Positions 1 to 64,000 of a stretch of 64,000 nucleotides of DNA are shown in pieces; the first letter of the stretch is position 1, and each line of letters starts with the position of its first letter. Position numbers and translations under genes: made by a program. The notes under the pieces were generated by a model. It was not told the origin of the DNA. It searched no databases and worked only from the letters and a program-made list of their open reading frames with translations. This DNA comes from a virus, in IMG/VR virus record IMGVR_UViG_3300025168_000054, positions 1-64,000 of that record; one strand, 5' to 3'.

Positions 1-364
1 AGACTCCCGCGGCGGGCTTCACGACAGCGTCGACCTTAGCCTGTAGGACTTCGTGTCGACCGTAGAGGCCTCCTACCTTCCGCTCCACTCGTTCGGTGGT
101 CTCGAGGATCTTGGACCCTTGGTCGTGGCATTCGCGCATGGACGAAAGCCACGCGATCCGGTCGGCGTCATGACTGAGTCGCTCGGCCTCGGACTGCTCG
201 ATCATGGCGTCGACCTGAGCAAGATGCTTGACGACAAGCGCCGAGCCAGCCGGAACGACGGTCTCTTTCACGAATCTCGCCGCGTACCAGACGAGACCGA
301 CGAGCAGCACGACGGACGAAGCTGGACCGGTGAGAAGGCTAATGATTTCCAAATGTTCTTCCAT
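1..364 (-). CDS. Holin-like single-TM/coiled-coil protein, 3' end runs off window (missing from ORF track)
   Basis: My translation from ATG 364: MEEHLEIISLLTGPASSVVLLVGLVWYAARFVKETVVP...VDAVVKPAAGV, open to base 1; one hydrophobic segment then an amphipathic helix; starts 1 nt after upstream TGA (TGAcATG). Confidence 0.6.
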   Translation of the reverse strand, partial: MEEHLEIISLLTGPASSVVLLVGLVWYAARFVKETVVPAGSALVVKHLAQVDAMIEQSEAERLSHDADRIAWLSSMRECHDQGSKILETTERVERKVGGLYGRHEVLQAKVDAVVKPAAGV

Positions 365-365
365 G

Positions 366-593
366 TCAACTCCCATAACCAGCGGCGATGAGGGCGTCGG
401 CGACAGCTTGGGCAGTCGGCTTGGCGTCCGCAGCGAGAAGGTCCGCAGGCAGTCTTGCGATGCGGGCCGCAGCAAGGGCGTTGGCCTCGGCAACAGGGAT
501 TAGCACGACGACCTGGGCGTATGCCTGCGAACCGCTGCCGTCGTCATAGTCGATCATCTGCTCGGGAGGAACAGTTGTTGCGGTAATCGCCAT
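366..593 (-). CDS. Small protein, paralog of 1653-1895 (putative fibre partner/chaperone)
   Basis: Shares VLIP...L.A..[KR]P.A....DAL...GS with 1653-1895; directly follows fibre-like gene. Confidence 0.7.
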   Translation of the reverse strand: MAITATTVPPEQMIDYDDGSGSQAYAQVVVLIPVAEANALAAARIARLPADLLAADAKPTAQAVADALIAAGYGS

Positions 594-594
594 A

Positions 595-1653
595 CTACGC
601 CGTCCTTAGCCGATAGGCTTGAATCTTGAACTCGGCAGACCCTACAAAGTTGTTGAACTGAAGGTGGATATAGCGTCGATTACCCGGTGTTCCTGCGCCA
701 GACGGCCCACGCCAGTCCTCGGGACCGGCAGTCCCCAACTGCTTACCGTCAACAGCCGGAAGAGACGCAGTCCCTTGGTCGAAAGACAGCTGAACGTAAT
801 CGCCGAGGATGATCCCCTGCATGCGGGTCGGCGTCGTCGTGTAGTCGGTGATCGTTCGGCTGTTGGCCGTGGTGAACTGCAGCGACGGGTACCGCGTGCA
901 TTCCCTCTCCAGCAACTTCGTCACGCCCGTGTCCCCGAGCAGCCACTGAAAATGGCCAGTGTTGTGCGGAATCGTTGTGTCGTCGGCAACTTGCCAGAAG
1001 ATCGCCGCCGAGCTGCCGCCGCTTGCGACGTTGGTCGCAACGCCGTTTACGACCCAGGGGGAGTCGTCTACATCCGCCCCGATGTCGATGATCAAGTACG
1101 CCTTGTTGCCACTACTGAGCGTACACGCGATGGTGCCCGAAGACATCGCCAGAGCGCTTGGCCCGCTGGTGCCACGGTAGTCCAAGGTCACCGACAGGCC
1201 CCCGACCGTGTGAGCGCCGGCGCCGCCGGAACCCCCTCCACCTGTCGTCAGGAAGTTGTAGCTTGTACCTGAAAAATCAACGAGGTCAGCAAGCGTGACT
1301 CCGCTGGCTGCGGCTGCAATGCTGAACGTATGTGTAGCTGTGGCAAGGGCGTTGTTGCTTGAGTCTCGGGCGGTCAGGGACAGAGTTCCAGTGTTTCCGT
1401 TGGCGTTGTTTCCAAACACATACGGGCCGCGATCTGTGCGACTGGAGATAGACGATGAGCCCACGGCATTCGTGACTACCGCGAGGTAGTTACTTTCGTC
1501 GATTAGCCCGCCGCTGTCGGTGAACGCGCTAAACGTCTTGTTTGACAGAGACGCACCCGCAGACACAGACTGAGACGTAGCCGAAGGGGCCGTGACGGTC
1601 GAGTTGTTACCGCCGCCTGCGCTGGGTCCGGGGAACACGGGAGCGATGGGCAT
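595..1653 (-). CDS. Virion fibre/spike-like protein (N-terminal MPIAPVFPG peptide, Ser/Thr-rich beta region, Gly linker, beta-rich C-terminal domain)
   Basis: Start reassigned to ATG 1653 (TGATG overlap with upstream gene); Ser/Thr/Gly-rich, beta-strand-like pattern. Confidence 0.6.
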   Translation of the reverse strand: MPIAPVFPGPSAGGGNNSTVTAPSATSQSVSAGASLSNKTFSAFTDSGGLIDESNYLAVVTNAVGSSSISSRTDRGPYVFGNNANGNTGTLSLTARDSSNNALATATHTFSIAAAASGVTLADLVDFSGTSYNFLTTGGGGSGGAGAHTVGGLSVTLDYRGTSGPSALAMSSGTIACTLSSGNKAYLIIDIGADVDDSPWVVNGVATNVASGGSSAAIFWQVADDTTIPHNTGHFQWLLGDTGVTKLLERECTRYPSLQFTTANSRTITDYTTTPTRMQGIILGDYVQLSFDQGTASLPAVDGKQLGTAGPEDWRGPSGAGTPGNRRYIHLQFNNFVGSAEFKIQAYRLRTA

Positions 1654-1895
1654 CAGCTTCCCTCTTGATAGCGCTTGAGGGCGTCGAGGATGACCCGCGC
1701 CATCGGCCGCGAGTACGCAACCAAGGGCGACGTGTGTGAGCTCGGATCGTAGTTTGCAAGCAGCTCTTCGATCTGGTCGAGCGGGATGAGCACAGGGATC
1801 ACCACACACTCCGCGTCGATAGCCGTACCGTCAGTGTCCTCTCCCATCACGTGTTGGGTTGAGACCTGGGTGAAGTCTGCGTGCATGAAGCTCAT
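1653..1895 (-). CDS. Small protein, paralog of 366-593
   Basis: ATGA overlap with upstream gene; shared VLIP and DAL motifs. Confidence 0.7.
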   Translation of the reverse strand: MSFMHADFTQVSTQHVMGEDTDGTAIDAECVVIPVLIPLDQIEELLANYDPSSHTSPLVAYSRPMARVILDALKRYQEGS

Positions 1896-2647
1896 GGGAT
1901 CACTGTGTTGATTGTCTGTGCGACAAACGTGGCCCGGAACCTCTGCTGGTCTCCCGCGGCGATGGTTACCGAACTACCGCTGGTGCCGACTCCAACCATA
2001 ATGTGCTGCGCGGTGCTCGCGGCGAGGTCCGTGTTGCCGTTCCGGTTGCCAAGCTTTTCTTGGAGCTCGCCAGCTTTTAAGCCCACATAATAGCCGCCAA
2101 TCATTTTCCGCCCGACGCGCAGGTTGGTGCTGATTCCGTGTGTGGTGTTTGCGTTACCAACCGCCGTCGAAGCACTTTTCTGCCACGTCCCGTAGACGCG
2201 ATTGCCGGTACCGCTGCGAGTGGCGATCCCGCCTGAACCGTCCATCGTGTCGATTACCACAGAGCTGGCGTCAGTCGCGGCGCCTACCACAACAGCCTGA
2301 TTGAAGTCGCCGTAGTCGGCCGACGCGTCCAGAGCCATCACCGTGGTGAGGATGAGCTGGTTGTCCGTGGTGATTGCGGTGTTGTCAATCGCCAACGCCT
2401 TGTACCACCGAGGTGCTCGGTGTTCGCCCCCAGCATTCCATTGGTAGTTCTGTGACCCCGAGCCAAGCACGTTCCAGGTCACCGTATTGAACCCACCACT
2501 AAAGCTCACAGTGTCAATCAGACTGTCGGGGTCAAGCAGAGTCCATGAACCGTCGGTCAGGTCCACCACGTCACCGCCCATGTTCAGCAGCGACACGCCC
2601 GTGCTGCCACCGGTCGTGACACCAGGAAAGACAGGGGCGATTGGCAT
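1892..2647 (-). CDS. Virion fibre/spike-like protein 2 (N-terminal MPIAPVFPG, lectin-like beta-rich body)
   Basis: First 9 aa identical to 595-1653; Gly/Thr/Ser-rich. Confidence 0.6.
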   Translation of the reverse strand: MPIAPVFPGVTTGGSTGVSLLNMGGDVVDLTDGSWTLLDPDSLIDTVSFSGGFNTVTWNVLGSGSQNYQWNAGGEHRAPRWYKALAIDNTAITTDNQLILTTVMALDASADYGDFNQAVVVGAATDASSVVIDTMDGSGGIATRSGTGNRVYGTWQKSASTAVGNANTTHGISTNLRVGRKMIGGYYVGLKAGELQEKLGNRNGNTDLAASTAQHIMVGVGTSGSSVTIAAGDQQRFRATFVAQTINTVIP

Positions 2648-3072
2648 CAGTCAGTCCAGGTCAGACGAACCGCTGTCCGCACAATATCCACGGTTCCGGT
2701 GTCGGTCTTGAAGAACGCAAACACCGAGTCTGACTTACTCAGGTCTGAGTATGGGATGTCGATACTGTAGACCGCGGAACCTTCTGTCACGGTGCTGATG
2801 CCAAGCGCCAGCGTAGCCTCTGTGTCGGGGACGATGATGGAAATATCTCCGTCAGCTCCGTCGGTTCCGATCTTCACGGTCAACTTCGTAGCGCTGCTGG
2901 CCAACGAGGTAATGTCGACGTACAGCGCCCCGAGACGGCCGACGAACGGCTGCCCCACCACTCGCTTCGGGTGTGGTGTGTTCAGCTTCAGCTCGACGAG
3001 CTTATCGTCGTCAAACGCGCCGGTGATACTCAGCTCCCCACCGGATTCACCAATCGCCGTATAAATGCCCAT
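2647..3072 (-). CDS. Small all-beta virion protein, putative spike base; paralog of 40692-41141
   Basis: Collinear similarity to 40692-41141 incl. C-terminal RLTWTD vs FLSWRS. Confidence 0.55.
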   Translation of the reverse strand: MGIYTAIGESGGELSITGAFDDDKLVELKLNTPHPKRVVGQPFVGRLGALYVDITSLASSATKLTVKIGTDGADGDISIIVPDTEATLALGISTVTEGSAVYSIDIPYSDLSKSDSVFAFFKTDTGTVDIVRTAVRLTWTD

Positions 3073-3090
3073 GATAGACCTCGCAGCCGA

Positions 3091-3101
3091 AGCATAGCAC
3101 G
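3091..3101 (-). promoter_or_regulatory. Extended -10-like motif CGTGCTATGCT
   Basis: Matches the recurrent GTGnTAnnCT motif; 18 nt upstream of ATG 3072. Confidence 0.5.
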
Positions 3102-3111
3102 GGGCGCAAGG

Positions 3112-3768
3112 TCAGTCCCGGTCGTCATAGAAGAACTGGCCATCTCCTTCGACGGTCCAGCTGTCTTCGACGGAGTGGTCGAACCGATTTTCGGTGAACT
3201 TCGGTGTCGCGCCCTTCTTCAGGATGTACGGATCGGTGAAGCTCGGGTCATGGAAGCAGCAGTAGTTGTTGGGTACCAAGCAGAAGTTTCCGTTATCCAA
3301 GGCGATGAAGTGCCCCTGCTTGTGCTGCCACGGCGTGTCGCTGTAGCCGTTGCCCCACCAGTCGATCGTCCACATGTAGCGACCCTGGGCGACCTCGCCG
3401 CTGCGCGGCAGTCGAACCCACACCAGCGAGGGCAGTCCGCGGAAACACTCAACGCTGAAGTTCTCTCCGAAGCAGTCCCATGCCTGCAGGTTGCGCAGTG
3501 GCATCTCCTTGACCTTCGCGGGGTCGAGCTCGTTGTTCTGCCCGTCATGACACAGCGCACTGATGGGGATGGCTGGACCAGCCCAGGAGGCCCCGTTCTC
3601 CAGCAGAAGGTTGAACCCCAAGGCCTTACCGCAGCGGCTCCTGACGCCGTACACAGCGGCCTTCATCACGGGGTCGTGTCCGGCAGGCAGCTTGCCTCCG
3701 TAAAAGTACCGCATGCGGACATAGCAGTAGAAGACTTCGTCGGGCAGGCTCGAGTGTAGGACGGCCAT
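3112..3768 (-). CDS. Conserved phage hypothetical protein
   Basis: CYVRxxY...PISAL...LQAWDCF...HK...LDNGNF...PNN pattern I recognise from a widespread uncharacterised phage family. Confidence 0.7.
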   Translation of the reverse strand: MAVLHSSLPDEVFYCYVRMRYFYGGKLPAGHDPVMKAAVYGVRSRCGKALGFNLLLENGASWAGPAIPISALCHDGQNNELDPAKVKEMPLRNLQAWDCFGENFSVECFRGLPSLVWVRLPRSGEVAQGRYMWTIDWWGNGYSDTPWQHKQGHFIALDNGNFCLVPNNYCCFHDPSFTDPYILKKGATPKFTENRFDHSVEDSWTVEGDGQFFYDDRD

Positions 3769-3770
3769 GA

Positions 3771-4280
3771 TTACTCCTTCAGGCAGGCGAATGCAGCTCC
3801 CGTATCTTGTAACACACGTGTGTGACGGAGCAGCGCATATCTCACCAAGTCGAAAGGCTCGTTGACGTAGTTACATATTCGTTCGACTGTCTGCAGGCCG
3901 TACGGCGTCTCGTAGGGCAGCACCAGCGGGTGCAACTGAAGCGCTTCTTTGAAGCCCGTTTCCAGGCCAGTAAAGGTTTCTCGCTCTGCGAACGGCGTGT
4001 TTCCGACTGCTTTTCGGTAGCTGGGAATCACCTCAGTCAGCGGCCGTTCGACGACCACCAGCCGGGGCACCATGCGGAGCAGGTCAGGGTACAGCAGCCA
4101 CGAAGATGAGCAGTCACCGTCAAGGCCGTGCATCGCTGCAACATGAGCTTGACGCACGGTGCGCTCTGAGTTCATGAATGAAAGCGCGCCTTCATGGCCG
4201 ACGACACTGTCCCCCTTGTAGAGGTAGTTCGCCAACCACCCGTGCCCTGAGCGCGGGTAGCCTGTGATGATGAACTTCAT
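3771..4280 (-). CDS. Sulfotransferase-like P-loop protein
   Basis: N-terminal FIITGYPRSGHGWLANYL followed by HE, resembling the 5'-PSB loop of sulfotransferases; start ATG 4280. Confidence 0.65.
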   Translation of the reverse strand: MKFIITGYPRSGHGWLANYLYKGDSVVGHEGALSFMNSERTVRQAHVAAMHGLDGDCSSSWLLYPDLLRMVPRLVVVERPLTEVIPSYRKAVGNTPFAERETFTGLETGFKEALQLHPLVLPYETPYGLQTVERICNYVNEPFDLVRYALLRHTRVLQDTGAAFACLKE

Positions 4281-4603
4281 CAAGACGTTGAGATGACCAG
4301 CTTTTTCTTCTTGCCCGACTTCTTGCGCTTCGCTGTGCTGGAGCGCTTACGGCCAGGGTTGGAGTGCTGGTATGGGATACGCTTCGGCCCCGTCTTGGTC
4401 TTTTTGAAGCGCTTCTTCTCCTCAGAACTCATCTCACTCGCGGTCTTGGGCGTATCTTTTGATACACGCTTCGACGGCCGGCAGGCGGGGTACTTGCTCT
4501 TCCGAGACTTTTCGCTCTTCTGCCGACCGCATGGCTTGCCGGTCTTAATGTCGACCCACTCTTCCTTGAACCAGCGATCGAGACCGCCCTTGGTCTTTGC
4601 CAT
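4280..4603 (-). CDS. DUF5872-like basic protein (C-terminal half)
   Basis: GLDRWFKEEWVDIKTGKPCGR...YPACRPSKRVS.DTPKT; start ATG 4603. Confidence 0.65.
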   Translation of the reverse strand: MAKTKGGLDRWFKEEWVDIKTGKPCGRQKSEKSRKSKYPACRPSKRVSKDTPKTASEMSSEEKKRFKKTKTGPKRIPYQHSNPGRKRSSTAKRKKSGKKKKLVISTS

Positions 4604-4785
4604 CAGTCCCTCCCGCCAGCTTTGAGCTTTACCTTCTTGTACTTGCCCCCGCGCTTCTTGTACTCGCGGACAATCCATCCGTTAGCATAGGCAGATGGGT
4701 AGACCTTGAACTTCTTCTTCGCCGCAGCTTTTACGCGGGCGTAGAGAGCCTTGTCAGTGGGCACGTTCTTGGTCTTGGCAGCCAT
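4603..4785 (-). CDS. DUF5872-like basic protein (N-terminal half)
   Basis: PTDKALYARVKAAAKKKFKVYPSAYANGWIVREYKKRGGKY. Confidence 0.65.
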   Translation of the reverse strand: MAAKTKNVPTDKALYARVKAAAKKKFKVYPSAYANGWIVREYKKRGGKYKKVKLKAGGRD

Positions 4786-4788
4786 GGG

Positions 4789-5799
4789 TCAGCCTCGTCG
4801 CCGGGAAGCAAACAACTGTTCTTCCATCTGTTGCTTGAGGTCGGCGTAAGATGCTCGACCGCCAGAGACCGAAGGTGGCTCGTAGGCGGCAGAGGACTCG
4901 TTGTTCATCACGTCGATAGACGCAGGGACGTCTTCAGGCGCGGTTGGGTTGAACTGCGGGAACAGTGCGCCCGTCATCTTCAGCGCGGTCTGGGGGTCTT
5001 GTGCGGCCCCTGTCTCGAGCAGCGTCGTGAAGGTAGTCAGCGCGTCTTCGTTGTTGTCATCCCACAGGTCAGGAGCGGTTTCGCTGACCCACTTGATGAG
5101 TCCGTCGAGGACTTCTTCGTTACGGGCCTGCTCCTGCTCAGCGGCAACTTGTCGCTGCTCTTGCAGCTGCTGACGAAGCTGTTCGCGTTCTTGCTCGACG
5201 GGAGACAGGCGTTCGCTGAAGTCTTTTTCCAGCTGCTCTCTCAGGATCTTCTCAGCAGCCTCTCGCTCACCGGTTGCGGACTCCAGCTTCTGCCGGAGCT
5301 CGTCGGCTTCGCGAAGCGCTTGGGTCCCAAGGTCTTCACCCGTGTCGAGCCAGCGCTTGTAGCGAGAGAGCTCTGAGGCGAGCTTCTGCTCTTTGTCTTC
5401 GGCCGCCTTTCGGAACTCGGCCATCTCTTGCGTCTTCTTGGTGAAGCCGCTCTCGAGATGCTTGTACTTGGTCTGCATCCCGTCGAGGAGCAGGTTGCGA
5501 TGCTTCTCCTCGATGCTGTTGAACCATTTTGAGTCACTGAGAGAGTCAATCTCTCCGTTCCACGAAACGGCGGTCTCTTCGACCATTCCTGCGTCAGGGG
5601 TTGAAGGTGCTCCCACCGATGACTCGGCGGTTGGTGACCGTACCTCGCTGCCGAGATCGGTGGGAGCGCTACCAGAACTGGGGGACTCGTCTGAGGCGGG
5701 AGGGGATACCGCCTGCGTAGTTGTCGACGACTCCGCCGGGGCAGGAGACCCGGTGTCAGTGCTGGTAGCTTCGGGGGTGTTGCTCACTTCGGTTTCCAC
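4789..5799 (-). CDS. Capsid scaffolding protein (putative)
   Basis: Disordered acidic N-terminus, GFTKKTQEMAE motif (cf. DYTxKTQxLA of scaffolds), long coiled coil; AGGAG RBS. Confidence 0.75.
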   Translation of the reverse strand: METEVSNTPEATSTDTGSPAPAESSTTTQAVSPPASDESPSSGSAPTDLGSEVRSPTAESSVGAPSTPDAGMVEETAVSWNGEIDSLSDSKWFNSIEEKHRNLLLDGMQTKYKHLESGFTKKTQEMAEFRKAAEDKEQKLASELSRYKRWLDTGEDLGTQALREADELRQKLESATGEREAAEKILREQLEKDFSERLSPVEQEREQLRQQLQEQRQVAAEQEQARNEEVLDGLIKWVSETAPDLWDDNNEDALTTFTTLLETGAAQDPQTALKMTGALFPQFNPTAPEDVPASIDVMNNESSAAYEPPSVSGGRASYADLKQQMEEQLFASRRRG

Positions 5800-5817
5800 G
5801 TACCACTCCTATAGATT

Positions 5818-6390
5818 TCACATTCCGGGGGGCATACCAGGACCAGGCGCTGCGGGAGCGCCCATCGGCGGTCCACCCATGTCGGGACCAGCGGGCGCGC
5901 CGCCGGCCATATCCATGGGCTGGTTCATCTGGTCCTTCATGGCCATTGCGGCCTTCTCGCCCATGCTCATGATGATCTTCTTGAGCATGTCGTAGTTGCC
6001 CTTGATCTTCTTTGCCATCTGGTCAGGAGACATGTCGGCAAGGTCAGCCATTGCCATGGCCTCGCCGTAGACAGCCTGCGCGGTGATGTCATCAAGATCG
6101 AGGACGTCAGCGAACACCTTGACGGGGTCCTTGTCTGCGTCGCCGCCAGCCATGTTGGCGTCATCCTTGGCACCCATCTCGGCGGACTCAGTCACCTCGG
6201 TCTCTTCGACCTCCTCGACTTCTTCGTCCTTACCGCCGGGCCCTCCAATCTTTTCGAGCTCAGCCATCATGGTTTCTTCGCTCATCTCTTCTCCGCCCTT
6301 CATCTCGGCGTCATCCTCTTCGGGCTTGTCGGCCTTCTTCTTCTTGGACTTCATCCGATCCTTGAGCATCTTTGCGGAACCCTTAGCCAT
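5818..6390 (-). CDS. Hypothetical low-complexity (Met/Glu/Gly/Pro-rich) protein
   Basis: ORF with GAGG RBS in packaging operon. Confidence 0.7.
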   Translation of the reverse strand: MAKGSAKMLKDRMKSKKKKADKPEEDDAEMKGGEEMSEETMMAELEKIGGPGGKDEEVEEVEETEVTESAEMGAKDDANMAGGDADKDPVKVFADVLDLDDITAQAVYGEAMAMADLADMSPDQMAKKIKGNYDMLKKIIMSMGEKAAMAMKDQMNQPMDMAGGAPAGPDMGGPPMGAPAAPGPGMPPGM

Positions 6391-6398
6391 GACTTACC

Positions 6399-6884
6399 TC
6401 ACGTGATGTGTTTGAACGAGTTGGCGGTGTTAGCGACCTTTTGGCGAGCATTAGCGACCGCCGTCGATCCGAGGTTACCACGCTCGGCTTTCTCCAGCTT
6501 CCTCTGGGCAGATTCAACGCGTTGCTCTGCAACAGCCTGAACATCGACACCGCGAGCTTTGCGACTGTTGGCAATCCGGCTTCGTCGATCTTCGATGCGA
6601 CGATCGACCTGACGGTCGGTAAACGAATCAACCTTGACGTGCTTGCCGGGGTTCTTGGCCTCAAGCTGCCGCTTGTAGACCGCAAAGTCACCGGTCGAGA
6701 CTTCCTTGCCGTCGATGTTCATGGAGCCGAAGCCCGAGAACGACGGGGACGCACCGCTGAACCAACCAATGCGGGTCGGAGCACCGCAGTGCTCGCACGG
6801 GGGCGGCCCATCGGCACGACGGTAAATCTCGGCGGGCATGCCGTGACCGTTCTCGCAGATGAGGTCGTGAGATACGAAACTCAC
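6399..6884 (-). CDS. Zinc-ribbon (FmdB-like) protein
   Basis: CENGH...CEHCG N-terminus; GTGA overlap. Confidence 0.6.
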   Translation of the reverse strand: MSFVSHDLICENGHGMPAEIYRRADGPPPCEHCGAPTRIGWFSGASPSFSGFGSMNIDGKEVSTGDFAVYKRQLEAKNPGKHVKVDSFTDRQVDRRIEDRRSRIANSRKARGVDVQAVAEQRVESAQRKLEKAERGNLGSTAVANARQKVANTANSFKHIT

Positions 6885-7207
6885 CGGCTCGCCTGAGCCT
6901 TATCTGCTTCTCCCGCCAGCCGGTTCTCGAGGTTTTCACGCTCTTTGTTGACGGCTTTTTCGAGCGAATCGAGGTCGTAAAAATCGTCGCCTGCTACTGG
7001 GGCGCGCAACTTTTTGGCGATGGTCTTCAGCTGATTCATCGAGCCGGGGATGCCGCTGTAGCCCTCCTGCTTTTCCGCCGCAGCTTTGCGAAGCCGCGAG
7101 TCTTGATCGCGGACCGCTCGGACAGACGCGGAAAACTTGTTGAGGCTTGCCAGATCGACAGAGTTGTCTTTGAGTTTCTCGAGAGTTTCGTCGTACTCGA
7201 ACTTCAT
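6881..7207 (-). CDS. Hypothetical helical protein
   Basis: ORF with AGGAG RBS downstream of portal. Confidence 0.65.
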   Translation of the reverse strand: MKFEYDETLEKLKDNSVDLASLNKFSASVRAVRDQDSRLRKAAAEKQEGYSGIPGSMNQLKTIAKKLRAPVAGDDFYDLDSLEKAVNKERENLENRLAGEADKAQASR

Positions 7208-7216
7208 ATCGGTCTC

Positions 7217-8974
7217 CTACTGGGGCGGGCTCTGGCCCTGCATCTGAGCCAGACGCTGGACTTCTGCGAGGACTTCGGGGGGAAGGTCATTCATCTCGCC
7301 ACCGGCCTCAGCCTGGGCGACTGACCGCTCGGTTGGCTGCTGACCGCCGGGCTGCTGCGGAGGCTGCTGCGGCTCTTCGCGAACGGCGGCGCCGCCCTTG
7401 GCGACCTGCTGCTGTTGAGCAGCGGCAGCCTGCTGGGCCTGCGCCATTGCCTGTCGCGCCTGAGCCTCGGGGATGAGGATGCGGTTGGGCAAGCCCAGAC
7501 CACTGACGAGCTCCTCGAACAGCTTGAACATGTCGACGTTCGGAGCCTGGGCAAGCAACGGAATCATTGCCTGCAAGGTCTCGAGCAGAACCGCGGGGTT
7601 CTTCCGAATCGGGTTGTACGACACCATCTCGAAGTCCATCTTCAGCTGCTTGAGCTGCTGGGTCCCGAGGTGCGTGAACAGGTCGCTGCCGGAGAGGCGA
7701 ACCATCTTCGGCTTCTTCATGTAGCGCTGCATCAGGTAGAACATCTTCGCAGCGACGTCCTCGAGGGCGGTGTTCAGGTGACCCTCACGGGTCGCCAGCC
7801 GGGTCCTCATCTGTGCGTCGATGATGGCCATCTCCGTCGCGGTCTTGGCTCCGGCGACCTGGCCACGTGCGGCCTCTGCCAGCGCGCTCTGGAAGGCCGC
7901 GTCGGCCTCCAGACGGCTGATGAACGAGATGATGGCCTCGGGCACCTGGGGCCGAGGCATCTCGTAGAACAGCGCACCGAAGTTGCGGAGCTCGTCAACT
8001 CCTTCAGCGTCGACCGGCACGAACGAGCCGACCATTGCTTCCATCGCCTTGTCGAGCGTGGAGCTGTCGATCTTCCCGGCATCGTACAGAATCTTCGGGA
8101 CGTTCAGGTAGGTGATGCGCTTCCACAGGGTCAGCAGCTGGTTGATGTTCGTCTGCTGGTCGAGGACCAACTGAACCTCGGAGATGCCCGTGCAGTCGAT
8201 GCCGCTGTGGTTCAGTGAGTACATACTGAACGGAACGAAGTCCAGCTGACCCTTGAACAGCACGTGGTCCGCCCCCTTGTGGTAGTGGACGACCGTGTTG
8301 CTCTCGAGGTCATAGAACTCGTAGACCAGGATGCGCTTGTCGATCCCCGCGAAGCGAGTCATCGACGTCTTCTGCACGTCGTCGAGCATCCAGGTCGGGA
8401 ACGCTTCCGGCTCAATCTTGTCGTGAGCTTCGTAGCGCCCTGACTTCACCTTGGCCTTGAAAGCCGCAGGAGTGAGGGGGCAAGCCTGAATCCAGTACCG
8501 GATGTCGTCGTTGTCACGAGCACTCAGGTCGAAGAAGACAGACGCGGGGTTCGGGTTGCTGACAACCGGCGCGTCCTTCTTGCTGTCCCACGACACCTTG
8601 AACACGCCGCGCTTGCAGAGCACGGCGTCCATGAGGGACAGCGCTGAGCGGCGCCGCATGTTGACCGTGCGGAACGCCCACTCCATCAACCCGTTCGTCG
8701 CCCCCGCCAGCTCTTGACCGTCAGGGTTCTGGGGCTGTGCGGCGACCTGTGGGTTCGGTCCCAGCAGGCTGCTGATGGCAGTGTCGGTGATGGCGTAGAT
8801 GAGATTCTTCTGGGCGTACATCGAGGACATGCGAGCGTCGAGTGTCGAGCCCTGCTTCTCGAACGTCTCCCAGAAGTCCCCGCGGTAGTAGGACCGAGCA
8901 CGATCGAAGTCGTTCTTCTCGTAGTCCTTGTAGTACGCAAGGTGCTGGTCAATCAGGTCTTTCAGCTTGGCCAC
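7217..8974 (-). CDS. Portal protein
   Basis: 585 aa, NLIYA..., KRGVFKVSWD, RGQ...KTATE motif of podoviral portals, Gln-rich C-terminal tail. Confidence 0.9.
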   Translation of the reverse strand: MAKLKDLIDQHLAYYKDYEKNDFDRARSYYRGDFWETFEKQGSTLDARMSSMYAQKNLIYAITDTAISSLLGPNPQVAAQPQNPDGQELAGATNGLMEWAFRTVNMRRRSALSLMDAVLCKRGVFKVSWDSKKDAPVVSNPNPASVFFDLSARDNDDIRYWIQACPLTPAAFKAKVKSGRYEAHDKIEPEAFPTWMLDDVQKTSMTRFAGIDKRILVYEFYDLESNTVVHYHKGADHVLFKGQLDFVPFSMYSLNHSGIDCTGISEVQLVLDQQTNINQLLTLWKRITYLNVPKILYDAGKIDSSTLDKAMEAMVGSFVPVDAEGVDELRNFGALFYEMPRPQVPEAIISFISRLEADAAFQSALAEAARGQVAGAKTATEMAIIDAQMRTRLATREGHLNTALEDVAAKMFYLMQRYMKKPKMVRLSGSDLFTHLGTQQLKQLKMDFEMVSYNPIRKNPAVLLETLQAMIPLLAQAPNVDMFKLFEELVSGLGLPNRILIPEAQARQAMAQAQQAAAAQQQQVAKGGAAVREEPQQPPQQPGGQQPTERSVAQAEAGGEMNDLPPEVLAEVQRLAQMQGQSPPQ

Positions 8975-9340
8975 TCAATCCCCCATTGACTTCAGAGCAG
9001 CCGCGATGTTCTGCAGGCGTGCGGCCTGTCCGGCATGCGTCTCGGAAGCCTGTCGGAGTTCGCCGACCATCTCGTCGATCTGACCAGACATGTCGTTGCT
9101 CACTTCTTCGGCGTGCTCCTCTCGGTGCATCTCGCCGGGTCCTTCGTACTCCTCTTCGTCGCCGAAGAACTCGTGCATGTACTTGTCGCCTTCCATGCAC
9201 TCCATGCACCCACAGCCTTCTGGATGAGACCCAGGGTCCTGCACGACTTCGAGAACTACGGCCTCGGGGCCGAACTTCTCGAAGATGTGCGCCATGAGGT
9301 CCTTGAGACCAACCAGGTTCTGTGGGTGCATGGCACGCAT
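8975..9340 (-). CDS. Hypothetical acidic protein with HPEGCGCMEC motif
   Basis: Abuts portal start; TGATG overlap upstream. Confidence 0.6.
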   Translation of the reverse strand: MRAMHPQNLVGLKDLMAHIFEKFGPEAVVLEVVQDPGSHPEGCGCMECMEGDKYMHEFFGDEEEYEGPGEMHREEHAEEVSNDMSGQIDEMVGELRQASETHAGQAARLQNIAAALKSMGD

Positions 9341-10086
9341 CAGGTGCTTTCGGCGACGCCAAGCGCCTCAAGGAATGCCAGCATGTCTTCGCGGCCAACC
9401 TTTTCTTCCATCCGCTTCCTCAGATCTTCCGCCTTACGTGCCCGCTCTGGCTTCAGCTGGTTGAACACTTCGCCCATGCGTTCTGCGGAGATTTGGCCCC
9501 CCCTCATCATCTGAGCCCTCGTAGGCATATCCATTGCCTTGATGTCAGCGTCGCTGAAAGTACCTTCGGGCAACGCCGAGGGCGCAGGCATGTCCTCGTT
9601 TCGGACAGGTCCCACGTACTTCGCCATTTCGGGAAGCAGCGCACCGAGAGTGTTCTCTCCGATTACCCCGTCGTCCTCAAGCCCCGCGTCGCGCTGGAAC
9701 TTCTCGACAGCTTTCTTCATCTGTGGGCCGAAGTCGTTGTCGATCTCTCCGTCGTACAGGCCCTTGCCCTTGAGGAACTGCTGGATTTCCCCAACCTCCG
9801 CGCCCTTCGAGCCTACGCGGAAAACCTGGCCGCTTGAGGCCGCCGGCTTCGTCCGCTCAGTGATGCTCATTTCTCCGAAGGAGCTCTCCGGTGCGGTGTC
9901 TGCCTGGATGTCGGGGCTCTTCGTCGTGAACTTGGGCAGGCCGCCCCCAACGGTCGGGAACGCTCCGCCGGTGGTGACCGTCTCGCCCGACTCGCGAGAC
10001 ATGATAGCCTCGTCCATCACAGCCTTTCTATCGTTGAAGTCCCCAACGGGATCATCCTTCATTCGATCACGACGACGACTTCTCAT
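9340..10086 (-). CDS. Peptidoglycan-binding domain (PG_binding_1) protein without evident catalytic domain
   Basis: GSKGAEVGEIQQFL...IDNDFGPQMKKAVEKFQRDAGLEDDGVIGENT. Confidence 0.85.
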   Translation of the reverse strand: MRSRRRDRMKDDPVGDFNDRKAVMDEAIMSRESGETVTTGGAFPTVGGGLPKFTTKSPDIQADTAPESSFGEMSITERTKPAASSGQVFRVGSKGAEVGEIQQFLKGKGLYDGEIDNDFGPQMKKAVEKFQRDAGLEDDGVIGENTLGALLPEMAKYVGPVRNEDMPAPSALPEGTFSDADIKAMDMPTRAQMMRGGQISAERMGEVFNQLKPERARKAEDLRKRMEEKVGREDMLAFLEALGVAEST

Positions 10087-10097
10087 AACAAAACTCC

Positions 10098-10256
10098 TCA
10101 GGCCTTACGGCTCTTGCTTGTTGTGCGTTTACGACCAGAGGCGGCCATGTCAGACATCTTCTTCGAGCCGGCAGGCTTCATGGACTTGCCCTTGTACTCG
10201 TCTGCGATCTTCTTCTTCGCGGACTCGTAGTCTTTCTTGGGGGTCTTAGAAGCCAT
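10098..10256 (-). CDS. Small Lys-rich protein, 52 aa (missing from ORF track)
   Basis: My translation MASKTPKKDYESAKKKIADEYKGKSMKPAGSKKMSDMAASGRKRTTSKSRKA*; GAGG RBS; fills the gap between TerL and the PG-binding gene. Confidence 0.7.
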   Translation of the reverse strand: MASKTPKKDYESAKKKIADEYKGKSMKPAGSKKMSDMAASGRKRTTSKSRKA

Positions 10257-10258
10257 GC

Positions 10259-11902
10259 TTACCTCATCTTCGGCATAGAGAAGGGAGACTCCTGCCGACT
10301 GCGCCGCATGGTATCACGCTTGCGGTTGAACAGCCCAAAGGGGATTTGGCCTGGCTTGACCTCCTGCAGGAGCTCTTCTTCTTGGCTGTTCTTACGCGCA
10401 GCCCGACGGTCATTGTACCGCTTGACCTTCGACAGCAAGTCGGCGGCCATGATGTAGGTACGCGCACGGTCAAAGTGGTGGCCGACGTCATCTTCGCCTT
10501 TCTCTCTGCGGCTGAAGTCGCCATCGTAGCGAAGCAGCTGCTGCAGCCCGGCGCGTGACCGAATGATGAAGTCATCGTCACGGAGCAGCCGAACGAGGGC
10601 AAACTCGCCCTGGGCGATACGCTTGTGCGTCGCGTACCAGCCGGGCTGACGCTTACTGTAGGTGATGCGTACGTTGAGCTCGCGGAGCGCGGTGATGCAG
10701 CCTGCGTGGTTTGACTCCACAACGGCTCTGGCGTTGTTGTAGCGCTGGCAGACCAACTGGATGCGTACAGCAAAGCGGTCGGGAGACTCTCGCCCAGACC
10801 AGACCGCCACTTCCCGCAGTTCGCCTTTGTGAAACACAGTTAGCGCCGCGGGGTCGCCGACACTGCCGAAGCCTGTCGGGTCAGCGTAGACTTCGTAGTC
10901 TTGTCCTTCGAGCGGTGCCTCAAACTCACCGCACCCGTAGCTTCCTTCGGTCGGGTCTTCGAGGGCAGTGTCCAGCAGTACGCGCAGCACCTCTTCGGGC
11001 ATCATCGGTCGTTGGCTGCCGATCCAACCGTCGTACGGGTCGCACGGGTACTTCGAGCTGAACAGCCGAGTGTCTCCGACGAACTCTGAGCGCAGGCGCG
11101 TTCGCATGAACGAGAGATTCTCGAAGTCCATGCCGTGACGCTGCCCCATGTATTCGAGCTCAGCCTCGGTCGGAATGATGTCAGAGGAGACGGGTAGCCG
11201 GCAGGTCTCGTCCTTCCACCACTCAAGAAACAGCGGGAAGAACTGGCCATCGCGTCGAAGTGCTTCGTGCCACATGCGCTCATGAAAGGAGCCGGCACGT
11301 CCGGGGGTGCTCTCAACGACCAGCTTTGCGTTCGGTCGCTTGTTGATGCCTGGGAACAGGTTGATGATGGCCTTCTGCTGGTGGATGGCCTCGCCAAGCT
11401 CTGTGATGTGCAATCGGTCGATGGAGTGGCCGACAGCGGGCGCTCGACCTTCGAGCGACTTGATGACGATGTTGCCGCCGTGGATAAACTCGAGTTCCTT
11501 CTTGGAGCCCTTGCTTCCGGCAGCGAGCGGCATTTTGACCGGCTCGGGCAAGTTGTCATAGGCGAAACGCAGTCGACGAAACGCCATCTCAGCGGTGGCG
11601 TTGGTGTCGGCAATGAGCATGCCTGCGATACCCTGCAGGTACATGCAGTCGCGCAACAGTAGGTGCATGAGAGTGATGGTCGTAATCTTCGCCTGACGGT
11701 ACTTCGTCACGAAGGTCCAACGATTGTTCTCGATCGCCCGAATCGTTCGGACCTGAGCGCGAGTTGGGTTCAGAAACCCGGTCGTCTCGTCCTCTCGGAC
11801 AATCTTGCACATGCTGACGAACGCTTCAGGGACACTGAACATCTGATGGACAGCCGCCGCATCCATGTGAGGGGCAACGACAATCTGAGCGCCCTGTCGC
11901 AT
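10259..11902 (-). CDS. terL: Terminase large subunit
   Basis: Walker A-like KYRQAKITT, Walker B LHITE, motif III VESTP, RNase H-like nuclease YADPTG, ESN, HFD. Confidence 0.92.
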   Translation of the reverse strand: MRQGAQIVVAPHMDAAAVHQMFSVPEAFVSMCKIVREDETTGFLNPTRAQVRTIRAIENNRWTFVTKYRQAKITTITLMHLLLRDCMYLQGIAGMLIADTNATAEMAFRRLRFAYDNLPEPVKMPLAAGSKGSKKELEFIHGGNIVIKSLEGRAPAVGHSIDRLHITELGEAIHQQKAIINLFPGINKRPNAKLVVESTPGRAGSFHERMWHEALRRDGQFFPLFLEWWKDETCRLPVSSDIIPTEAELEYMGQRHGMDFENLSFMRTRLRSEFVGDTRLFSSKYPCDPYDGWIGSQRPMMPEEVLRVLLDTALEDPTEGSYGCGEFEAPLEGQDYEVYADPTGFGSVGDPAALTVFHKGELREVAVWSGRESPDRFAVRIQLVCQRYNNARAVVESNHAGCITALRELNVRITYSKRQPGWYATHKRIAQGEFALVRLLRDDDFIIRSRAGLQQLLRYDGDFSRREKGEDDVGHHFDRARTYIMAADLLSKVKRYNDRRAARKNSQEEELLQEVKPGQIPFGLFNRKRDTMRRSRQESPFSMPKMR

Positions 11903-11936
11903 GTCAAACGCCTGTGTTCGAGAATGTCACGAAATG

Positions 11937-12179
11937 TCATGTAAGCACGGAGTTGCTTCTGTCTGCCATCAGTTGTTCAGCTCTCCAGGTCTGAGCGCGG
12001 CGCTCGAACACTTCGAGCCCAAAGTCGACAAGCGCTCGGAGGATCTCGGAGCGCGTGACATCTTCAGGAGAGATGTTCCTCGGCAGAACTTCAGCCGATG
12101 CGTAGTCTCGCAGACTATCGACCCGATCGCCAGTTCCGCGATCGTAACGGGCCGCGATGTACTCTCGACTGCGTCCCAT
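11937..12179 (-). CDS. Putative ribbon-helix-helix DNA-binding protein
   Basis: Short strand + helix + TRSEILRALVDFGLE helix typical of CopG/Arc; GGAGG RBS; sits at the divergence point. Confidence 0.5.
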   Translation of the reverse strand: MGRSREYIAARYDRGTGDRVDSLRDYASAEVLPRNISPEDVTRSEILRALVDFGLEVFERRAQTWRAEQLMADRSNSVLT

Positions 12180-12275
12180 GGGACCTCCTGCGGGACCGTA
12201 TCACAACCAGAACACATCTGCGACTATCTGCTTTGACCTGCGGTAGGGTTCAAGCGCATCATAAAGGAGGCACCT

Positions 12276-12950
12276 ATGCCGCTTATTCGCCAGGAAGAAA
12301 TCTACCCCGCCGCGCAGTACCCTTGGGCCCAGGCCGTCGAGATGGTCGCGTCCGGCGCGGTTGCCCGTCACGACATCGTTCTTGTCAACACTGTCGCCGC
12401 CACGGGCAGCGTCATCCCCAAGGCGCTTGCCGCTAAGGCTGATGTCGCCGCCGCCCACGCGGGCATCATGATGGTCGCGGCCGGCGCAGCTGCTGATGGT
12501 GAGAAGTTCCTTGCGGTGCCTTGGGTGGTTGTCACCGGCGCGAGCAGCGACGTGCCCACCGGCAGCCTGGTCTACCTCAGCGCCGCTGTCGCTGGAGCCT
12601 TTACCAAGACCAAGCCGGCGGCTGTGGACGACGCGGTTGTCCCCGTCGGCATCGTTCTGGTCCAGAGCGCGACCGTTGGCGTTGTCATGCTCAAGCCTGG
12701 TGGCATGACGGTTGACGGCTTCAAGAAGGTCGGGACTGCCGCGGTCGCCAGCGGCACCGGTGGCGTCAGTGTCGCGTTGGGCGCTAACTTCATCAACGGT
12801 CGGGCTGTGGCCGCTTGGTCCGAAGACCCCGGCGGTGACCAGTCGCTCTTCGTGGCTATCGACGGCAGCGGCAACATGGTCATCAAGCCGACCGCCAGCA
12901 TCTCGGGCGACAAGAACTGCACCTACGTCGCGTACAGCTCGCTGCTCTGA
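12276..12950 (+). CDS. Capsid cement/decoration-like protein
   Basis: Ala/Val/Gly-rich, GSLVYLSAAVAGAFTKTKP...VPVGIV pattern of capsid-fibre/cement domains; AAGGAGG RBS. Confidence 0.6.
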   Translation: MPLIRQEEIYPAAQYPWAQAVEMVASGAVARHDIVLVNTVAATGSVIPKALAAKADVAAAHAGIMMVAAGAAADGEKFLAVPWVVVTGASSDVPTGSLVYLSAAVAGAFTKTKPAAVDDAVVPVGIVLVQSATVGVVMLKPGGMTVDGFKKVGTAAVASGTGGVSVALGANFINGRAVAAWSEDPGGDQSLFVAIDGSGNMVIKPTASISGDKNCTYVAYSSLL

Positions 12951-13007
12951 TCTCACGGCAGCGAGGCCGCCTCTGGCAGGTTGCTCCGCCAAGTGACCAA
13001 GCTGACC

Positions 13008-13057
13008 GTGGCCCCCGTTCCCCACTACCACTCTGGGGGGCGGGGGCACTTTCGTTT
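13008..13057 (+). terminator. Intrinsic terminator-like hairpin
   Basis: GTGGCCCCCGTTCCCA...TGGGGGGCGGGGGCAC followed by TTTCGTTT. Confidence 0.6.
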
Positions 13058-13061
13058 ACTA

Positions 13062-13091
13062 TTGACACGTATAGAACACGGTTGATATACA
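13062..13091 (+). promoter_or_regulatory. Sigma70-type promoter for major capsid gene
   Basis: TTGACA (13062-67), 18 nt spacer, TGn-TATACA (13086-91). Confidence 0.6.
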
Positions 13092-13214
13092 ACCTGTGCG
13101 CACCCAGTGTTCGAGAGCGGGCAGCCGAAAGGTCCGACAAGACAGGTCCTGGGCAGGCGTAGAAAGTCGTTTACTACTCCGCTCAAACCATCTGCCTTAG
13201 CGCAGGAGAACACC

Positions 13215-14279
13215 GTGGCTATTTCTACCGAGGTCCTGAACACGACCTACCGACAGCTGAAGGGTCCGCTGATTGACACCTTCATGCGTCGCACCCCTCT
13301 TCTTGACACGCTCATGAAGAACAACCGTGTCCGCCAGAACATCGACGGCGGCACGACCATCGAGCGCGCAATCATGACCGGCTCGCCGGCTCAGGGTCGC
13401 GGCATCTACAACGGCACCGAGCTGCTGAACCTCACCCGCAACAAGCGGACTGAGCAGCTCAAGGTCGAGCCGCACCGGCTCGCCGCTGCCATCGCAATCC
13501 CGAACCGTGAGCTCGCACAGAACGATGGCCCTCTCGCCGTCATGCGTCTCATCGAGAAGTACCCCGAGGCTTTCATGAAGTCGACGGATCGCTGCCTCGA
13601 GTCGTTCTTCCTGAGCGGCGCTGCTCCGACGGGTAACCACTCGTTCAACACCAGCGCTCTCTCCGGGTTCCTGACCCTGAACGGTCTGTTCTCGGGCGGT
13701 ACCCTCACCGGCACCACCCACGGTCTTCTGGACTTTGCCGCTCCTTCGGCTCAGACGCAGAACGTGCAGGCTCTCGACAAGCTTGAGGCCAAGTTCTACT
13801 ACAACCAGTACAAGGCCATCTCTTCTTGGACCGCTGAGGGTCTGAGAAAGCTTGGTCAGGTTATTCGTCTCGCAGGCCACTACGGCGTTGAGGGCTCCCC
13901 GACCCTCGGCTTCATGGACCCTGACTCGATGACCAACCTCGAAGACAGCAAGCGCGGTCACGTTCGTGTCCAGCTGGTTGACGACGAGCAGGAGAAGTCG
14001 GATCTCCACACCATCACTCACAACGGTGTGACGTTCCACGAGTCCCTCGACCTCGATCGGACTCTCTCGGTGTTCAACACCACGGCTATGGCTGACGGCG
14101 GCGGTTACGTTCTGAACCCCGCGTACTTCGAGCTGAGCGTCCTTCAGGAGGCCGAGCTCTCGGACTTCGAGGACATGATCGCGTCCCAGGACGTGGTCGT
14201 TTCGAAGTTCCAGTTCCACGCCAACCTCATCTGCACCAACCTCGTTGCTCAGGGCTGCTTCAGCGGCTCGGCACTCTGA
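13215..14279 (+). CDS. Major capsid protein
   Basis: Start reassigned to GTG 13215 behind AGGAG; LNTT...DTFMRRTPLL...DGGTTIE N-terminus and NLICTN..AQG C-terminus typical of an HK97-fold MCP family; strong codon bias. Confidence 0.88.
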   Translation: MAISTEVLNTTYRQLKGPLIDTFMRRTPLLDTLMKNNRVRQNIDGGTTIERAIMTGSPAQGRGIYNGTELLNLTRNKRTEQLKVEPHRLAAAIAIPNRELAQNDGPLAVMRLIEKYPEAFMKSTDRCLESFFLSGAAPTGNHSFNTSALSGFLTLNGLFSGGTLTGTTHGLLDFAAPSAQTQNVQALDKLEAKFYYNQYKAISSWTAEGLRKLGQVIRLAGHYGVEGSPTLGFMDPDSMTNLEDSKRGHVRVQLVDDEQEKSDLHTITHNGVTFHESLDLDRTLSVFNTTAMADGGGYVLNPAYFELSVLQEAELSDFEDMIASQDVVVSKFQFHANLICTNLVAQGCFSGSAL

Positions 14280-14291
14280 TAGGAGGCTACT

Positions 14292-14831
14292 ATGCCCAGT
14301 ATTCAGGCTATCGCTGACGCCCTCAGCACGACTTTCACCGACGAGCGCTACCCGGTCGGCACCACCTACGTCCAGACTGACAACCAGGTCAAGAGCAATC
14401 TTACTGGTGTCAGCGACCTCTACACCGACGCCAACTGGCTCGGTAAGGGCGAGCGCGTCTGGATCTTCATCAAGGCGGGCACCGGCGGCATCGACGGCGG
14501 GGAGACGGTCAAGCGAGAAGTCCTCGTCGCCACCACCGACCCGTTCGTTGGTATCGCCTCGACCGTCGCGGACAGCGTCCCTCGCCTTCTGCTCGGTGTC
14601 GCTGACCACGACATCGCAGCCGCTTCCTTCGGCTGGATCATCAAGAGCGGGGCTTGCGTCTTTGACGCAACCGGCGGAACTGTGGCTGCGGGGAACTTCC
14701 TCGCGACTGCAGGTGCTGCTGGCGTGGTCACGGTTGATGGCGACGAGGAGAGCCCGGCGATCATCGGTATGGCGACGGAAGCCAAGAGCGCCGTGCTGAC
14801 CAACTTCGCGCAGGGCTTCGTGTTCCTGTAG
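14292..14831 (+). CDS. Minor capsid/cement protein
   Basis: Immediately after MCP; GVA...IAAASFGWIIKSG motif; AGGAGG RBS. Confidence 0.65.
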   Translation: MPSIQAIADALSTTFTDERYPVGTTYVQTDNQVKSNLTGVSDLYTDANWLGKGERVWIFIKAGTGGIDGGETVKREVLVATTDPFVGIASTVADSVPRLLLGVADHDIAAASFGWIIKSGACVFDATGGTVAAGNFLATAGAAGVVTVDGDEESPAIIGMATEAKSAVLTNFAQGFVFL

Positions 14832-14848
14832 GCCACTCCAGGTCAACA

Positions 14849-14884
14849 ACGCCCTCGTCAGCCTCGTGCTGGCGGGGGCGTTCT
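14849..14884 (+). terminator. Hairpin after capsid genes
   Basis: ACGCCCTCGTCAGC-CTCGT-GCTGGCGGGGGCGT then TCT. Confidence 0.55.
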
Positions 14885-14885
14885 G

Positions 14886-14896
14886 CGTGATACACT
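14886..14896 (+). promoter_or_regulatory. Extended -10-like motif CGTGATACACT
   Basis: Recurrent motif; further copies at 16684, 22468, 26047, 40663 (+) and 3091 (-). Confidence 0.55.
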
Positions 14897-14920
14897 GCCG
14901 TCAAACAGTGAGAGGGTCGC

Positions 14921-16681
14921 ATGGACACCAGTCTCAAGGCTGCTCGGGAATACATCTACAACGACCGCTCTTGGGCCAGTACGGGCAAGACGCTTGACGG
15001 TCGGGTCAACACCTGCCTCTTGCGAGCGCTGCGGGATGTTTCCGGCGAGGTGCCTGAGGCTCTTGTCCCAGAGGACAAGCACATCCACGTCCGCAAGAGC
15101 ATCGTCGGTAGCGACGCGGAAGTCACCTGGACCATCAAGTCGTCTTCGGACATAAAGGTTTTGGAGCTCGTAAAGGGCGCGGGGTCGACGTGGGTGCCGA
15201 CGGTGGATGGTACCTGGGATGGGGTGATGCACGTCGAGGTCACCGACAGCGCTGGACGTGTCCGTCGTCGTCAGTCCCGTGAGTGGTGGGCTGTGACCAC
15301 GGACGGTGTGACTGCCTACTACGTCAGTCTTGATCGCCCTTGGTTTGAGACCGGTCAGAGCACCGAGTATGACTTTCGTATCTACCAGCCTGAGTTCTTT
15401 CTCCAGGCGAACGCGATTGAGATTCTGACTCCGATGCAGCTGTTTGATGACAGTGAGCAGCTGGTGGGTCAGATCAGCAGCGGCACGGCCCGTCGTTCGT
15501 ACTTGCCGGACTTTCGACAGAGAGTGTCGGGTAAGCCCACCGACTTCTGGCGTGGTCGATTCTTTCAGCTACCTACGCCGACTGAAGCCCCCACGCTGAC
15601 TACGGTTATTGCGCGGACAGAATCTGCGCCGAGCAACGGCGGCCCCGCAGTCAGCATGTCCCTACCGTGGGCGGGCCCCATGCCTGCCGGTAAGTTCGAG
15701 TTCTGCTTCACCTACGCATGGGGTCGCAAGGAGCAGGAGTGGGGAGAGACGCAAGGGCTTTTCTCGGACCCAGTCTTCGAGAGCGCACCCAGCCCCATCA
15801 GCGCCGTGTTCGACCACGCGACGGAGTTCGACGGAAAAGTGACCCCCGCGTCGGGCACTTCGGGCCCCTACAGCGCCGCGAAGGCGATTGTTGTTCAGCT
15901 CAGCAACCTCGAGGAGATGCTCGACTTTGTGGGAGACCCGCTGGGGGTACGTCTGGACGAAAGCACTTACCCCACGACGTCTGAGCCGTTGCGATTCGGT
16001 AAGAGCGGTATCAAGCTGCGACTGTACGTCCGTCGGCTGGCTACTTACGACCAGTTTGGACCAACGGACACGTTTCTTGAGAACCGAACTGCGACATCGA
16101 GCTTTGATTATTTCAATGTCATTCAATCCGATAATCGTCTGAATCGCGTAGAAGCTGATGAAAAGTTCTACCTGTTAGCGGAGTTGGACCCGCTGGAGCG
16201 GAACACGCTTCTGAATCGCTTGACCGCCGGCTCAGTGAATCAAGTCAGCACTTTCGTGTGGCAAGGCCGGTACCAGAACGAGCGTAACGGAGTCGATAAC
16301 GCCGACATCGCCATCGTGCCTGACCCGACGCGCCAGCTGGTCAAGACAACAGGCTACTACGCCTACCACATTTGGCCGATGCCGGACCAGGACTACGATA
16401 TCGACGCCCAGGTCTTGATGCAGCCGAAGGAGCTGGTCAACGACCAGGACCAGGTGCCGATTAAGCAGGAGGCGTTCAGCGCCTTCATGGAGCTCGCGCT
16501 GGCCTACATGAGTCGGTTGGACGGCGTAGACCAAAACAGCGAGATGAAGCACCGCGCGTTGTATCGCCAACTGGTGCGACGTTTTAGGTCGCAGCACGGC
16601 GACAACAACGGAATCGTTGAGAACCGCGCGTGGGGGGACATCGGCCCGCGCTTCCGGTATGGCACGTTCAGCGAGGGCTGA
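14921..16681 (+). CDS. Head-tail adaptor/tail tubular-like protein with inserted beta domains
   Basis: Position after capsid genes; N-terminal helices, IWPMPDQDY...P.ELVNDQDQVPI...ALAY C-terminal pattern of podoviral adaptors. Confidence 0.6.
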   Translation: MDTSLKAAREYIYNDRSWASTGKTLDGRVNTCLLRALRDVSGEVPEALVPEDKHIHVRKSIVGSDAEVTWTIKSSSDIKVLELVKGAGSTWVPTVDGTWDGVMHVEVTDSAGRVRRRQSREWWAVTTDGVTAYYVSLDRPWFETGQSTEYDFRIYQPEFFLQANAIEILTPMQLFDDSEQLVGQISSGTARRSYLPDFRQRVSGKPTDFWRGRFFQLPTPTEAPTLTTVIARTESAPSNGGPAVSMSLPWAGPMPAGKFEFCFTYAWGRKEQEWGETQGLFSDPVFESAPSPISAVFDHATEFDGKVTPASGTSGPYSAAKAIVVQLSNLEEMLDFVGDPLGVRLDESTYPTTSEPLRFGKSGIKLRLYVRRLATYDQFGPTDTFLENRTATSSFDYFNVIQSDNRLNRVEADEKFYLLAELDPLERNTLLNRLTAGSVNQVSTFVWQGRYQNERNGVDNADIAIVPDPTRQLVKTTGYYAYHIWPMPDQDYDIDAQVLMQPKELVNDQDQVPIKQEAFSAFMELALAYMSRLDGVDQNSEMKHRALYRQLVRRFRSQHGDNNGIVENRAWGDIGPRFRYGTFSEG

Positions 16682-16721
16682 TGCGTGATATACTTCCTCG
16701 TCCACTGTAAGGAGCAACAAC

Positions 16722-17207
16722 ATGGCAACTGCACCACCTCCGGGCCCACCGCCCAAGATCGGCGACGTCTTCTGTCGTGACGACGAGCACATGGGACGCT
16801 ACGAGGCTTCCATCGTGTGGCGGAATGTACGAGACGGCGGCCACTGGGAAGCGATGCTCGTAACCAACGAGAACTTCTTCCCGCTGTCCTCGGCTCGTTT
16901 TACGCAGGCGGTTCATCACACGAACTGGCGGCCCGCAACGTGGCGCTGGAGCGACGAGGCATTCTTGTTCGCCCCGGCAAACCTCCGATGGGACGCCGCC
17001 TCGAACGCTTGGGTTGAAATCAAGGGACCTGTGCCCGAAGAGGCTGCGTCGGCGATTCCTCCGAAGACGATGATTCCGGCTCCGAAAGACCGGGAGCATC
17101 ATGCTACATGGCGGTCACGTTGTCGCCGTAAGTTCCCGGCTCTTGACTCCGACGAAGGGCTCGCCCTGCTCGGTGAGGTCTGGAACGAGTACAAGACGAA
17201 GGGGTAA
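16722..17207 (+). CDS. Hypothetical Trp-rich protein
   Basis: AAGGAG RBS, own promoter-like motif at 16684. Confidence 0.7.
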   Translation: MATAPPPGPPPKIGDVFCRDDEHMGRYEASIVWRNVRDGGHWEAMLVTNENFFPLSSARFTQAVHHTNWRPATWRWSDEAFLFAPANLRWDAASNAWVEIKGPVPEEAASAIPPKTMIPAPKDREHHATWRSRCRRKFPALDSDEGLALLGEVWNEYKTKG

Positions 17208-17210
17208 GGA

Positions 17211-19421
17211 ATGGCTGGACCTGGTCAGCGCGCTGTCTCGCAGGTCCGCATTCAGAGCGGACAGGCACAGGTCCAGTACGCCCCGACGAACCTTGCGTAC
17301 AAGATCAAGAACCTCGAGTTGACCCCGGAGGGAACCCTCCGGGCGATTCGGGGCTCTTGCCCGTACGAGCCTGACCGTGGGGGTGACCAGTACGGGGCCT
17401 TTACGGGTAACCTCGCCAATGGTTTCGACCTCTTCTCTCGCGTCTTGTTTCCCGAAGATGTGATCACTATCTACGGCGTCTTTCACGCAGGGTTGCTGCG
17501 GGGAAAAGCGCCGACCCTCTTGGTGAGAGCGGGAGATCGCCTCTACATTCATGCGGGTTGGCGGCGATCATGGAAAGAGATCTATCGCGGACTGACGGAT
17601 GACGGCCGCGCAGGTCATCCCGACATGTTCACCGTGGTCAACGACACGATTGTCTGGACCAACGGCATCGACCCGCCCCTGGTCATTTCCCACAACGGCA
17701 TGGTTGTGCCTCTGGGATTTGATAAAGCTCCGGGTGTCCCTGAAGCCATGGGGCCACTTCAGCCAGGCGACATCACTAAGGACTACCCGAACCAGGACGG
17801 CTACACGTGGCCAGGCCGCATCGGCACTATCGGCGATTACGTTGACAACAACGACGGAGCCGTGCTTGCTGGTCGTTGGAAGTACGCCACCGCTTACGAG
17901 GATGTCCACGGAAACATCTCACCGCTATCAGGCGAGAGCGTCGAGATCGCGGTTGCCCTGCAGCGGGCGAACGCGTTTATCGAAGAAGAGCTCATTCGTG
18001 ACGCGGGAGATAACTACACTATTGGCGCGGTCAGAAAGGTTGACCAAAGCACCAAGATCGACGACCTGCCTCGGCAGTTTGTGGTCAAGGGGTCGGGAGA
18101 TGCGCCCCCGCACGCGGTAGCTACGCGGCTGTACCGCACGCCCGACGGCAACCGCTTTCCTGGCACCTACCGGCTGGTGACCCGCATGGCGGGCACGCGG
18201 AACTTTGTTTACGCCGACAACGTGCCTGACAGCCGCTTGGGTGAGCCCGCCAAGGACTACCTGCCAGTTCCGCGCTTCGGGGTCATGACGTCTCATGCGG
18301 GCGCGCTGGTGATTGCTGAAGGACCGTATGTCATGCGCAGTGACGTCGGATACCCCGGCACCTTCCCCTCGGAGTTCGCTACGACGCCTGACCCTGACGG
18401 AGCCGTCGTTACGGCGCTGGCCAGTCATCAAGGTAGGCTCCTTGCCTTCACAGAGCGGTCGGTGGTTGACATCACCGAACCGGGGGCGCCCCCGGTTGTG
18501 ATGGCCCGCGGCATCGGTTGTGTGGCGCCTCGATCGCTTCAAGGTCTTCCTGACGGAACGCTCATCTGGCTGAGCCGAGATGCTTTTTACGGCTGGAATC
18601 CTGGTAGCGGGATGGTCAAGCTGAGTGACCCGATCCACCGGCTGGTGAAGACGGAGCTTGCTACGGGGTCACTGCGCAACGCGGTGTCCATTATTGAGCC
18701 GGAGAGCCGTGACTACCGTTGCGCTGTGGCTCGGGCGGGTTCGTTCGACAATGAGCTCATCCTGGCGTTTGACGGACAGGGTTGGCGCGAGATTGACCTT
18801 GGGTACAAGATCAAGGACATGTGCGTCACTGATGACCCCAGATACCTGGTGTTGTTCGCCGGAGGAAGACGAACCCTCGTCGGCACCACGTCATCCGACA
18901 CAGTCCTGGGGCAAGAAGCGCCTTCCTTCGGTAGCGGCACCACAGCGCCAACTGTCCTGGCTTACGATGTTTACGTCATGAGCCATGAGACTACCGCAGG
19001 CACGGGTCCAGGGCTGACCTACGAGTTTCAGAGTGCGTGGCTTCGTGGCGACGACAACGCGCTGCAGCCGATCCACGTACACAACCTGTACATCGGCATG
19101 ATCGACGAGGTCAATGAGACCATCGACGTTGAAATCTTCTCCAACGGGTCGTTTGCTCCTGACGCGGACAGTCCCCGCAAGCTCAAGACTGTGGGGGTTG
19201 AGGTCAAAGACCTGCTTGGTGAGCTCGAGCTCGGCAAAGGAAAGACCCACTCGCGGCGACTGTTCTGGCGCAGGCTGCCTGTCGGCCTCCAGAGCGTGAA
19301 CACGTGGGCGTTTAAGCTCAAGTCGAAGACGCCGTTTCACATCGCGTCGTTCGCTTTCCAGACGTCGTTTGCGACCATGGGCGACCAGCTCGCCCGCATC
19401 CCTCTGGGCGAGGACGAGTAA
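17211..19421 (+). CDS. Tail nozzle/stabilisation protein (P22 gp10-like beta-propeller)
   Basis: NLELTPEGTL, WTNGID, VTALASH.GRLLAFTE, GIGCVAPRS, KLSDPI motifs. Confidence 0.75.
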   Translation: MAGPGQRAVSQVRIQSGQAQVQYAPTNLAYKIKNLELTPEGTLRAIRGSCPYEPDRGGDQYGAFTGNLANGFDLFSRVLFPEDVITIYGVFHAGLLRGKAPTLLVRAGDRLYIHAGWRRSWKEIYRGLTDDGRAGHPDMFTVVNDTIVWTNGIDPPLVISHNGMVVPLGFDKAPGVPEAMGPLQPGDITKDYPNQDGYTWPGRIGTIGDYVDNNDGAVLAGRWKYATAYEDVHGNISPLSGESVEIAVALQRANAFIEEELIRDAGDNYTIGAVRKVDQSTKIDDLPRQFVVKGSGDAPPHAVATRLYRTPDGNRFPGTYRLVTRMAGTRNFVYADNVPDSRLGEPAKDYLPVPRFGVMTSHAGALVIAEGPYVMRSDVGYPGTFPSEFATTPDPDGAVVTALASHQGRLLAFTERSVVDITEPGAPPVVMARGIGCVAPRSLQGLPDGTLIWLSRDAFYGWNPGSGMVKLSDPIHRLVKTELATGSLRNAVSIIEPESRDYRCAVARAGSFDNELILAFDGQGWREIDLGYKIKDMCVTDDPRYLVLFAGGRRTLVGTTSSDTVLGQEAPSFGSGTTAPTVLAYDVYVMSHETTAGTGPGLTYEFQSAWLRGDDNALQPIHVHNLYIGMIDEVNETIDVEIFSNGSFAPDADSPRKLKTVGVEVKDLLGELELGKGKTHSRRLFWRRLPVGLQSVNTWAFKLKSKTPFHIASFAFQTSFATMGDQLARIPLGEDE

Positions 19422-21631
19422 TGTCTGGTGACTACCTTTTCCCTAAGCGGAAGTTCAAGGAAGGCGAGCCGCTTGACAAGGCGGAGATCAACGACGCCTT
19501 GCAGGTTTCCGCCGAACGCCTCAACGGACACCTCAACCCTCACAACATTCGAGCGCCTTTGGCGCAGAGTGTGGCGTCTGCCGCAGAGGCGTTCTTTCGA
19601 ACTGAAGTTGCTGCTGTCGACGTAGATTCTTTGATGCAACACGCACCTTCCTCTACTCCAGGCAAGAGTCCGCAACCGAGTGCGTCAGACGCGTTTCTTC
19701 TCGAGCAAGAAACCGGGTGGGTTCCTGTAACGGGTAGCGAAGACATGATTGTTGAGATGACCACAGGGTCTTCTGCACTCATCGTCACCGCGCAAGCCGC
19801 TCACTGCTACGCGGGAAAGTACGACGGCGCTACCACGCGGTATGAAACTGACGTACCCGTATTCAGCAATCCTCCACTCAAAAATGGCCGGGTACGCCGC
19901 AGTATTGTCGCTCAACTTAGGGTGACGATTACGCTGGGGTCGAACGTAAAAACTCAAACGCTGTCGGTCAGAGACGCCCGTAACTTCAATAACCACGTTA
20001 ATCAGAGCAAAGAAATCGCCAGAAGCATTGCTTCAAACAGGGTATTCAACAATCAAGGATTTTCGATTTCAGCAAATGGGCGAACTCTAAACTTTAAAGC
20101 TAAAGCTCCAGGAGCAAAACCTTCTGTCGCAACGATTCAATACACATCAGAAACTGGAGATTCCTTTACCCAAACTGTTTCTTTGACGGTCCTTAACGAC
20201 GGTGCTTCAGCATCAACCAGTGAGGCGCTTGACTCTCTGGACTCTTGTAATCCCGCAACGAGCCCCACGGTTGTTCTTTATTACCCTGCGCAGATTCAGT
20301 ACGCGTTGCGGGTAGACGGCGTGGTCATCACAGAAACCATCACTGGTCGCTTCGACAACGAGCAGGCGCCACTGTCCCCGGTGCGTATTCGTTCGCCAAG
20401 AGACGAGACCGCACTCGCAGCCGGCACGGACGTCGATAATGGTGTCACCGGCCCAATGACCGGCAGGTTTCGTGAACGGCCTGACGCAATCAACATTCCG
20501 ATGTTTAGCGTACGCCTGACCGCATCGGTCAATGTCGAACCAGGAGACCACGTCGTCGAGCTGGTTGTTCGCCGTGTGCCTACGGGTAGAAAGCGTTCGT
20601 TTACTCCTCCACCCCCGGAGGTCGGTCTTCCTGTGTCGGGTACGACGTACCTGCCCAGAGCGAGCAGGGTGTTCATCTACTCTCGGCAGCTGTCAGTTAC
20701 CGACGCGTCGATCGAACCCGTGACTTCGGCGGTGTTCGGCGAACCCTCGGTCGTTGCCTCTTTTTCGGATGAAGACGTCATCAGTAACGAATCGCTTGTT
20801 GTCGACAAGCTGCAGCCGGTGGCTGACTCCACTAACGATGTGGGCTCATTTCAGGTCGCGCGGGGAGCGATCAACGGCGACCATCTCGGGTCGTTCTCGT
20901 CGGTCTTGGCTGTGGCGTCGTCTGAAAATATCTCGACACCTACGATTGATTCAGCGCTGAATCCTTACGACTACCCGCCAGACTTCAGCGCGCACAGCTT
21001 CTCCGCTTCTCTCGACCTCTTTAAAGAGAGCGCTGTAAACTACGCCTTGCTGGATGCGGCAGTTCTGCAAAACCCCGAAGGGGCCGCCGTGTCACTCGAG
21101 GGTTCTGCGGCAAATCCTTTGGAGTGTGTTCTGACGATCGAGGCCAACGTGTTTTTGCGCCGCCTGGTTCACACCAGCAGGTCTCAAAGCGAGATGCACT
21201 TGGCCGGCGCGGTCTTTATCATCGGGCTGTTTGACACGACGCTCGGCGAGTATTGCTTCTACAGGCCCAGCATCGCATGGGTCAACAGCAACAACTACAT
21301 CGCGTACCAGGCGAGTAAAGCTTCGACAAACTTGTACAATCTCAGCAACAAGGTCGGTCTGAACTACCAGTCGCGCTATGGTCTCGGCGGCGTAGTAGCC
21401 GATAGGGTCACCTCGGGTGATTTGCCAGGTGACTTTGTCGACGTGCCAGTGACTGCCCACATCAACTTCAGCGGGGTTGATAGTGCCGGCAACTCTCGAG
21501 CACTCATTAAAACCGTTGACAAGGTTGCGATATTTGGCGCAGCTGTGTGGATGGGGAACAGCAGTTCTTCTGGCGATACCAAGTTTGTTCCGTCATCCGT
21601 GACGATCAACGCTGTCGCAATGAAGTCGTGA
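19421..21631 (+). CDS. Tail-associated structural protein
   Basis: TAATG overlap with nozzle gene; beta-rich; contains a low-GC segment. Confidence 0.6.
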   Translation: MSGDYLFPKRKFKEGEPLDKAEINDALQVSAERLNGHLNPHNIRAPLAQSVASAAEAFFRTEVAAVDVDSLMQHAPSSTPGKSPQPSASDAFLLEQETGWVPVTGSEDMIVEMTTGSSALIVTAQAAHCYAGKYDGATTRYETDVPVFSNPPLKNGRVRRSIVAQLRVTITLGSNVKTQTLSVRDARNFNNHVNQSKEIARSIASNRVFNNQGFSISANGRTLNFKAKAPGAKPSVATIQYTSETGDSFTQTVSLTVLNDGASASTSEALDSLDSCNPATSPTVVLYYPAQIQYALRVDGVVITETITGRFDNEQAPLSPVRIRSPRDETALAAGTDVDNGVTGPMTGRFRERPDAINIPMFSVRLTASVNVEPGDHVVELVVRRVPTGRKRSFTPPPPEVGLPVSGTTYLPRASRVFIYSRQLSVTDASIEPVTSAVFGEPSVVASFSDEDVISNESLVVDKLQPVADSTNDVGSFQVARGAINGDHLGSFSSVLAVASSENISTPTIDSALNPYDYPPDFSAHSFSASLDLFKESAVNYALLDAAVLQNPEGAAVSLEGSAANPLECVLTIEANVFLRRLVHTSRSQSEMHLAGAVFIIGLFDTTLGEYCFYRPSIAWVNSNNYIAYQASKASTNLYNLSNKVGLNYQSRYGLGGVVADRVTSGDLPGDFVDVPVTAHINFSGVDSAGNSRALIKTVDKVAIFGAAVWMGNSSSSGDTKFVPSSVTINAVAMKS

Positions 21632-21638
21632 GGTTGAC

Positions 21639-22466
21639 ATGGCAATCGTAACGCTACCGACGACGTTTATTGACGGGTCATCCCTCCCAGTCGAAGACCT
21701 CAACAAGTCGCTGTATTCAACGACCCCCGGAGAAGGTCTGTACTCTGAGCCGAACGGCGGGGTAGAGCTGCGACCCACCGAAAACGGCAGCGCTGACTTC
21801 GCGCTAAGTCGTGAGCATCTTCAGCCTGAGCAAGTGGTCAAGACGCGATTTGATGGTTCATGGCACACGCTCGACAACATGAGCGATGTTAGCGGCCAGA
21901 CCACTGTGGAAGCCAACAACGGGGTAGTCGCTCGTTCGCAGGCGCTGCCTGGCTGTGGCTTGCGGGTCTACGTCCCCTTCAACGCTGCGGCTTTGCGGTG
22001 GAACATTTCTTTCTTCTTCTACGTGGCGAAGTGGTTCGGGTTGTCTGAGGCAAACGACGCGTTTTACTCCGAAGGTGGAAAAATCTTGGTGGCGTTGTTC
22101 GTGGACGGAGTTGAACAGCGGTCTTGGCGGCGAGAGTTCCCAATGACCTGGTTCAAGAGAGCGGTCAAGGACTACACGGTCAGCTCTGCCGACAACAACA
22201 ACAAAACACCGACCTCAACAGAGGCTGAGCAGGCGTCGTTCATGAACTTGAGCTACCTGCAGGTCAACGTAGGCCAGGGTTTCCACGAGGCTTATCTGGG
22301 GTTCTACGTCAAGCCGACCCAGGCACTCTCAGGAGACATCGCGGTTTTTCGTCGTGACACGGTGCTGAAGTACGACAAGAGCGATTTCCTCATCTCGAAA
22401 GACCTCGAGCTCTATCAGCGGCTGGGGATCGGTTGTCGCAATGCCCGCGTCGTCGCATTCCGATGA
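21639..22466 (+). CDS. Tail-associated structural protein
   Basis: Position in tail cluster, beta-rich; GAGG RBS. Confidence 0.55.
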   Translation: MAIVTLPTTFIDGSSLPVEDLNKSLYSTTPGEGLYSEPNGGVELRPTENGSADFALSREHLQPEQVVKTRFDGSWHTLDNMSDVSGQTTVEANNGVVARSQALPGCGLRVYVPFNAAALRWNISFFFYVAKWFGLSEANDAFYSEGGKILVALFVDGVEQRSWRREFPMTWFKRAVKDYTVSSADNNNKTPTSTEAEQASFMNLSYLQVNVGQGFHEAYLGFYVKPTQALSGDIAVFRRDTVLKYDKSDFLISKDLELYQRLGIGCRNARVVAFR

Positions 22467-22496
22467 CCGTGCTAATCTCATCCTCGGAGGTCTGAC

Positions 22497-23216
22497 ATGG
22501 CAGCTCTGGTCATCATGGGCGTCGGCGCGGCGGTTGCTGCGGGCGGTCAGCTTGCGTCAGGTATTTCTGCCGGCAACGCCGCGAAGAAGCAGGCTCAGGC
22601 GCAGAAGCGCGCTGCAGGCCGCTACGCCAAGGCGTTGCGGTCGCAGGCTTCGAAGATGCAGGGCGGTATGTCTGCTGCGCAGAAGCGGACGCTCAAGACC
22701 GACGCGGCGCTCGACCGAGCCGCCCTTGGTCAGCAGGCTCGTGACGAAGCGAAGCGCGGTGGTCAGAGCCCGTCCGTAGCTCTCGAGGCGGAGCTGGACG
22801 CATCGCTGCAGGCGTCAATGGCTGAGCAGCAGAAGATGATTGACCAGATGAGCAACCAGGAAGCTCAGGCGAAGGCTGCGCAGCGCCAGTCTTTGAGGGG
22901 TCAGGCCCTTCAGACCGAGATGCAGGCGCAGGCTATCGACCCCAATGCCATAAAGCAGGCGACGATGGCTCCGATGTACGGCCAGATCGCAGGCACCGTT
23001 GGCGGTTCCGCGGTGAGTCTGGCGTCTCCGACGGCTGCAACGCAGGTTTCAGGAATAGCCGGGCAGCAGCTCGCGAATCGGAACCAGGACTACTTGGCCG
23101 CGATTCAGGCGGCCACGGACTTTGACGACCTTGATCCTTCGATGAAGCTTATGCAGACCCGAGTGCAAACACTCATAGACGGCCCCTCGGACCGCTACGA
23201 CACGCGAAGGCGATAA
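22497..23216 (+). CDS. Internal virion/ejection protein 1
   Basis: Hydrophobic Gly/Ala N-terminus then Ala/Gln-rich coiled coil, typical of the small podoviral ejection protein. Confidence 0.7.
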   Translation: MAALVIMGVGAAVAAGGQLASGISAGNAAKKQAQAQKRAAGRYAKALRSQASKMQGGMSAAQKRTLKTDAALDRAALGQQARDEAKRGGQSPSVALEAELDASLQASMAEQQKMIDQMSNQEAQAKAAQRQSLRGQALQTEMQAQAIDPNAIKQATMAPMYGQIAGTVGGSAVSLASPTAATQVSGIAGQQLANRNQDYLAAIQAATDFDDLDPSMKLMQTRVQTLIDGPSDRYDTRRR

Positions 23217-23218
23217 TC

Positions 23219-26041
23219 ATGACGTACGCTGACCTGGTTGCTTACATCAGATCCGGTGTCGCTAACGGAAGTTGGTCGGCGAGCGCGGCGGCAGACGCGC
23301 GGGAGTTCTTGACGAAGAACCGCGAAGAAATCCGCCAGAAGCTGGGCGAGTACGAAGAAAAGAAGGCAGAGGCGAGGGCAAACGGTCTCGAAGACCACGC
23401 CAATCTTATCGAAAGTTCCATGGACACGTTCATGGGGCATCTCATTAGGCAGGCATCTACGGCCGACGCTACTTCAATCGACGTGTTCAAAGACAGTGTC
23501 AAAGCAGCCGACAAAGTCATTGACGACCTGACCTTCAAAACAATCGAGAAGGTGCCCAGCGCGGTTCAGGTTCTTCTGCGTCAGATCGAGGGTAGCGAGA
23601 AGGGCGATATTCACAATCTCTTGGCTGAATCTCGTTTTGCGAACGCAGACATGTTTGAGCCGACCAGCGCCGGCAATCTTTCGGGGGCGTCAGGAGGACA
23701 ATACTTGGTGGCCAAGGCACTTCTGGGCAAGGCCGAGCAGGGTAAGCTAGTCGATACGTTCCAGTCTCCGGGCCTACCGGAAGCGGCCTACAAGAACTAC
23801 CAGACAAAGTTCGATGACGACGACCCGGAGTTTACTTCGTACTCATGGGCTCAAACCTACGTCGATGGCAACGAGGCGCTGCAGGACCAGATTGACGCCG
23901 CGGTCGAGTCGATGCTGGACCCTCTCGGCATTCCAGTGGAAGACGCTACGCAGCAGTCACTCCTAAGAGATGTGTTCGAGGGAACGGCAGTTCGCGGAGT
24001 GCAGCTCGAAGTGGCGAAACGCGACAAGGCAGCCTTTCAGGCACTTGTCGATAAGAAGGCATCAGGAGGCAAAGTCAACCAGTCTGACGTCGACGCGGCG
24101 ATCAGAGGCGCTCACAGCCTGTCACTGACGAAGCATGGGATTCTCGGCGATACGGCAGAGTCTCTGGTTCAGCGTGAGCTGTCGAAGGTGAAGGACCCCA
24201 CTGGCGGAATGACTGCGGATGAGGCCGTGGTTGCCCGTTTCGGTGAGTCCGTCATGGACACGCTCGATTACGATCGCATCGCGCTCCTCGACGGCGTGGA
24301 CTCCTCGGGTCGTCCGCTCGACAAGTACAGGAGCAAGAAGGACGTGCTCGACAGCACCCTCGGCAGGGCGTACCTGAAGCAGGTTGACCTCCGAAAGAAG
24401 CTGGCCGACAACTCCTCGTTCGCGGAGTACGCGCGGTCTCACGGGCTGAACGTCTTGCCTGGACAGATGCCGACGCCGGGACAGATGCGTCGATTTGGCC
24501 GCGACATCCGTAAAGGGACGCGGCGTCCGGTTCAGCCGTCTGGAGTGATGGCTGAACTCATCGTGGTCGATCCCGACCGCACGGTGACGCTCGGCGAGGG
24601 GGCGGAGGCCCGTCGTGTCTCGTTCACGGTGACTGGCGAAGACAATACCACTCGCTACCTCACCAAGGAAGAACTCGAGGAGAAAGGCAACGCGGCTCTC
24701 AGCGATGAGAAGACGTACCCGATTCGTGAGATTGACCTCGACAACCCGAACGCACGCGAACTTCTGTCCGCAGCAGTGCCTGGGCTGAAGCGAGATATGC
24801 AGATCATTGACAAGGGCTATCTGAGCAGCAACGACGCTATCGCAGACAGGTTCAAGGGCTCCAGCGTCTTGGTCGACGTCACTACCGGCAAGGTCGTCCT
24901 CATCGGACAGGACCGCAAGGTCATGGAGGTTGTCGATGGGGCTGGCGAGATTGGACAGCTGAAGACATTCGCCAGCAACCCAGAGTACGCGGCTATCGCC
25001 GCAGACAACGATCGGTCTCGTCGAGGAGAAGCCGGCAACGCGCTTAAGTCATTCGACGAGCGCTTTCAGAAAGGCCTTCGGGTCGACGACGTGGGCATCG
25101 CCATCCCTGAGGGCGTGACGATGACCGCGGAGGTCGCTCGTAAGAGGATTACGGGTGAGATGGGCAGGCGCAAGACTGGTCAGTCGCAGGCCGAGTTCAA
25201 CATTATTGGCCGGGACGAAGACGGGAACCCCACCTACTCGGTCATCAACGTACGCGACATTTTCGGTGAGCCTAAGGCGCTGCCGTCCGCGGACACCGCT
25301 CGGTCTTCTCGTAAGGATCGTCGAACACGCCGTAAGGATGGAGCCCCTGGCAAGCGGGGGCGTGCGGACTACCGCGAGGAGGCGCTTCCGCCTCTCCAGC
25401 GGGCGGTTGCAGCACCGGCTCCTGAGGCTGCTCCAGCGCCTGCTCCGGCTCCTGATGATGCTCCAGCACCAAAGGAAGATAAGGCTGCCCCCGCGCCTGC
25501 TCCGGCACCAGCGCCTGCTCCGGCACCCGCTCCGGCACCGGCGGCAGAGGTTGCCGCGCCTGCGGTTGAGGCCTTGGAGGCAGCCTCGGAAAGCGCGCCA
25601 ACGCCGTTCTCTCCGACGGTCGCTTTCGACGCGAGGCCGGCGCAAGACCTCGGAGAGTTTGCTGGCGTAACGGGTGACCCGAGCTTCCCCGTAGCCGACC
25701 GGCCGAGTTTCGAAGACTTGGCGGGTCCACCTTCATACGGCGCGGCGCTCACGGGGGCGATAATGGGGATGACTCCAGCCGATCGACAAGTAGTGAGATT
25801 TTCCCGCACTGGCAGAGGCAAGGCTCTGAGTCGCGCCATGAACCCGTATGACCCTAACGAGTTCAAGCAGGCGGTAGATCAGTCCAACTACAAACGAGCT
25901 TTTCAGGCTTATGGGGTAGACCCTGAATCGCTGCCCGAGCCCGAAGACGCAAACGTCGAGATGGCGCGCATTCTTTCGGGACAACTCGCCGAGGAAGAAG
26001 AGGAAGACGAGAAGCCCGCAGGGTCCTCTCCGGCTAGCTGA
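23219..26041 (+). CDS. Internal virion/ejection protein 2
   Basis: 940 aa helical protein between small and giant ejection genes; Pro-Ala linker. Confidence 0.6.
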   Translation: MTYADLVAYIRSGVANGSWSASAAADAREFLTKNREEIRQKLGEYEEKKAEARANGLEDHANLIESSMDTFMGHLIRQASTADATSIDVFKDSVKAADKVIDDLTFKTIEKVPSAVQVLLRQIEGSEKGDIHNLLAESRFANADMFEPTSAGNLSGASGGQYLVAKALLGKAEQGKLVDTFQSPGLPEAAYKNYQTKFDDDDPEFTSYSWAQTYVDGNEALQDQIDAAVESMLDPLGIPVEDATQQSLLRDVFEGTAVRGVQLEVAKRDKAAFQALVDKKASGGKVNQSDVDAAIRGAHSLSLTKHGILGDTAESLVQRELSKVKDPTGGMTADEAVVARFGESVMDTLDYDRIALLDGVDSSGRPLDKYRSKKDVLDSTLGRAYLKQVDLRKKLADNSSFAEYARSHGLNVLPGQMPTPGQMRRFGRDIRKGTRRPVQPSGVMAELIVVDPDRTVTLGEGAEARRVSFTVTGEDNTTRYLTKEELEEKGNAALSDEKTYPIREIDLDNPNARELLSAAVPGLKRDMQIIDKGYLSSNDAIADRFKGSSVLVDVTTGKVVLIGQDRKVMEVVDGAGEIGQLKTFASNPEYAAIAADNDRSRRGEAGNALKSFDERFQKGLRVDDVGIAIPEGVTMTAEVARKRITGEMGRRKTGQSQAEFNIIGRDEDGNPTYSVINVRDIFGEPKALPSADTARSSRKDRRTRRKDGAPGKRGRADYREEALPPLQRAVAAPAPEAAPAPAPAPDDAPAPKEDKAAPAPAPAPAPAPAPAPAPAAEVAAPAVEALEAASESAPTPFSPTVAFDARPAQDLGEFAGVTGDPSFPVADRPSFEDLAGPPSYGAALTGAIMGMTPADRQVVRFSRTGRGKALSRAMNPYDPNEFKQAVDQSNYKRAFQAYGVDPESLPEPEDANVEMARILSGQLAEEEEEDEKPAGSSPAS
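25410..25562 (+). repeat. Coding Pro-Ala low-complexity repeat
   Basis: GCGCCTGCTCCGGCACC-type units encoding APAPAPAP. Confidence 0.8.
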
Positions 26042-26081
26042 GGCCTCGTGTTACACTCACCCGCAACCCAGGTGAGTGTAG

Positions 26082-29000
26082 ATGTCGTACCTGACCTCTC
26101 TTGAGAAGCGCGCGTCCTTCCCTCTGCGCCCTGCTGAGCAGAAAGAAGAGGTCAAAGTCGACGAGGTGGCCGCTCCGGCGGCTCCCGCGTTTACTTCAAC
26201 GGTCCCAGGTACGGGGATTCGCCCCATCAGCGATCTTCTCCCCTCCGAGGGCAAGACGCCTGAGTACTCCTTCGGCGATGTCCCAACGCCGAAGGAGAAC
26301 CCCTTTGACATCGCGTTCGGTTCTCGGGAGAAAGTCGCCGCGCTGTACTCTGAGATAGTCGATACAACCGCGAGAAAGCGCTACGAAGCGGGTCAGTTGG
26401 CGGAGAAGTACAACTTCGACGACCAGGAAGAGGAGGGGTTTTTCGTCGGCCTCGCCAAGGAAGCGGGGGAGACTCTCATGGGGCGGGAGATTCTGCCGCG
26501 GGAGCCTTCGGACGAAAAGGTGGTGCTCAAGCGCACAGACGTTGACTCCTACATGGTTGAGTCACCAGTCTCAGTCTCAGGACGGCCTTCGCCGGTAACG
26601 GGACTATCTCAGCTCGTGCTGGGTGCCTCTGCGATTGATCCCGAGTCTCGCCCAGCGCGAGAGCTCAAGAAGCAAGGTCGAACGGCGAAGAAGATTCCCA
26701 ACGCAGAAGATATTCGTGTCAACGTCACGAACGAGCGGCTTCGCGCAGCGTTTATCTCTCAGGCTAAAGACAAGGAGTCCGGGGCTCAGTCGTATAGCGC
26801 CTATGTGCAGCGCATCGCCGATAACCTCGCGAAGGAAGGCAAAGACGCCACTTTCCGAGACGCGCAGCTCTTTATCGCCGGGAACGTGATTGCACGCTTG
26901 CCCAAGCCTGCAGGGCAAGGTGACCCCGGCATCGTCGTCGCACAGCGTGATGCAGTAAACCTCGTGTCGCAGTACACCGACCCGAGCTTCACGAGAGGCT
27001 TAGCGCAGACGTTGCCGATGGCCCCGCTCCGGTTGGGTGTAGCTGGGTCGGAGAAGCTGGGCGACCGTATTGACCCCAGTCGAGTTTTCGACCCGTACGT
27101 GGAAGAAGACACAGAGATGAAGCGGTCTGACCCGCTGGGTGCTCGCGCACGCGGGCCTATGACCGCGAGCGAAGCAGAGCGTGCCCAGTTCCTTGAGCAG
27201 CGGATGTTCTTCCCGGTCGACTTTGAGTACGACGAAGACAAGTCGCTGAAGACATCGACGACTGCCGCGCAGACGATGAACGACCTCATCGTGGACGGTT
27301 CTTTGATTCTTGGTGGGGCCGAGGGCAACTTCGACGACATGTACGGGGAAAGGAGTGTCACCGAGGTCTACAGCTCGAAGGTGATCTCAGGCGAGAGCGA
27401 CCAGAACCGGCTTATCGCTCTGGCGGCAAAGGCGGGTATCCCCGTCGACAAGACCTACGCTGTCACCAAGGCAGAGAGCACCGGAAATCCCGCGTCGTTT
27501 GCGTTCAACCTGCACCTGGGGCAGCACAACCCCAAGGACCCCAGCAACCCGAGGAACCGAACCGCCGAGCAAGAGCAGCGGCTGCGCCAGCTGATGGCAT
27601 CTGAGGGACTCAAGGTGAACTTCGAGTCTCGGGCGGCGCAGAACTACTACGGAAAGAACGCGCGCCGGGCGCTCGATCTCGCGGCAGCAATCAACCCGGT
27701 AGCGGCTGTTCAGGGCGGCGCCTTCGGCGAGTTCCAGGTCACGGGCAAGTACGGTGACGCGCTTGGCTACGTCAAGGAGACGTTCCCCGAGGTCGAGACT
27801 GACGAGCAGGCCGCGGGCGTCTTTCTCAACATGTTCAAGCAGAGCCCCGGTGTCGTCGGCGATGACATGTTCGTTCGGTGGTTTCAGCGGAACCCTGACG
27901 CGCAGAAAGCAGCAAACGACGGGGACATCTCAGGTCTCGCGAAGGAGTACTACGGCAGCCTTAGCGACCCCGAAGAGGTGGGCATCTCTGCTGCGGAAAA
28001 GGCGCGCCGAGAAAAGCAGGTCGAAACTCGCGACGGTTGGGTGGGCCGAGCGACCAACGCCAGCGAGGCGTACCTCGGCGGCATGATTGATTCCGCGCGC
28101 AAGGCCACGCGGCCGGAGGCACAGTCTGCGGAAACTTCTACGGATGATCCCCCCACGTCGCTGTCTCAGCAAGGACTGCTCGAGAACGAGAGCGTGTTTA
28201 CTTCTGAAGAGTCTCGGGAAGACATCTCTCAGGTCGAGGAGGCGCTACAGCTGCGCGCAGTCGAAGTCGAGACAGGCGTTTCGACTGTGATGACCATGTT
28301 TGGCGACATGGCTCAAGCGCCAACTCCAGGGTCCTCCGCGTTTATCGCTGCGGTTGCCCCGATTAAAGACGCGAAGGAAAACGACGCACAGCTCTATACG
28401 GTCGTAAAGGACAACAGAGACGCTCCGATGGGCACCGGCTATCGGAACGTGGCGAACTTCCTGTTTGAGCGTAAGGTCAACACGACGCTCGGGGAACGCT
28501 CTCTTTCGGACCTGTCTGCAGAGGAAACAAAGAGGCTGAAGGCCGAGGCGCGACAGGAAGCCTTTGCCGTGGTCACTTCCGCGCAGACAGAGAACTTGTG
28601 GCGTACTTCGTTCTACACGTCGTTCGACTATCTCTTGGGCGAAGAGGCCGACAGCGTGTTTGCTGCGATGGCACCTCGAATCGAGGTCATGGGCCGCACC
28701 AAGGACGGCTTCGTGTTTCGCCAAGAAGGTGATGTCCTGGCTGCCGCTGCGGCGCTCGACGCGCCGGCCGTACTGGGACAGTCGTTCAACATCGGAGTTA
28801 TCGGGAACTACCTATTCCCTGCGATTGAAGCTGCGTACACGGAGTACGAGCAGGGTAATCGCGGCGCGGCGTCCCTGGCGTTTGCTGTCACGGGGGAGAC
28901 TGTGGCAGCTGTCGCGGGGTCGTTTGGGGCGTACATCCCATACAGCAATGACATTGGCGTCGAGTTCCTGAACGAAGTGCATCGCGCGGGCGTTCAGGGT

Positions 29001-32000
29001 GTGGCTGAGCGGCAGAACTTTGTTGAGGTGGGCCTGAGCTCAGGAGCGGACGTCTTTGGTTTTGCCGCGGAGTCACTGCTTGAAACTGAGATGGGGCGCG
29101 AGACGCTTGACATGCTCATCGCATCGGGGTCTCTCCCGATTCCTTATGAGCTGACCTCGCCTGGCCGCAGGCACCTCGCCGTAGTCGACATGGCTCGAGC
29201 CACAGGGACTGCCGTGGGCATGCTGGGGGGCCTTGTTGCCGCTGTTGGCGTGCCGGATGCGACCGACTTCTTGCTTATCCCTAAAGTCATGAAGACAGGT
29301 CGACGTGCCTATCGTTTGATCAAGGACATTGACTTGTCGGTTGATGGGCTCGAGGCGCTCACAGAGACGAAGACATTCTCTCGGGCTGTGGGGTCGCGCT
29401 CAGAGATGTTCCTGCACGGAGAAGCTCGACGCACCACACTGGCCCAACTGGCAGCGACGCTTGAGCAGACGTCGGCAAAGGACCTGCAGGGTGCTTCGAG
29501 CGACGAAATCGCGACTCTTCTTCAGTTGGTCGATGATATTCTCGACACTTCCCGTAAGCAGGATGCGACAGACGGGGTCTTCCGTAACGATCTGACAGCC
29601 AGCGTGAAGATCGAGGTGGACCTGGAAGCAGAGAGTGCGCTGAGACTTCGAGCAGAAACTCAGACGCCCGCAGGGGAAGCCGCTCGGTACGCGTTGGACA
29701 AGGACCTCTCGAAGGACGTTCACGCCACTATCGTTGAACTCATCAAAGAGGCGTCGGCGTCAAAGGACCCTCGGCGAGTCGAGTTGGCCGAGGCACTGGG
29801 CGAGCGGCTGAAGGCTTCGCAGCTGCGCGAAGCCGTGAGCCTCTCGCCAGGCCAGACAGACGCGTTTTTGTCGGCCGCAGAAGAGGTGGTTGGTCCAAAG
29901 AAAGTCTTCGGATTCACTGAGCGTATCGAGATTCTCCGTGACGCACTCCTCCTCATCGACCCTGCCTCCGATGGTATGGCGATTCGGAAGAAAGTGTTCA
30001 GTCGCCGGGTCACTGAAGATCGCCTTAGTCGCGTGGCCAACACGGACACTGCCGACCTGCCGGGCTTTGTCGATCCGACTCTGAGCAAGGGCTTGGACCG
30101 CTACGGGCCTGTGACCGAAGAGGCTCTTAAAAAGTCTCTAAGCACTGTGAGATTGGCTGACGCCAAGAAGGGTGAGATCCTCCAGGCTCGCACAAAGCTG
30201 CAGGGTTGGCACGATCGGTTCAAGGCCGCGGTAGCCGACAACAGCATTCTTGACCCTCAGGTTCGGAGCGTGTTGCTCGACGAGTTCAAGGCAGAGAAGC
30301 TCGGAGATTCAAACTACCGGGTCTTCAGCAACTCCGATCGAAGCCGACAGAGTAGCTACTACCGAGGCGTCATAAAGGGCATCGAGGGTGTCGCAGGAGA
30401 TGCGACCAACGCGGCGTTTGGTCAGAACATCCTGGCTCGGGGTCTTCAAGGCGTACTCGCTGCCGCTGATTCGCGCGGGGCCGCGTACAAGAGGTTCGCA
30501 GTCGCACTGGTCGACAAGAGGAAGCTCGAAGCGCTGGATTCCAGCATGGACGCCGAGAAGTTCCTTGCAGGCGGAGAGACCGCTCTGCGCATGCGGAGGT
30601 TCCGCTACGCGCTCCAGTCAGCCACGAAGGAGGGAGTGATGCAGATCATGCTCTCCAATCCTGTGATGAGTCGGCTGATTCCAGAAGGCATTCGCGCGCA
30701 GTACGCTGTGTCCGCTTCGGCGAGGATGGCGAAGCGTCAGGAGATGCTGCGGCAGGGCAAGTCTCCGCTGGACCTCACCAACTTGCTGAAGCGAGAGGCT
30801 CTGACGAAGCTTTCACAGCGTCTGGCAGTGGCAACGACCAGCGGCGATCAGGCAATGGCCGCAAAGCTGACTGCCGACATTGACGAAGTCAAGTCTCCGC
30901 AGTTCTTTGCCAGGGTTTCCCAGTGGATGGACGATTCCATCACAGAGGTGAAGACCGCAGCCGCTGAAGGTCGAGAGCCGAATCTTCCCGGCATCGAGCT
31001 TCCTGTTGGGATCGACCCCGCCATCGTCAACCGTATGGACATGGATCCTAAGCCGCTGAGCGCTACCCGTAAGTTCTTCAGGGAGAGCTACTCGCCGGCG
31101 TTTGGTTTCGGTGCGGTGGAAGAAGTCCCCGCGGGTCCCTTGACCGCAGAGTTGCGCACACGGCGTGCGCGACTTTCTACCTCGGAAAAGCTCGCCAACG
31201 AGGTCGTTCTTGACCACATGCTTCGCTACATGGCAGGCGTCGATCGAACCGACACCCGCGTCATCGCAGAGCGCAAGGTCACCGACTTCCTCGAGAAGCG
31301 TCTGACGGTTCGGTCAATCGGGTCGTATGACTTCGAGTCTCGTCGAGTTGAGCTGCGTACGCAGCTTGATGACTTGTCTGAGCAGATTGCCCAGAGACGC
31401 TTCGGCCAGTCGGTCAACGACCTGGAACCACGAGCGCGCGTCCAGGTTCGCAGCGATGCGTTCAACGTCATCATTCCGTTGATGACTGACTGGGAAGCAT
31501 CTTTGATCTTGGCACGCTCGTCAGAAGAGCTGAAAGAGATCCTCGCGAACGCACGCCTCATCGGTCCGCGGCTGCCTGGCGAGGAAGCCGGAGACGTCAT
31601 TCTCTCGACCTTGTTTCAGGACCCGGAGTTTATGGCGCGCCTGCGTAAGACAGGCGGGGCTACGCGACGTCGCCGCAAGGCAAAGCCTGCCGCAAAGGCG
31701 GCACCAGAAACGGCGGAGACTACAGAAGCTCCCGCTCTGCCCGCTGCATCCGCCGTAGACACGGCCGCAGCAACCGACCGCCCGGCTCGGCGCACCCGTC
31801 GGGCGGCAGTCACTATCGACAAAGAGGCAGCTCCGACTGGTCAGGTGTATGTGGCTAAGGTCGACGAGCTCGACGAGGGCGTACCTGACTCAGTGCTTGA
31901 GGCAGAGTCTGCCTTTGGTAACTCCGCGCTGCTGTGGAGCAGTCTCAGTGATCGTATGGGCGGCCTCCTCGAACAGAGTGAGGTACTGCGTGGTTCGCCT

Positions 32001-35000
32001 ACCTTGGGGTCGGCTTCGTCTACCGTTGTCGGTCAGCGCGCAGTGGGCAGCATCGGCCGGCAAGTCCTCGGAGTCATGGTCGAAGGTCTGCAGGGCCTTA
32101 AAGCAGAGGATTCCTCTGACTTCTTCGTCAAGTTCGCGGAGGCGCTTAAGTCGACAAGTCGCTTCGACGAGCCCATTCGTTTGGCCGTGACTAACAACCC
32201 GGAGGTTGTGGTCACGTTGGCAGAGGTGTTCAGCAAGCAGGCTCGAGGCAACCTGACTCAGGCAGACGTCACTGCCGTCGAAAACCTGCTGCGTAAGGCG
32301 GGTGTACTTTCAAGCGAGTTGAGTGCGCAGGACCTGCTGAAGGTCAACGGCGAGGAAACCAAGGCGGCACTGGCGGCAGATACGGTTGCTCGGGCCGATG
32401 AGTTCGTACCGTCTCCCGCAGCTACGAAGGCTACTCTGCCTGAGGAAGTTGCGCGGAGCTCTGCGCTCGAGGAGGCCGTCGAAAACATCGCCAAGGCTAC
32501 GGGCTCCGATGAAATCCGCAGGCTGCTCACGGACTTGAAGGACTCTGACCACGGGCGAAACATCGAGGCCGTGCTTCGGGCTATCGACATGATCGGCCCC
32601 GAACGACTCAAGAACATCTCACTGGTCATTGAGCCGGCAGAGGGCCAGTCCGCGGCGAAGCGGATGTTCGACTTCACCAACGAGACCATCCGCGTCTACG
32701 ACGACGCTCTCGAGTCCGGCGAGTTTACGCCTGAGGTGCTGTCGCAGTTGTGGCAGTCGCTGACTCGGTATGTGCCTGACGCTGAGGTCAAGGCCCTCAA
32801 GGACGAGTGGCTTAAGGAGCGCGACGCGTTCATGCGGGCGAACCCTGATCGCTTCGGTCGGGACATGACTCCGATTGGAGACTTTGTTCCAGACGAAATG
32901 ACGCTCCTGTCCTTTGACCAATGGATTGCTAACGCTGCCCGCAACGTAGTTCTCGCGGAAATAAACCCAAAAATCACAAATAACCCGGTCCTTCAGGCTT
33001 TCGTCGACACGGTGTCTGCGCTTGTCGAGCAGTTCAAGCTGCGCGGCAAGAAGGTCGGGGCCATGGCCCTGGAGTTCTTGAACAAGGGCAGCCAGAAGTA
33101 TCAGGAGATGGTGCGCGATGGCTCCGTGGACACGGCGATTCGCCGAGCGACGCCTGAGCAGTACTTCGGTGAGCAGCTCAAGTGGCAGGCGTTCCTCGAC
33201 AACCCTGACGCGCGCAAGCCCTCAGTCAAGGCCGTAGGCGAGATGGAAGCCATCGACGAGTTGATCGATGGTGCTGCTGAGACCACGGTTAAAACTGTTG
33301 AGACATTCCTTGCGGAACGCTTCGGTAAGCGCGCGATTCTTACCGAAGAAGGTTTTTCCCTTCTCAAGGCAGAGGCTGTCAAGGACGATGTCTCTCGCGT
33401 ACTGTTTTCGGGGGTCGCCGCGCGGCTGCAAGAGCTGGGTGTGTCGGCCCTCGATGCAGAGGGCAAGCCGCTGTCTCCCTTCCAGATGACGGAGCTGTTC
33501 AAGGAAGTGCGCCGCGGTTTGGTCGAAGAAGCCGCGGACGCGGCTAAGCAGGAAGGTGGCGAAAACTTCAAGAAGGTACAGCGGCTGGGCGAGTTGGAAA
33601 GCGAACTCGCCAAGTTGCGCGCCGCGGGTGAGACCGAAACTCCTCGCGTGATCAAGTTGAGCGAAGACATCAACGAGCTTGACGCTGACCTTCGGGCGAC
33701 GGCGGAAAGTGCCGGCGAATCGACGTCTCCGTTCCAGCGTATGCTTGAAACGAAAACTCAGTCAGAGCGAAAGGTGCTCGCACAGAGCATCCTCGACAGT
33801 GTCGTCGCTGTGATCGCAAAGATTGATGAGTCTCCTGGGCCGATGACTCTGGATGAACTGCTCGAGGGAGTTGAAGATCAGAGTGTCATCAACGAGGTCC
33901 GGCACTTGCTTGGCGTCGCCGGCAAGCGCGGTGACCTCTTGTCGCAAGTTCGAGATGACGGGCGCCTGCTCCTGGCAAGAGCCCCTGGCCGCGTAGTGCT
34001 TCCCGAAGAAGACCTTTACGTCCAGACGCTTCGGGCGGAGGCTGAAGGTCGCGCGTACGAAGCCGACGAACTCGCCGATGAGGTTGACAAGATCCTCGGT
34101 CTGAGGCCTGACATTGCTCGGGACGAAGCTCGTAAGCTGGCTTCGGGCTACCTCGAAGAGCTTCGACAGGCCGCAGCCACTGCTCGCCGTCAACGGCTTG
34201 AGCGTGGGGCTATCGACGCAAGTATGCTGGACGAGCTTTTGCTGAACGAGGCATCGTCTCTGGCAGCTGACGCCGCACGCACGGGTCTGCGGGCCGACCT
34301 CGATGTACAGATTGATGAGATCGTCGCCGCCGTCCCCGACGCAGGGACGGTGCCGTTCAACACGACGAGAAAGGTCTCTGACGACTTCGACATCGTTTCT
34401 TTCGAGTCAAACCCTGGGGTCGAGCAGGCCGCGTTTGCCTTGTCCAACGCGAGCAGCCTCAGAAAGAGCCCGCCGAAGAGCATCAAGAAGGGCGCGAACG
34501 AATCGGCCGAAGCGTTTGCTGCGCGGAGTAAGCAGCTCATGGCGACAAACCGCTCTGCGGCTATCACGCTGGTCATCGACATGTTCGAGGGTCTGCGCCC
34601 TTACATCGCGCTTCCGGCCGAGATTGTAGTCAAGCGCAACAAGGTCGATAAGACCATCTATCTAAAGGACGTCCTGCCTGGACAGGACTTTAGCAAGCTG
34701 CGGGTTTTGGATACCAAGGCGTTCTTGAAGAAGTACACCGAGCTGATCGAGGAAGCTCTCAAGGAGCAGGGGCTACTCGAAGAGGTCAAGTCACTCTCGT
34801 CGGCGATGCAGAAGAGCGAGTTCGACGACGCCGTCGCGCGTGCTCGTAAGCAGAAGTCCGTAGAGGCCGAGCCTGTGGTGGAGCCTGCGGCAGTTGAGCC
34901 TGCAGCCGCTCGGACGGCTACTGACGACCGGTTTGTGTTGAAAGCCCGTGAGATGTTTGACGACGGCAAGACTCCTCGTGCCGCGGAGAGTGTGCGAGAG

Positions 35001-38000
35001 GCCATCGAAAAGAACGCGGGATCTGGCGCCGCGAAGGCGTTCGGCGATGAGTACAAGTCCCTCAGAGACGCCGCTGTTCAAGCCCGTGTTCGTCAGGACG
35101 CCGCTGAGGCCACCACCGGTGCCGCTGAGCCTAAGGCGACTCCTTCTCCCACGGTTGCTTCGCCAACGACTACGCGGTCTTTGCCCAAGGCAGGAGAAAA
35201 GCACACGCCGCCGACGCCAGCAGAGGCTCGCGCAGAGACTGCTGCCGCGCCGAGGAACGAACGCGGTGTCTCACTGGGCAACCCGGCACCTTCCAGAGAT
35301 GACCTACCTAAGATCGAGACGGTCGTTAAGCCCTACCGCGAGATGGGCAAGCAGTCTCCTGAGACGTTGGCTGAGCACGCGAGTGCTCGTGGAATCGACC
35401 TCGCCGATCACTCGACGCCTGAAAGTCTCGCGAACGCTGTGGGTCAGGCAGACGTAAAGTCTGCGCGCGTGGCGCAGGCTGTGTCGGGTGACGCGCCTCC
35501 GGCCGCGGCCAAGGCGGCACCGCCTGAGGCCTTTGCCGCAGCGGCAGACATCACTGCCGCAGAGGCGAAGACCGTCAATGCGATAGACGCCATGGTCGAT
35601 GCGCTCGCACCGGAGAACGCAGACAAGGTCGCCAAGCGTGTTGCACGTCTCCAGAAGCTTATCGACAAGTCGGAAGAGATCGAGGCGCTTTCAGCCAAGC
35701 AGGTGGTCGACTACGTCTTTGACGACCTGGATGTTGGCGCGCGAGAGACTCTGGCGAACTCCGGGGCAATCGACGACATCGTCAAAGACCTGACGAGGAT
35801 TTTCAACCAAAACGTCGCGGACGTAAAGCGAGAGTCTCGGCGGCTTCGTCGAACCTTTGAGAGTCTGCAGAAGCTCGCCAAGAAGCTGGAAGGCAAGGAT
35901 CGTGAGCGGGCTCTCCGTGCTGCTGCCCGAGCGGAACGGCAAGCAACATCCATGGAGGAAGCTCTTCGCGAGCTCTTGAGGTCTGACCGGCTGGACGAGT
36001 TCGCCGATCTTCTCGAGACTGAGCGAGCAGCCGGCAAGGTTCGGCGGAAGGCAGAAAAGCAGGCCCGAGAAGAGGCCATCATCTCGTTCATCAGCCGTGG
36101 GGCACCTCCCCGCCCTCCAGGTACGCCTAAGACCCCGCGCAATCGCGGAGTAGATAAGGTCCCTAAGAACGTCAAGGGGATGGTGTATTTCCTCGACGAC
36201 TCACAGGCGATTATCTACGCGTTCAAGTCGGCAGATGCTGAGACAGGTCTCCACGAGATGGCGCACGTTTTGCGGCGCAACTTGCGGGACGCAGACCTCC
36301 AGGTTTCTTTGGGCTGGGTCAACTCTCAGCTGGAAGCGCGGGGCATGGAGAAGGTGCGCCTGGCTTACGGTGTTGACAGCCGGACGGGCAACTTCATTGG
36401 TCGAGGTGACTCTGTTCACTACGCCGAAGAGCTTTTTGCTGAAGGCTTTGAGCAGTACATGCGCGAGGGCGTGGCCCCGACGAAGATGCTCGAGAACGTC
36501 TTCAAGATCATGAAGGAGCTTCTGCACAACATCTTCGTCTCGGCCAAGCGACAGCCGGAGAAGATTGAAATCAGTCCTGAGATGTACGCGGTGTTTGACC
36601 GCGTCTTCGGGGCAAAGCAGACGTTCACGATGGACGACATGCCCGACGCGATGATGTTCCTCAACGTGCAGGACGACCTCGGTCGATCTGTCGTGGGCCT
36701 GGGTGGCCGGCTTGAGACTGACCTCATCCTTGAAGACACTGTGACAGGTCGTTTCCGCCAGCTTGAGATGAGCCTCGACGACTATCGCCGTCGCATGGGC
36801 AAAAGCGGCGAGGCGGGTATCGTCGGCAAGGTCGCGTCGAAGCTGCCTACTCCTAAGGCGGCTGTGGGTGGTCTCGGCTTGGGTTCACGAACCAGCCAGT
36901 ACCTTGACCCTGTCAGTAGCCGCGTGCTGTCTGCCGAAGACCGCATGCTTCTCAACAGGTTCCGCCGCGGTGAGATCGAAAGGTCTGATCTGCCCAACCG
37001 ACTTCTGCCTGAGATCGAGAAGGGCTTGCGTGTGACTGGTGAGGCGGCGGTGCTCGTTGGCTCGCTCACACTGAAGGCTGCGCGCCTTATGTACGGCGAC
37101 GATGCTTCTCGCGTCATCCGCACGTACAACCCGGCTCAAAGAGTCCACATGAAGGCGGGAGCGAGGGAGGGTGAGGAGTTCTCTAACGGCGCGTCAGTCT
37201 TGATCAACGACATCTCTCGACGCATGGGTGCCTCTGCCGAACGCGCGCTGAACGACATCATCAGCTACTTCTCAGGTCAGTCGGCGCAGCTGTTGACTGG
37301 GTCGGAGAGAGGTAAGAGACTCAATGCTACGAATGTAGACATCTTCGAGCACGTCTCGAGAATGTTCCACGACATGCTCTGGAGGATGGACCCAGAAGCG
37401 CGGGTTGCCTTGATACAAGCGGCAGAAAATCGTTTGAGCAAGCCGCTGCACGCGACAACTCAGGATGACATCCTTCCGCTGTCAGGTTTGTGGAACGGCT
37501 ACGTCGTCCGCAACCGAGCAACCCCAGAGAAGTCGGCGCTGTCATTTTCCGGGGAAGGAATCTTGCTGAGCAATGACTACATCGACGTAGTTAAGCCTGG
37601 ACTTGCGAAGGGTGGCTCTATCGAGATCGATAGTTTTTTGCAGGACACTCTCGGAGACCTCTATGTCGCAGTGACCGGGCAGCCCCTCAGTAAAGGTACG
37701 AAGGTTCCTCCCACAGCCTTGGATATGGCTGCGCTGCTCGTGCTTCACTCCGGCGGCTCGATGCTGAAGGCTTCCGATGGAAGCGCGGTTCACCTTGACC
37801 AGGTCTTGAAGGCCGCCGGCGTGAGCCGCGGAGAGGCTTTGATCAAGGGCGTTACCGCCGAAGTCAACGGCTCGACCGTCAAGGTCCCCGGACTCATGAC
37901 GACGTCAGTCGCCGTTGAGCGTCGCTTGCCAGTGCTCATGTCTCTGGGGCATGCCGGGTTTGCGTCAGGCATGCTCGACGACGCGGCGAAGTGGGGCTTT

Positions 38001-40667
38001 GGTCTTACCGGACGAGAGTACCGAGCGTTCATGCGCTACGTCACAGGTCAGCAAGGGGCCATGTCTTTGAGCGATATCGAAATGGCGAAGAGCGTCATTA
38101 GCCGCTTCGGTATTTCGGCAGAGTTTGTCACCAACTCACGTCGTCATGGGCAGTATTACCTCCCCAAGCAGGCTCGAGACGCGCTGCGAGACCAGATGTC
38201 GCAGGCAGCACGGCAGTTTGATTACGGCGAGAAGGGTGGGAAGAGCTCCGTCGCAAGAGACGCCTTCGGCATCTACAACTCGTTGCTGTACTCAACGATG
38301 GTGTTTGGGGCAGTTGTAGTCAAGCCGTTCTACCGGCTGGCGTCGTTGATCGACTTGGGTCTCGGTGCTCTGGGTATGGGGGGCGCTCGCGCAGCCACAG
38401 CTGCGGTCACACGAGCAGGCGTAAGTACCTTGCTGGCGTTTGCTTACGAAGGGTTCCCGCTACTGTCTGCGGAACGCGCCGCAGAAGCTGTGGGGCTTGC
38501 CGGAGACGCCGGCCGCGCGGTTGTTCGACGTGTTCGAGGTGACGTAGATTCCGCGAAAACTGTGTTGGATTTCAAGCAGCAGATTCGCGATGTAGCAGCC
38601 GAGTCTGGAGACAACCTTGCTCGTATGATTACCGAGACTTCAGCCAGCGCGAAGTACCGCCCGGAAGTGCGCCCCATCATGGAAGCGCGAGCAGACATGA
38701 TCTTCGTCATCAATGGTCGTCCTTACCGGGCTTCTGACCTTCGGCGCATCTTCGTTCGGTCTGGCCTGTACAACAACATGTTCAAGTCCATCAAGGCCAC
38801 GTACATGGCGGAGGGCGGTTCGCTCACTGAAGTCATGGACCGGGTGAAGCGCAGCGTGAAGGAGAAGTACGGAGATGACGCGGCTAACGTGAAGATGCTC
38901 GACAGCTTCCTCGAAGAAACGACAGACACGAAAAATCCGTTCAACATCATGGGCGGTATCCGCGGAGCCGGTGACATGGCTCTTCGTCACGGCCTTGAGT
39001 CTGCCGACGCGTGGGCAGACCTTGAGCGCACAGGTCTGGCGGTCACATTCATGGAGTTGGGCCACTCACCGCAGACGGCGGCCCGTATGGTCGTTGAGGC
39101 GGTTTACGACTACCGAGGCTCTATGACCTCGGCTGATCGCAGCATGTTCAACAAGGTGACGCGACCGTTCTTTGCTTTCACCAAGAACGCGATTCACCAT
39201 CTCACAAACATGATGAGCTCTCCTCTCGGGCGGTTTTACGCTCGTTCGATGGCGAAGCTGCCGTTCCTTTCAGCTGACGCTGCGACTGCGGTGCTGTACG
39301 AGTTCCTGGTCGGACCTTACGGAATCAACACCTCCGCGATGAACTCAAGCGAGGTCAACGCGTACTACGACATGAGAAACTTCCTCGAGTACGGTCTGGG
39401 CGAGCAGGTTGACCGAAATACTCTGCAGCAGTACCGAGAGATTCTGCCGGATGAGGCAAAGGACATTAGCGACCAAGAGTTGATGGACCACGACTTCGGC
39501 GGATGGACCATCCGCAACGGGTACAACGGCTACGACAACGTGCCGGAAGACGCTCGAGTGTCTGTGCGTGCTTTGATCGCCAGCAGGTCGAAGCTGTACG
39601 CAAAGGGCCGGTACCTGTACGTTGCGAAGGTTCTACAGGACGAAGAACTTCGGGAGGAGTTCGTCAAGCTTGGTGGAGCTATGGCGGTTCAAGATGAGCC
39701 CAGCCGTCGCGGGCAAGCTTCCTATATGTACAACCGCTATCCGACGATTCAGGTTCCTTTTCCGGTGCTGAACGCCAGCGCGCAAGAGGCGATGCGGCTT
39801 GGCCTCAGTGATTCCGTTTACTGGATGCTGCCGGATAACTTCGTCCACTCAGGCATCGCCGAAGCCAGCGCCATGATGGCTACAGCGTTGGTTGTTCTCG
39901 ATGAATCTTTGAATGCAATCCCAGGGGGAAAGCCATTCTTCCCCGACGTCGCGGCAACGCGTGCCCAGCGTGCGGCAGCGCCTTTGATAGACATACGCGG
40001 GTACGGCAGTCCGATTGCTGCCGACATCATCAAGGGCGGCGCCGCGTTGTTCGGTAAAGGCAACTTGTTCGTCGAAGTCGACCCGCTCATCGCACGCGTG
40101 CTGCAGGGGTCAATGATTCCTGTCGCTAACGCCGACGACATCGACGAAGATGACCTGGGTATCTTGCTTCAGCTCGCCCAGTCTGACCCGGAGCTTTACA
40201 ACCAGGCGATCAAAGTCTTCAGCCAGATGATGGGCGGCAGCGTGGGCCGAGAAATACAGTTCCCTGCCTTTGCAGACGAAGTTCGAGCTGCGCGCATGAT
40301 TGTCAAGGACGGTAGGCGAGAAGTCGTGTTTGCCAATCGCGGCGGTGTCTTTGACCGTGAGTTCCTCGAAAAGGGCGCTAAAGACTCAAGCGAGAAAGCC
40401 GTCCGAAAGAAGCCGTTTCTGGTTGGTAAGTCCGCGGTGCTGTTTAAGATCACGCCGCTGGGTCAGCTCAATCAGGCGCTCTTGCAGTACCGTAAGACTC
40501 CTCAGGAAGGTCAGCTCGAAGCACAGAAGGAGCTTCGGTCGGAGATTATCCGCTTCATCACAGCCCAGGGCCGACAGGTCGGTATGCGTACTTCCGGGGC
40601 TGACGAAGAGCGCGTGACAGAAACAATCGAGCGGGCTGCGAACAAGGTCTTCGAAGAGTACAAGTGA
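26082..40667 (+). CDS. Giant (4861 aa) polyvalent ejection protein with N-acetylmuramidase (DUF3380-like) and zincin-like domains
   Basis: AVTKAESTG...AFGEFQVTG...AKEYYG (~27400-28080); LHEMAH...EELFAEGF (36252 on); hydrophobic segments ~28750-29280; C-terminal YDY...RPFF helical region. Confidence 0.8.
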   Translation: MSYLTSLEKRASFPLRPAEQKEEVKVDEVAAPAAPAFTSTVPGTGIRPISDLLPSEGKTPEYSFGDVPTPKENPFDIAFGSREKVAALYSEIVDTTARKRYEAGQLAEKYNFDDQEEEGFFVGLAKEAGETLMGREILPREPSDEKVVLKRTDVDSYMVESPVSVSGRPSPVTGLSQLVLGASAIDPESRPARELKKQGRTAKKIPNAEDIRVNVTNERLRAAFISQAKDKESGAQSYSAYVQRIADNLAKEGKDATFRDAQLFIAGNVIARLPKPAGQGDPGIVVAQRDAVNLVSQYTDPSFTRGLAQTLPMAPLRLGVAGSEKLGDRIDPSRVFDPYVEEDTEMKRSDPLGARARGPMTASEAERAQFLEQRMFFPVDFEYDEDKSLKTSTTAAQTMNDLIVDGSLILGGAEGNFDDMYGERSVTEVYSSKVISGESDQNRLIALAAKAGIPVDKTYAVTKAESTGNPASFAFNLHLGQHNPKDPSNPRNRTAEQEQRLRQLMASEGLKVNFESRAAQNYYGKNARRALDLAAAINPVAAVQGGAFGEFQVTGKYGDALGYVKETFPEVETDEQAAGVFLNMFKQSPGVVGDDMFVRWFQRNPDAQKAANDGDISGLAKEYYGSLSDPEEVGISAAEKARREKQVETRDGWVGRATNASEAYLGGMIDSARKATRPEAQSAETSTDDPPTSLSQQGLLENESVFTSEESREDISQVEEALQLRAVEVETGVSTVMTMFGDMAQAPTPGSSAFIAAVAPIKDAKENDAQLYTVVKDNRDAPMGTGYRNVANFLFERKVNTTLGERSLSDLSAEETKRLKAEARQEAFAVVTSAQTENLWRTSFYTSFDYLLGEEADSVFAAMAPRIEVMGRTKDGFVFRQEGDVLAAAAALDAPAVLGQSFNIGVIGNYLFPAIEAAYTEYEQGNRGAASLAFAVTGETVAAVAGSFGAYIPYSNDIGVEFLNEVHRAGVQGVAERQNFVEVGLSSGADVFGFAAESLLETEMGRETLDMLIASGSLPIPYELTSPGRRHLAVVDMARATGTAVGMLGGLVAAVGVPDATDFLLIPKVMKTGRRAYRLIKDIDLSVDGLEALTETKTFSRAVGSRSEMFLHGEARRTTLAQLAATLEQTSAKDLQGASSDEIATLLQLVDDILDTSRKQDATDGVFRNDLTASVKIEVDLEAESALRLRAETQTPAGEAARYALDKDLSKDVHATIVELIKEASASKDPRRVELAEALGERLKASQLREAVSLSPGQTDAFLSAAEEVVGPKKVFGFTERIEILRDALLLIDPASDGMAIRKKVFSRRVTEDRLSRVANTDTADLPGFVDPTLSKGLDRYGPVTEEALKKSLSTVRLADAKKGEILQARTKLQGWHDRFKAAVADNSILDPQVRSVLLDEFKAEKLGDSNYRVFSNSDRSRQSSYYRGVIKGIEGVAGDATNAAFGQNILARGLQGVLAAADSRGAAYKRFAVALVDKRKLEALDSSMDAEKFLAGGETALRMRRFRYALQSATKEGVMQIMLSNPVMSRLIPEGIRAQYAVSASARMAKRQEMLRQGKSPLDLTNLLKREALTKLSQRLAVATTSGDQAMAAKLTADIDEVKSPQFFARVSQWMDDSITEVKTAAAEGREPNLPGIELPVGIDPAIVNRMDMDPKPLSATRKFFRESYSPAFGFGAVEEVPAGPLTAELRTRRARLSTSEKLANEVVLDHMLRYMAGVDRTDTRVIAERKVTDFLEKRLTVRSIGSYDFESRRVELRTQLDDLSEQIAQRRFGQSVNDLEPRARVQVRSDAFNVIIPLMTDWEASLILARSSEELKEILANARLIGPRLPGEEAGDVILSTLFQDPEFMARLRKTGGATRRRRKAKPAAKAAPETAETTEAPALPAASAVDTAAATDRPARRTRRAAVTIDKEAAPTGQVYVAKVDELDEGVPDSVLEAESAFGNSALLWSSLSDRMGGLLEQSEVLRGSPTLGSASSTVVGQRAVGSIGRQVLGVMVEGLQGLKAEDSSDFFVKFAEALKSTSRFDEPIRLAVTNNPEVVVTLAEVFSKQARGNLTQADVTAVENLLRKAGVLSSELSAQDLLKVNGEETKAALAADTVARADEFVPSPAATKATLPEEVARSSALEEAVENIAKATGSDEIRRLLTDLKDSDHGRNIEAVLRAIDMIGPERLKNISLVIEPAEGQSAAKRMFDFTNETIRVYDDALESGEFTPEVLSQLWQSLTRYVPDAEVKALKDEWLKERDAFMRANPDRFGRDMTPIGDFVPDEMTLLSFDQWIANAARNVVLAEINPKITNNPVLQAFVDTVSALVEQFKLRGKKVGAMALEFLNKGSQKYQEMVRDGSVDTAIRRATPEQYFGEQLKWQAFLDNPDARKPSVKAVGEMEAIDELIDGAAETTVKTVETFLAERFGKRAILTEEGFSLLKAEAVKDDVSRVLFSGVAARLQELGVSALDAEGKPLSPFQMTELFKEVRRGLVEEAADAAKQEGGENFKKVQRLGELESELAKLRAAGETETPRVIKLSEDINELDADLRATAESAGESTSPFQRMLETKTQSERKVLAQSILDSVVAVIAKIDESPGPMTLDELLEGVEDQSVINEVRHLLGVAGKRGDLLSQVRDDGRLLLARAPGRVVLPEEDLYVQTLRAEAEGRAYEADELADEVDKILGLRPDIARDEARKLASGYLEELRQAAATARRQRLERGAIDASMLDELLLNEASSLAADAARTGLRADLDVQIDEIVAAVPDAGTVPFNTTRKVSDDFDIVSFESNPGVEQAAFALSNASSLRKSPPKSIKKGANESAEAFAARSKQLMATNRSAAITLVIDMFEGLRPYIALPAEIVVKRNKVDKTIYLKDVLPGQDFSKLRVLDTKAFLKKYTELIEEALKEQGLLEEVKSLSSAMQKSEFDDAVARARKQKSVEAEPVVEPAAVEPAAARTATDDRFVLKAREMFDDGKTPRAAESVREAIEKNAGSGAAKAFGDEYKSLRDAAVQARVRQDAAEATTGAAEPKATPSPTVASPTTTRSLPKAGEKHTPPTPAEARAETAAAPRNERGVSLGNPAPSRDDLPKIETVVKPYREMGKQSPETLAEHASARGIDLADHSTPESLANAVGQADVKSARVAQAVSGDAPPAAAKAAPPEAFAAAADITAAEAKTVNAIDAMVDALAPENADKVAKRVARLQKLIDKSEEIEALSAKQVVDYVFDDLDVGARETLANSGAIDDIVKDLTRIFNQNVADVKRESRRLRRTFESLQKLAKKLEGKDRERALRAAARAERQATSMEEALRELLRSDRLDEFADLLETERAAGKVRRKAEKQAREEAIISFISRGAPPRPPGTPKTPRNRGVDKVPKNVKGMVYFLDDSQAIIYAFKSADAETGLHEMAHVLRRNLRDADLQVSLGWVNSQLEARGMEKVRLAYGVDSRTGNFIGRGDSVHYAEELFAEGFEQYMREGVAPTKMLENVFKIMKELLHNIFVSAKRQPEKIEISPEMYAVFDRVFGAKQTFTMDDMPDAMMFLNVQDDLGRSVVGLGGRLETDLILEDTVTGRFRQLEMSLDDYRRRMGKSGEAGIVGKVASKLPTPKAAVGGLGLGSRTSQYLDPVSSRVLSAEDRMLLNRFRRGEIERSDLPNRLLPEIEKGLRVTGEAAVLVGSLTLKAARLMYGDDASRVIRTYNPAQRVHMKAGAREGEEFSNGASVLINDISRRMGASAERALNDIISYFSGQSAQLLTGSERGKRLNATNVDIFEHVSRMFHDMLWRMDPEARVALIQAAENRLSKPLHATTQDDILPLSGLWNGYVVRNRATPEKSALSFSGEGILLSNDYIDVVKPGLAKGGSIEIDSFLQDTLGDLYVAVTGQPLSKGTKVPPTALDMAALLVLHSGGSMLKASDGSAVHLDQVLKAAGVSRGEALIKGVTAEVNGSTVKVPGLMTTSVAVERRLPVLMSLGHAGFASGMLDDAAKWGFGLTGREYRAFMRYVTGQQGAMSLSDIEMAKSVISRFGISAEFVTNSRRHGQYYLPKQARDALRDQMSQAARQFDYGEKGGKSSVARDAFGIYNSLLYSTMVFGAVVVKPFYRLASLIDLGLGALGMGGARAATAAVTRAGVSTLLAFAYEGFPLLSAERAAEAVGLAGDAGRAVVRRVRGDVDSAKTVLDFKQQIRDVAAESGDNLARMITETSASAKYRPEVRPIMEARADMIFVINGRPYRASDLRRIFVRSGLYNNMFKSIKATYMAEGGSLTEVMDRVKRSVKEKYGDDAANVKMLDSFLEETTDTKNPFNIMGGIRGAGDMALRHGLESADAWADLERTGLAVTFMELGHSPQTAARMVVEAVYDYRGSMTSADRSMFNKVTRPFFAFTKNAIHHLTNMMSSPLGRFYARSMAKLPFLSADAATAVLYEFLVGPYGINTSAMNSSEVNAYYDMRNFLEYGLGEQVDRNTLQQYREILPDEAKDISDQELMDHDFGGWTIRNGYNGYDNVPEDARVSVRALIASRSKLYAKGRYLYVAKVLQDEELREEFVKLGGAMAVQDEPSRRGQASYMYNRYPTIQVPFPVLNASAQEAMRLGLSDSVYWMLPDNFVHSGIAEASAMMATALVVLDESLNAIPGGKPFFPDVAATRAQRAAAPLIDIRGYGSPIAADIIKGGAALFGKGNLFVEVDPLIARVLQGSMIPVANADDIDEDDLGILLQLAQSDPELYNQAIKVFSQMMGGSVGREIQFPAFADEVRAARMIVKDGRREVVFANRGGVFDREFLEKGAKDSSEKAVRKKPFLVGKSAVLFKITPLGQLNQALLQYRKTPQEGQLEAQKELRSEIIRFITAQGRQVGMRTSGADEERVTETIERAANKVFEEYK

Positions 40668-40691
40668 TACACTCCCGACAAGGAGACTCCT

Positions 40692-41141
40692 ATGTCTGAC
40701 TACAACTACGGCGGATGGGGCCACTACGGCTTTGCCGCGAACGACAACGGCACGATCACTGCCGCATACACCGCGCTGTCGCTCGGACAGGTCGCAGGCA
40801 TTTCGCGGTCTCAAGGTGTTCCTGACGACGCGCATCTGTACGACATCGTGTTCGAACTCACCAGCATGGTGACAGGTGCCGGGGCTCCAGGGAACATCTC
40901 GTTCTACCTGGCGCGTGACGCCGCAGGGACAAAGCCGCTTACGCCGCTTCTTACCGCACCTATCGTCACGGCGCTCGGGGCAAACGTAGCGACTGGCGGC
41001 GCTCACGCGAAGATCTCAGTCGACTTCCACAGCACCAGCGGTGTCGGCCCTACGGCCTACAACACGCTGCAGCTCATTGTTCGTCACGACGGCTCAGCTG
41101 ACAACGTCACCGCCGACATCTTCCTCAGCTGGCGCTCCTGA
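40692..41141 (+). CDS. Small all-beta virion protein, paralog of 2647-3072
   Basis: AAGGAG RBS, promoter-like motif at 40663; collinear similarity. Confidence 0.6.
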   Translation: MSDYNYGGWGHYGFAANDNGTITAAYTALSLGQVAGISRSQGVPDDAHLYDIVFELTSMVTGAGAPGNISFYLARDAAGTKPLTPLLTAPIVTALGANVATGGAHAKISVDFHSTSGVGPTAYNTLQLIVRHDGSADNVTADIFLSWRS

Positions 41142-41142
41142 G

Positions 41143-43296
41143 TCAGTCCTCGCCCTGGGCGAGAGCTGACCAGGAAGAGTCGCTGTAGGTGACCTGTTCG
41201 TCAATGAGATCCAGCTGGGCATCCGCGACGTCCGCTGTCTCGATGTCCGGGCGTTCAGCCGTCATGAGCTCCTCGTAAACATCGCGACGAAGGCAGACGC
41301 ATGGAGACGGAATGCCGTCGATGCGTTTGCTTCGCGTGACCCCTCGGGTCGTGACGTTCAGCCAGTCGCGCGCGCCCCAGCGAGGAACAACCTCGTCGAA
41401 CGTATAGCCGTATCTGTCCAGAATCCCTTGAAGAGCGTGCGGTTCGATGCAGATTTCGTCCCACTCGGGCTTGCCGTCGTCCCACCGCCCAGCCCAACCG
41501 TTGCCAGGAGTACCATTCTCCAGAGCAGCGCGACTTCCCCAGAAGCGGTGACGGTTCATCGTCGCCCACGAAGCGGCAGCCACGAAGGCGTCGCGAGCAC
41601 GGTCGGCGTCGTTGGCTCCGTCACGGACAGCCTGAATGAGGAACTCGATGGGGTCACGCGTCGGGGTCGGAACCCCCAGTGTTTCGCAGACTGCTTGCGC
41701 CAGGTCGAGACTGGCGACGTAGGCTGCGAGACGACCACCGACCGCGGTGTTGGTGATGCCGGCGTAACTGTCCCGCCGGGCCTCAAAGGCGGCACGAAAG
41801 TCTGGCCACGAGTCCTTGTGGTAGACGAGGTACTTGACCACGCGGCGGCCCAGGTGACCATAGTGGACGTACAGTCGCCCTCTGACCGTGTCTGCCACCA
41901 CTCGGGCAGTCTGGGCAGGGCCAGAGATTGGCGCTCCTTGCAGGGCCAGTACGCGGGCACGGATGCCGCCGTCCTGGGTGAACGAGGTCAAACGCTGCTC
42001 TCCGGTCGAGAGCAGCACGGTATTCCACGAGTTGACCTTGTCGATTCCCTGCAGCGTGCCTCTTCCTCGGCCCTTGCCTGAGCAGAAGTCGTAGAGAACG
42101 TCAGCCACATGCTGCTTGTTTTTGACTCGCTTGGTCTCGTCGAGGATGAGCGGGATGCTGTGGAGGAAGCCTGCCGCACGTTCGACCCACACCTTTGTGC
42201 TGTCCCACGAGTAGATGTAGCCTTCGTCGTCATCGTCAGCCGGGTAGCCCCACACTGACGCTGCGACGCGCAAGCTCGTGGTCTTTCCGCTGGAGGTCTC
42301 GTTTGACCAGTCAACAGCGTAGTTCTGGCAGCGCACGATGCGCTGCAGTACCGACGCGACTGACGCGTAGATGGAGAGCATCGCCAGTGGGTGGTCGCGG
42401 AGGAGCTCGACCACTTCGAGCCACCCTTCCCACGAGCCGCCGGTTCTAAGCGACTTCATGATGGGCTCCATCCCTTCCTTAGGGAACAGCTTGAGTTCCA
42501 TGTGCTTGTCGAGCTTGATGTGACCGTCGGGCAGAAGAAAGGACCCATCGCGCTGCCAGCCCAACCGGCTTGCGCCGTTGGTCAGGGGCACCTTGTGCTG
42601 GTTGATGTCTTCGTACGCGGTCAACCACCGCACGGTATCGGCTGCGGTGATGGACGTGACCGGGGCTCCGTAGTCGATGAGCGACACGATCTTCCGAGTA
42701 TCGAACAAGACGGACCGTTCGACGGTGTGAGTCCGCCACTTCGGCCGACCCTTCCCTGGTCCAGGGGGCTCGACCCACGCCACCTCGATCTGCATGTGAC
42801 CCGTCTCGGCGTCACGCCCACGCTGGGTGATGATGATGGGGGCGGTAGCAATCTTCTCGCGGGTCACCGTTCCTTCGTCGAAGTTCGCCTGCAAGGTGTA
42901 GACGCCGCCCAGGTCGACGTCGAAACCTGTGGGGATGAGAAGGGAGGGGAACCCTTCGACCAAGTAGTCGGGCAGATTCTCGTTCAAGGTGTTCGTCACG
43001 CCCAGCTGCTGCAGTACGTTCTGCTGCTGCTGCTGCCGGGCTCGACGCTGCGCACGCTTGATCGTCTGGGTCAGTTCACGCGTTCTCGCTCCCATCCCTC
43101 GGACTGAGCCAAGGTGTGTGAGCAGCGTTTCAAACTGAAACTCGTGCTCGCCCCAAGCGTTGGCGAACTGCTCGACGCGAGCCAGCGAGAAGAAGGCTGT
43201 AAAGGCGGGCGCGCGGTCAGCAGACTCCATCGCCTGTACGGACTCGACAAACTCATTCAGCTCAGCAACAAGATCAACACTTTCACTGTCGGACAT
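41143..43296 (-). CDS. DUF927-family replicative helicase/ATPase
   Basis: SRLGW...FLLP, GSWEGW, P-loop SSGKTT, PLILDE, GKGRGRG, W.TVLLSTGE, G.RARV, HYGHLG. Confidence 0.85.
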   Translation of the reverse strand: MSDSESVDLVAELNEFVESVQAMESADRAPAFTAFFSLARVEQFANAWGEHEFQFETLLTHLGSVRGMGARTRELTQTIKRAQRRARQQQQQNVLQQLGVTNTLNENLPDYLVEGFPSLLIPTGFDVDLGGVYTLQANFDEGTVTREKIATAPIIITQRGRDAETGHMQIEVAWVEPPGPGKGRPKWRTHTVERSVLFDTRKIVSLIDYGAPVTSITAADTVRWLTAYEDINQHKVPLTNGASRLGWQRDGSFLLPDGHIKLDKHMELKLFPKEGMEPIMKSLRTGGSWEGWLEVVELLRDHPLAMLSIYASVASVLQRIVRCQNYAVDWSNETSSGKTTSLRVAASVWGYPADDDDEGYIYSWDSTKVWVERAAGFLHSIPLILDETKRVKNKQHVADVLYDFCSGKGRGRGTLQGIDKVNSWNTVLLSTGEQRLTSFTQDGGIRARVLALQGAPISGPAQTARVVADTVRGRLYVHYGHLGRRVVKYLVYHKDSWPDFRAAFEARRDSYAGITNTAVGGRLAAYVASLDLAQAVCETLGVPTPTRDPIEFLIQAVRDGANDADRARDAFVAAASWATMNRHRFWGSRAALENGTPGNGWAGRWDDGKPEWDEICIEPHALQGILDRYGYTFDEVVPRWGARDWLNVTTRGVTRSKRIDGIPSPCVCLRRDVYEELMTAERPDIETADVADAQLDLIDEQVTYSDSSWSALAQGED

Positions 43297-43323
43297 CCGT
43301 GCTCCTTATTGGTTGACCGTTGA

Positions 43324-45393
43324 CTACTGAGGTCCCAGAGGAACCAGGTAGTTTGCGACGGTGGTGGCAAGGTCATCCGGCGACGTGCCATCCTCGACTA
43401 CGAGGACAGGATGCGCAAGACGAAGTACCTGGAGAGTCATCTCAATCCCGTTCTCGGTGATGAACAACGCCACGTGACGCTTGAGAGAGCGGAACTTTCC
43501 GCCGCGAGCACGACCACTGGAAGCGTCGTAGCGCTCGCGCAGAGCTTCCGGCAACTCGGGCAGCGACGGCGTCACCTGAACGGCTTCCGGTGCCGCCTGT
43601 GGGGGGAGTGACGGCGCGACCATACGGGCCTTCGCGGGAGGCGGGGCGCCGCCCAGGTTGATAACCGTCCAGCCCGCGTGGTCTTCCTTGGCAGGCATGA
43701 CCGTCGAAGTCAGCATCACCATCTGCGGGACCTCACGAAGAGCTTGCATCATGCTGCCCAGCGTGGATGGATCCCATCCCCGGTCTTCCGGGGCAAGCAC
43801 CGACAACGGGGTCGGCAGCATCTCATCCAACACGGCACACATGGCGACGAGCACAGACACGCGCTGCGCTTCCGACAGACCCACCTTCAGGTAGCGGGCA
43901 TCTTCGTCACCATCGAACAAGCCGTAGTAGAAAACGTCACGTCCGCTGTCCGTCACCATGACGCCGAACTCCCACCCATCGGGCAGGTAGCCGCTGACAC
44001 GCTGACAGAATCCGTCGACCCGGTCTTCAAGCAGCTTCGCGACAGCCTTCTGAGACAACCTCTTGAAGTTAGAGAACTTTTCCGCCAAGGCGTAGTTGGT
44101 ATCGACCAAGTTCTTGGCTGCGGTCAACTGATGCCACTTGGTTGCGGATTCGTTGAGAGCTTCGAGCTTGGCCTGCGCCTGGGCGAGCGCTGTACGAGTG
44201 TCATCGACAGACACCGCACTGCGGCTGTCCATTGTTGCGGGTAGTCCTTCGAGGTCAGACTCATGCCGCAGAATCTGGGCGCGAGCACCTGACAGAGCTT
44301 CCTTGTCCCGCTGGCGAGACGCCCGGAGCTCTTGCAGCTTCTTGGTCTGAGCGCCCAGGTCCTTGACCTTGTCGGCGTAGAAGTCGTGGCACGCTCGGAG
44401 ATGAGCGTTGCCGACCGGCGAGGAGCAGATGGGACAGCCGTCAGCATCCTCATCCAGAGCCCACGCCAGAGCATGTACAGCCCCTACGCTGCCCTTGTAC
44501 TCAAGGGTCTCACTCTGTTCAAGGTTGCGGATGTTGGCGTCGGCGACGACAACTTCCGCCAAGAGACGCTGTTCTTCTGCGCGCAGTTTGCCAAGCAGAT
44601 CATGCAGCAGCTTCCGCTTGTCAGCCACGCCCGAAGCACCCGCTTCACGAAGGTTCTCTTCATGCAGTGCTTGGGCCTCTTTCACTGCGTCACGAGCAGC
44701 GAGCACGGCCTCGCTTCGAGGCTTCGCGCCTACCTCCGACAAGAGCTTGTCGCGCAGCGAGGTCTGAGCCTTGGCGTCCGACCGCAGCTTGCGCGCCTGC
44801 TTGTCGGCAGCGCTGACTGCTTGCATGAGCTTGTCGACGGGAGCCATGTCATCGCAACCGACTGTGAGCTCAGAGAACATGTCGACGTCGGCGCCGAGAG
44901 CCGTCAAGACGACACCGTCATCGAGGTCAGAACAGACCCACGTAAGGAATCGTTCCCGCGCTTTCTTCGCAGACCCGGTCAGGACCTCGCGGACTTCGCG
45001 GAGGGGGAAGTGCGGGCTGTGTTCTTTGCTCGTGTGGGGAATGATCCAACGAGGGCGAATGTGGATCGGCGTCTTGATCCTTCCTTCGTCCCGCTTAGTC
45101 TCCCACTGGCAGTGCTCTCCGTTGCTCAGATTGACCCGAGCGAAGACGACGCTGCCATCGTGACCATGTTGGTGTGCCAAGCTCATCAGCAACGCGGGGT
45201 CGCTGGTGATCGCACGGCCTGCGACTTCTTCGGCCGCTCCGCTGACAGCGAGGGCGACCGCCTGCACGACCGCACTCTTGCCGATACCGTTGGGTCCGAC
45301 CACGAGGGTCTTCTTGGATAGGTCGTAGCTTCGAGGGTTGCCGTCAGGCGACTTGATATTGAACGAAACGCTTGTGATCTCAGGCGTACTCAT
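43324..45393 (-). CDS. Rad50/SbcC/SMC-like ATPase with zinc hook
   Basis: Start reassigned to ATG 45393 (ATGA overlap); Walker A GPNGIGKS, coiled coils around CPIC, LSEAQR signature-like motif. Confidence 0.8.
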   Translation of the reverse strand: MSTPEITSVSFNIKSPDGNPRSYDLSKKTLVVGPNGIGKSAVVQAVALAVSGAAEEVAGRAITSDPALLMSLAHQHGHDGSVVFARVNLSNGEHCQWETKRDEGRIKTPIHIRPRWIIPHTSKEHSPHFPLREVREVLTGSAKKARERFLTWVCSDLDDGVVLTALGADVDMFSELTVGCDDMAPVDKLMQAVSAADKQARKLRSDAKAQTSLRDKLLSEVGAKPRSEAVLAARDAVKEAQALHEENLREAGASGVADKRKLLHDLLGKLRAEEQRLLAEVVVADANIRNLEQSETLEYKGSVGAVHALAWALDEDADGCPICSSPVGNAHLRACHDFYADKVKDLGAQTKKLQELRASRQRDKEALSGARAQILRHESDLEGLPATMDSRSAVSVDDTRTALAQAQAKLEALNESATKWHQLTAAKNLVDTNYALAEKFSNFKRLSQKAVAKLLEDRVDGFCQRVSGYLPDGWEFGVMVTDSGRDVFYYGLFDGDEDARYLKVGLSEAQRVSVLVAMCAVLDEMLPTPLSVLAPEDRGWDPSTLGSMMQALREVPQMVMLTSTVMPAKEDHAGWTVINLGGAPPPAKARMVAPSLPPQAAPEAVQVTPSLPELPEALRERYDASSGRARGGKFRSLKRHVALFITENGIEMTLQVLRLAHPVLVVEDGTSPDDLATTVANYLVPLGPQ

Positions 45394-45956
45394 ACGGTTG
45401 CTCCGGGGTTGGTCATGTTGCAAAGCTGTTCGGATACCACACCAAACGGCCCTTTCTCGTAGTACCAGTAGAGATGAGGCAAGAGCGCAGCGGGTCGAGA
45501 CACCATAGTGTAGAAAACGAGGGCGCTGCCCTTGGGCGCGCCTACTGCGCGCTCGCCGTCGGGCCGGACGAACTTGACCCGAGGCGAGAGGAAGATGACT
45601 GCTGCGGTGTTGGGGCAGTTCACTACCCACTTGCTCCAGTATTTTGTGTCGGTATTGGCATAGACCAGCAGCGCCACGACTTCGCAACCTTCCGTGCAAG
45701 CCTTGGCGGCCTTCTCGAACCAGTGAGAGATGCCTCTGCCGTACGGCGGGTTGCACCACACGCGCTTGCCGTAGTCGGACCAGCGCACACGGAGTGCGTC
45801 GGTCTTGGGGTCGATGAACGGATCGACCCGAGCCGCGTCGAGGTTCGTTGCGCAGGCATCGAGGTCGAACATGACGACCTCGTTGACTTGATCGAAGAGC
45901 CCGACGGGGGTCATCCAGTCGTCCTTACCCAGCGTGCGGGTAGTCGGAGCGGTCAT
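45390..45956 (-). CDS. Phage DNA N6-adenine methyltransferase (Dam family)
   Basis: DDWMTP, FDLDACA, WCNPPY, TDTKYW, RVKF; start ATG 45956. Confidence 0.9.
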   Translation of the reverse strand: MTAPTTRTLGKDDWMTPVGLFDQVNEVVMFDLDACATNLDAARVDPFIDPKTDALRVRWSDYGKRVWCNPPYGRGISHWFEKAAKACTEGCEVVALLVYANTDTKYWSKWVVNCPNTAAVIFLSPRVKFVRPDGERAVGAPKGSALVFYTMVSRPAALLPHLYWYYEKGPFGVVSEQLCNMTNPGATV

Positions 45957-46201
45957 GATGGCTCCTTGCAACGGTGTGATCCTTCGTGACCCTCGGGCAG
46001 CGTGCATGTGTAGAGCTTTTGGCTCTTCCCGATGAAAACGCCCGCGCCGCACGGCAGCCACGGAAGAGGTCGACCCTCGCCGCCCTCGGCGTAGAACTCT
46101 GCGAGCTCTCGCGCTTGGCGCAGAAGCTCGCGCAGTCGTTTGGCTTCGTCTTCGAGGCGCTTGTAGCGGTGAGCCCAGTATTTTCCGCGTACGTCGATCA
46201 C
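45953..46201 (-). CDS. Small protein with coiled coil and Cys/His metal-binding tail
   Basis: CG...CTLPEGHEGSH; overlaps both neighbours by 4 nt. Confidence 0.6.
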   Translation of the reverse strand: MIDVRGKYWAHRYKRLEDEAKRLRELLRQARELAEFYAEGGEGRPLPWLPCGAGVFIGKSQKLYTCTLPEGHEGSHRCKEPS

Positions 46202-46395
46202 TCGTCACCTCCCTTGGCGTAGCCCTCACTCGCCCATCCTCCGCCTTGTAGGGAGAAGTTGGTCTTGGAGACCTGTCGGACGGTGCGGGGGGCTCCGCAC
46301 GCTGAACAGGCCTGGTCTTTCCGAACGTCTTTCAGTGAGACCAGGACTTCGAACTGATGGCCGCACTTCCGGCACCGCTGCGAGAACAGCGGCAT
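46198..46395 (-). CDS. FmdB-family zinc-ribbon protein
   Basis: MPLF..RCRKCGHQFE...CSACG...FSLQGGGW..GY; start ATG 46395. Confidence 0.85.
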   Translation of the reverse strand: MPLFSQRCRKCGHQFEVLVSLKDVRKDQACSACGAPRTVRQVSKTNFSLQGGGWASEGYAKGGDE

Positions 46396-46694
46396 CACTC
46401 TTCCCACCCGATGTAGCGGAACGTCGGCGTGTTCTGCCCCATCCAAGCTCCGCTGGTGTTGAACGAAAACCACTCAGCGGCGTCCGAATAGCTGCATTCT
46501 CCGTCCTCCATGATGGCTTCAACGCACATCTCAGCGTCGTAAACGGCCACTACGAACCCAGGCTCTCTCGGCCAGTGGTCCTCAGGGGTGTCGGTCATGC
46601 CCACAATGCAGGGGTCATAGACGCTGCGTGGTTCGAGCAGCAGCGCGTCAGGGTTGTAGTTGGCCAGGGCTTCGAGGATCTCTTCGTAGGTCAT
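46395..46694 (-). CDS. Conserved phage hypothetical protein
   Basis: D.CIVG...VAVYD...A.EWF.FN..GAWMG..TP pattern of a widespread phage family. Confidence 0.75.
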   Translation of the reverse strand: MTYEEILEALANYNPDALLLEPRSVYDPCIVGMTDTPEDHWPREPGFVVAVYDAEMCVEAIMEDGECSYSDAAEWFSFNTSGAWMGQNTPTFRYIGWEE

Positions 46695-47161
46695 TCCTCA
46701 CCACCTTCGTCGCGGACGATGATGCGGCCCCACACCTTGTAGTCGTCACCTGGTACACGAGCGACGCCCTTGACCTTGTGGTACTCGTCAGCGCGGGTGT
46801 CCCAGACCCAGGCGATCTTACCCTCGCGGACGAACCCGTCGATCATCTCAAAGGTCGGTCGACCGCAGGTTGTGTCCATTACACCGACGTACTGCCCTGG
46901 TCGGATGATCCCGTGGAAACGAGGGGTGCCGTCCCACAGGCGGCCAGCCACCACAGAGTTCGGCCACGCCTTCCAACCGCCGGCATTCGCAGCGCGGCTC
47001 CTGTAGTCGTCGCGGCCTGCGACCACCGTGATGGCATGCTCAGGGTACGCCTCACTCAATCCTTCGGTCAGACTGTCACGCCACTTGTCGACAGTCTGGT
47101 CTCCGTCCAACCGGTCGTGTGCCAGGAAGAACCTGTAGTCTTCGTCTTTCGTCTCTGTCAT
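46691..47161 (-). CDS. Possible nucleoside-deoxyribosyltransferase/TIR-like Rossmannoid protein
   Basis: Start ATG 47161 with AGGAG; FFLAH first strand and GRPTFEMIDGFVREGKIAWVW resembling G.GT..E...A...GK.V of NDT/SLOG folds. Confidence 0.4.
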   Translation of the reverse strand: MTETKDEDYRFFLAHDRLDGDQTVDKWRDSLTEGLSEAYPEHAITVVAGRDDYRSRAANAGGWKAWPNSVVAGRLWDGTPRFHGIIRPGQYVGVMDTTCGRPTFEMIDGFVREGKIAWVWDTRADEYHKVKGVARVPGDDYKVWGRIIVRDEGGEE

Positions 47162-47221
47162 ACCACTCTCCTTTGTGTAACAGTGTAGTAAGCCGTTCCG
47201 TGCCTTTGTCAAACAGTTGTA

Positions 47222-50044
47222 TCACACTTCTACCCAGGTGCGGCCCACGTCCGCCTCACAGGTAAACGTCACCGGCCAACCCGGTACGTCGATCGTCATG
47301 CACTCCGTCATCTTCTTCTGCGCCCACTCCGCCAAGTGCTCAGGCACCTCGACGATGAGTGAGTCATGGACTTGCGCGGTCAAGCCTGTGCCTGGTCCCC
47401 ACTGCTGAAAGGGGAACGCCTCCAGCACGCGCTGCTCGGCGATGGCCATGACGGCGGCTTCGCACGCGAGGATGGGAAAGTTGACGACCTCGTTTTTCTT
47501 GCCGTCCTGCAAGCCTCCGCTTCGTCGACCGAACAGGGGGTCTTCCATGTAGCCCTGCTTGTCGTAGAGCATGAGCATGTCTTGCCAAGCCATCATCCAG
47601 TCGGTCTCGGCGTCGTGCCAGACCCGGTCGAAGAACCGAACCTGGTTGAGGTCGAACTGAAGGTACGGCAGGTCGGTGTGTAGATACTCGCTGCCGTCCT
47701 TGCGCTGCCGAAAGCCCGTGAGCTCGGTCGAACGAATCACGGAGTGCTTGGTCTCAGCAGAGGCCCAGTAGATCGACGCATAACGGTACGTCTTGGTCAG
47801 CTCTCGAAGCTGGCCCGCCTTGCCTTTCTTGCTTGGCTTATGCGTGGCCTTCAAGCTGAAGCCCTTTGTCCAACCTGAAGCCTGTTCAAAGTCTTTGCCG
47901 AACAAGTCGTGCGCCAACCAGCAGTGCGGGTCGAGGTCATCAGCGAAGCAGTCGAGCAGTCGTTGGATGCCCCAGTAGTTGGCGGTAATGACCAAGTGCG
48001 CCGCACTGAGGTCGCAACCCACCAGCACGTGGCCCGGCGCTGCGCAATACAACGACCTCACGCCACCCAGGTCTTTGCGGCTGGATTGGTTCTGCATGTT
48101 GGGTCCGCTCGACGAGAGGCGCCCAACAGCGGTCGTGTGACTGTTCCACGAGGAACGCACGCGCCCGTCGGGATGTAGTGACCCGCCGTCCTTCAGGGGG
48201 CGTAGGCCATACAGCTGCGTACCCAACACCTTGGTCCTGACCCGTCGATACTGGCGCAAGGTCAGAAGGAACTGCCGCTGCTTCTTGTTGATGTCAGGGC
48301 TGGCCATGTGAGACCGCAGCACCGCATCACCTGTACCCGGCAGACCAGACTCGGTGTAGAAGTCTTTGGCGTCCATGCCGTAGGGGATGCCCAGGTCCCA
48401 CCGCTCATACAGCAGGTCACGGACCTGGTCGAACGAGCCCGGATTGAAGTCCTGGTTCGCCTTGCGCTTCGCCCCCACTGCTTCGGCAAGACCTTGAAGC
48501 TGGTCGTAGAGGTCTACGGCGACCTTCTCAAACCGGTCGGTCAGCAGCGACGCCTTCTTCTGGTCGACGTAGATGCCGTTCTGGTGCATCTGCACACACA
48601 TGTCCTGTCGCGCATGGTCGAGGTTCCGCAGGTCCCAGGGACGGGCAGAGGGCCAGCTGACCGGCTTCGCCCACTCGGGCAACGGCTTGTCTGCTCCGTT
48701 GGCGTTGGCGGATCTACGCAGCGGCTCTGTGATGCGAGCGTTGACCACGGTGTCGTACTCGCAGTACGTCAACCGCTCCTTGTCGAGCACCTTCCCGCCG
48801 CTGTTCTTCTCACCGCTCTCGCTGGTCTCCCACTTGTGTACGTCAGTCAGCCGACGACCAGTGGGCTTGAGACCTTTGGGCAGGTCAGGGTGGGTGAAGC
48901 GAGCATCGAACAGTGTGTCGTGAGTCGGTTGCGGATTGACCCCGAGCCAGTGCTCAGAGACTTGGCGATCGAAGTACCCCGCGTTGTGCCCCACCTTGGT
49001 CTTGCTGGTGTTCGTGAAGAACTCCCGCAGCACTTCCTTGATGGCCTCCTCCCCGCTCGGCGAGTAGTAGCGCCGACCCGGCGAGTCTGTGCCCATGATG
49101 TTGATACCGACGCTACGTGCCAGCTGGAAGGGCTCCTCCCAGGGCATCGTTGGATTCCCGTGCCTGTCCAGGTCAGGAGTTGCAATGGCCAAGCACCGCA
49201 CACCGATGTCGCGGACGTTGATACCGTCGGTCTCGTAGTCGTAGACCCAGAAGGGTGAGGGGACTGCCAGCCATTCTCGGAGCTCGTGCGCGGTCGGCTG
49301 CTCTGATAGTTCGGGCTCAAGCCACCGAAGTACGTTGTTGAACCAGCGGAAAGCCTTACCCAGCGTGGCGTAGAACTGCGGGCGTAACTTCGGAGAGTGC
49401 TTGACATAGCCAGGGTCGTAAGTTGAAACGACTTTAACTTTCCAATCATTGCTCGACTGAGTCCAGTCGTAGGCTTGCCAGGTCAAACGGCTGACCTTGA
49501 CTTCTCGCATGTCGCCCTCGAGATGGGACATGCTTGAGGTGGTGTCGAGCACGCGCTGCGCTGCCGTACTGCCCAGCGGGAGGATGTATCCGTAGGCTGA
49601 GAGGTGAGATTGCAGGTAGGGGGCGCAGCAGTCAGCCGGGTGAGGTAGCGCTTCTTCGACCTGACGCTTTGCCTCGGCCGCGGACGTGCCTTCCTTACGC
49701 AGCTTCTTCGTCAGTGCTTTACGCCGACGGCGTAGTTGCGCCTCCATCTTCTTCCACCCGTCTCTCGGAGCGCAGGCCGTCACGAAGAACAAGTCGATCA
49801 TCGACCTGTTCAGCCCCGTGGCTCTCAAAGCACGGTCCCACTCGGCACCGTCCAGCCCGCTCAAGGGGCGGCTGTGCCTCACGTCTTCGCGCTTGGGCGC
49901 TTCAAGCACGGCAGCGACTGTCGTGCTCTCGTGTATCTCGGGGGGCACAGGCTCCCACCCGTCTCCGACGAGACAGCCGCCCGGCCCCATGGGGCACTGA
50001 TTGCACTTGGCGCCCCTCTTTCGGGGGTCGAATCGACTACTCAT
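47222..50044 (-). CDS. Family A DNA polymerase with N-terminal family-4 UDG-like domain and 3'-5' exonuclease
   Basis: Start ATG 50044; Exo I DYETDG, Exo II HNAGYFD, Exo III YCEYD; GRLSSSGPNMQN; motif A DLSAAHL; motif B RELTKTYRYASIY; motif C VHDS. Confidence 0.92.
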   Translation of the reverse strand: MSSRFDPRKRGAKCNQCPMGPGGCLVGDGWEPVPPEIHESTTVAAVLEAPKREDVRHSRPLSGLDGAEWDRALRATGLNRSMIDLFFVTACAPRDGWKKMEAQLRRRRKALTKKLRKEGTSAAEAKRQVEEALPHPADCCAPYLQSHLSAYGYILPLGSTAAQRVLDTTSSMSHLEGDMREVKVSRLTWQAYDWTQSSNDWKVKVVSTYDPGYVKHSPKLRPQFYATLGKAFRWFNNVLRWLEPELSEQPTAHELREWLAVPSPFWVYDYETDGINVRDIGVRCLAIATPDLDRHGNPTMPWEEPFQLARSVGINIMGTDSPGRRYYSPSGEEAIKEVLREFFTNTSKTKVGHNAGYFDRQVSEHWLGVNPQPTHDTLFDARFTHPDLPKGLKPTGRRLTDVHKWETSESGEKNSGGKVLDKERLTYCEYDTVVNARITEPLRRSANANGADKPLPEWAKPVSWPSARPWDLRNLDHARQDMCVQMHQNGIYVDQKKASLLTDRFEKVAVDLYDQLQGLAEAVGAKRKANQDFNPGSFDQVRDLLYERWDLGIPYGMDAKDFYTESGLPGTGDAVLRSHMASPDINKKQRQFLLTLRQYRRVRTKVLGTQLYGLRPLKDGGSLHPDGRVRSSWNSHTTAVGRLSSSGPNMQNQSSRKDLGGVRSLYCAAPGHVLVGCDLSAAHLVITANYWGIQRLLDCFADDLDPHCWLAHDLFGKDFEQASGWTKGFSLKATHKPSKKGKAGQLRELTKTYRYASIYWASAETKHSVIRSTELTGFRQRKDGSEYLHTDLPYLQFDLNQVRFFDRVWHDAETDWMMAWQDMLMLYDKQGYMEDPLFGRRSGGLQDGKKNEVVNFPILACEAAVMAIAEQRVLEAFPFQQWGPGTGLTAQVHDSLIVEVPEHLAEWAQKKMTECMTIDVPGWPVTFTCEADVGRTWVEV

Positions 50045-50420
50045 CGTTGTTCTCCCAACGGCATCGCCGTTTGTTTGGGAAGCCTTTGTAGACTTCGATC
50101 TCGTGGTGTGATGCGTACCTTCGGATGGCCTGCTCAAGAGCGACAGTCGTGCGCGGCCAACCAACACGGTCTCGGATGATTGGGTACGACATGCGTTCGG
50201 TATTGCGCAGTCGTATGGCCTCGATCAACATCGACTCTCGTAGGAACCTCTTGGGGCTGTTGCTTCGGTCAATCTTGCCAAGGTGCTGATGAATCTGCTT
50301 TCTCAACGTACTGACGTTGACGTCCATGTCTTCGGCGACGTCCTTCCACTTCTCACCATGCTCCACCCGAGTTTTTGCTCGGCGGAGCATAGGAAACGTC
50401 CACGTACGTTGAGGCGCCAT
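50037..50420 (-). CDS. Tandem HTH DNA-binding protein
   Basis: WKDVAEDMDVNVSTLRK and MSYPIIRDRVG helices; start ATG 50420. Confidence 0.65.
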   Translation of the reverse strand: MAPQRTWTFPMLRRAKTRVEHGEKWKDVAEDMDVNVSTLRKQIHQHLGKIDRSNSPKRFLRESMLIEAIRLRNTERMSYPIIRDRVGWPRTTVALEQAIRRYASHHEIEVYKGFPNKRRCRWENNDE

Positions 50421-50620
50421 TAGCCGTCCACGCGGGTCATACCGCCCAAGAACCGCTCGACACTCTTGCACCAGGTTCGATGCTTCTCGTCGATGTAGAC
50501 GACCAGCACGGGGTACCGAACCGGATCATCGGCGTGCTCGTTCACGAGCATCCGCACCCGGTAGTAGTTGCCATTGCGATGCTGCCAGCGGGTTCCTGGC
50601 AGAACGTCTGTTTGCGCCAT
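50420..50620 (-). CDS. DUF1653-like small protein
   Basis: WQHRNGNYYRV...VVY...W.KSVERF. Confidence 0.75.
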   Translation of the reverse strand: MAQTDVLPGTRWQHRNGNYYRVRMLVNEHADDPVRYPVLVVYIDEKHRTWCKSVERFLGGMTRVDG

Positions 50621-50635
50621 GTCTCACTCCTGCAG

Positions 50636-50666
50636 GAAAGCCCCCGCCGTCATCGACGACGGGGGC
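50636..50666 (-). terminator. Hairpin after SSB gene
   Basis: GCCCCCGTCGTCGATGACGGCGGGGGC followed by TTT on the minus strand. Confidence 0.55.
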
Positions 50667-50684
50667 CAGGTTGATCGCTCTCAA

Positions 50685-51293
50685 TCAGCGAGAAGGTGGG
50701 GGCGGGAACTTGCCGTTGCTGGGAGGCGGGGGCGGCATCTTAGCGGCGGCCGGGGCCGACACCTTGGACTGCCGGCGCCAAGCGAACTGGCGAGTGTCCT
50801 CAGGCTTGTCGCCCTTGGCTTCGTGCTGCTCAAACTGGTCCTTGTTGAGGAAAGACTTGACCTCTCCGTACACACGCTGTCCCTGAGGGACGTCGTCGGG
50901 ACGACCGAGCCACGCAATGTGGGCGGTGCGGCCAACGAGGTGCTGAGTGCTCAGGCCGTTCTCGGCCATGTAGTCCTCGGTGATACCGGAGGAGAGAGCG
51001 ACTCGCTTGATCGCGGCGACCATGCCGTTGATCTTCTTGTTGCGAGTCGTCTCGTCCATCGCCTGAAGAGCCGGAGCCATGTTGCCTTCAGCGTCGAAGG
51101 GGCAGCTACCAATCTCGCGGGTGATGGCACCGTTGGGGAACTTGATGTGGATGAAGTACGAGAAGTTGCCTTGGCGGTCAAGAACGCCACGGTCCTCGAA
51201 CTCCACGACCTCGACGGGGTAGTAGCCGGTTCCGGGGGGAAGGTTGCCAGTGCCGACGGAAGCGGCAGTTTCTGCGGGAATGAAGAAAGACAT
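50685..51293 (-). CDS. Single-stranded DNA-binding protein (DUF669-like, Sak4 partner)
   Basis: LPPG.Y.VEVVE, LVGR, EVKSF pattern; Pro-rich tail; adjacent to Sak4-like gene. Confidence 0.6.
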   Translation of the reverse strand: MSFFIPAETAASVGTGNLPPGTGYYPVEVVEFEDRGVLDRQGNFSYFIHIKFPNGAITREIGSCPFDAEGNMAPALQAMDETTRNKKINGMVAAIKRVALSSGITEDYMAENGLSTQHLVGRTAHIAWLGRPDDVPQGQRVYGEVKSFLNKDQFEQHEAKGDKPEDTRQFAWRRQSKVSAPAAAKMPPPPPSNGKFPPPPSR

Positions 51294-51358
51294 CTTCGAT
51301 CCTGGTTTAGTTGGTTTTTGTGGTTGTTGTTAGGTCCGGTTTACTGCCGGAACAGCCG

Positions 51359-52348
51359 TCACTCGGACGGAGGAGGTGGAGCCTTCGAGCCCTTTACGGG
51401 CTTCGGTGGATCCAATACTTTGAAAAGATTGTCGCTGCGCTGCTTCTGGATGACACCTCGTGCGATGCCGTCCTGCACTGCCCAGCGAATGTGCAGCTGC
51501 GTCTCTCGTCCGCTGCCCTTGGCGAACTTCTGCGCCTTGTTGACGCCAGCGTTTACGGCCGCACTGACGTCCCCCGTCTGCACGGCCTTCGCCACGAGGT
51601 CAGCAACTTCGTCCTGCCACTCAAGCCCCGGACGGCGAGACAGCCCGTAGTCGACAGCGCTGGCACGAAGAAGCTCACGGACATTCGGCGGGCTCTCGGC
51701 ATAACCAACACCGTTACGGTCTCCGGTTACCCAAGTGCTGTCCCATGGGTTGACGTAGAGGCCGCCTTTGATCCAAGGGTCCGGGTAGTCGCTGTTGACG
51801 ACAGCGCGAGCGTTGAAGTCGCACCAAGCCGGGACACGAACAACCTGGCCCTTGCTGCCCAGGGAGGGTCCACCGGGGACGAAGGTGCCATCCATACCTG
51901 ACCCTGGCGCCTGCTCGTGGGCGACCATGAAGACACTGACACCGATGTGCCGAGCCTTCTCGGCCAGACGCAGCAGCTTGTCCTTGAGCTGTTGGTACGG
52001 CCAAAACTTGTCGACCTTGCCGCTGTTGGTGATCTTGGGGTTGTCCTGCCAGAACCTCAAGCTCGTCTCGCACAACGCCGTCATGCCATCTACGCAGATG
52101 GCAGGGTACGAATCGACCAACCCCTGCTCTTCCAGCATGGTCATGAGGTCAAGCAAGTCAACGAGAGTTCTGACTGGGTGGTCATAGACCGTGGGTTCAA
52201 ACCCCCACTCATTCTGAGTGACGCTCTTGATCGCGTTCATCCCCTCGCCCGGAATCCACAGGGCGTTGGGGAATGCGCTCGCGACCATCGAGGTCTTCAT
52301 GCGCTTGGGCTGGCCAAAAACCATGCCCATGACCGTGGCATTCGCCAT
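51359..52348 (-). CDS. Sak4-like/AAA_24 ssDNA-annealing ATPase
   Basis: GQPKRMKTS P-loop variant, ICVDGMT, MVAHE, GPSLG...VPAWCD. Confidence 0.75.
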   Translation of the reverse strand: MANATVMGMVFGQPKRMKTSMVASAFPNALWIPGEGMNAIKSVTQNEWGFEPTVYDHPVRTLVDLLDLMTMLEEQGLVDSYPAICVDGMTALCETSLRFWQDNPKITNSGKVDKFWPYQQLKDKLLRLAEKARHIGVSVFMVAHEQAPGSGMDGTFVPGGPSLGSKGQVVRVPAWCDFNARAVVNSDYPDPWIKGGLYVNPWDSTWVTGDRNGVGYAESPPNVRELLRASAVDYGLSRRPGLEWQDEVADLVAKAVQTGDVSAAVNAGVNKAQKFAKGSGRETQLHIRWAVQDGIARGVIQKQRSDNLFKVLDPPKPVKGSKAPPPPSE

Positions 52349-52482
52349 GGTCGCCTCCAGTGATGTAGTTGTTGTTGTAGTGCCCCGAGGGGCTCGCCGA
52401 CTGTAACACAGACGATCGAGTTCCCTGCGGCTGTTTGTGGTTTACAGTCAGGGCGGGGCTGTAAACTAACTCGGCTCTTTCC

Positions 52483-52890
52483 TTATTCGTCAATCTCCCA
52501 GTGATGCTGGGTACCGGGCTCATGGCATCGGCGGATATTACGAACGCTGCCCCCCGTCAGACCCAGCTTTTCGCTCAGGAAATCAACAACTTGTTTGACA
52601 TTGAACTCCTTGCAGGAGAACAAGTCGAAGCTCACATGTCCTCGCAGAGGCCACGTATGAATACTTCCGTGCGACGTGGTCAGGATTACAGTGCCCGTGA
52701 CTCCTCCGTCGTCCTCGCCGTTCTCGACCATAGGGTCAAGCGGCACGGCGACCATTTCCGCAGGCTTCAGAATCTGCATACCTACCATCTCGACCAGTTC
52801 GTTGAGCACCGCACCGATCAACTCAGGGTCGTTGAGGCGCTGCGACTCTTGGGTCCAGGCGTCAATGATTACGTGTCTACCTGTTTTCAT
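52483..52890 (-). CDS. speD: Pyruvoyl-dependent S-adenosylmethionine decarboxylase homologue
   Basis: GRHVIID, GGVTGTVILTTSHGSIHTWP, DLFSC; start ATG 52890. Confidence 0.88.
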   Translation of the reverse strand: MKTGRHVIIDAWTQESQRLNDPELIGAVLNELVEMVGMQILKPAEMVAVPLDPMVENGEDDGGVTGTVILTTSHGSIHTWPLRGHVSFDLFSCKEFNVKQVVDFLSEKLGLTGGSVRNIRRCHEPGTQHHWEIDE

Positions 52891-52895
52891 GATGA

Positions 52896-53876
52896 TTACT
52901 CCGGGCCGTACTGGCATAGTTCAAACGCGCCGCACTTACCGTAGCGGTGGTAGCAAACGAGCTCGCTCTGAGCCATTTGCCAGTCCCCCTCGGTCACGTA
53001 CGCTCTCTTGTGGTTGACGAGCTGGTTGCCCAGCGACATCGCCCTCGAGTAAATCTGCCGAGCCAACTGTTCGTCACGCCAAGGTGTGGCGGGTACGTGC
53101 TGACGACTCACGGTCCAGGGGCTGCGCCGCTGCACCAAGTTCAAGATGACCCCTCCGAAGTCCTCGTACAACTGCTGGCCCATGATGCGGTTGACGGCGA
53201 ACTGGCCGTCCATGGCGTACTGCTGAGCACGAGTCTTGCTCACACTCCCGCCGGTCACCTTGTGATCCCAGATGTACGTTCGCCCGTCGGAGCTATGCTT
53301 CATCACGAGGTCGAACCGCTTGGTCAATTCGATGGGCTTGCCGTGCTGCAGCGCCGGAACGCCACGAACAGGCTCCTCAAGCCCAGGGCAATCCAGCAAC
53401 GTAGGCTCTGAGAGATTCTTGTCGAGCCATAGGCCGAAGTCTCCTTCGTGGTTGTGCCCCAAGGTCAGCTTGACCTGGTTCTCGACAGACACCACACGGT
53501 CAGAGACATAGGGCTCCTTCTGAAGATATCGACGGAAGACATCAAGCGTCGTGCCGATGTAGGGGTGAGCGTCTACGCCTTCGAGCTCTCGCCGACGCAC
53601 CCACTCACGAACTGCCGCATCGGGAGGTAGGAAGTGGTCAGGGTCTGTGACGTGCTGGCCTTCGTACTCGAAGCCTCCCTGCTCGCAGCCCTTCTGAGCG
53701 TAGTAGTGAGCGAGCACGGTGTGGCCCATTGACCCCAGTGTCAGCGCCTCGGCGTTGATGAACTCACGCTGCTTGACGTTAATGATGAACCATAATCGGT
53801 CACACTTAAAGGCTGGTCCCCAGAAGGACCAGCCTGTTGTGCTTCGACCGGTGTCGATGAGGATGGGCTCAGGCAT
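52896..53876 (-). CDS. PD-(D/E)XK exonuclease, Cas4/AddB-like with 4-Cys cluster
   Basis: C..R...GSMGH, RFDLV, IWDHK, C-terminal CYHRYGKCGAFELC. Confidence 0.85.
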   Translation of the reverse strand: MPEPILIDTGRSTTGWSFWGPAFKCDRLWFIINVKQREFINAEALTLGSMGHTVLAHYYAQKGCEQGGFEYEGQHVTDPDHFLPPDAAVREWVRRRELEGVDAHPYIGTTLDVFRRYLQKEPYVSDRVVSVENQVKLTLGHNHEGDFGLWLDKNLSEPTLLDCPGLEEPVRGVPALQHGKPIELTKRFDLVMKHSSDGRTYIWDHKVTGGSVSKTRAQQYAMDGQFAVNRIMGQQLYEDFGGVILNLVQRRSPWTVSRQHVPATPWRDEQLARQIYSRAMSLGNQLVNHKRAYVTEGDWQMAQSELVCYHRYGKCGAFELCQYGPE

Positions 53877-54222
53877 CGGGGAACTCCCCGGCGTCCTGCC
53901 CGAAGCTCAGCAGCTGGTCCTCGGTGATGATCTCCAGGGGGCCCTGGACGATGGTGATCTGGCAGCCACTCCTGGCTCCCACGTTGCGCTGGGTCGGCGC
54001 CGAGTGGCTCCTCCCGACCTGTCGGAACACCTTCTCCGCCGGGCCCTCGAAGACCACGGTGCGGACGGTGCGGACCCACTGGCCCTTGAACTCCTCGAGG
54101 GACTCGCCGAGGGTGTCGGCACCCATCGCCATGACGCGGGCGATACGGCGTTCGCGGGACGTTCGGGCCCTCATCTGCGCCTCGACGAGGGTCAGCTCTG
54201 TTGCGGTTTTGTCATCACTCAT
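53869..54222 (-). CDS. Hypothetical protein
   Basis: Overlapping ORF in operon with GGAG RBS. Confidence 0.6.
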   Translation of the reverse strand: MSDDKTATELTLVEAQMRARTSRERRIARVMAMGADTLGESLEEFKGQWVRTVRTVVFEGPAEKVFRQVGRSHSAPTQRNVGARSGCQITIVQGPLEIITEDQLLSFGQDAGEFPDA

Positions 54223-54416
54223 GTCGTCTCCGGGGGGTCAGGAAGGGGTTGCCAGAAGAACTGGCCGATCTCCGTGCAGGGGCACCACACCTCGTAGTTG
54301 AACCAGATGCCGTCTTCCTCGGACTTGAAGCAGCCGATGAAGAAGGCGTCGCCATGCCACATGAGCACTTCTTCGTCGGACGGAGGCAGGGTGTGCCGAC
54401 TGTCGATCCAAGTCAC
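54219..54416 (-). CDS. DUF551-like protein
   Basis: WI....LP...EVL...WQPLPDPP; GTG start 54416. Confidence 0.75.
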   Translation of the reverse strand: MTWIDSRHTLPPSDEEVLMWHGDAFFIGCFKSEEDGIWFNYEVWCPCTEIGQFFWQPLPDPPETT

Positions 54417-54679
54417 GGCTGCTCCTTGAGCCAGTCTTCGTGCGCCTTCGCGCACGCCCTGGCGTAGTTGACGATGTCGGCCGGGGTCTGCTCAGCCGAC
54501 GTCGCGATGACGCAGGCCGCCCCCGGCAGGTAGTTGGCCTTGCCGCTGGAGAGGTTGTTTCTCACATCGACCTTTGCTTCGATGTCGTCGAAGCGTCCCC
54601 CCGCGGCCACACAGAAAAACAGAGTGCAGCACAGCCAGACAAGCATGAGGGCAATCTCTGTGGTGGTTCGATCTGTCAT
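54413..54679 (-). CDS. Small membrane-anchored protein
   Basis: N-terminal hydrophobic segment IALMLVWLCCTLFFCVAAG. Confidence 0.6.
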   Translation of the reverse strand: MTDRTTTEIALMLVWLCCTLFFCVAAGGRFDDIEAKVDVRNNLSSGKANYLPGAACVIATSAEQTPADIVNYARACAKAHEDWLKEQP

Positions 54680-55200
54680 GCGTCTTCCTGGGGCATCACG
54701 GTGAGTGTGGTGTACTCAGGAGTCGGGTCGTCGTAATCGTAGCGTCGCTCCTCGTACTGGTAGTACTCGTACTGGTAGTACACGGTGCAGGGTGCGGAGA
54801 TCATGTGAGGTAGCACGTTCGCGCAGAAGTTCTGGATCTCATCCTCATAGTTCTTCAGCTCCGAGGAGACGTGCCAGACGCAACCATCCTCTGACCTTTC
54901 AGGGAGGATGTTCCGGAAGACGTAGTCGCTGGTTGTCGACGGTGTTTCGACGAGAACGTGCTGATGCCCGACGTCATCGAGGTCGCGACTCCCCGGAGTG
55001 TAAGACCCCCAAGGGATGAAGTCGCAGCGTCGCACTTTCGCCCAGTCGCTGAGCCACGAGAACTCGAAGTGCTCTGCAGCTATCTGCCAGGTCTTCTTCT
55101 GAGTGGTCTCGTCCGGTCTCACCTTCTCGAGGAAGTCGACGACCGCTCGCCCTGTGTCGTTCAGCGTCGCGCTGAACTTGACCGCTGTGTACATTCCCAT
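54676..55200 (-). CDS. Conserved phage hypothetical protein
   Basis: MGMYT...LKNYEDEI..F pattern; GGAGG RBS. Confidence 0.7.
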   Translation of the reverse strand: MGMYTAVKFSATLNDTGRAVVDFLEKVRPDETTQKKTWQIAAEHFEFSWLSDWAKVRRCDFIPWGSYTPGSRDLDDVGHQHVLVETPSTTSDYVFRNILPERSEDGCVWHVSSELKNYEDEIQNFCANVLPHMISAPCTVYYQYEYYQYEERRYDYDDPTPEYTTLTVMPQEDA

Positions 55201-55201
55201 G

Positions 55202-57160
55202 TCAGTCCTCCCCGAAGAGCGCCGTCAGTACGGACGCCTTCATCTTGTTGTGATCGTCGATGCCGAGCAGCTTGTCGTCCATGCCCTGGTACTGCTCAGC
55301 CGCCAGGAACTCCTTGATTGCAGTGATCTTGTCAGCCAGGACGCCCACGACCTTCTCGTCGTAGGACTTCCGAGCCAAGACCACCTTGAGCAGCGTGGGT
55401 CGACCACCGATGCGGTCGAAGCGACCCTTCCACTGCTCGAAGTCGCCCGGCCGCCACGGAAGCATCGCGAAGATGGCGAGGTCAGAAGACTGAAGACCGT
55501 CGACAGATTCTCCGAAGGCTTGGCCAGTGCCGATGAGCAGGCAGGGCCCGCCATGGTCGCGGTAGGTCGAGATCATGTCCTCACGTTCGCGGTCGTCTGT
55601 ACCACCATGACCCCACCAGATTACGGGCTTGACGCCCCCGAAGTTCTTCTGCTTGACCTCCTTTGCCAGAGCCTTCTCGATGTACGAGGTCCAGTCCTCA
55701 CAGTCCTGGCGACGGGCTGTGAACAATACGACCTTGCCTCCACCGCGCAGCCCGTCGAGAACTTCCTCGATGACGTACTTGCGCTTGCGGCTCGCCGCTT
55801 CCATCAGGTTCGCTTCGAGCGCTCGCTCTCGGTCAAACTCACTGTGTGTCTTGAGCGCTTCCTTCTCCGCCTTGGCGATGACTCGCTTGAACGCCGCGGG
55901 CCGGTTCTGGTCTGACGGATCGAGCCACACGACCTGGACTCGAGTGGCAGGCAGCTGGCCATGCGACTCGGTGTGCGTCACCTCTTGCATCAGGTAGGAG
56001 GCACGGTACTTGAGCTCGTCGAGGTGGCTGCTGCCCTTGTCGTCAAGCCCGCCGTACTCACCTTCCTTCGCAGCGCAGTACCGCTTGGCAAACGACCCGA
56101 AGCCCATGCCGTACGACCCAGGAGCAAGCAGGTCGAGCTGGCTCCACAACCGGCGAGGGCGGCCGTCATCGAGAGGAGTGGCGGTCAATCCCACGCGCAG
56201 CTTGAGAGACGGCAACCTACTCACATCCATCGCAGCTACCGCACGAGTCTCTCTCGTGTCGGTCTTGGTGCGGCGCTTCTCAAACTCAATCTGACCGGTG
56301 CTGTCGAAGATGGCCTTCCACCGCTTGGGCTGGCCAAACGTATGGAGCTCGTCGATGACCAGGACTTGGGGCTCCAGCTGTCTGACACCCTCCAAGTTGT
56401 CGGGCAGAGATTGCGCACCGAAGATGACGAAAGGTCTCTGTCCGCCGGCGTCCCCTACCTGTCCGGCCCAATCGCAAGAAGCGAGGTAACCGTCAAGCGT
56501 CTCGTCGCCTCTGCGCATCTGGCCTTTGGGGATGACCCGGTGCGGAACGATGTTCGTGTACTCCTGCACTTGGTCCCACCAGACCCGGCGAGCCTTGGCG
56601 GGAGCAACGACACACACCGGACCTGGGCGAGTCAGGCTGGAGAGGATGGCTGTCAGAGTCTTGCCCGCGCCGCAGGGGTAAACCAGCTTCGACCAAGGGC
56701 GGGTCGTGGCCCAGTAGACTCCTCGCGCCTGGTAGTCGGTGATGAGATCGGTGACAAAGGGCTTGACCTCGCCGTCGCTGACCAGGCCTTGCACAACCTG
56801 CCGTCCGTACTCGGCCATGGTGTCCAGAGCAGCCTGGGCCGTAGGCCACGCGAAGATGTCGTCCACGTTGATAGCGTGCTCAATCTGGTAGCGAACGCAT
56901 GCTCCCGCCAGGTCGTGCTCGAAGAGCCACGCTGCGTTGACCGGGACGTACGCCTTGTAGTAGGCGTAGCTGTTGACTTCAGCTGCAGGGTTGTCGCGCA
57001 GCTCCTTGGTCATGCGGTTCCATCGTCGGTCGCGAGCGCGGTGACCGTACGCCAGCATGCCAGGCAGGCGTGTTTCAAGGTTGGCCAGGAGTGCCCCAAC
57101 ACGCCCGGTCACTCGGTAGATGTAGTGAGGTTGATCTTTGAGCGGAGAGAACACGGTCAT
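55202..57160 (-). CDS. SNF2-like superfamily 2 helicase
   Basis: GAGKT, DELH, LTATP, LWSQL, KVVLFT, Q..GRFDRIG. Confidence 0.9.
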   Translation of the reverse strand: MTVFSPLKDQPHYIYRVTGRVGALLANLETRLPGMLAYGHRARDRRWNRMTKELRDNPAAEVNSYAYYKAYVPVNAAWLFEHDLAGACVRYQIEHAINVDDIFAWPTAQAALDTMAEYGRQVVQGLVSDGEVKPFVTDLITDYQARGVYWATTRPWSKLVYPCGAGKTLTAILSSLTRPGPVCVVAPAKARRVWWDQVQEYTNIVPHRVIPKGQMRRGDETLDGYLASCDWAGQVGDAGGQRPFVIFGAQSLPDNLEGVRQLEPQVLVIDELHTFGQPKRWKAIFDSTGQIEFEKRRTKTDTRETRAVAAMDVSRLPSLKLRVGLTATPLDDGRPRRLWSQLDLLAPGSYGMGFGSFAKRYCAAKEGEYGGLDDKGSSHLDELKYRASYLMQEVTHTESHGQLPATRVQVVWLDPSDQNRPAAFKRVIAKAEKEALKTHSEFDRERALEANLMEAASRKRKYVIEEVLDGLRGGGKVVLFTARRQDCEDWTSYIEKALAKEVKQKNFGGVKPVIWWGHGGTDDREREDMISTYRDHGGPCLLIGTGQAFGESVDGLQSSDLAIFAMLPWRPGDFEQWKGRFDRIGGRPTLLKVVLARKSYDEKVVGVLADKITAIKEFLAAEQYQGMDDKLLGIDDHNKMKASVLTALFGED

Positions 57161-58017
57161 TGTTCCATCCCATGGAAGTCCAGAGGTTGATCGAGGAGCG
57201 CGGCGACTGGTCCCTTCCAGCCGCAGCTCTGTCGATGATTGCAGTACGCGTTCAGCTGTCGTGTGGGGTCAAGCCACCACCACACGGCATTGCGCCGGCA
57301 GCGGGGGCACTCGACCAAACGGACGGCTTCGTCGTTGACCACGCCGCCAAGAGTATGTCCAAGGTCAGCGCGAGCATCAGGGTCAAGGTGCAGGTTGCGT
57401 GAGCCTGTATACACAGGGACCTCACGCAGCGACAACGCGCTGGCCAACTGCACTACGTTGCCCAACGGCGCCCACTTGAGGATGTCATCGACACGAAGCA
57501 GCGGCGCTTCAACGTGCCTGAACTCGAACGAGCTCTGATGCTTGTAGTCTTCCAGGTCGCACGCGGGCAAGAGCCACGACCGTGAGATGTCCTTACAGCT
57601 TCTGTCGATGGTCTGGCCACAATGCTCTTCGGCCCACCGCCAAGCTATCGAGTATTCGCTCTTGGTGATGTCTCGGTCCAGCGGCAGCACAACCCGGAAG
57701 CGATGAGCCACCGGGCTGTGCGACCAAGACGTGTGCAGAAGTACACACCACTGCCCCCACGTGGTCAACGCTTCGTCGATGGTGGTCCCATCGTCGTAGT
57801 CGAGGACCAGGCAGGAAGCCTCTTGCGCGTTTGCCTTCTTGCGGCGGGGAGGCTCAAACCGTGCGGGGCTCCACTGCGGGAGCTTGCGCTTGTCCCACAC
57901 CCGGTACGCTTCGCCCGGCTGGGCCAGCAGTTCGACAAGTTGTACCATCGACAGCTGACGTAGCGTCGCCTCGGTCAGGAACAGGTTGTCGAACAGGCTG
58001 ACCCAGAAGCGCCTCAT
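57157..58017 (-). CDS. AEP-like primase (VirE-N/prim-pol type) with C-terminal zinc finger
   Basis: LVLDYDD, HTSWSH, RFRVVLPL, D.SCKD.SR; CPRC...CNH..SC. Confidence 0.8.
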   Translation of the reverse strand: MRRFWVSLFDNLFLTEATLRQLSMVQLVELLAQPGEAYRVWDKRKLPQWSPARFEPPRRKKANAQEASCLVLDYDDGTTIDEALTTWGQWCVLLHTSWSHSPVAHRFRVVLPLDRDITKSEYSIAWRWAEEHCGQTIDRSCKDISRSWLLPACDLEDYKHQSSFEFRHVEAPLLRVDDILKWAPLGNVVQLASALSLREVPVYTGSRNLHLDPDARADLGHTLGGVVNDEAVRLVECPRCRRNAVWWWLDPTRQLNAYCNHRQSCGWKGPVAALLDQPLDFHGMEQ

Positions 58018-58271
58018 GCGTCGCCGACCACTTCACCGCAGTACATGTGCGCGGCGTGCTGCACCTTGGCGATGGTGTCGATCACATCCTTCGCAACCTC
58101 CAGGGAGATGTCTCCGGCGTCACACACTGTGGCGATGGCGAATGCCAGCTCTTCAGCGACCTGTCGATAGGAGTCACCGCTCTTGATCGCCTCGTCGATT
58201 ACCGCGCTGGTCGGTCGGTAGACCTTGCCGTAGTTGATCATTCTCATGAACTTGCCGTCGCGCTTAGTCAT
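58014..58271 (-). CDS. Hypothetical protein
   Basis: ATGA overlap with primase. Confidence 0.55.
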   Translation of the reverse strand: MTKRDGKFMRMINYGKVYRPTSAVIDEAIKSGDSYRQVAEELAFAIATVCDAGDISLEVAKDVIDTIAKVQHAAHMYCGEVVGDA

Positions 58272-58568
58272 TCAGTTGTCCTTCGACGGTGGGTACCACC
58301 GCGCTGTCACTTTGTTGGTGTAGTTGTTTTCGCCAGAGTAGTAGAGAGCGCGCTGCCGCTTGCGCGTCCAGCCTGCCTGCTTCAGGTAGGCGCCGAGTTC
58401 GAGCCATCGTCGCCGCTCTCCGACGAAGTCTTCGAACAGGTCGGAGAAGTCTTCGTGGAATGCGATCTCGCTGACGCTCACACTCGGTAGCTTCGATGTG
58501 TTGGCGAGGAAGACGGCGATGCGGCCTACCACTTCTTCGCCGGACCTCTTGCAATATGTGTTGTTCAT
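58272..58568 (-). CDS. Winged-helix-like DNA-binding protein (resembles VapE/VirE C-terminus)
   Basis: LGAYLKQAGWTRKR...RWY; start ATG 58568. Confidence 0.5.
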   Translation of the reverse strand: MNNTYCKRSGEEVVGRIAVFLANTSKLPSVSVSEIAFHEDFSDLFEDFVGERRRWLELGAYLKQAGWTRKRQRALYYSGENNYTNKVTARWYPPSKDN

Positions 58569-58754
58569 TCGGGTCCCTTCCAGTGTCGGTAAAAGTTCCA
58601 AAGAAACCAGCTCCCAAGAATCAACTTGAGTTGCCAGCCGGTTTTGTAGTGTCTGTACGGTTTCGCTCGTACTTTAGGTACGACGATGGGTTCTTCTTCT
58701 CTGGGTGATATGTACATTAAGTTCCTCACGGCGCATCTCTGCACCGCAGCGCAC

Positions 58755-58783
58755 AGGTTAGCGGCCACGCACACAACTGTCAA
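58755..58783 (-). promoter_or_regulatory. Sigma70-type promoter driving the replication operon
   Basis: TTGACA (58783-78), 17 nt spacer, TAACCT (58760-55). Confidence 0.7.
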
Positions 58784-58801
58784 ACAGGGTATGATGTCGC
58801 C

Positions 58802-59311
58802 ATGTCTGACCTCGAGAACATCCCTGCCCCCGACCAGTTGCTCGCTCGGTTGAACGAGCAGGACGCGGCGCTCAGCGATCCCGAAAAGGCCGGAGCTCTT
58901 CGAGAGTTGCTGCGCGCAGGCATCACGGTCGGTAAAGCAGCCAACCACCTCGACCTTCCTGTCTCTGTCGCATGGCGCATGGTCACTTCGGACAAGGCCA
59001 CGCAGAAGGCGATGAACGATGGCGACGACCTGCGGCGCAGGCAGCTTCGAGCAACGCTCGAGAACCGCGCTGACGACATGTTGCAGGTCATTGTCAGTCT
59101 CGCTCACGACCCTGACATTGACGGGTCGGTCAGGCTGAAGGCAGCACAGGACATTCTCGACCGGACGGGGCTGCTGGACAAGAACACCGGAGGCGGTAAG
59201 TCCAACCAGCAGCAAGCCGCTGCGGTCATCGAGCTCTCGTCTGTTGATCGAGACTTCCATGACCGGCTGCAGCGCATCACCGTCCGAGCAGGTACTCGGT
59301 CGGATGATTAG
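58802..59311 (+). CDS. Terminase small subunit-like protein (N-terminal HTH)
   Basis: ITVGKAANHLDL HTH; MLQVIVSLA.....SVRLKAAQDILDRTG motif typical of TerS families. Confidence 0.7.
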   Translation: MSDLENIPAPDQLLARLNEQDAALSDPEKAGALRELLRAGITVGKAANHLDLPVSVAWRMVTSDKATQKAMNDGDDLRRRQLRATLENRADDMLQVIVSLAHDPDIDGSVRLKAAQDILDRTGLLDKNTGGGKSNQQQAAAVIELSSVDRDFHDRLQRITVRAGTRSDD

Positions 59312-59772
59312 TCTTTAACGATACGGTCGATGCCGTACTTCTCTTCGAGCTTGTGCTTTAGCTCTTGGAGATCGTCAAAGCGGGGATGCCCCATCAGTGT
59401 GTTGACGATGGCTTCGGCTGACTCTGTGAGAGGCAGCGACCGAAGAACATCATCAAACTCTTGAGCGACCTGCTCGGCCACCCTCAGGGCGTTGGCCTTG
59501 CGCTTGTAACCGTAGCCTTTGTGTCCGTCGCTAAACGTCAACCCTGTCGGCCAATGCGTAATCTTCCATCGCTTGTGTTTGGTCGAGTGACCAAACTCGA
59601 CTTCCCACGTCGTGGGGTCGTCCTTGTCCTTGATCGTGTGGTCTACGATGTTGCGCGGGTGTACGGCCAGCTGACCGTAGCACCGAGCGTTACGCGCAAT
59701 GACCTGGTAGGCACCGTCAACCTCGGGTAGCCGAGTGAAGACGGTGATGTCGTGAGTGCGCCACTTGTTCAT
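59308..59772 (-). CDS. Hypothetical early protein
   Basis: Start ATG 59772 (GGAGGACTGACATG); WKITH.PTG motif. Confidence 0.65.
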   Translation of the reverse strand: MNKWRTHDITVFTRLPEVDGAYQVIARNARCYGQLAVHPRNIVDHTIKDKDDPTTWEVEFGHSTKHKRWKITHWPTGLTFSDGHKGYGYKRKANALRVAEQVAQEFDDVLRSLPLTESAEAIVNTLMGHPRFDDLQELKHKLEEKYGIDRIVKD

Positions 59773-59773
59773 G

Positions 59774-60280
59774 TCAGTCCTCCCAGATGCGAGAGGCATC
59801 AAGCAGCGCCGTCATAAACTTCTTGAGCTTGTCTCGCTTGTCGTCGTCCCCGTCACCCTCGAGATCCTTGATGGTGATGTAGTCGCGCTGCATCGGAGAC
59901 AAGAAGTTCACCCGCTGATGCTCGTTGTCGAACCGAACATCAACCCAGCGGGTGCCTACCCGGTACTCTGCGGCAGTGCGTCCGTCGTGGTCTGTGATAA
60001 CCAGCGCCGCCAACTGGATCGGCGGGATGAACGTCTCACGAACAGGCACCGCAAGGGGCATGTCGCCGGGCTTCATGTCCGAGAAGCCCAGCACCATGTC
60101 CTCGAGCAGCACAAGGCGGCGCGACTCGCCCTCGGTCTCCTCGTGGTTGGTGATGATCTGACACAGGCTCCAGATGTCACCTGTAGCCAGCTCCTGGTAC
60201 CAGAACTCTTGGGGGTCAGGCCAGGTGCGGGTGCTCTCGTCCAAGACTCTGCCGTTGGACTGCAGGGTGTAACGGTTCAT
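59774..60280 (-). CDS. Hypothetical early protein
   Basis: Start ATG 60280 behind AAGGAG. Confidence 0.65.
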   Translation of the reverse strand: MNRYTLQSNGRVLDESTRTWPDPQEFWYQELATGDIWSLCQIITNHEETEGESRRLVLLEDMVLGFSDMKPGDMPLAVPVRETFIPPIQLAALVITDHDGRTAAEYRVGTRWVDVRFDNEHQRVNFLSPMQRDYITIKDLEGDGDDDKRDKLKKFMTALLDASRIWED

Positions 60281-60308
60281 TGCTGCTCCTTCGTGTGGTG
60301 TTGTGTGC

Positions 60309-60581
60309 CTAACCTGCGTTGCGCTGGCAGGCAAGTGTGAGTGCTTCTTCCAGTGTGAGCGGGTCGATGGACCCGTCCACGTCTCCATCATACGAGTGGC
60401 ACAGGTACCACCCGTTGGGATCGAGCTCGTCTTCGACGTAGCCCTCCGCCCACGTGACTCCCCAGACGTTGTCGCTCTCAGGCTCTACCGGGTAGGACGC
60501 AACCCACCGCACGTGTGGGTCGAGTACCTGCAGCGGCTCGAAACCGAAGGAGGCCAGCATGACGTCCTGTTCCTGGCTCAT
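60309..60581 (-). CDS. Hypothetical acidic early protein
   Basis: AGGAGG RBS. Confidence 0.6.
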   Translation of the reverse strand: MSQEQDVMLASFGFEPLQVLDPHVRWVASYPVEPESDNVWGVTWAEGYVEDELDPNGWYLCHSYDGDVDGSIDPLTLEEALTLACQRNAG

Positions 60582-60700
60582 GCGACCTCCTGCCCTTCGA
60601 TTTCGGTGAACTCGATACCGGTAATCCAGCCCGGCTTCCAGCCATTGCGGCCCAGGCGGTTCTGCTGTGCTGCCTTGATTGCAAGTGCATATCCAAACAT
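60578..60700 (-). CDS. Small hypothetical protein (40 aa)
   Basis: Start ATG 60700 behind GGAG; TGAcATG junction. Confidence 0.5.
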   Translation of the reverse strand: MFGYALAIKAAQQNRLGRNGWKPGWITGIEFTEIEGQEVA

Positions 60701-60701
60701 G

Positions 60702-61139
60702 TCACTCTCCCTTGTTGTTGAGGTCGTGCTTGACGAGCCAGATGCCCGGCTCGCTCCCGCTGTCGATCGCACGCATCAGACTCTTGACGAACTTGCTGTC
60801 CGTCAGGCTGGAGGCGTTGGTACGCAAACCGATGTGGTCGTACACGTCGCTCGCCTTGACGATGTTGTCACTGTCGTGGTTGCAGACACGCTGCCAGGCG
60901 TAGGCCCGAGTGTAGAACTTCTCCCAGTTCTTCTCGGTGATGCGACCGATACCGACCGGCATGGTCAGCCAGATGAGCTGCTCGGTCTTCGCCGAGAAGA
61001 CGCGGAAGTCATCGTCACCGTTGTCGATGACCGTGCGCTCGCGCTTGTGCTTGCGGTAGTAGGCGATCTCCTCCGGGTCAGTGACCATGGGGAAGGTGAC
61101 ATCGCGGGAAACATCGGCGTAGTTAAAATTAAGGGACAT
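60702..61139 (-). CDS. Conserved phage hypothetical protein
   Basis: LIW.TM.VG...ITEKN..F..R...DV..HIGL.TN pattern. Confidence 0.7.
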   Translation of the reverse strand: MSLNFNYADVSRDVTFPMVTDPEEIAYYRKHKRERTVIDNGDDDFRVFSAKTEQLIWLTMPVGIGRITEKNWEKFYTRAYAWQRVCNHDSDNIVKASDVYDHIGLRTNASSLTDSKFVKSLMRAIDSGSEPGIWLVKHDLNNKGE

Positions 61140-61202
61140 GTGTATCTCTCTTTGGTTGGGTTGGTTTAGTTGTTGAGCGCAGACATCAGACGACCGTTCA
61201 AG

Positions 61203-61461
61203 ACGTCAGGCATGTCTCTCTCCTGTGTGATTGATCTGGTGCCCGTAGGCAAAGTGTCCGTTGTCCAGGTCCACGACCACTCGGTCCTCTGACACCGTGG
61301 TCCAGAGAACCTCGGTCACCTCATGCCCGTACTTTTCGCCGGGTCGCTCGGTCACCTCCAGGTGGGTGACCGTTGCTTTGAGGGGTGCGTCACGTCCCCA
61401 GCCTCCGCGCCAGATGACGACGTCTCCAACCTTCAGTACGTCAGGCATGTCTCTCTCCTGT
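61203..61461 (-). repeat. 24-bp direct repeat ACGTCAGGCATGTCTCTCTCCTGT (61203-61226 and 61438-61461), RBS plus first codons
   Basis: Exact match read from sequence; partial copies at ~61724 and 63301. Confidence 0.9.
61206..61448 (-). CDS. Small SH3-like protein
   Basis: LKVGDVVIWRG...VVVDLDNGHFAY. Confidence 0.65.
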   Translation of the reverse strand: MPDVLKVGDVVIWRGGWGRDAPLKATVTHLEVTERPGEKYGHEVTEVLWTTVSEDRVVVDLDNGHFAYGHQINHTGERHA

Positions 61462-61470
61462 TGAAGTGAC

Positions 61471-61728
61471 TCAGGTGTTGCCGGCGGAGTTGCCGTCTAC
61501 CCAAACTTGGTAGTCGTCATACGGGTAGTTGAGCAGGTAGTCCGTGCCTTTCGGGGCAACCCTCCTCTGCAGGAAGTTGCCCTTGCTGTCACGCAAGTCG
61601 CGGATGACCCAGGCATCCTCCGACTTGTCAGACCAGTAGAACGTGGAGCCGTCCTCGAGAAGATCGAGAGCGTGAGGCGTGAGCGGGCCCATGCCACAGG
61701 CGGGGGGAAGTGAGTGAGTGTCGGGCAT
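61471..61728 (-). CDS. Hypothetical early protein
   Basis: AGGAGAGAGACATG start. Confidence 0.65.
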   Translation of the reverse strand: MPDTHSLPPACGMGPLTPHALDLLEDGSTFYWSDKSEDAWVIRDLRDSKGNFLQRRVAPKGTDYLLNYPYDDYQVWVDGNSAGNT

Positions 61729-61737
61729 GTCTCTCTC

Positions 61738-62124
61738 CTACAGGTTGATGCCGCACGCCAACGTGTGCGGCTTTCCGTTTGTGACGTTGAAGACCGCGAA
61801 CTGGCTGGTCAGCAGCGGTTGGTTGTTGCCCACCACGAACGTCTCGAGCTCGTAGGGGTTGTACCGAACTGCCTGCTCCGTTCCGTCGAGCAGGCTGAGG
61901 TGAGTGATCCACCCCTTGGCGTAGGCATGGACATGCTCCCTGCCCTCACGCCTCACGCGAGCACGGCCGGAAGGTTGCACCCTCCAGGTCACGTACTTCA
62001 ACACGATGCGCTTGGCGTACCCAACCACCAGGGCATGCTGTCGCACACTCCATTCTCGGCGGCGCTGGTTGAAGTACACCTGCACCGGGCGCTCTCGGTC
62101 GAAGAGCTGGTGGGTGCGCTTCAT
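61738..62124 (-). CDS. Conserved phage hypothetical protein
   Basis: Start ATG 62124; VYFN....WSV...GR.RV.RE...HVHA..G...VRYNPY pattern of a widespread phage family. Confidence 0.75.
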   Translation of the reverse strand: MKRTHQLFDRERPVQVYFNQRRREWSVRQHALVVGYAKRIVLKYVTWRVQPSGRARVRREGREHVHAYAKGWITHLSLLDGTEQAVRYNPYELETFVVGNNQPLLTSQFAVFNVTNGKPHTLACGINL

Positions 62125-62125
62125 G

Positions 62126-62713
62126 TCAGTTCTCCTCGATGACGATGACGTCGTTGCTGTTGACCCAGAGGGTCTCCTCGGTTTCGTTCTCGACGTTGAT
62201 GCCGAGACGCTGGCCCGGCTTGTACCGGTCCTGACCTGTCCAGAAGACATGGCCGACCTTGCCGATGTTGTGCTGACTCTTGGGTCCAGCACGCACCACC
62301 CGGATGAAGTCTCCGCGCTGAACCTGCCGGTCCGTCTCCTCGACCAGGTGGGCGAGACTCTCAGCCCGCCGAGGCGACGGCGTCGGGGGCGGGGGCTGCG
62401 CCGCGCTCTGCGGTGCAGTGCCGAACGGGTAGCCGGCAACGGCTCCGCACTCTCGGCAGTAGTCGAATCCGACCACGCCGTCGTATCCGAAGTGGGTGGT
62501 GTTGCCGCATCCTGCGATGCAGCTCATGGTGGCGGTGGGGGTCGAGGTGGTGGGCATGGTGCTCTCCTTGGTGAGGTAGTCCTTCGGGATGAACATCCGC
62601 GAAGGCTTGATGGTGCGGTGCTGTCCTGCCTGGTAGGCGAGACGCATCACGTCGTCGGGCTGGCCGGAGTGGACCCGGCCATCGTGGTCAGTCCACTGCA
62701 GGCGTGTCTTCAC
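62126..62713 (-). CDS. Zn-ribbon plus SH3/KOW-like protein (alternative start 62557)
   Basis: CIAGC...CRECG; RGDFIRVVRAG...GKVGHVFW; GTG 62713 overlaps upstream stop, ATG 62557 has AAGGAG. Confidence 0.55.
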   Translation of the reverse strand: MKTRLQWTDHDGRVHSGQPDDVMRLAYQAGQHRTIKPSRMFIPKDYLTKESTMPTTSTPTATMSCIAGCGNTTHFGYDGVVGFDYCRECGAVAGYPFGTAPQSAAQPPPPTPSPRRAESLAHLVEETDRQVQRGDFIRVVRAGPKSQHNIGKVGHVFWTGQDRYKPGQRLGINVENETEETLWVNSNDVIVIEEN

Positions 62714-63303
62714 ACCTTCCATTGCTTTGCCTTCGACGTACAGTCGCCTTCGTAGGTGTATGTGGCTTCGCACATGTAGACGGTGCCGACATCCGGCACG
62801 TACTTGGCCGTCTCCGTGAACGTCTCCAGCACGGCGGTGTAGCCACTCTCCCAGACCCAGTAGTCGTCCTCGTGCCGGAGCGTGAACTTGATCTGTGTAG
62901 GGGGAAGCGCACGCGTCCCCTCCGTCTCTGTCCACAGAACCGGAGTGATTCGATCCCACGTCTCGTCGTTGAAGTCGATCCAGATCTCGCCCTCTTCGTC
63001 CCGGAGGATGCAACTTTCCTCGAAGTTGTACTCCGCCTCGTTCTCCCAGTGCTCAGCGCACGGGGTGTTGAACAGCTCGGGCAGGCCAGCGGCCTTGACC
63101 AAGGCGTCCATGTCGTGGAACTTGCTGGTGCTCGACTTCGCAGCGAGGTCCGTCTTGTGCTTAGCCACCAGCTTGCGGAGGGCCTCAACGGCATCCTCCT
63201 GCATCGGAGCCCACGCCTGGCATGGGTACTCCGTCGACCGGGCGTGCCATCCCGGCGTCCGGTTGGTGTCTTCCATCTCTCGCAGTTTCATCTTCGGGTC
63301 CAT
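62710..63303 (-). CDS. Hypothetical acidic early protein
   Basis: Start ATG 63303 behind AGGAGAGAGAC. Confidence 0.65.
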   Translation of the reverse strand: MDPKMKLREMEDTNRTPGWHARSTEYPCQAWAPMQEDAVEALRKLVAKHKTDLAAKSSTSKFHDMDALVKAAGLPELFNTPCAEHWENEAEYNFEESCILRDEEGEIWIDFNDETWDRITPVLWTETEGTRALPPTQIKFTLRHEDDYWVWESGYTAVLETFTETAKYVPDVGTVYMCEATYTYEGDCTSKAKQWKV

Positions 63304-63370
63304 GTCTCTCTCCTGGTTGGGGTGGGTGTGGGGCACCTGTCAGGCCGTGCCCCCCTGCGCCTTGTGTCTC

Positions 63371-64000
63371 TCAGGCGACGAAGTCGAGCGCGCCGTTGCG
63401 CAGGACCTTGACCGTCTCGCGGTCCTGCTGGCGCCAGTCGTTGATCTGACGCATCAGCAGAGCTGCTCCCTCCTCGGTCAACTGACGCGCCTCGAGACCC
63501 ACGCCGCTCGCATGGGCGGCGTAGGTCATGGCGTCCACGATGGACGACGCTGAGCCCTGAGCCGACGTCGTCTCGTGAGTCAGCCCCTCGACGATGAAGG
63601 GCACGACCTCCTTGGCTGAAGGCAGCATCGAGCCGACCTTGCGCAACTCTGTCGCCAGTCCGTGCTTGGACTTGACGAACGCCTCGGCAGGTGTGGCGTA
63701 CTCCTCCTTGCTCTCGACCTCCGACGTCGACCAGATGACCGGCACCTCCTTGAGGCTCTCGTGCATGGCGATGCCCATGCCTGACGCCTCGATCATCTGA
63801 GGCAGCACCTCCGACAGAGCCGGGCGCTTCTTGCTGCCGTTCTTGATGGTCTCCAGCATGTTGCTGGTGTGCCGGTACGCGACCTGTCCGAAGGTCTCGT
63901 AGACGATGACCATGCCATTCGAGCAGAACGGATTGAAGTCAGCTGCTCTGAAGAACAGACTACTCGCGCGGGCCAGGGAAGTGCTTACGTCAATCGCTGT
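63371..64000 (-). CDS. DUF932-like protein, 5' end outside window
   Basis: Frame is open to base 64000 (TAIDVSTS...FCSNGMV...YRHT); CxNG...RH motif. Confidence 0.6.
   Translation of the reverse strand, partial: TAIDVSTSLARASSLFFRAADFNPFCSNGMVIVYETFGQVAYRHTSNMLETIKNGSKKRPALSEVLPQMIEASGMGIAMHESLKEVPVIWSTSEVESKEEYATPAEAFVKSKHGLATELRKVGSMLPSAKEVVPFIVEGLTHETTSAQGSASSIVDAMTYAAHASGVGLEARQLTEEGAALLMRQINDWRQQDRETVKVLRNGALDFVA

Follow-up and report, generated by a model that had tools for sequence, protein, structure and literature searches.

Glu710 and Gln849 of Klenow are treated in textbooks as fixed in Pol I-type enzymes, and are mutated when polymerases that write RNA or XNA are sought. Among the motif positions compared across 19 PolA clusters, the steric-gate Glu (A2, Klenow E710) is one of the highly conserved ones (Czernecki et al. 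2023, PMC10201439). The fusion of a UDG-like domain, an exonuclease and a PolA domain, in this order, is known from N4-like phages (cluster #17, PMC10201439; N4 gp39), in which it is the replicase, is encoded near helicase, exonuclease, primase and Sak4-like genes, and has degenerate UDG catalytic motifs; N4 keeps the Glu gate (DFASLEDR), and position B3 of the N4-like enzymes is Phe. The same three components are joined in the SPO1-like and SP15-like UDG-PolAs of SPO1, SP-10, SP-15, YerA41 and phiLo, which are recognised by intact UDG motifs and belong to phages with T-modified DNA, a thymidylate-synthase homologue as a rule supplying the 5hm-dUTP from which the modification is built (Missoury et al. 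2026, PMC13697223). The SP15-like enzymes are large (~1300 aa), with two big inserts and a C-terminal domain, a canonical E710-type gate and Phe on the O-helix (PMC13697223). The DpoZ polymerases of Z-genome phages (phiVC8-like and Wayne-like) form a phage PolA clade with a specialised active-site signature, namely Phe at B4, and have PurZ as a partner (PMC10201439). A further divergent enzyme, divPolA1, is a thumbless accessory polymerase of ~441 aa with an inactivated exonuclease, encoded beside a regular replicase (Virol J 2024;21:200, PMC11348598).

Architecture of the phage polymerase

The polymerase analyzed here (P0001) is encoded in a window of 64,000 nucleotides from IMG/VR record IMGVR_UViG_3300025168_000054, an uncultured phage with a complete genome of ~80 kb and 128-bp terminal repeats. 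The reading frame 47222-50167 on the minus strand was confirmed, with homologues favoring the ATG at 50044 as the start (Table 1). The protein has the domain order UDG-like, 3'-5' exonuclease, PolA, and matches Pfam DNA_pol_A (PF00476; 105.7 bits, cut-off 34.3), DNA_pol_A_exo1 (PF01612; 27.6 bits, cut-off 23.6) and PHROG 17 (E = 2e-76). AF2 predicts the structure with confidence (pLDDT 94, pTM 0.91), and the top Foldseek matches of the model are Klenow, Bst and Taq (E ~1e-25, TM ~0.8 on the target). At 17–20% sequence identity to bacterial Pol I, the polymerase shares with Klenow, Bst and KlenTaq the fold, the catalytic Asp pair, the equivalents of R668, R754, K758, Y766, N845 and H881, and Exo I–III; it differs from them by the replacements E710 to His, Q849 to Leu, A852 to Glu, T666 to Val, E883 to Ser and F762 to Tyr, by the presence of the UDG-like domain and by a β-hairpin insert in the fingers (residues 775–791).

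Table 1. Features of the polymerase locus, in window coordinates
Feature	Position	Strand	Residues and basis
polA gene (P0001), 940 aa	47222..50044	(-)	ORF list and translation; stop codon 47222-47224
Family-4 UDG-like domain, N-terminal, ~residues 5-235	49340..50032	(-)	Pfam UDG 22.7 bits, just below the 24.3 cut-off, residues 41-225; motif A EAPK 49892-49903; motif B T-Y-D-P 49412-49423
3'-5' exonuclease domain	48635..49282	(-)	Translation; Exo I YDYETDG 49223-49243, Exo II GHNAGYFD 48968-48991, Exo III YCEYDT 48749-48766, all intact
TGR-type motif, VGRLSS	48110..48127	(-)	R642 = Klenow R668, kept; V640 = T666
Motif A, DLSAAHLVI	47987..48013	(-)	D678 = catalytic D705; H683 (codon CAC, 47996-47998) = steric-gate E710
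Motif B / O-helix, RELTKTYRYASIYW	47765..47806	(-)	Register by pattern against Klenow RRSAKAINFGLIYG
Motif 6 / start of helix Q, NFPILACEA	47456..47482	(-)	Ungapped against Taq NMPVQGTAA; N855 = N845, kept; L859 (47468-47470) for Q849; E862 (47459-47461) for A852
Motif C, QVHDS	47360..47374	(-)	H893, D894 = H881, D882, kept
Small gene, ~143-aa conserved core	46691..47212	(-)	Directly downstream of polA

The UDG-like domain, close to the Pfam threshold in this protein, carries a PF03167 annotation in most of its homologues. The four Fe-S cysteines (C14, C17, C91 and C140) are kept and are invariant or nearly so across the family alignment. UDG motif A reads EAPK, not E[AS]PG, and the His of motif B is replaced by Asp; according to the motif tabulation, this combination of EAPK and YDP is confined to the subclade of the phage studied here, and E[AS]PG and HP are kept in most relatives, which suggests that most members of the family may have an active glycosylase. 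The degenerate UDG motifs of the subclade resemble those of N4 and set it apart from the SPO1-like and SP15-like enzymes, whereas the retention of the four cysteines throughout the family, and of the UDG motifs in most of its members, distinguishes it from the N4-like group. Similarity to N4 gp39 amounts to 30% identity over ~190 aa only (BLASTP, E = 2e-13), which falls short of clustering the two together, and Tyr755 and His683 stand where the N4-like group has Phe (B3) and Glu (A2); the polymerase, compared with the SP15-like enzymes by their published description, is considerably shorter than these.

As in N4-like phages, the gene has other replication genes as its neighbors, those for a primase-helicase, an SbcC-like and a Sak4-like protein, an exonuclease and a helicase, in a module that is conserved. 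The product of polA is the sole DNA polymerase recognised among the annotated ORFs of the phage genome, about 60% of whose genes have no assignable function. A search for the host through MAG contigs returned phage-sized contigs only and did not find the host.

Coupled substitutions at the sugar gate and the minor groove

The polymerase lacks both the steric-gate Glu and the minor-groove Gln of family A enzymes, with His683 and Leu859 at these positions. The original prediction had called substituted active-site residues from the letters alone, and the substitutions proved to be real: the motifs were confirmed by translation, the equivalences of H683 to E710 and L859 to Q849 by ungapped alignments, and the same residues are fixed in homologues. 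The HMMER alignment to Taq is ungapped in motif A (DLSAAHLVI/DYSQIELRV), motif 6 (NFPILA/NMPVQG) and motif C (QVHDS/QVHDE), and hmmalign to E. coli Pol I gives D678=D705, L679=Y706, H683=E710 and R642=R668. The mapping of motif 6 and motif C rests on the phmmer alignment to Taq. The register of motif B rests on the pattern only and reads R747=R754, K751=K758, R754=N761, Y755=F762, Y759=Y766 and W760=G767; the Arg, Lys and Tyr of this motif are near-invariant across the family. In ~260 sequences, down to ~31% identity, the equivalents of D705, D882, R668, R754, K758, Y766, N845 and H881 are invariant or nearly so, as are the exonuclease residues D269, E271, D359, Y427 and D431.

Co-variation within a clade, which had been proposed as a check on the substitutions, was found for H683, L859 and a third residue that the first reading had missed, Glu862. 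Among 243 relatives, 188 combine His at the gate with Leu or Ile at the Q849 position and Glu at the position of Klenow A852 (His-type); the other 55 have Glu at the gate, Gln (Ser in one) and a small residue other than Glu (Glu-type), and there is not a single mixed sequence. These three columns are the only ones in which the two types have no residue in common. The substitutions of the phage polymerase are fixed in 120 of 120 full or partial homologues, and the triad occurs in at least 73, about half, of the best 150 cluster representatives at 50% identity from an exhaustive search; 406 clusters reach E ≤ 1e-30. Because the equivalent of E883 is Ser or Ala across the whole family (Ser in the phage polymerase), the number of acidic residues is the same in both types, D705, D882 and E710 in the Glu-type and D705, D882 and E862 in the His-type.

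The remaining changes follow the division less closely or not at all. The equivalent of T666, also overlooked in the first reading together with the family-wide loss of E883, is Val, Pro or Ile in the His-type and Thr or Ser in the Glu-type. The Tyr at the 762-equivalent position, to which the original prediction had drawn attention, is present in the pattern-based register, but it is common to both types, including sisters with the canonical Glu gate. Likewise, the replacements of Y706 by Leu and of G767 by Trp do exist, but each of these two positions is variable among His-type and Glu-type sequences alike, and Ala681 and Val685, in place of Q708 and R712, are confined to the subclade of this phage.

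On sequence evidence, the Pol I family has a large and hitherto undescribed branch in uncultured phages, to which the polymerase belongs; in this branch the gate is always His and two neighboring residues change with it; the strictly coupled triad including Glu862 appears to be what is new here. In the searchable literature, there is no mention of E710H, E615H, E658H or E480H, and neither a His gate in PolA nor the His-gate branch is described. A cultured member of this branch was not found: tblastn searches with the phage polymerase, its motif A region and four further representatives (three His-type, one Glu-type) gave at most ~29% identity overall and 41% in motif A to cultured relatives, and the phage polymerase against 50,697 phage records gave no more than 25% overall. 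In virus Rctr197k, motif 6 carries the canonical Gln and motif A is unmatched by the pattern; in Caulobacter phage Kuura, neither the motif A nor the motif 6 site could be read by pattern. The sequences of the His-gate clade come from abundant marine and soil phages.

A partial parallel to the triad exists in divPolA1 of Flavobacterium phage immuto_3-5A and 120 relatives, which reads D[FY]DGYHLR in motif A and NYxMQS[LM]ET in motif 6 and, in a register set by pattern, shares the His gate and the Glu seven residues after N845. Since these 120 sequences are all at least 69% identical, the pairing effectively counts as one evolutionary observation. Unlike the polymerases of the branch described here, divPolA1 keeps the equivalent of Gln849 and has no UDG domain, and it is unrelated to them; an identity of divPolA1 or divPolA2 with the present branch was ruled out, these being different proteins.

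Function of the altered active site

The reading that we favor, and to which we assign a probability of roughly 0.6, is that of an active proofreading replicase in which the sugar-gate and minor-groove network has been rewired as one unit and ordinary dNTPs are still used. That the enzyme is live and not decaying, as had been supposed from its intact catalytic motifs, is supported by the invariant catalytic and exonuclease residues, the confident fold, the synteny of the replication module and the inteins that interrupt motif B of the homologues P0098, P0113 and P0114. The network of Arg668, Glu710 and Gln849, which lies beneath the sugar of the incoming nucleotide and the base pair at the primer terminus, would have been rebuilt in its entirety. 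The imidazole ring of H683 could block a 2'-OH sterically and hydrogen-bond with the invariant Tyr759 (Y766), and E862, relocated one turn along helix Q, may restore the lost carboxylate and orient the His, Arg642 or both. The template-side hydrogen bond of Gln849 in the minor groove would have been abandoned, with the intact exonuclease presumably serving as a back-up for fidelity. As His is comparable to Glu in side-chain size, selectivity for dNTPs would be retained, and ordinary DNA is most likely still copied from ordinary dNTPs.

Alternatively, the triad might change sugar or analogue selectivity, allowing the incorporation of rNMPs or 2'-modified nucleotides or the rejection of chain-terminating analogues to which a Tyr762-type PolA would be open, with an advantage that was perhaps gained repeatedly; we regard this as rather unlikely. 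It is in keeping with the role of the gate position in setting rNTP discrimination in Klenow, Taq and Bst (PMC10520511, PMC10201439) and with the Tyr at the F762 position in the family, such a Tyr being known to make PolAs accept ddNTPs (PMC10520511), and the complete lack of intermediates suggests selection for the full set. Against it, His would offer the same Cβ/Cγ bulk as the gate Glu, and the equivalents of Y766 and Y762 are retained. The number of times the triad arose bears directly on this question. The best trees, computed with the co-varying columns removed, imply four to five concerted switches between His and Glu, and His-type sequences such as P0228 are nested in Glu-type clades with SH-aLRT values of 96–99. 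Recombination is an unlikely cause of the nested position of P0228, as its nearest sequences are Glu-type in all six protein segments (P0144 in 6 of 6); for P0248 and P0225, the sequences make recombination a possible cause. Four to five switches, if correct, would point to positive selection for a changed property and not to a neutral equivalent, but a single origin remains compatible with the AU tests (p = 0.159 and 0.165), and we therefore make no claim that the triad arose by convergence in this family. The stronger form of this alternative, in which the triad would have evolved repeatedly as a switch of specificity and amount to a natural second solution to sugar gating, serving tolerance of 2'-substituted nucleotides, rejection of host chain terminators, or bypass of abasic or minor-groove-altered sites left by the phage's own UDG, we likewise hold to be improbable.

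Whether the network was rewired with its selectivity intact, as we favor, or altered, a large natural clade has replaced both E710 and Q849, always together with a compensating Glu, and thereby offers a ready-made evolutionary experiment on rebuilding the sugar gate and the minor-groove check. Should selectivity differ, biotechnology would gain new scaffolds from the clade, and the nucleotide warfare between phage and host a new variable; should it be the same, the "invariant" residues would be one of two interchangeable solutions.

Gene content and the case for modified DNA

The original prediction had taken the substitutions as a sign that the nucleotide pocket may be adapted to a non-canonical base or sugar, or to a modified template. 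In this case, the polymerase would use a modified dNTP or a hypermodified template, like the SPO1-like and SP15-like UDG-PolAs and DpoZ, with phage-made polyamines as one conceivable source of the modification. We consider this slightly less probable than a change of sugar or analogue selectivity; gene content lends it no support. The changed residues contact, in the established Pol I structure, the C2' of the sugar and the minor groove and not the C5/N7 major-groove edge, and it is in the major groove that the known phage base modifications sit. The case also cautions against taking active-site substitutions by themselves as a sign of modified DNA. The complete genome has no genes of the ThyA family (PF00303) or for ThyX (PF02511), PurZ (PF00709), TGT/DpdA or dUTPase (PF00692), and five near-complete His-type relatives have none of the ThyA family or for TGT or dUTPase. 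In this respect the phage is unlike those of the SPO1-like and SP15-like group, as no genes of a 5hm-dUTP or T-modification pathway were found in its genome, and unlike the DpoZ phages, as PurZ is absent and B4 is Tyr759.

The positive indications for modified DNA are the UDG-PolA fusions themselves, which in SPO1, SP-10, SP-15 and YerA41 accompany T-modified genomes (PMC13697223, PMC10201439), and several genes of the phage: those for an AdoMet_dc-like decarboxylase, a deoxyhypusine-synthase-like enzyme and an arginase-family enzyme, a Dam-like methyltransferase gene near polA, and a conserved small gene after polA whose product has a weak resemblance to the nucleoside-deoxyribosyltransferase/TIR-like fold. 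With most phage genes unannotated, a nucleotide pathway of a new kind is also conceivable. However, the decarboxylase is encoded in 5 and the methyltransferase in 20 of 80 His-type loci, both unlinked to the triad, and the small gene adjoins Glu-type polymerases too; a DNA-modification module around polA was therefore rejected, its parts not being co-conserved. Hundreds of contigs of the clade come from standard metagenomes, which may also argue against modification; the DNA of YerA41 and RP13 is not amplifiable by commercial polymerases (PMC13697223). A degenerate or non-replicative relic, retained for instance for DNA binding only, could be imagined from the replacement of the usually invariant E710, Q849, E883, Q708 and R712 and from the degenerate UDG motifs of the subclade, but is very improbable for the only DNA polymerase recognised among the annotated ORFs, given metal-binding Asps, polymerase residues and Exo motifs that are invariant over ~260 sequences, a confident fold, conserved synteny and inteins in motif B.

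By tblastn and HMM searches, 69 of the 80 His-type loci and 5 of the 7 Glu-type loci have the small gene, and wherever it occurs it directly follows polA; it travels with the polymerase family, and is not part of the triad. Its product has no Pfam or PHROG hit and no Foldseek match below 1e-3. The AF2 model (pLDDT 91) shows a middling resemblance to TIR/SEFIR domains and nucleoside 2-deoxyribosyltransferases (Z 6.0–6.5), and an ESM Atlas score of 0.81 provides a lead only.

Active site of P0001 and the coupled triad

P0001, the phage protein that combines a UDG-like domain, a 3'-5' exonuclease and a PolA polymerase, was aligned with HMMER to Taq polymerase without gaps in motif A (DLSAAHLVI against DYSQIELRV), motif 6 (NFPILACEA against NMPVQGTAA) and motif C (QVHDS against QVHDE). 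Alignment to E. coli Pol I equates D678 with D705, L679 with Y706, H683 with E710 and R642 with R668. Because of these two alignments, the steric-gate glutamate is assigned as His and the minor-groove Gln849 as Leu, which confirms the substitutions described in the original prediction; all the motifs cited there were found in place upon translation. The equivalent of F762 is Tyr, an assignment made from the motif B pattern register only. Exo motifs I–III, both metal-binding aspartates and the counterparts of R668, R754, K758, Y766, N845 and H881 are intact. At the position of Klenow E883, the third of the classical carboxylates, P0001 has Ser, and the UDG-PolA family as a whole has Ser or Ala in both gate types (His-type and Glu-type, after the residue at the steric gate).

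A word-indexed search yielded more than 226 metagenomic homologues of P0001 with 44–87% identity, all of them UDG-PolA fusions, many on 65–82-kb viral contigs, and all with D-L-x-x-A-H-L and N-F-P-I-L-A. HMMER was also run exhaustively over 1.84 billion cluster representatives, and 406 clusters passed E ≤ 1e-30; in the 150 best of them (31–59% identity), the gate residue is His in 73 and Glu in 67. When the two types were compared column by column, zero overlap was found at exactly three positions: 683 (His in the His-type, Glu in the Glu-type; Klenow E710), 859 (Leu/Ile versus Gln; Q849) and 862 (Glu versus Ala/Gly; A852). Among the 243 sequences with data, 188 combine His, Leu or Ile, and Glu, 55 combine Glu, Gln (Ser in one) and a residue other than Glu, and none is mixed. 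This strict three-residue coupling, with the apparent relocation of an active-site glutamate, is the most informative result of the analysis. The proposal that the substitutions might co-vary thus holds for 683 and 859, with 862 in addition. Of the substitutions listed there, those at 683 and 859 are specific to the His-type and others are not: F762 to Tyr is common to both types, and neither type is constrained at the Y706 and G767 positions. The partition is nearly complete at 640 (Klenow T666; V/P/I in the His-type, T/S in the Glu-type), at 813, 696 and 816, and in motif B at 758 and 754 (Arg in the His-type versus Gln in the Glu-type). A second co-varying pair in motif A, Q708 to Ala/Ser with R712 to Val, occurs in 18 sequences, in the His-type background only; the combination of Ala and Val is limited to the subclade of P0001 and a few other His-type sequences.

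NCBI names a single member of the family, a 73-kb contig that was placed in a Planctomycetota MAG. Five Glu-type sister contigs (L085–L089) have CheckV completeness of 35–53% at 29–73 kb, and one 73-kb record carries terminal repeats. Given this low completeness at such lengths, the closest Glu-type sisters may come from phages larger than, or different from, those with the 65–82-kb His-type genomes.

Proposed mechanism and origins of the triad

According to a review of the Bst polymerase structure (PMC10520511), Q797, R615, E658 and D830, which correspond to Klenow Q849, R668, E710 and D882, are near neighbours with electrostatic interactions among them. The triad probably represents a concerted rebuilding of this network. 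His683 would block the space beneath C2' sterically and hydrogen-bond with Tyr759, and Glu862, one turn of helix Q past position 859, would substitute for the lost carboxylate, holding His683 and/or Arg642. Leu859 would pack on the His ring, the template-side minor-groove hydrogen bond being given up in exchange, and any loss of fidelity would be covered by the intact exonuclease. As E883 is Ser or Ala family-wide, the active-site carboxylates of the Glu-type are three (D705, D882 and E710), and the His-type has the same number, with the new E862 in place of E710.

For tree building, the co-varying columns were taken out of the exonuclease and polymerase alignment. The resulting trees require four to five changes between His and Glu labels, and in a 66-row tree well-supported branches force at least four. 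The His-type protein P0228 is nested in a Glu-type clade (SH-aLRT 96–99), and its nearest relative is a Glu-type protein in all six protein segments, which argues against a swapped palm. A single His/Glu split is not rejected by AU tests (p = 0.159 and 0.165), so a repeated origin of the triad inside the family is suggested and put no more strongly. Independent support for the His-Glu pairing comes from an unrelated lineage, that of divPolA1, a published thumbless mini-PolA that lacks the UDG domain (441 aa, Flavobacterium phage immuto_3-5A). With its 120 relatives it shares motif A D[FY]DGYHLR and motif 6 NYxMQS[LM]ET; like the His-type it has a His gate and a Glu at N845+7, but it retains the equivalent of Gln849. 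Identity among the 120 sequences is 69% or higher, so that together they supply a single observation.

The enzyme, its genome and described UDG-PolA groups

The source virus record is complete (79,958 bp, 128-bp terminal repeat, 60% GC), the window being part of it, and belongs to a tailed phage. Its genes include those for portal, terminase, major head protein and endolysin, and a giant virion-type ORF; for the first 1,000 residues of this ORF, tblastn found no match among 50,697 phage records. The polymerase gene (see the table) lies in a minus-strand replication module with a primase-helicase, an SbcC-like protein, a Dam-like methyltransferase, a Sak4-like annealing protein, a PD-(D/E)XK exonuclease and a helicase. 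Its mechanical ORF extends to 50167, and homologues start at the ATG at 50044. P0001 matches Pfam DNA_pol_A (105.7 bits; cut-off 34.3), DNA_pol_A_exo1 (27.6; cut-off 23.6) and PHROG 17 "DNA polymerase" (E = 2e-76), and scores slightly below the cut-off for family-4 UDG (22.7 against 24.3).

Coordinates of the polymerase gene, its motifs and other features of the phage genome
Feature	Position	Strand	Remarks
Polymerase gene (P0001)	47222-50044	-	2,823 nt, 940 aa; substitutions in its 3' third
UDG-like domain of P0001	49340-50032	-	residues 5-235
Motif A	47987-48013	-
Motif C	47360-47374	-
Small gene directly 3' of polA	46691-47212	-	conserved core of about 143 aa
Giant ORF	26082-40667	+	4,861 aa, virion-type
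AdoMet_dc-like pyruvoyl decarboxylase	52483-52917	-	polyamine-type
Deoxyhypusine-synthase-like gene	genome 76542-77516 (L002:13542-14516)	-	polyamine-type; beyond window
Arginase/agmatinase-family gene	genome 77630-78625 (L002:14630-15625)	+	polyamine-type; beyond window

The evidence supports a working enzyme, as originally proposed. Catalytic and exonuclease residues are all invariant over about 260 sequences; the confident AF2 model (pLDDT 94, pTM 0.91) can be superposed on the structures of Klenow, Bst and Taq at a TM of about 0.8 on the target; in P0098, P0113 and P0114 an HNH intein sits precisely inside motif B, between R-Y-A and C-I-Y-W; and the replication genes flanking polA show conserved synteny in 80 related viral loci. 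In the UDG-like domain the four Fe-S cysteines are retained, and the subclade of P0001 has EAPK for E[AS]PG and Asp for the His of UDG motif B (T-Y-D-P); the catalytic UDG motifs are kept in most other members of the family, of both gate types. Judging from these motifs, this phage probably has an inactive glycosylase and its relatives an active one.

The steric gate (A2) is among the conserved motif positions labelled across 19 PolA clusters by Czernecki et al. 2023 (PMC10201439), who also describe two UDG-fused PolA groups. In the N4-like enzymes the UDG is inactive (PMC10201439); unlike P0001, N4 gp39 keeps the Glu gate (DFASLEDR), and the two align over only about 190 aa with 30% identity. 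In the SPO1-like and SP15-like enzymes the UDG is active, and these enzymes are associated with T-modified DNA (PMC13697223), whereas the T-modification pathway is absent from the phage of P0001. Six probes from the polymerase family found nothing closer than about 25–29% identity in 50,697 phage genomes, and no description of a His gate in PolA was found in the literature searched; the clade of His-gate UDG-PolA proteins appears to be unpublished. As candidates for published members, divPolA1 and divPolA2 proved to be different proteins. P0019 and many representatives of 1200–2000 aa likewise have inteins, carrying HNH or LAGLIDADG domains, inserted in the polymerase.

Modified DNA and the neighbouring genes

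The ThyA-family route leads to hm-dU, hm-dC and derived hypermodifications, PurZ to 2-aminoadenine and TGT/DpdA to 7-deazaguanines. ThyA-family enzymes, ThyX, PurZ, TGT/DpdA and dUTPase were all absent from the complete genome, as were ThyA-family, TGT and dUTPase genes from five other His-type genomes (92–100% complete), and no further nucleotide-metabolism enzyme came up when the early and replication genes were scanned with Pfam and PHROG. In the established Pol I structure, the positions substituted here point toward the sugar C2' and the minor groove, not the major-groove edge, and it is at the major-groove edge that the known phage base modifications lie. The triad is tracked by none of three further genes of this genome. 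Only 5 of the 80 His-type loci have the AdoMet_dc-like decarboxylase, which is therefore an accessory trait of the lineage, unlinked to the triad; the Dam-like methyltransferase occurs in 20 of the 80, and the small gene downstream of polA in 69 of the 80 and equally in five of seven Glu-type loci. With the searched pathway genes absent and these three genes not following the triad, the suggestion that the pocket is adapted to exotic nucleotides is left without support and is the less likely reading.

The small downstream gene is absent from N4. Its product, with the invariant motifs F-L-A-H, G-R-D-D-Y, G-G-W and H-G, is modeled by AF2 at a pLDDT of 91 and bears a weak likeness (Z 6.0–6.5) to the folds of TIR/SEFIR and nucleoside 2-deoxyribosyltransferase; it may assist the polymerase or act on nucleotides as an enzyme.
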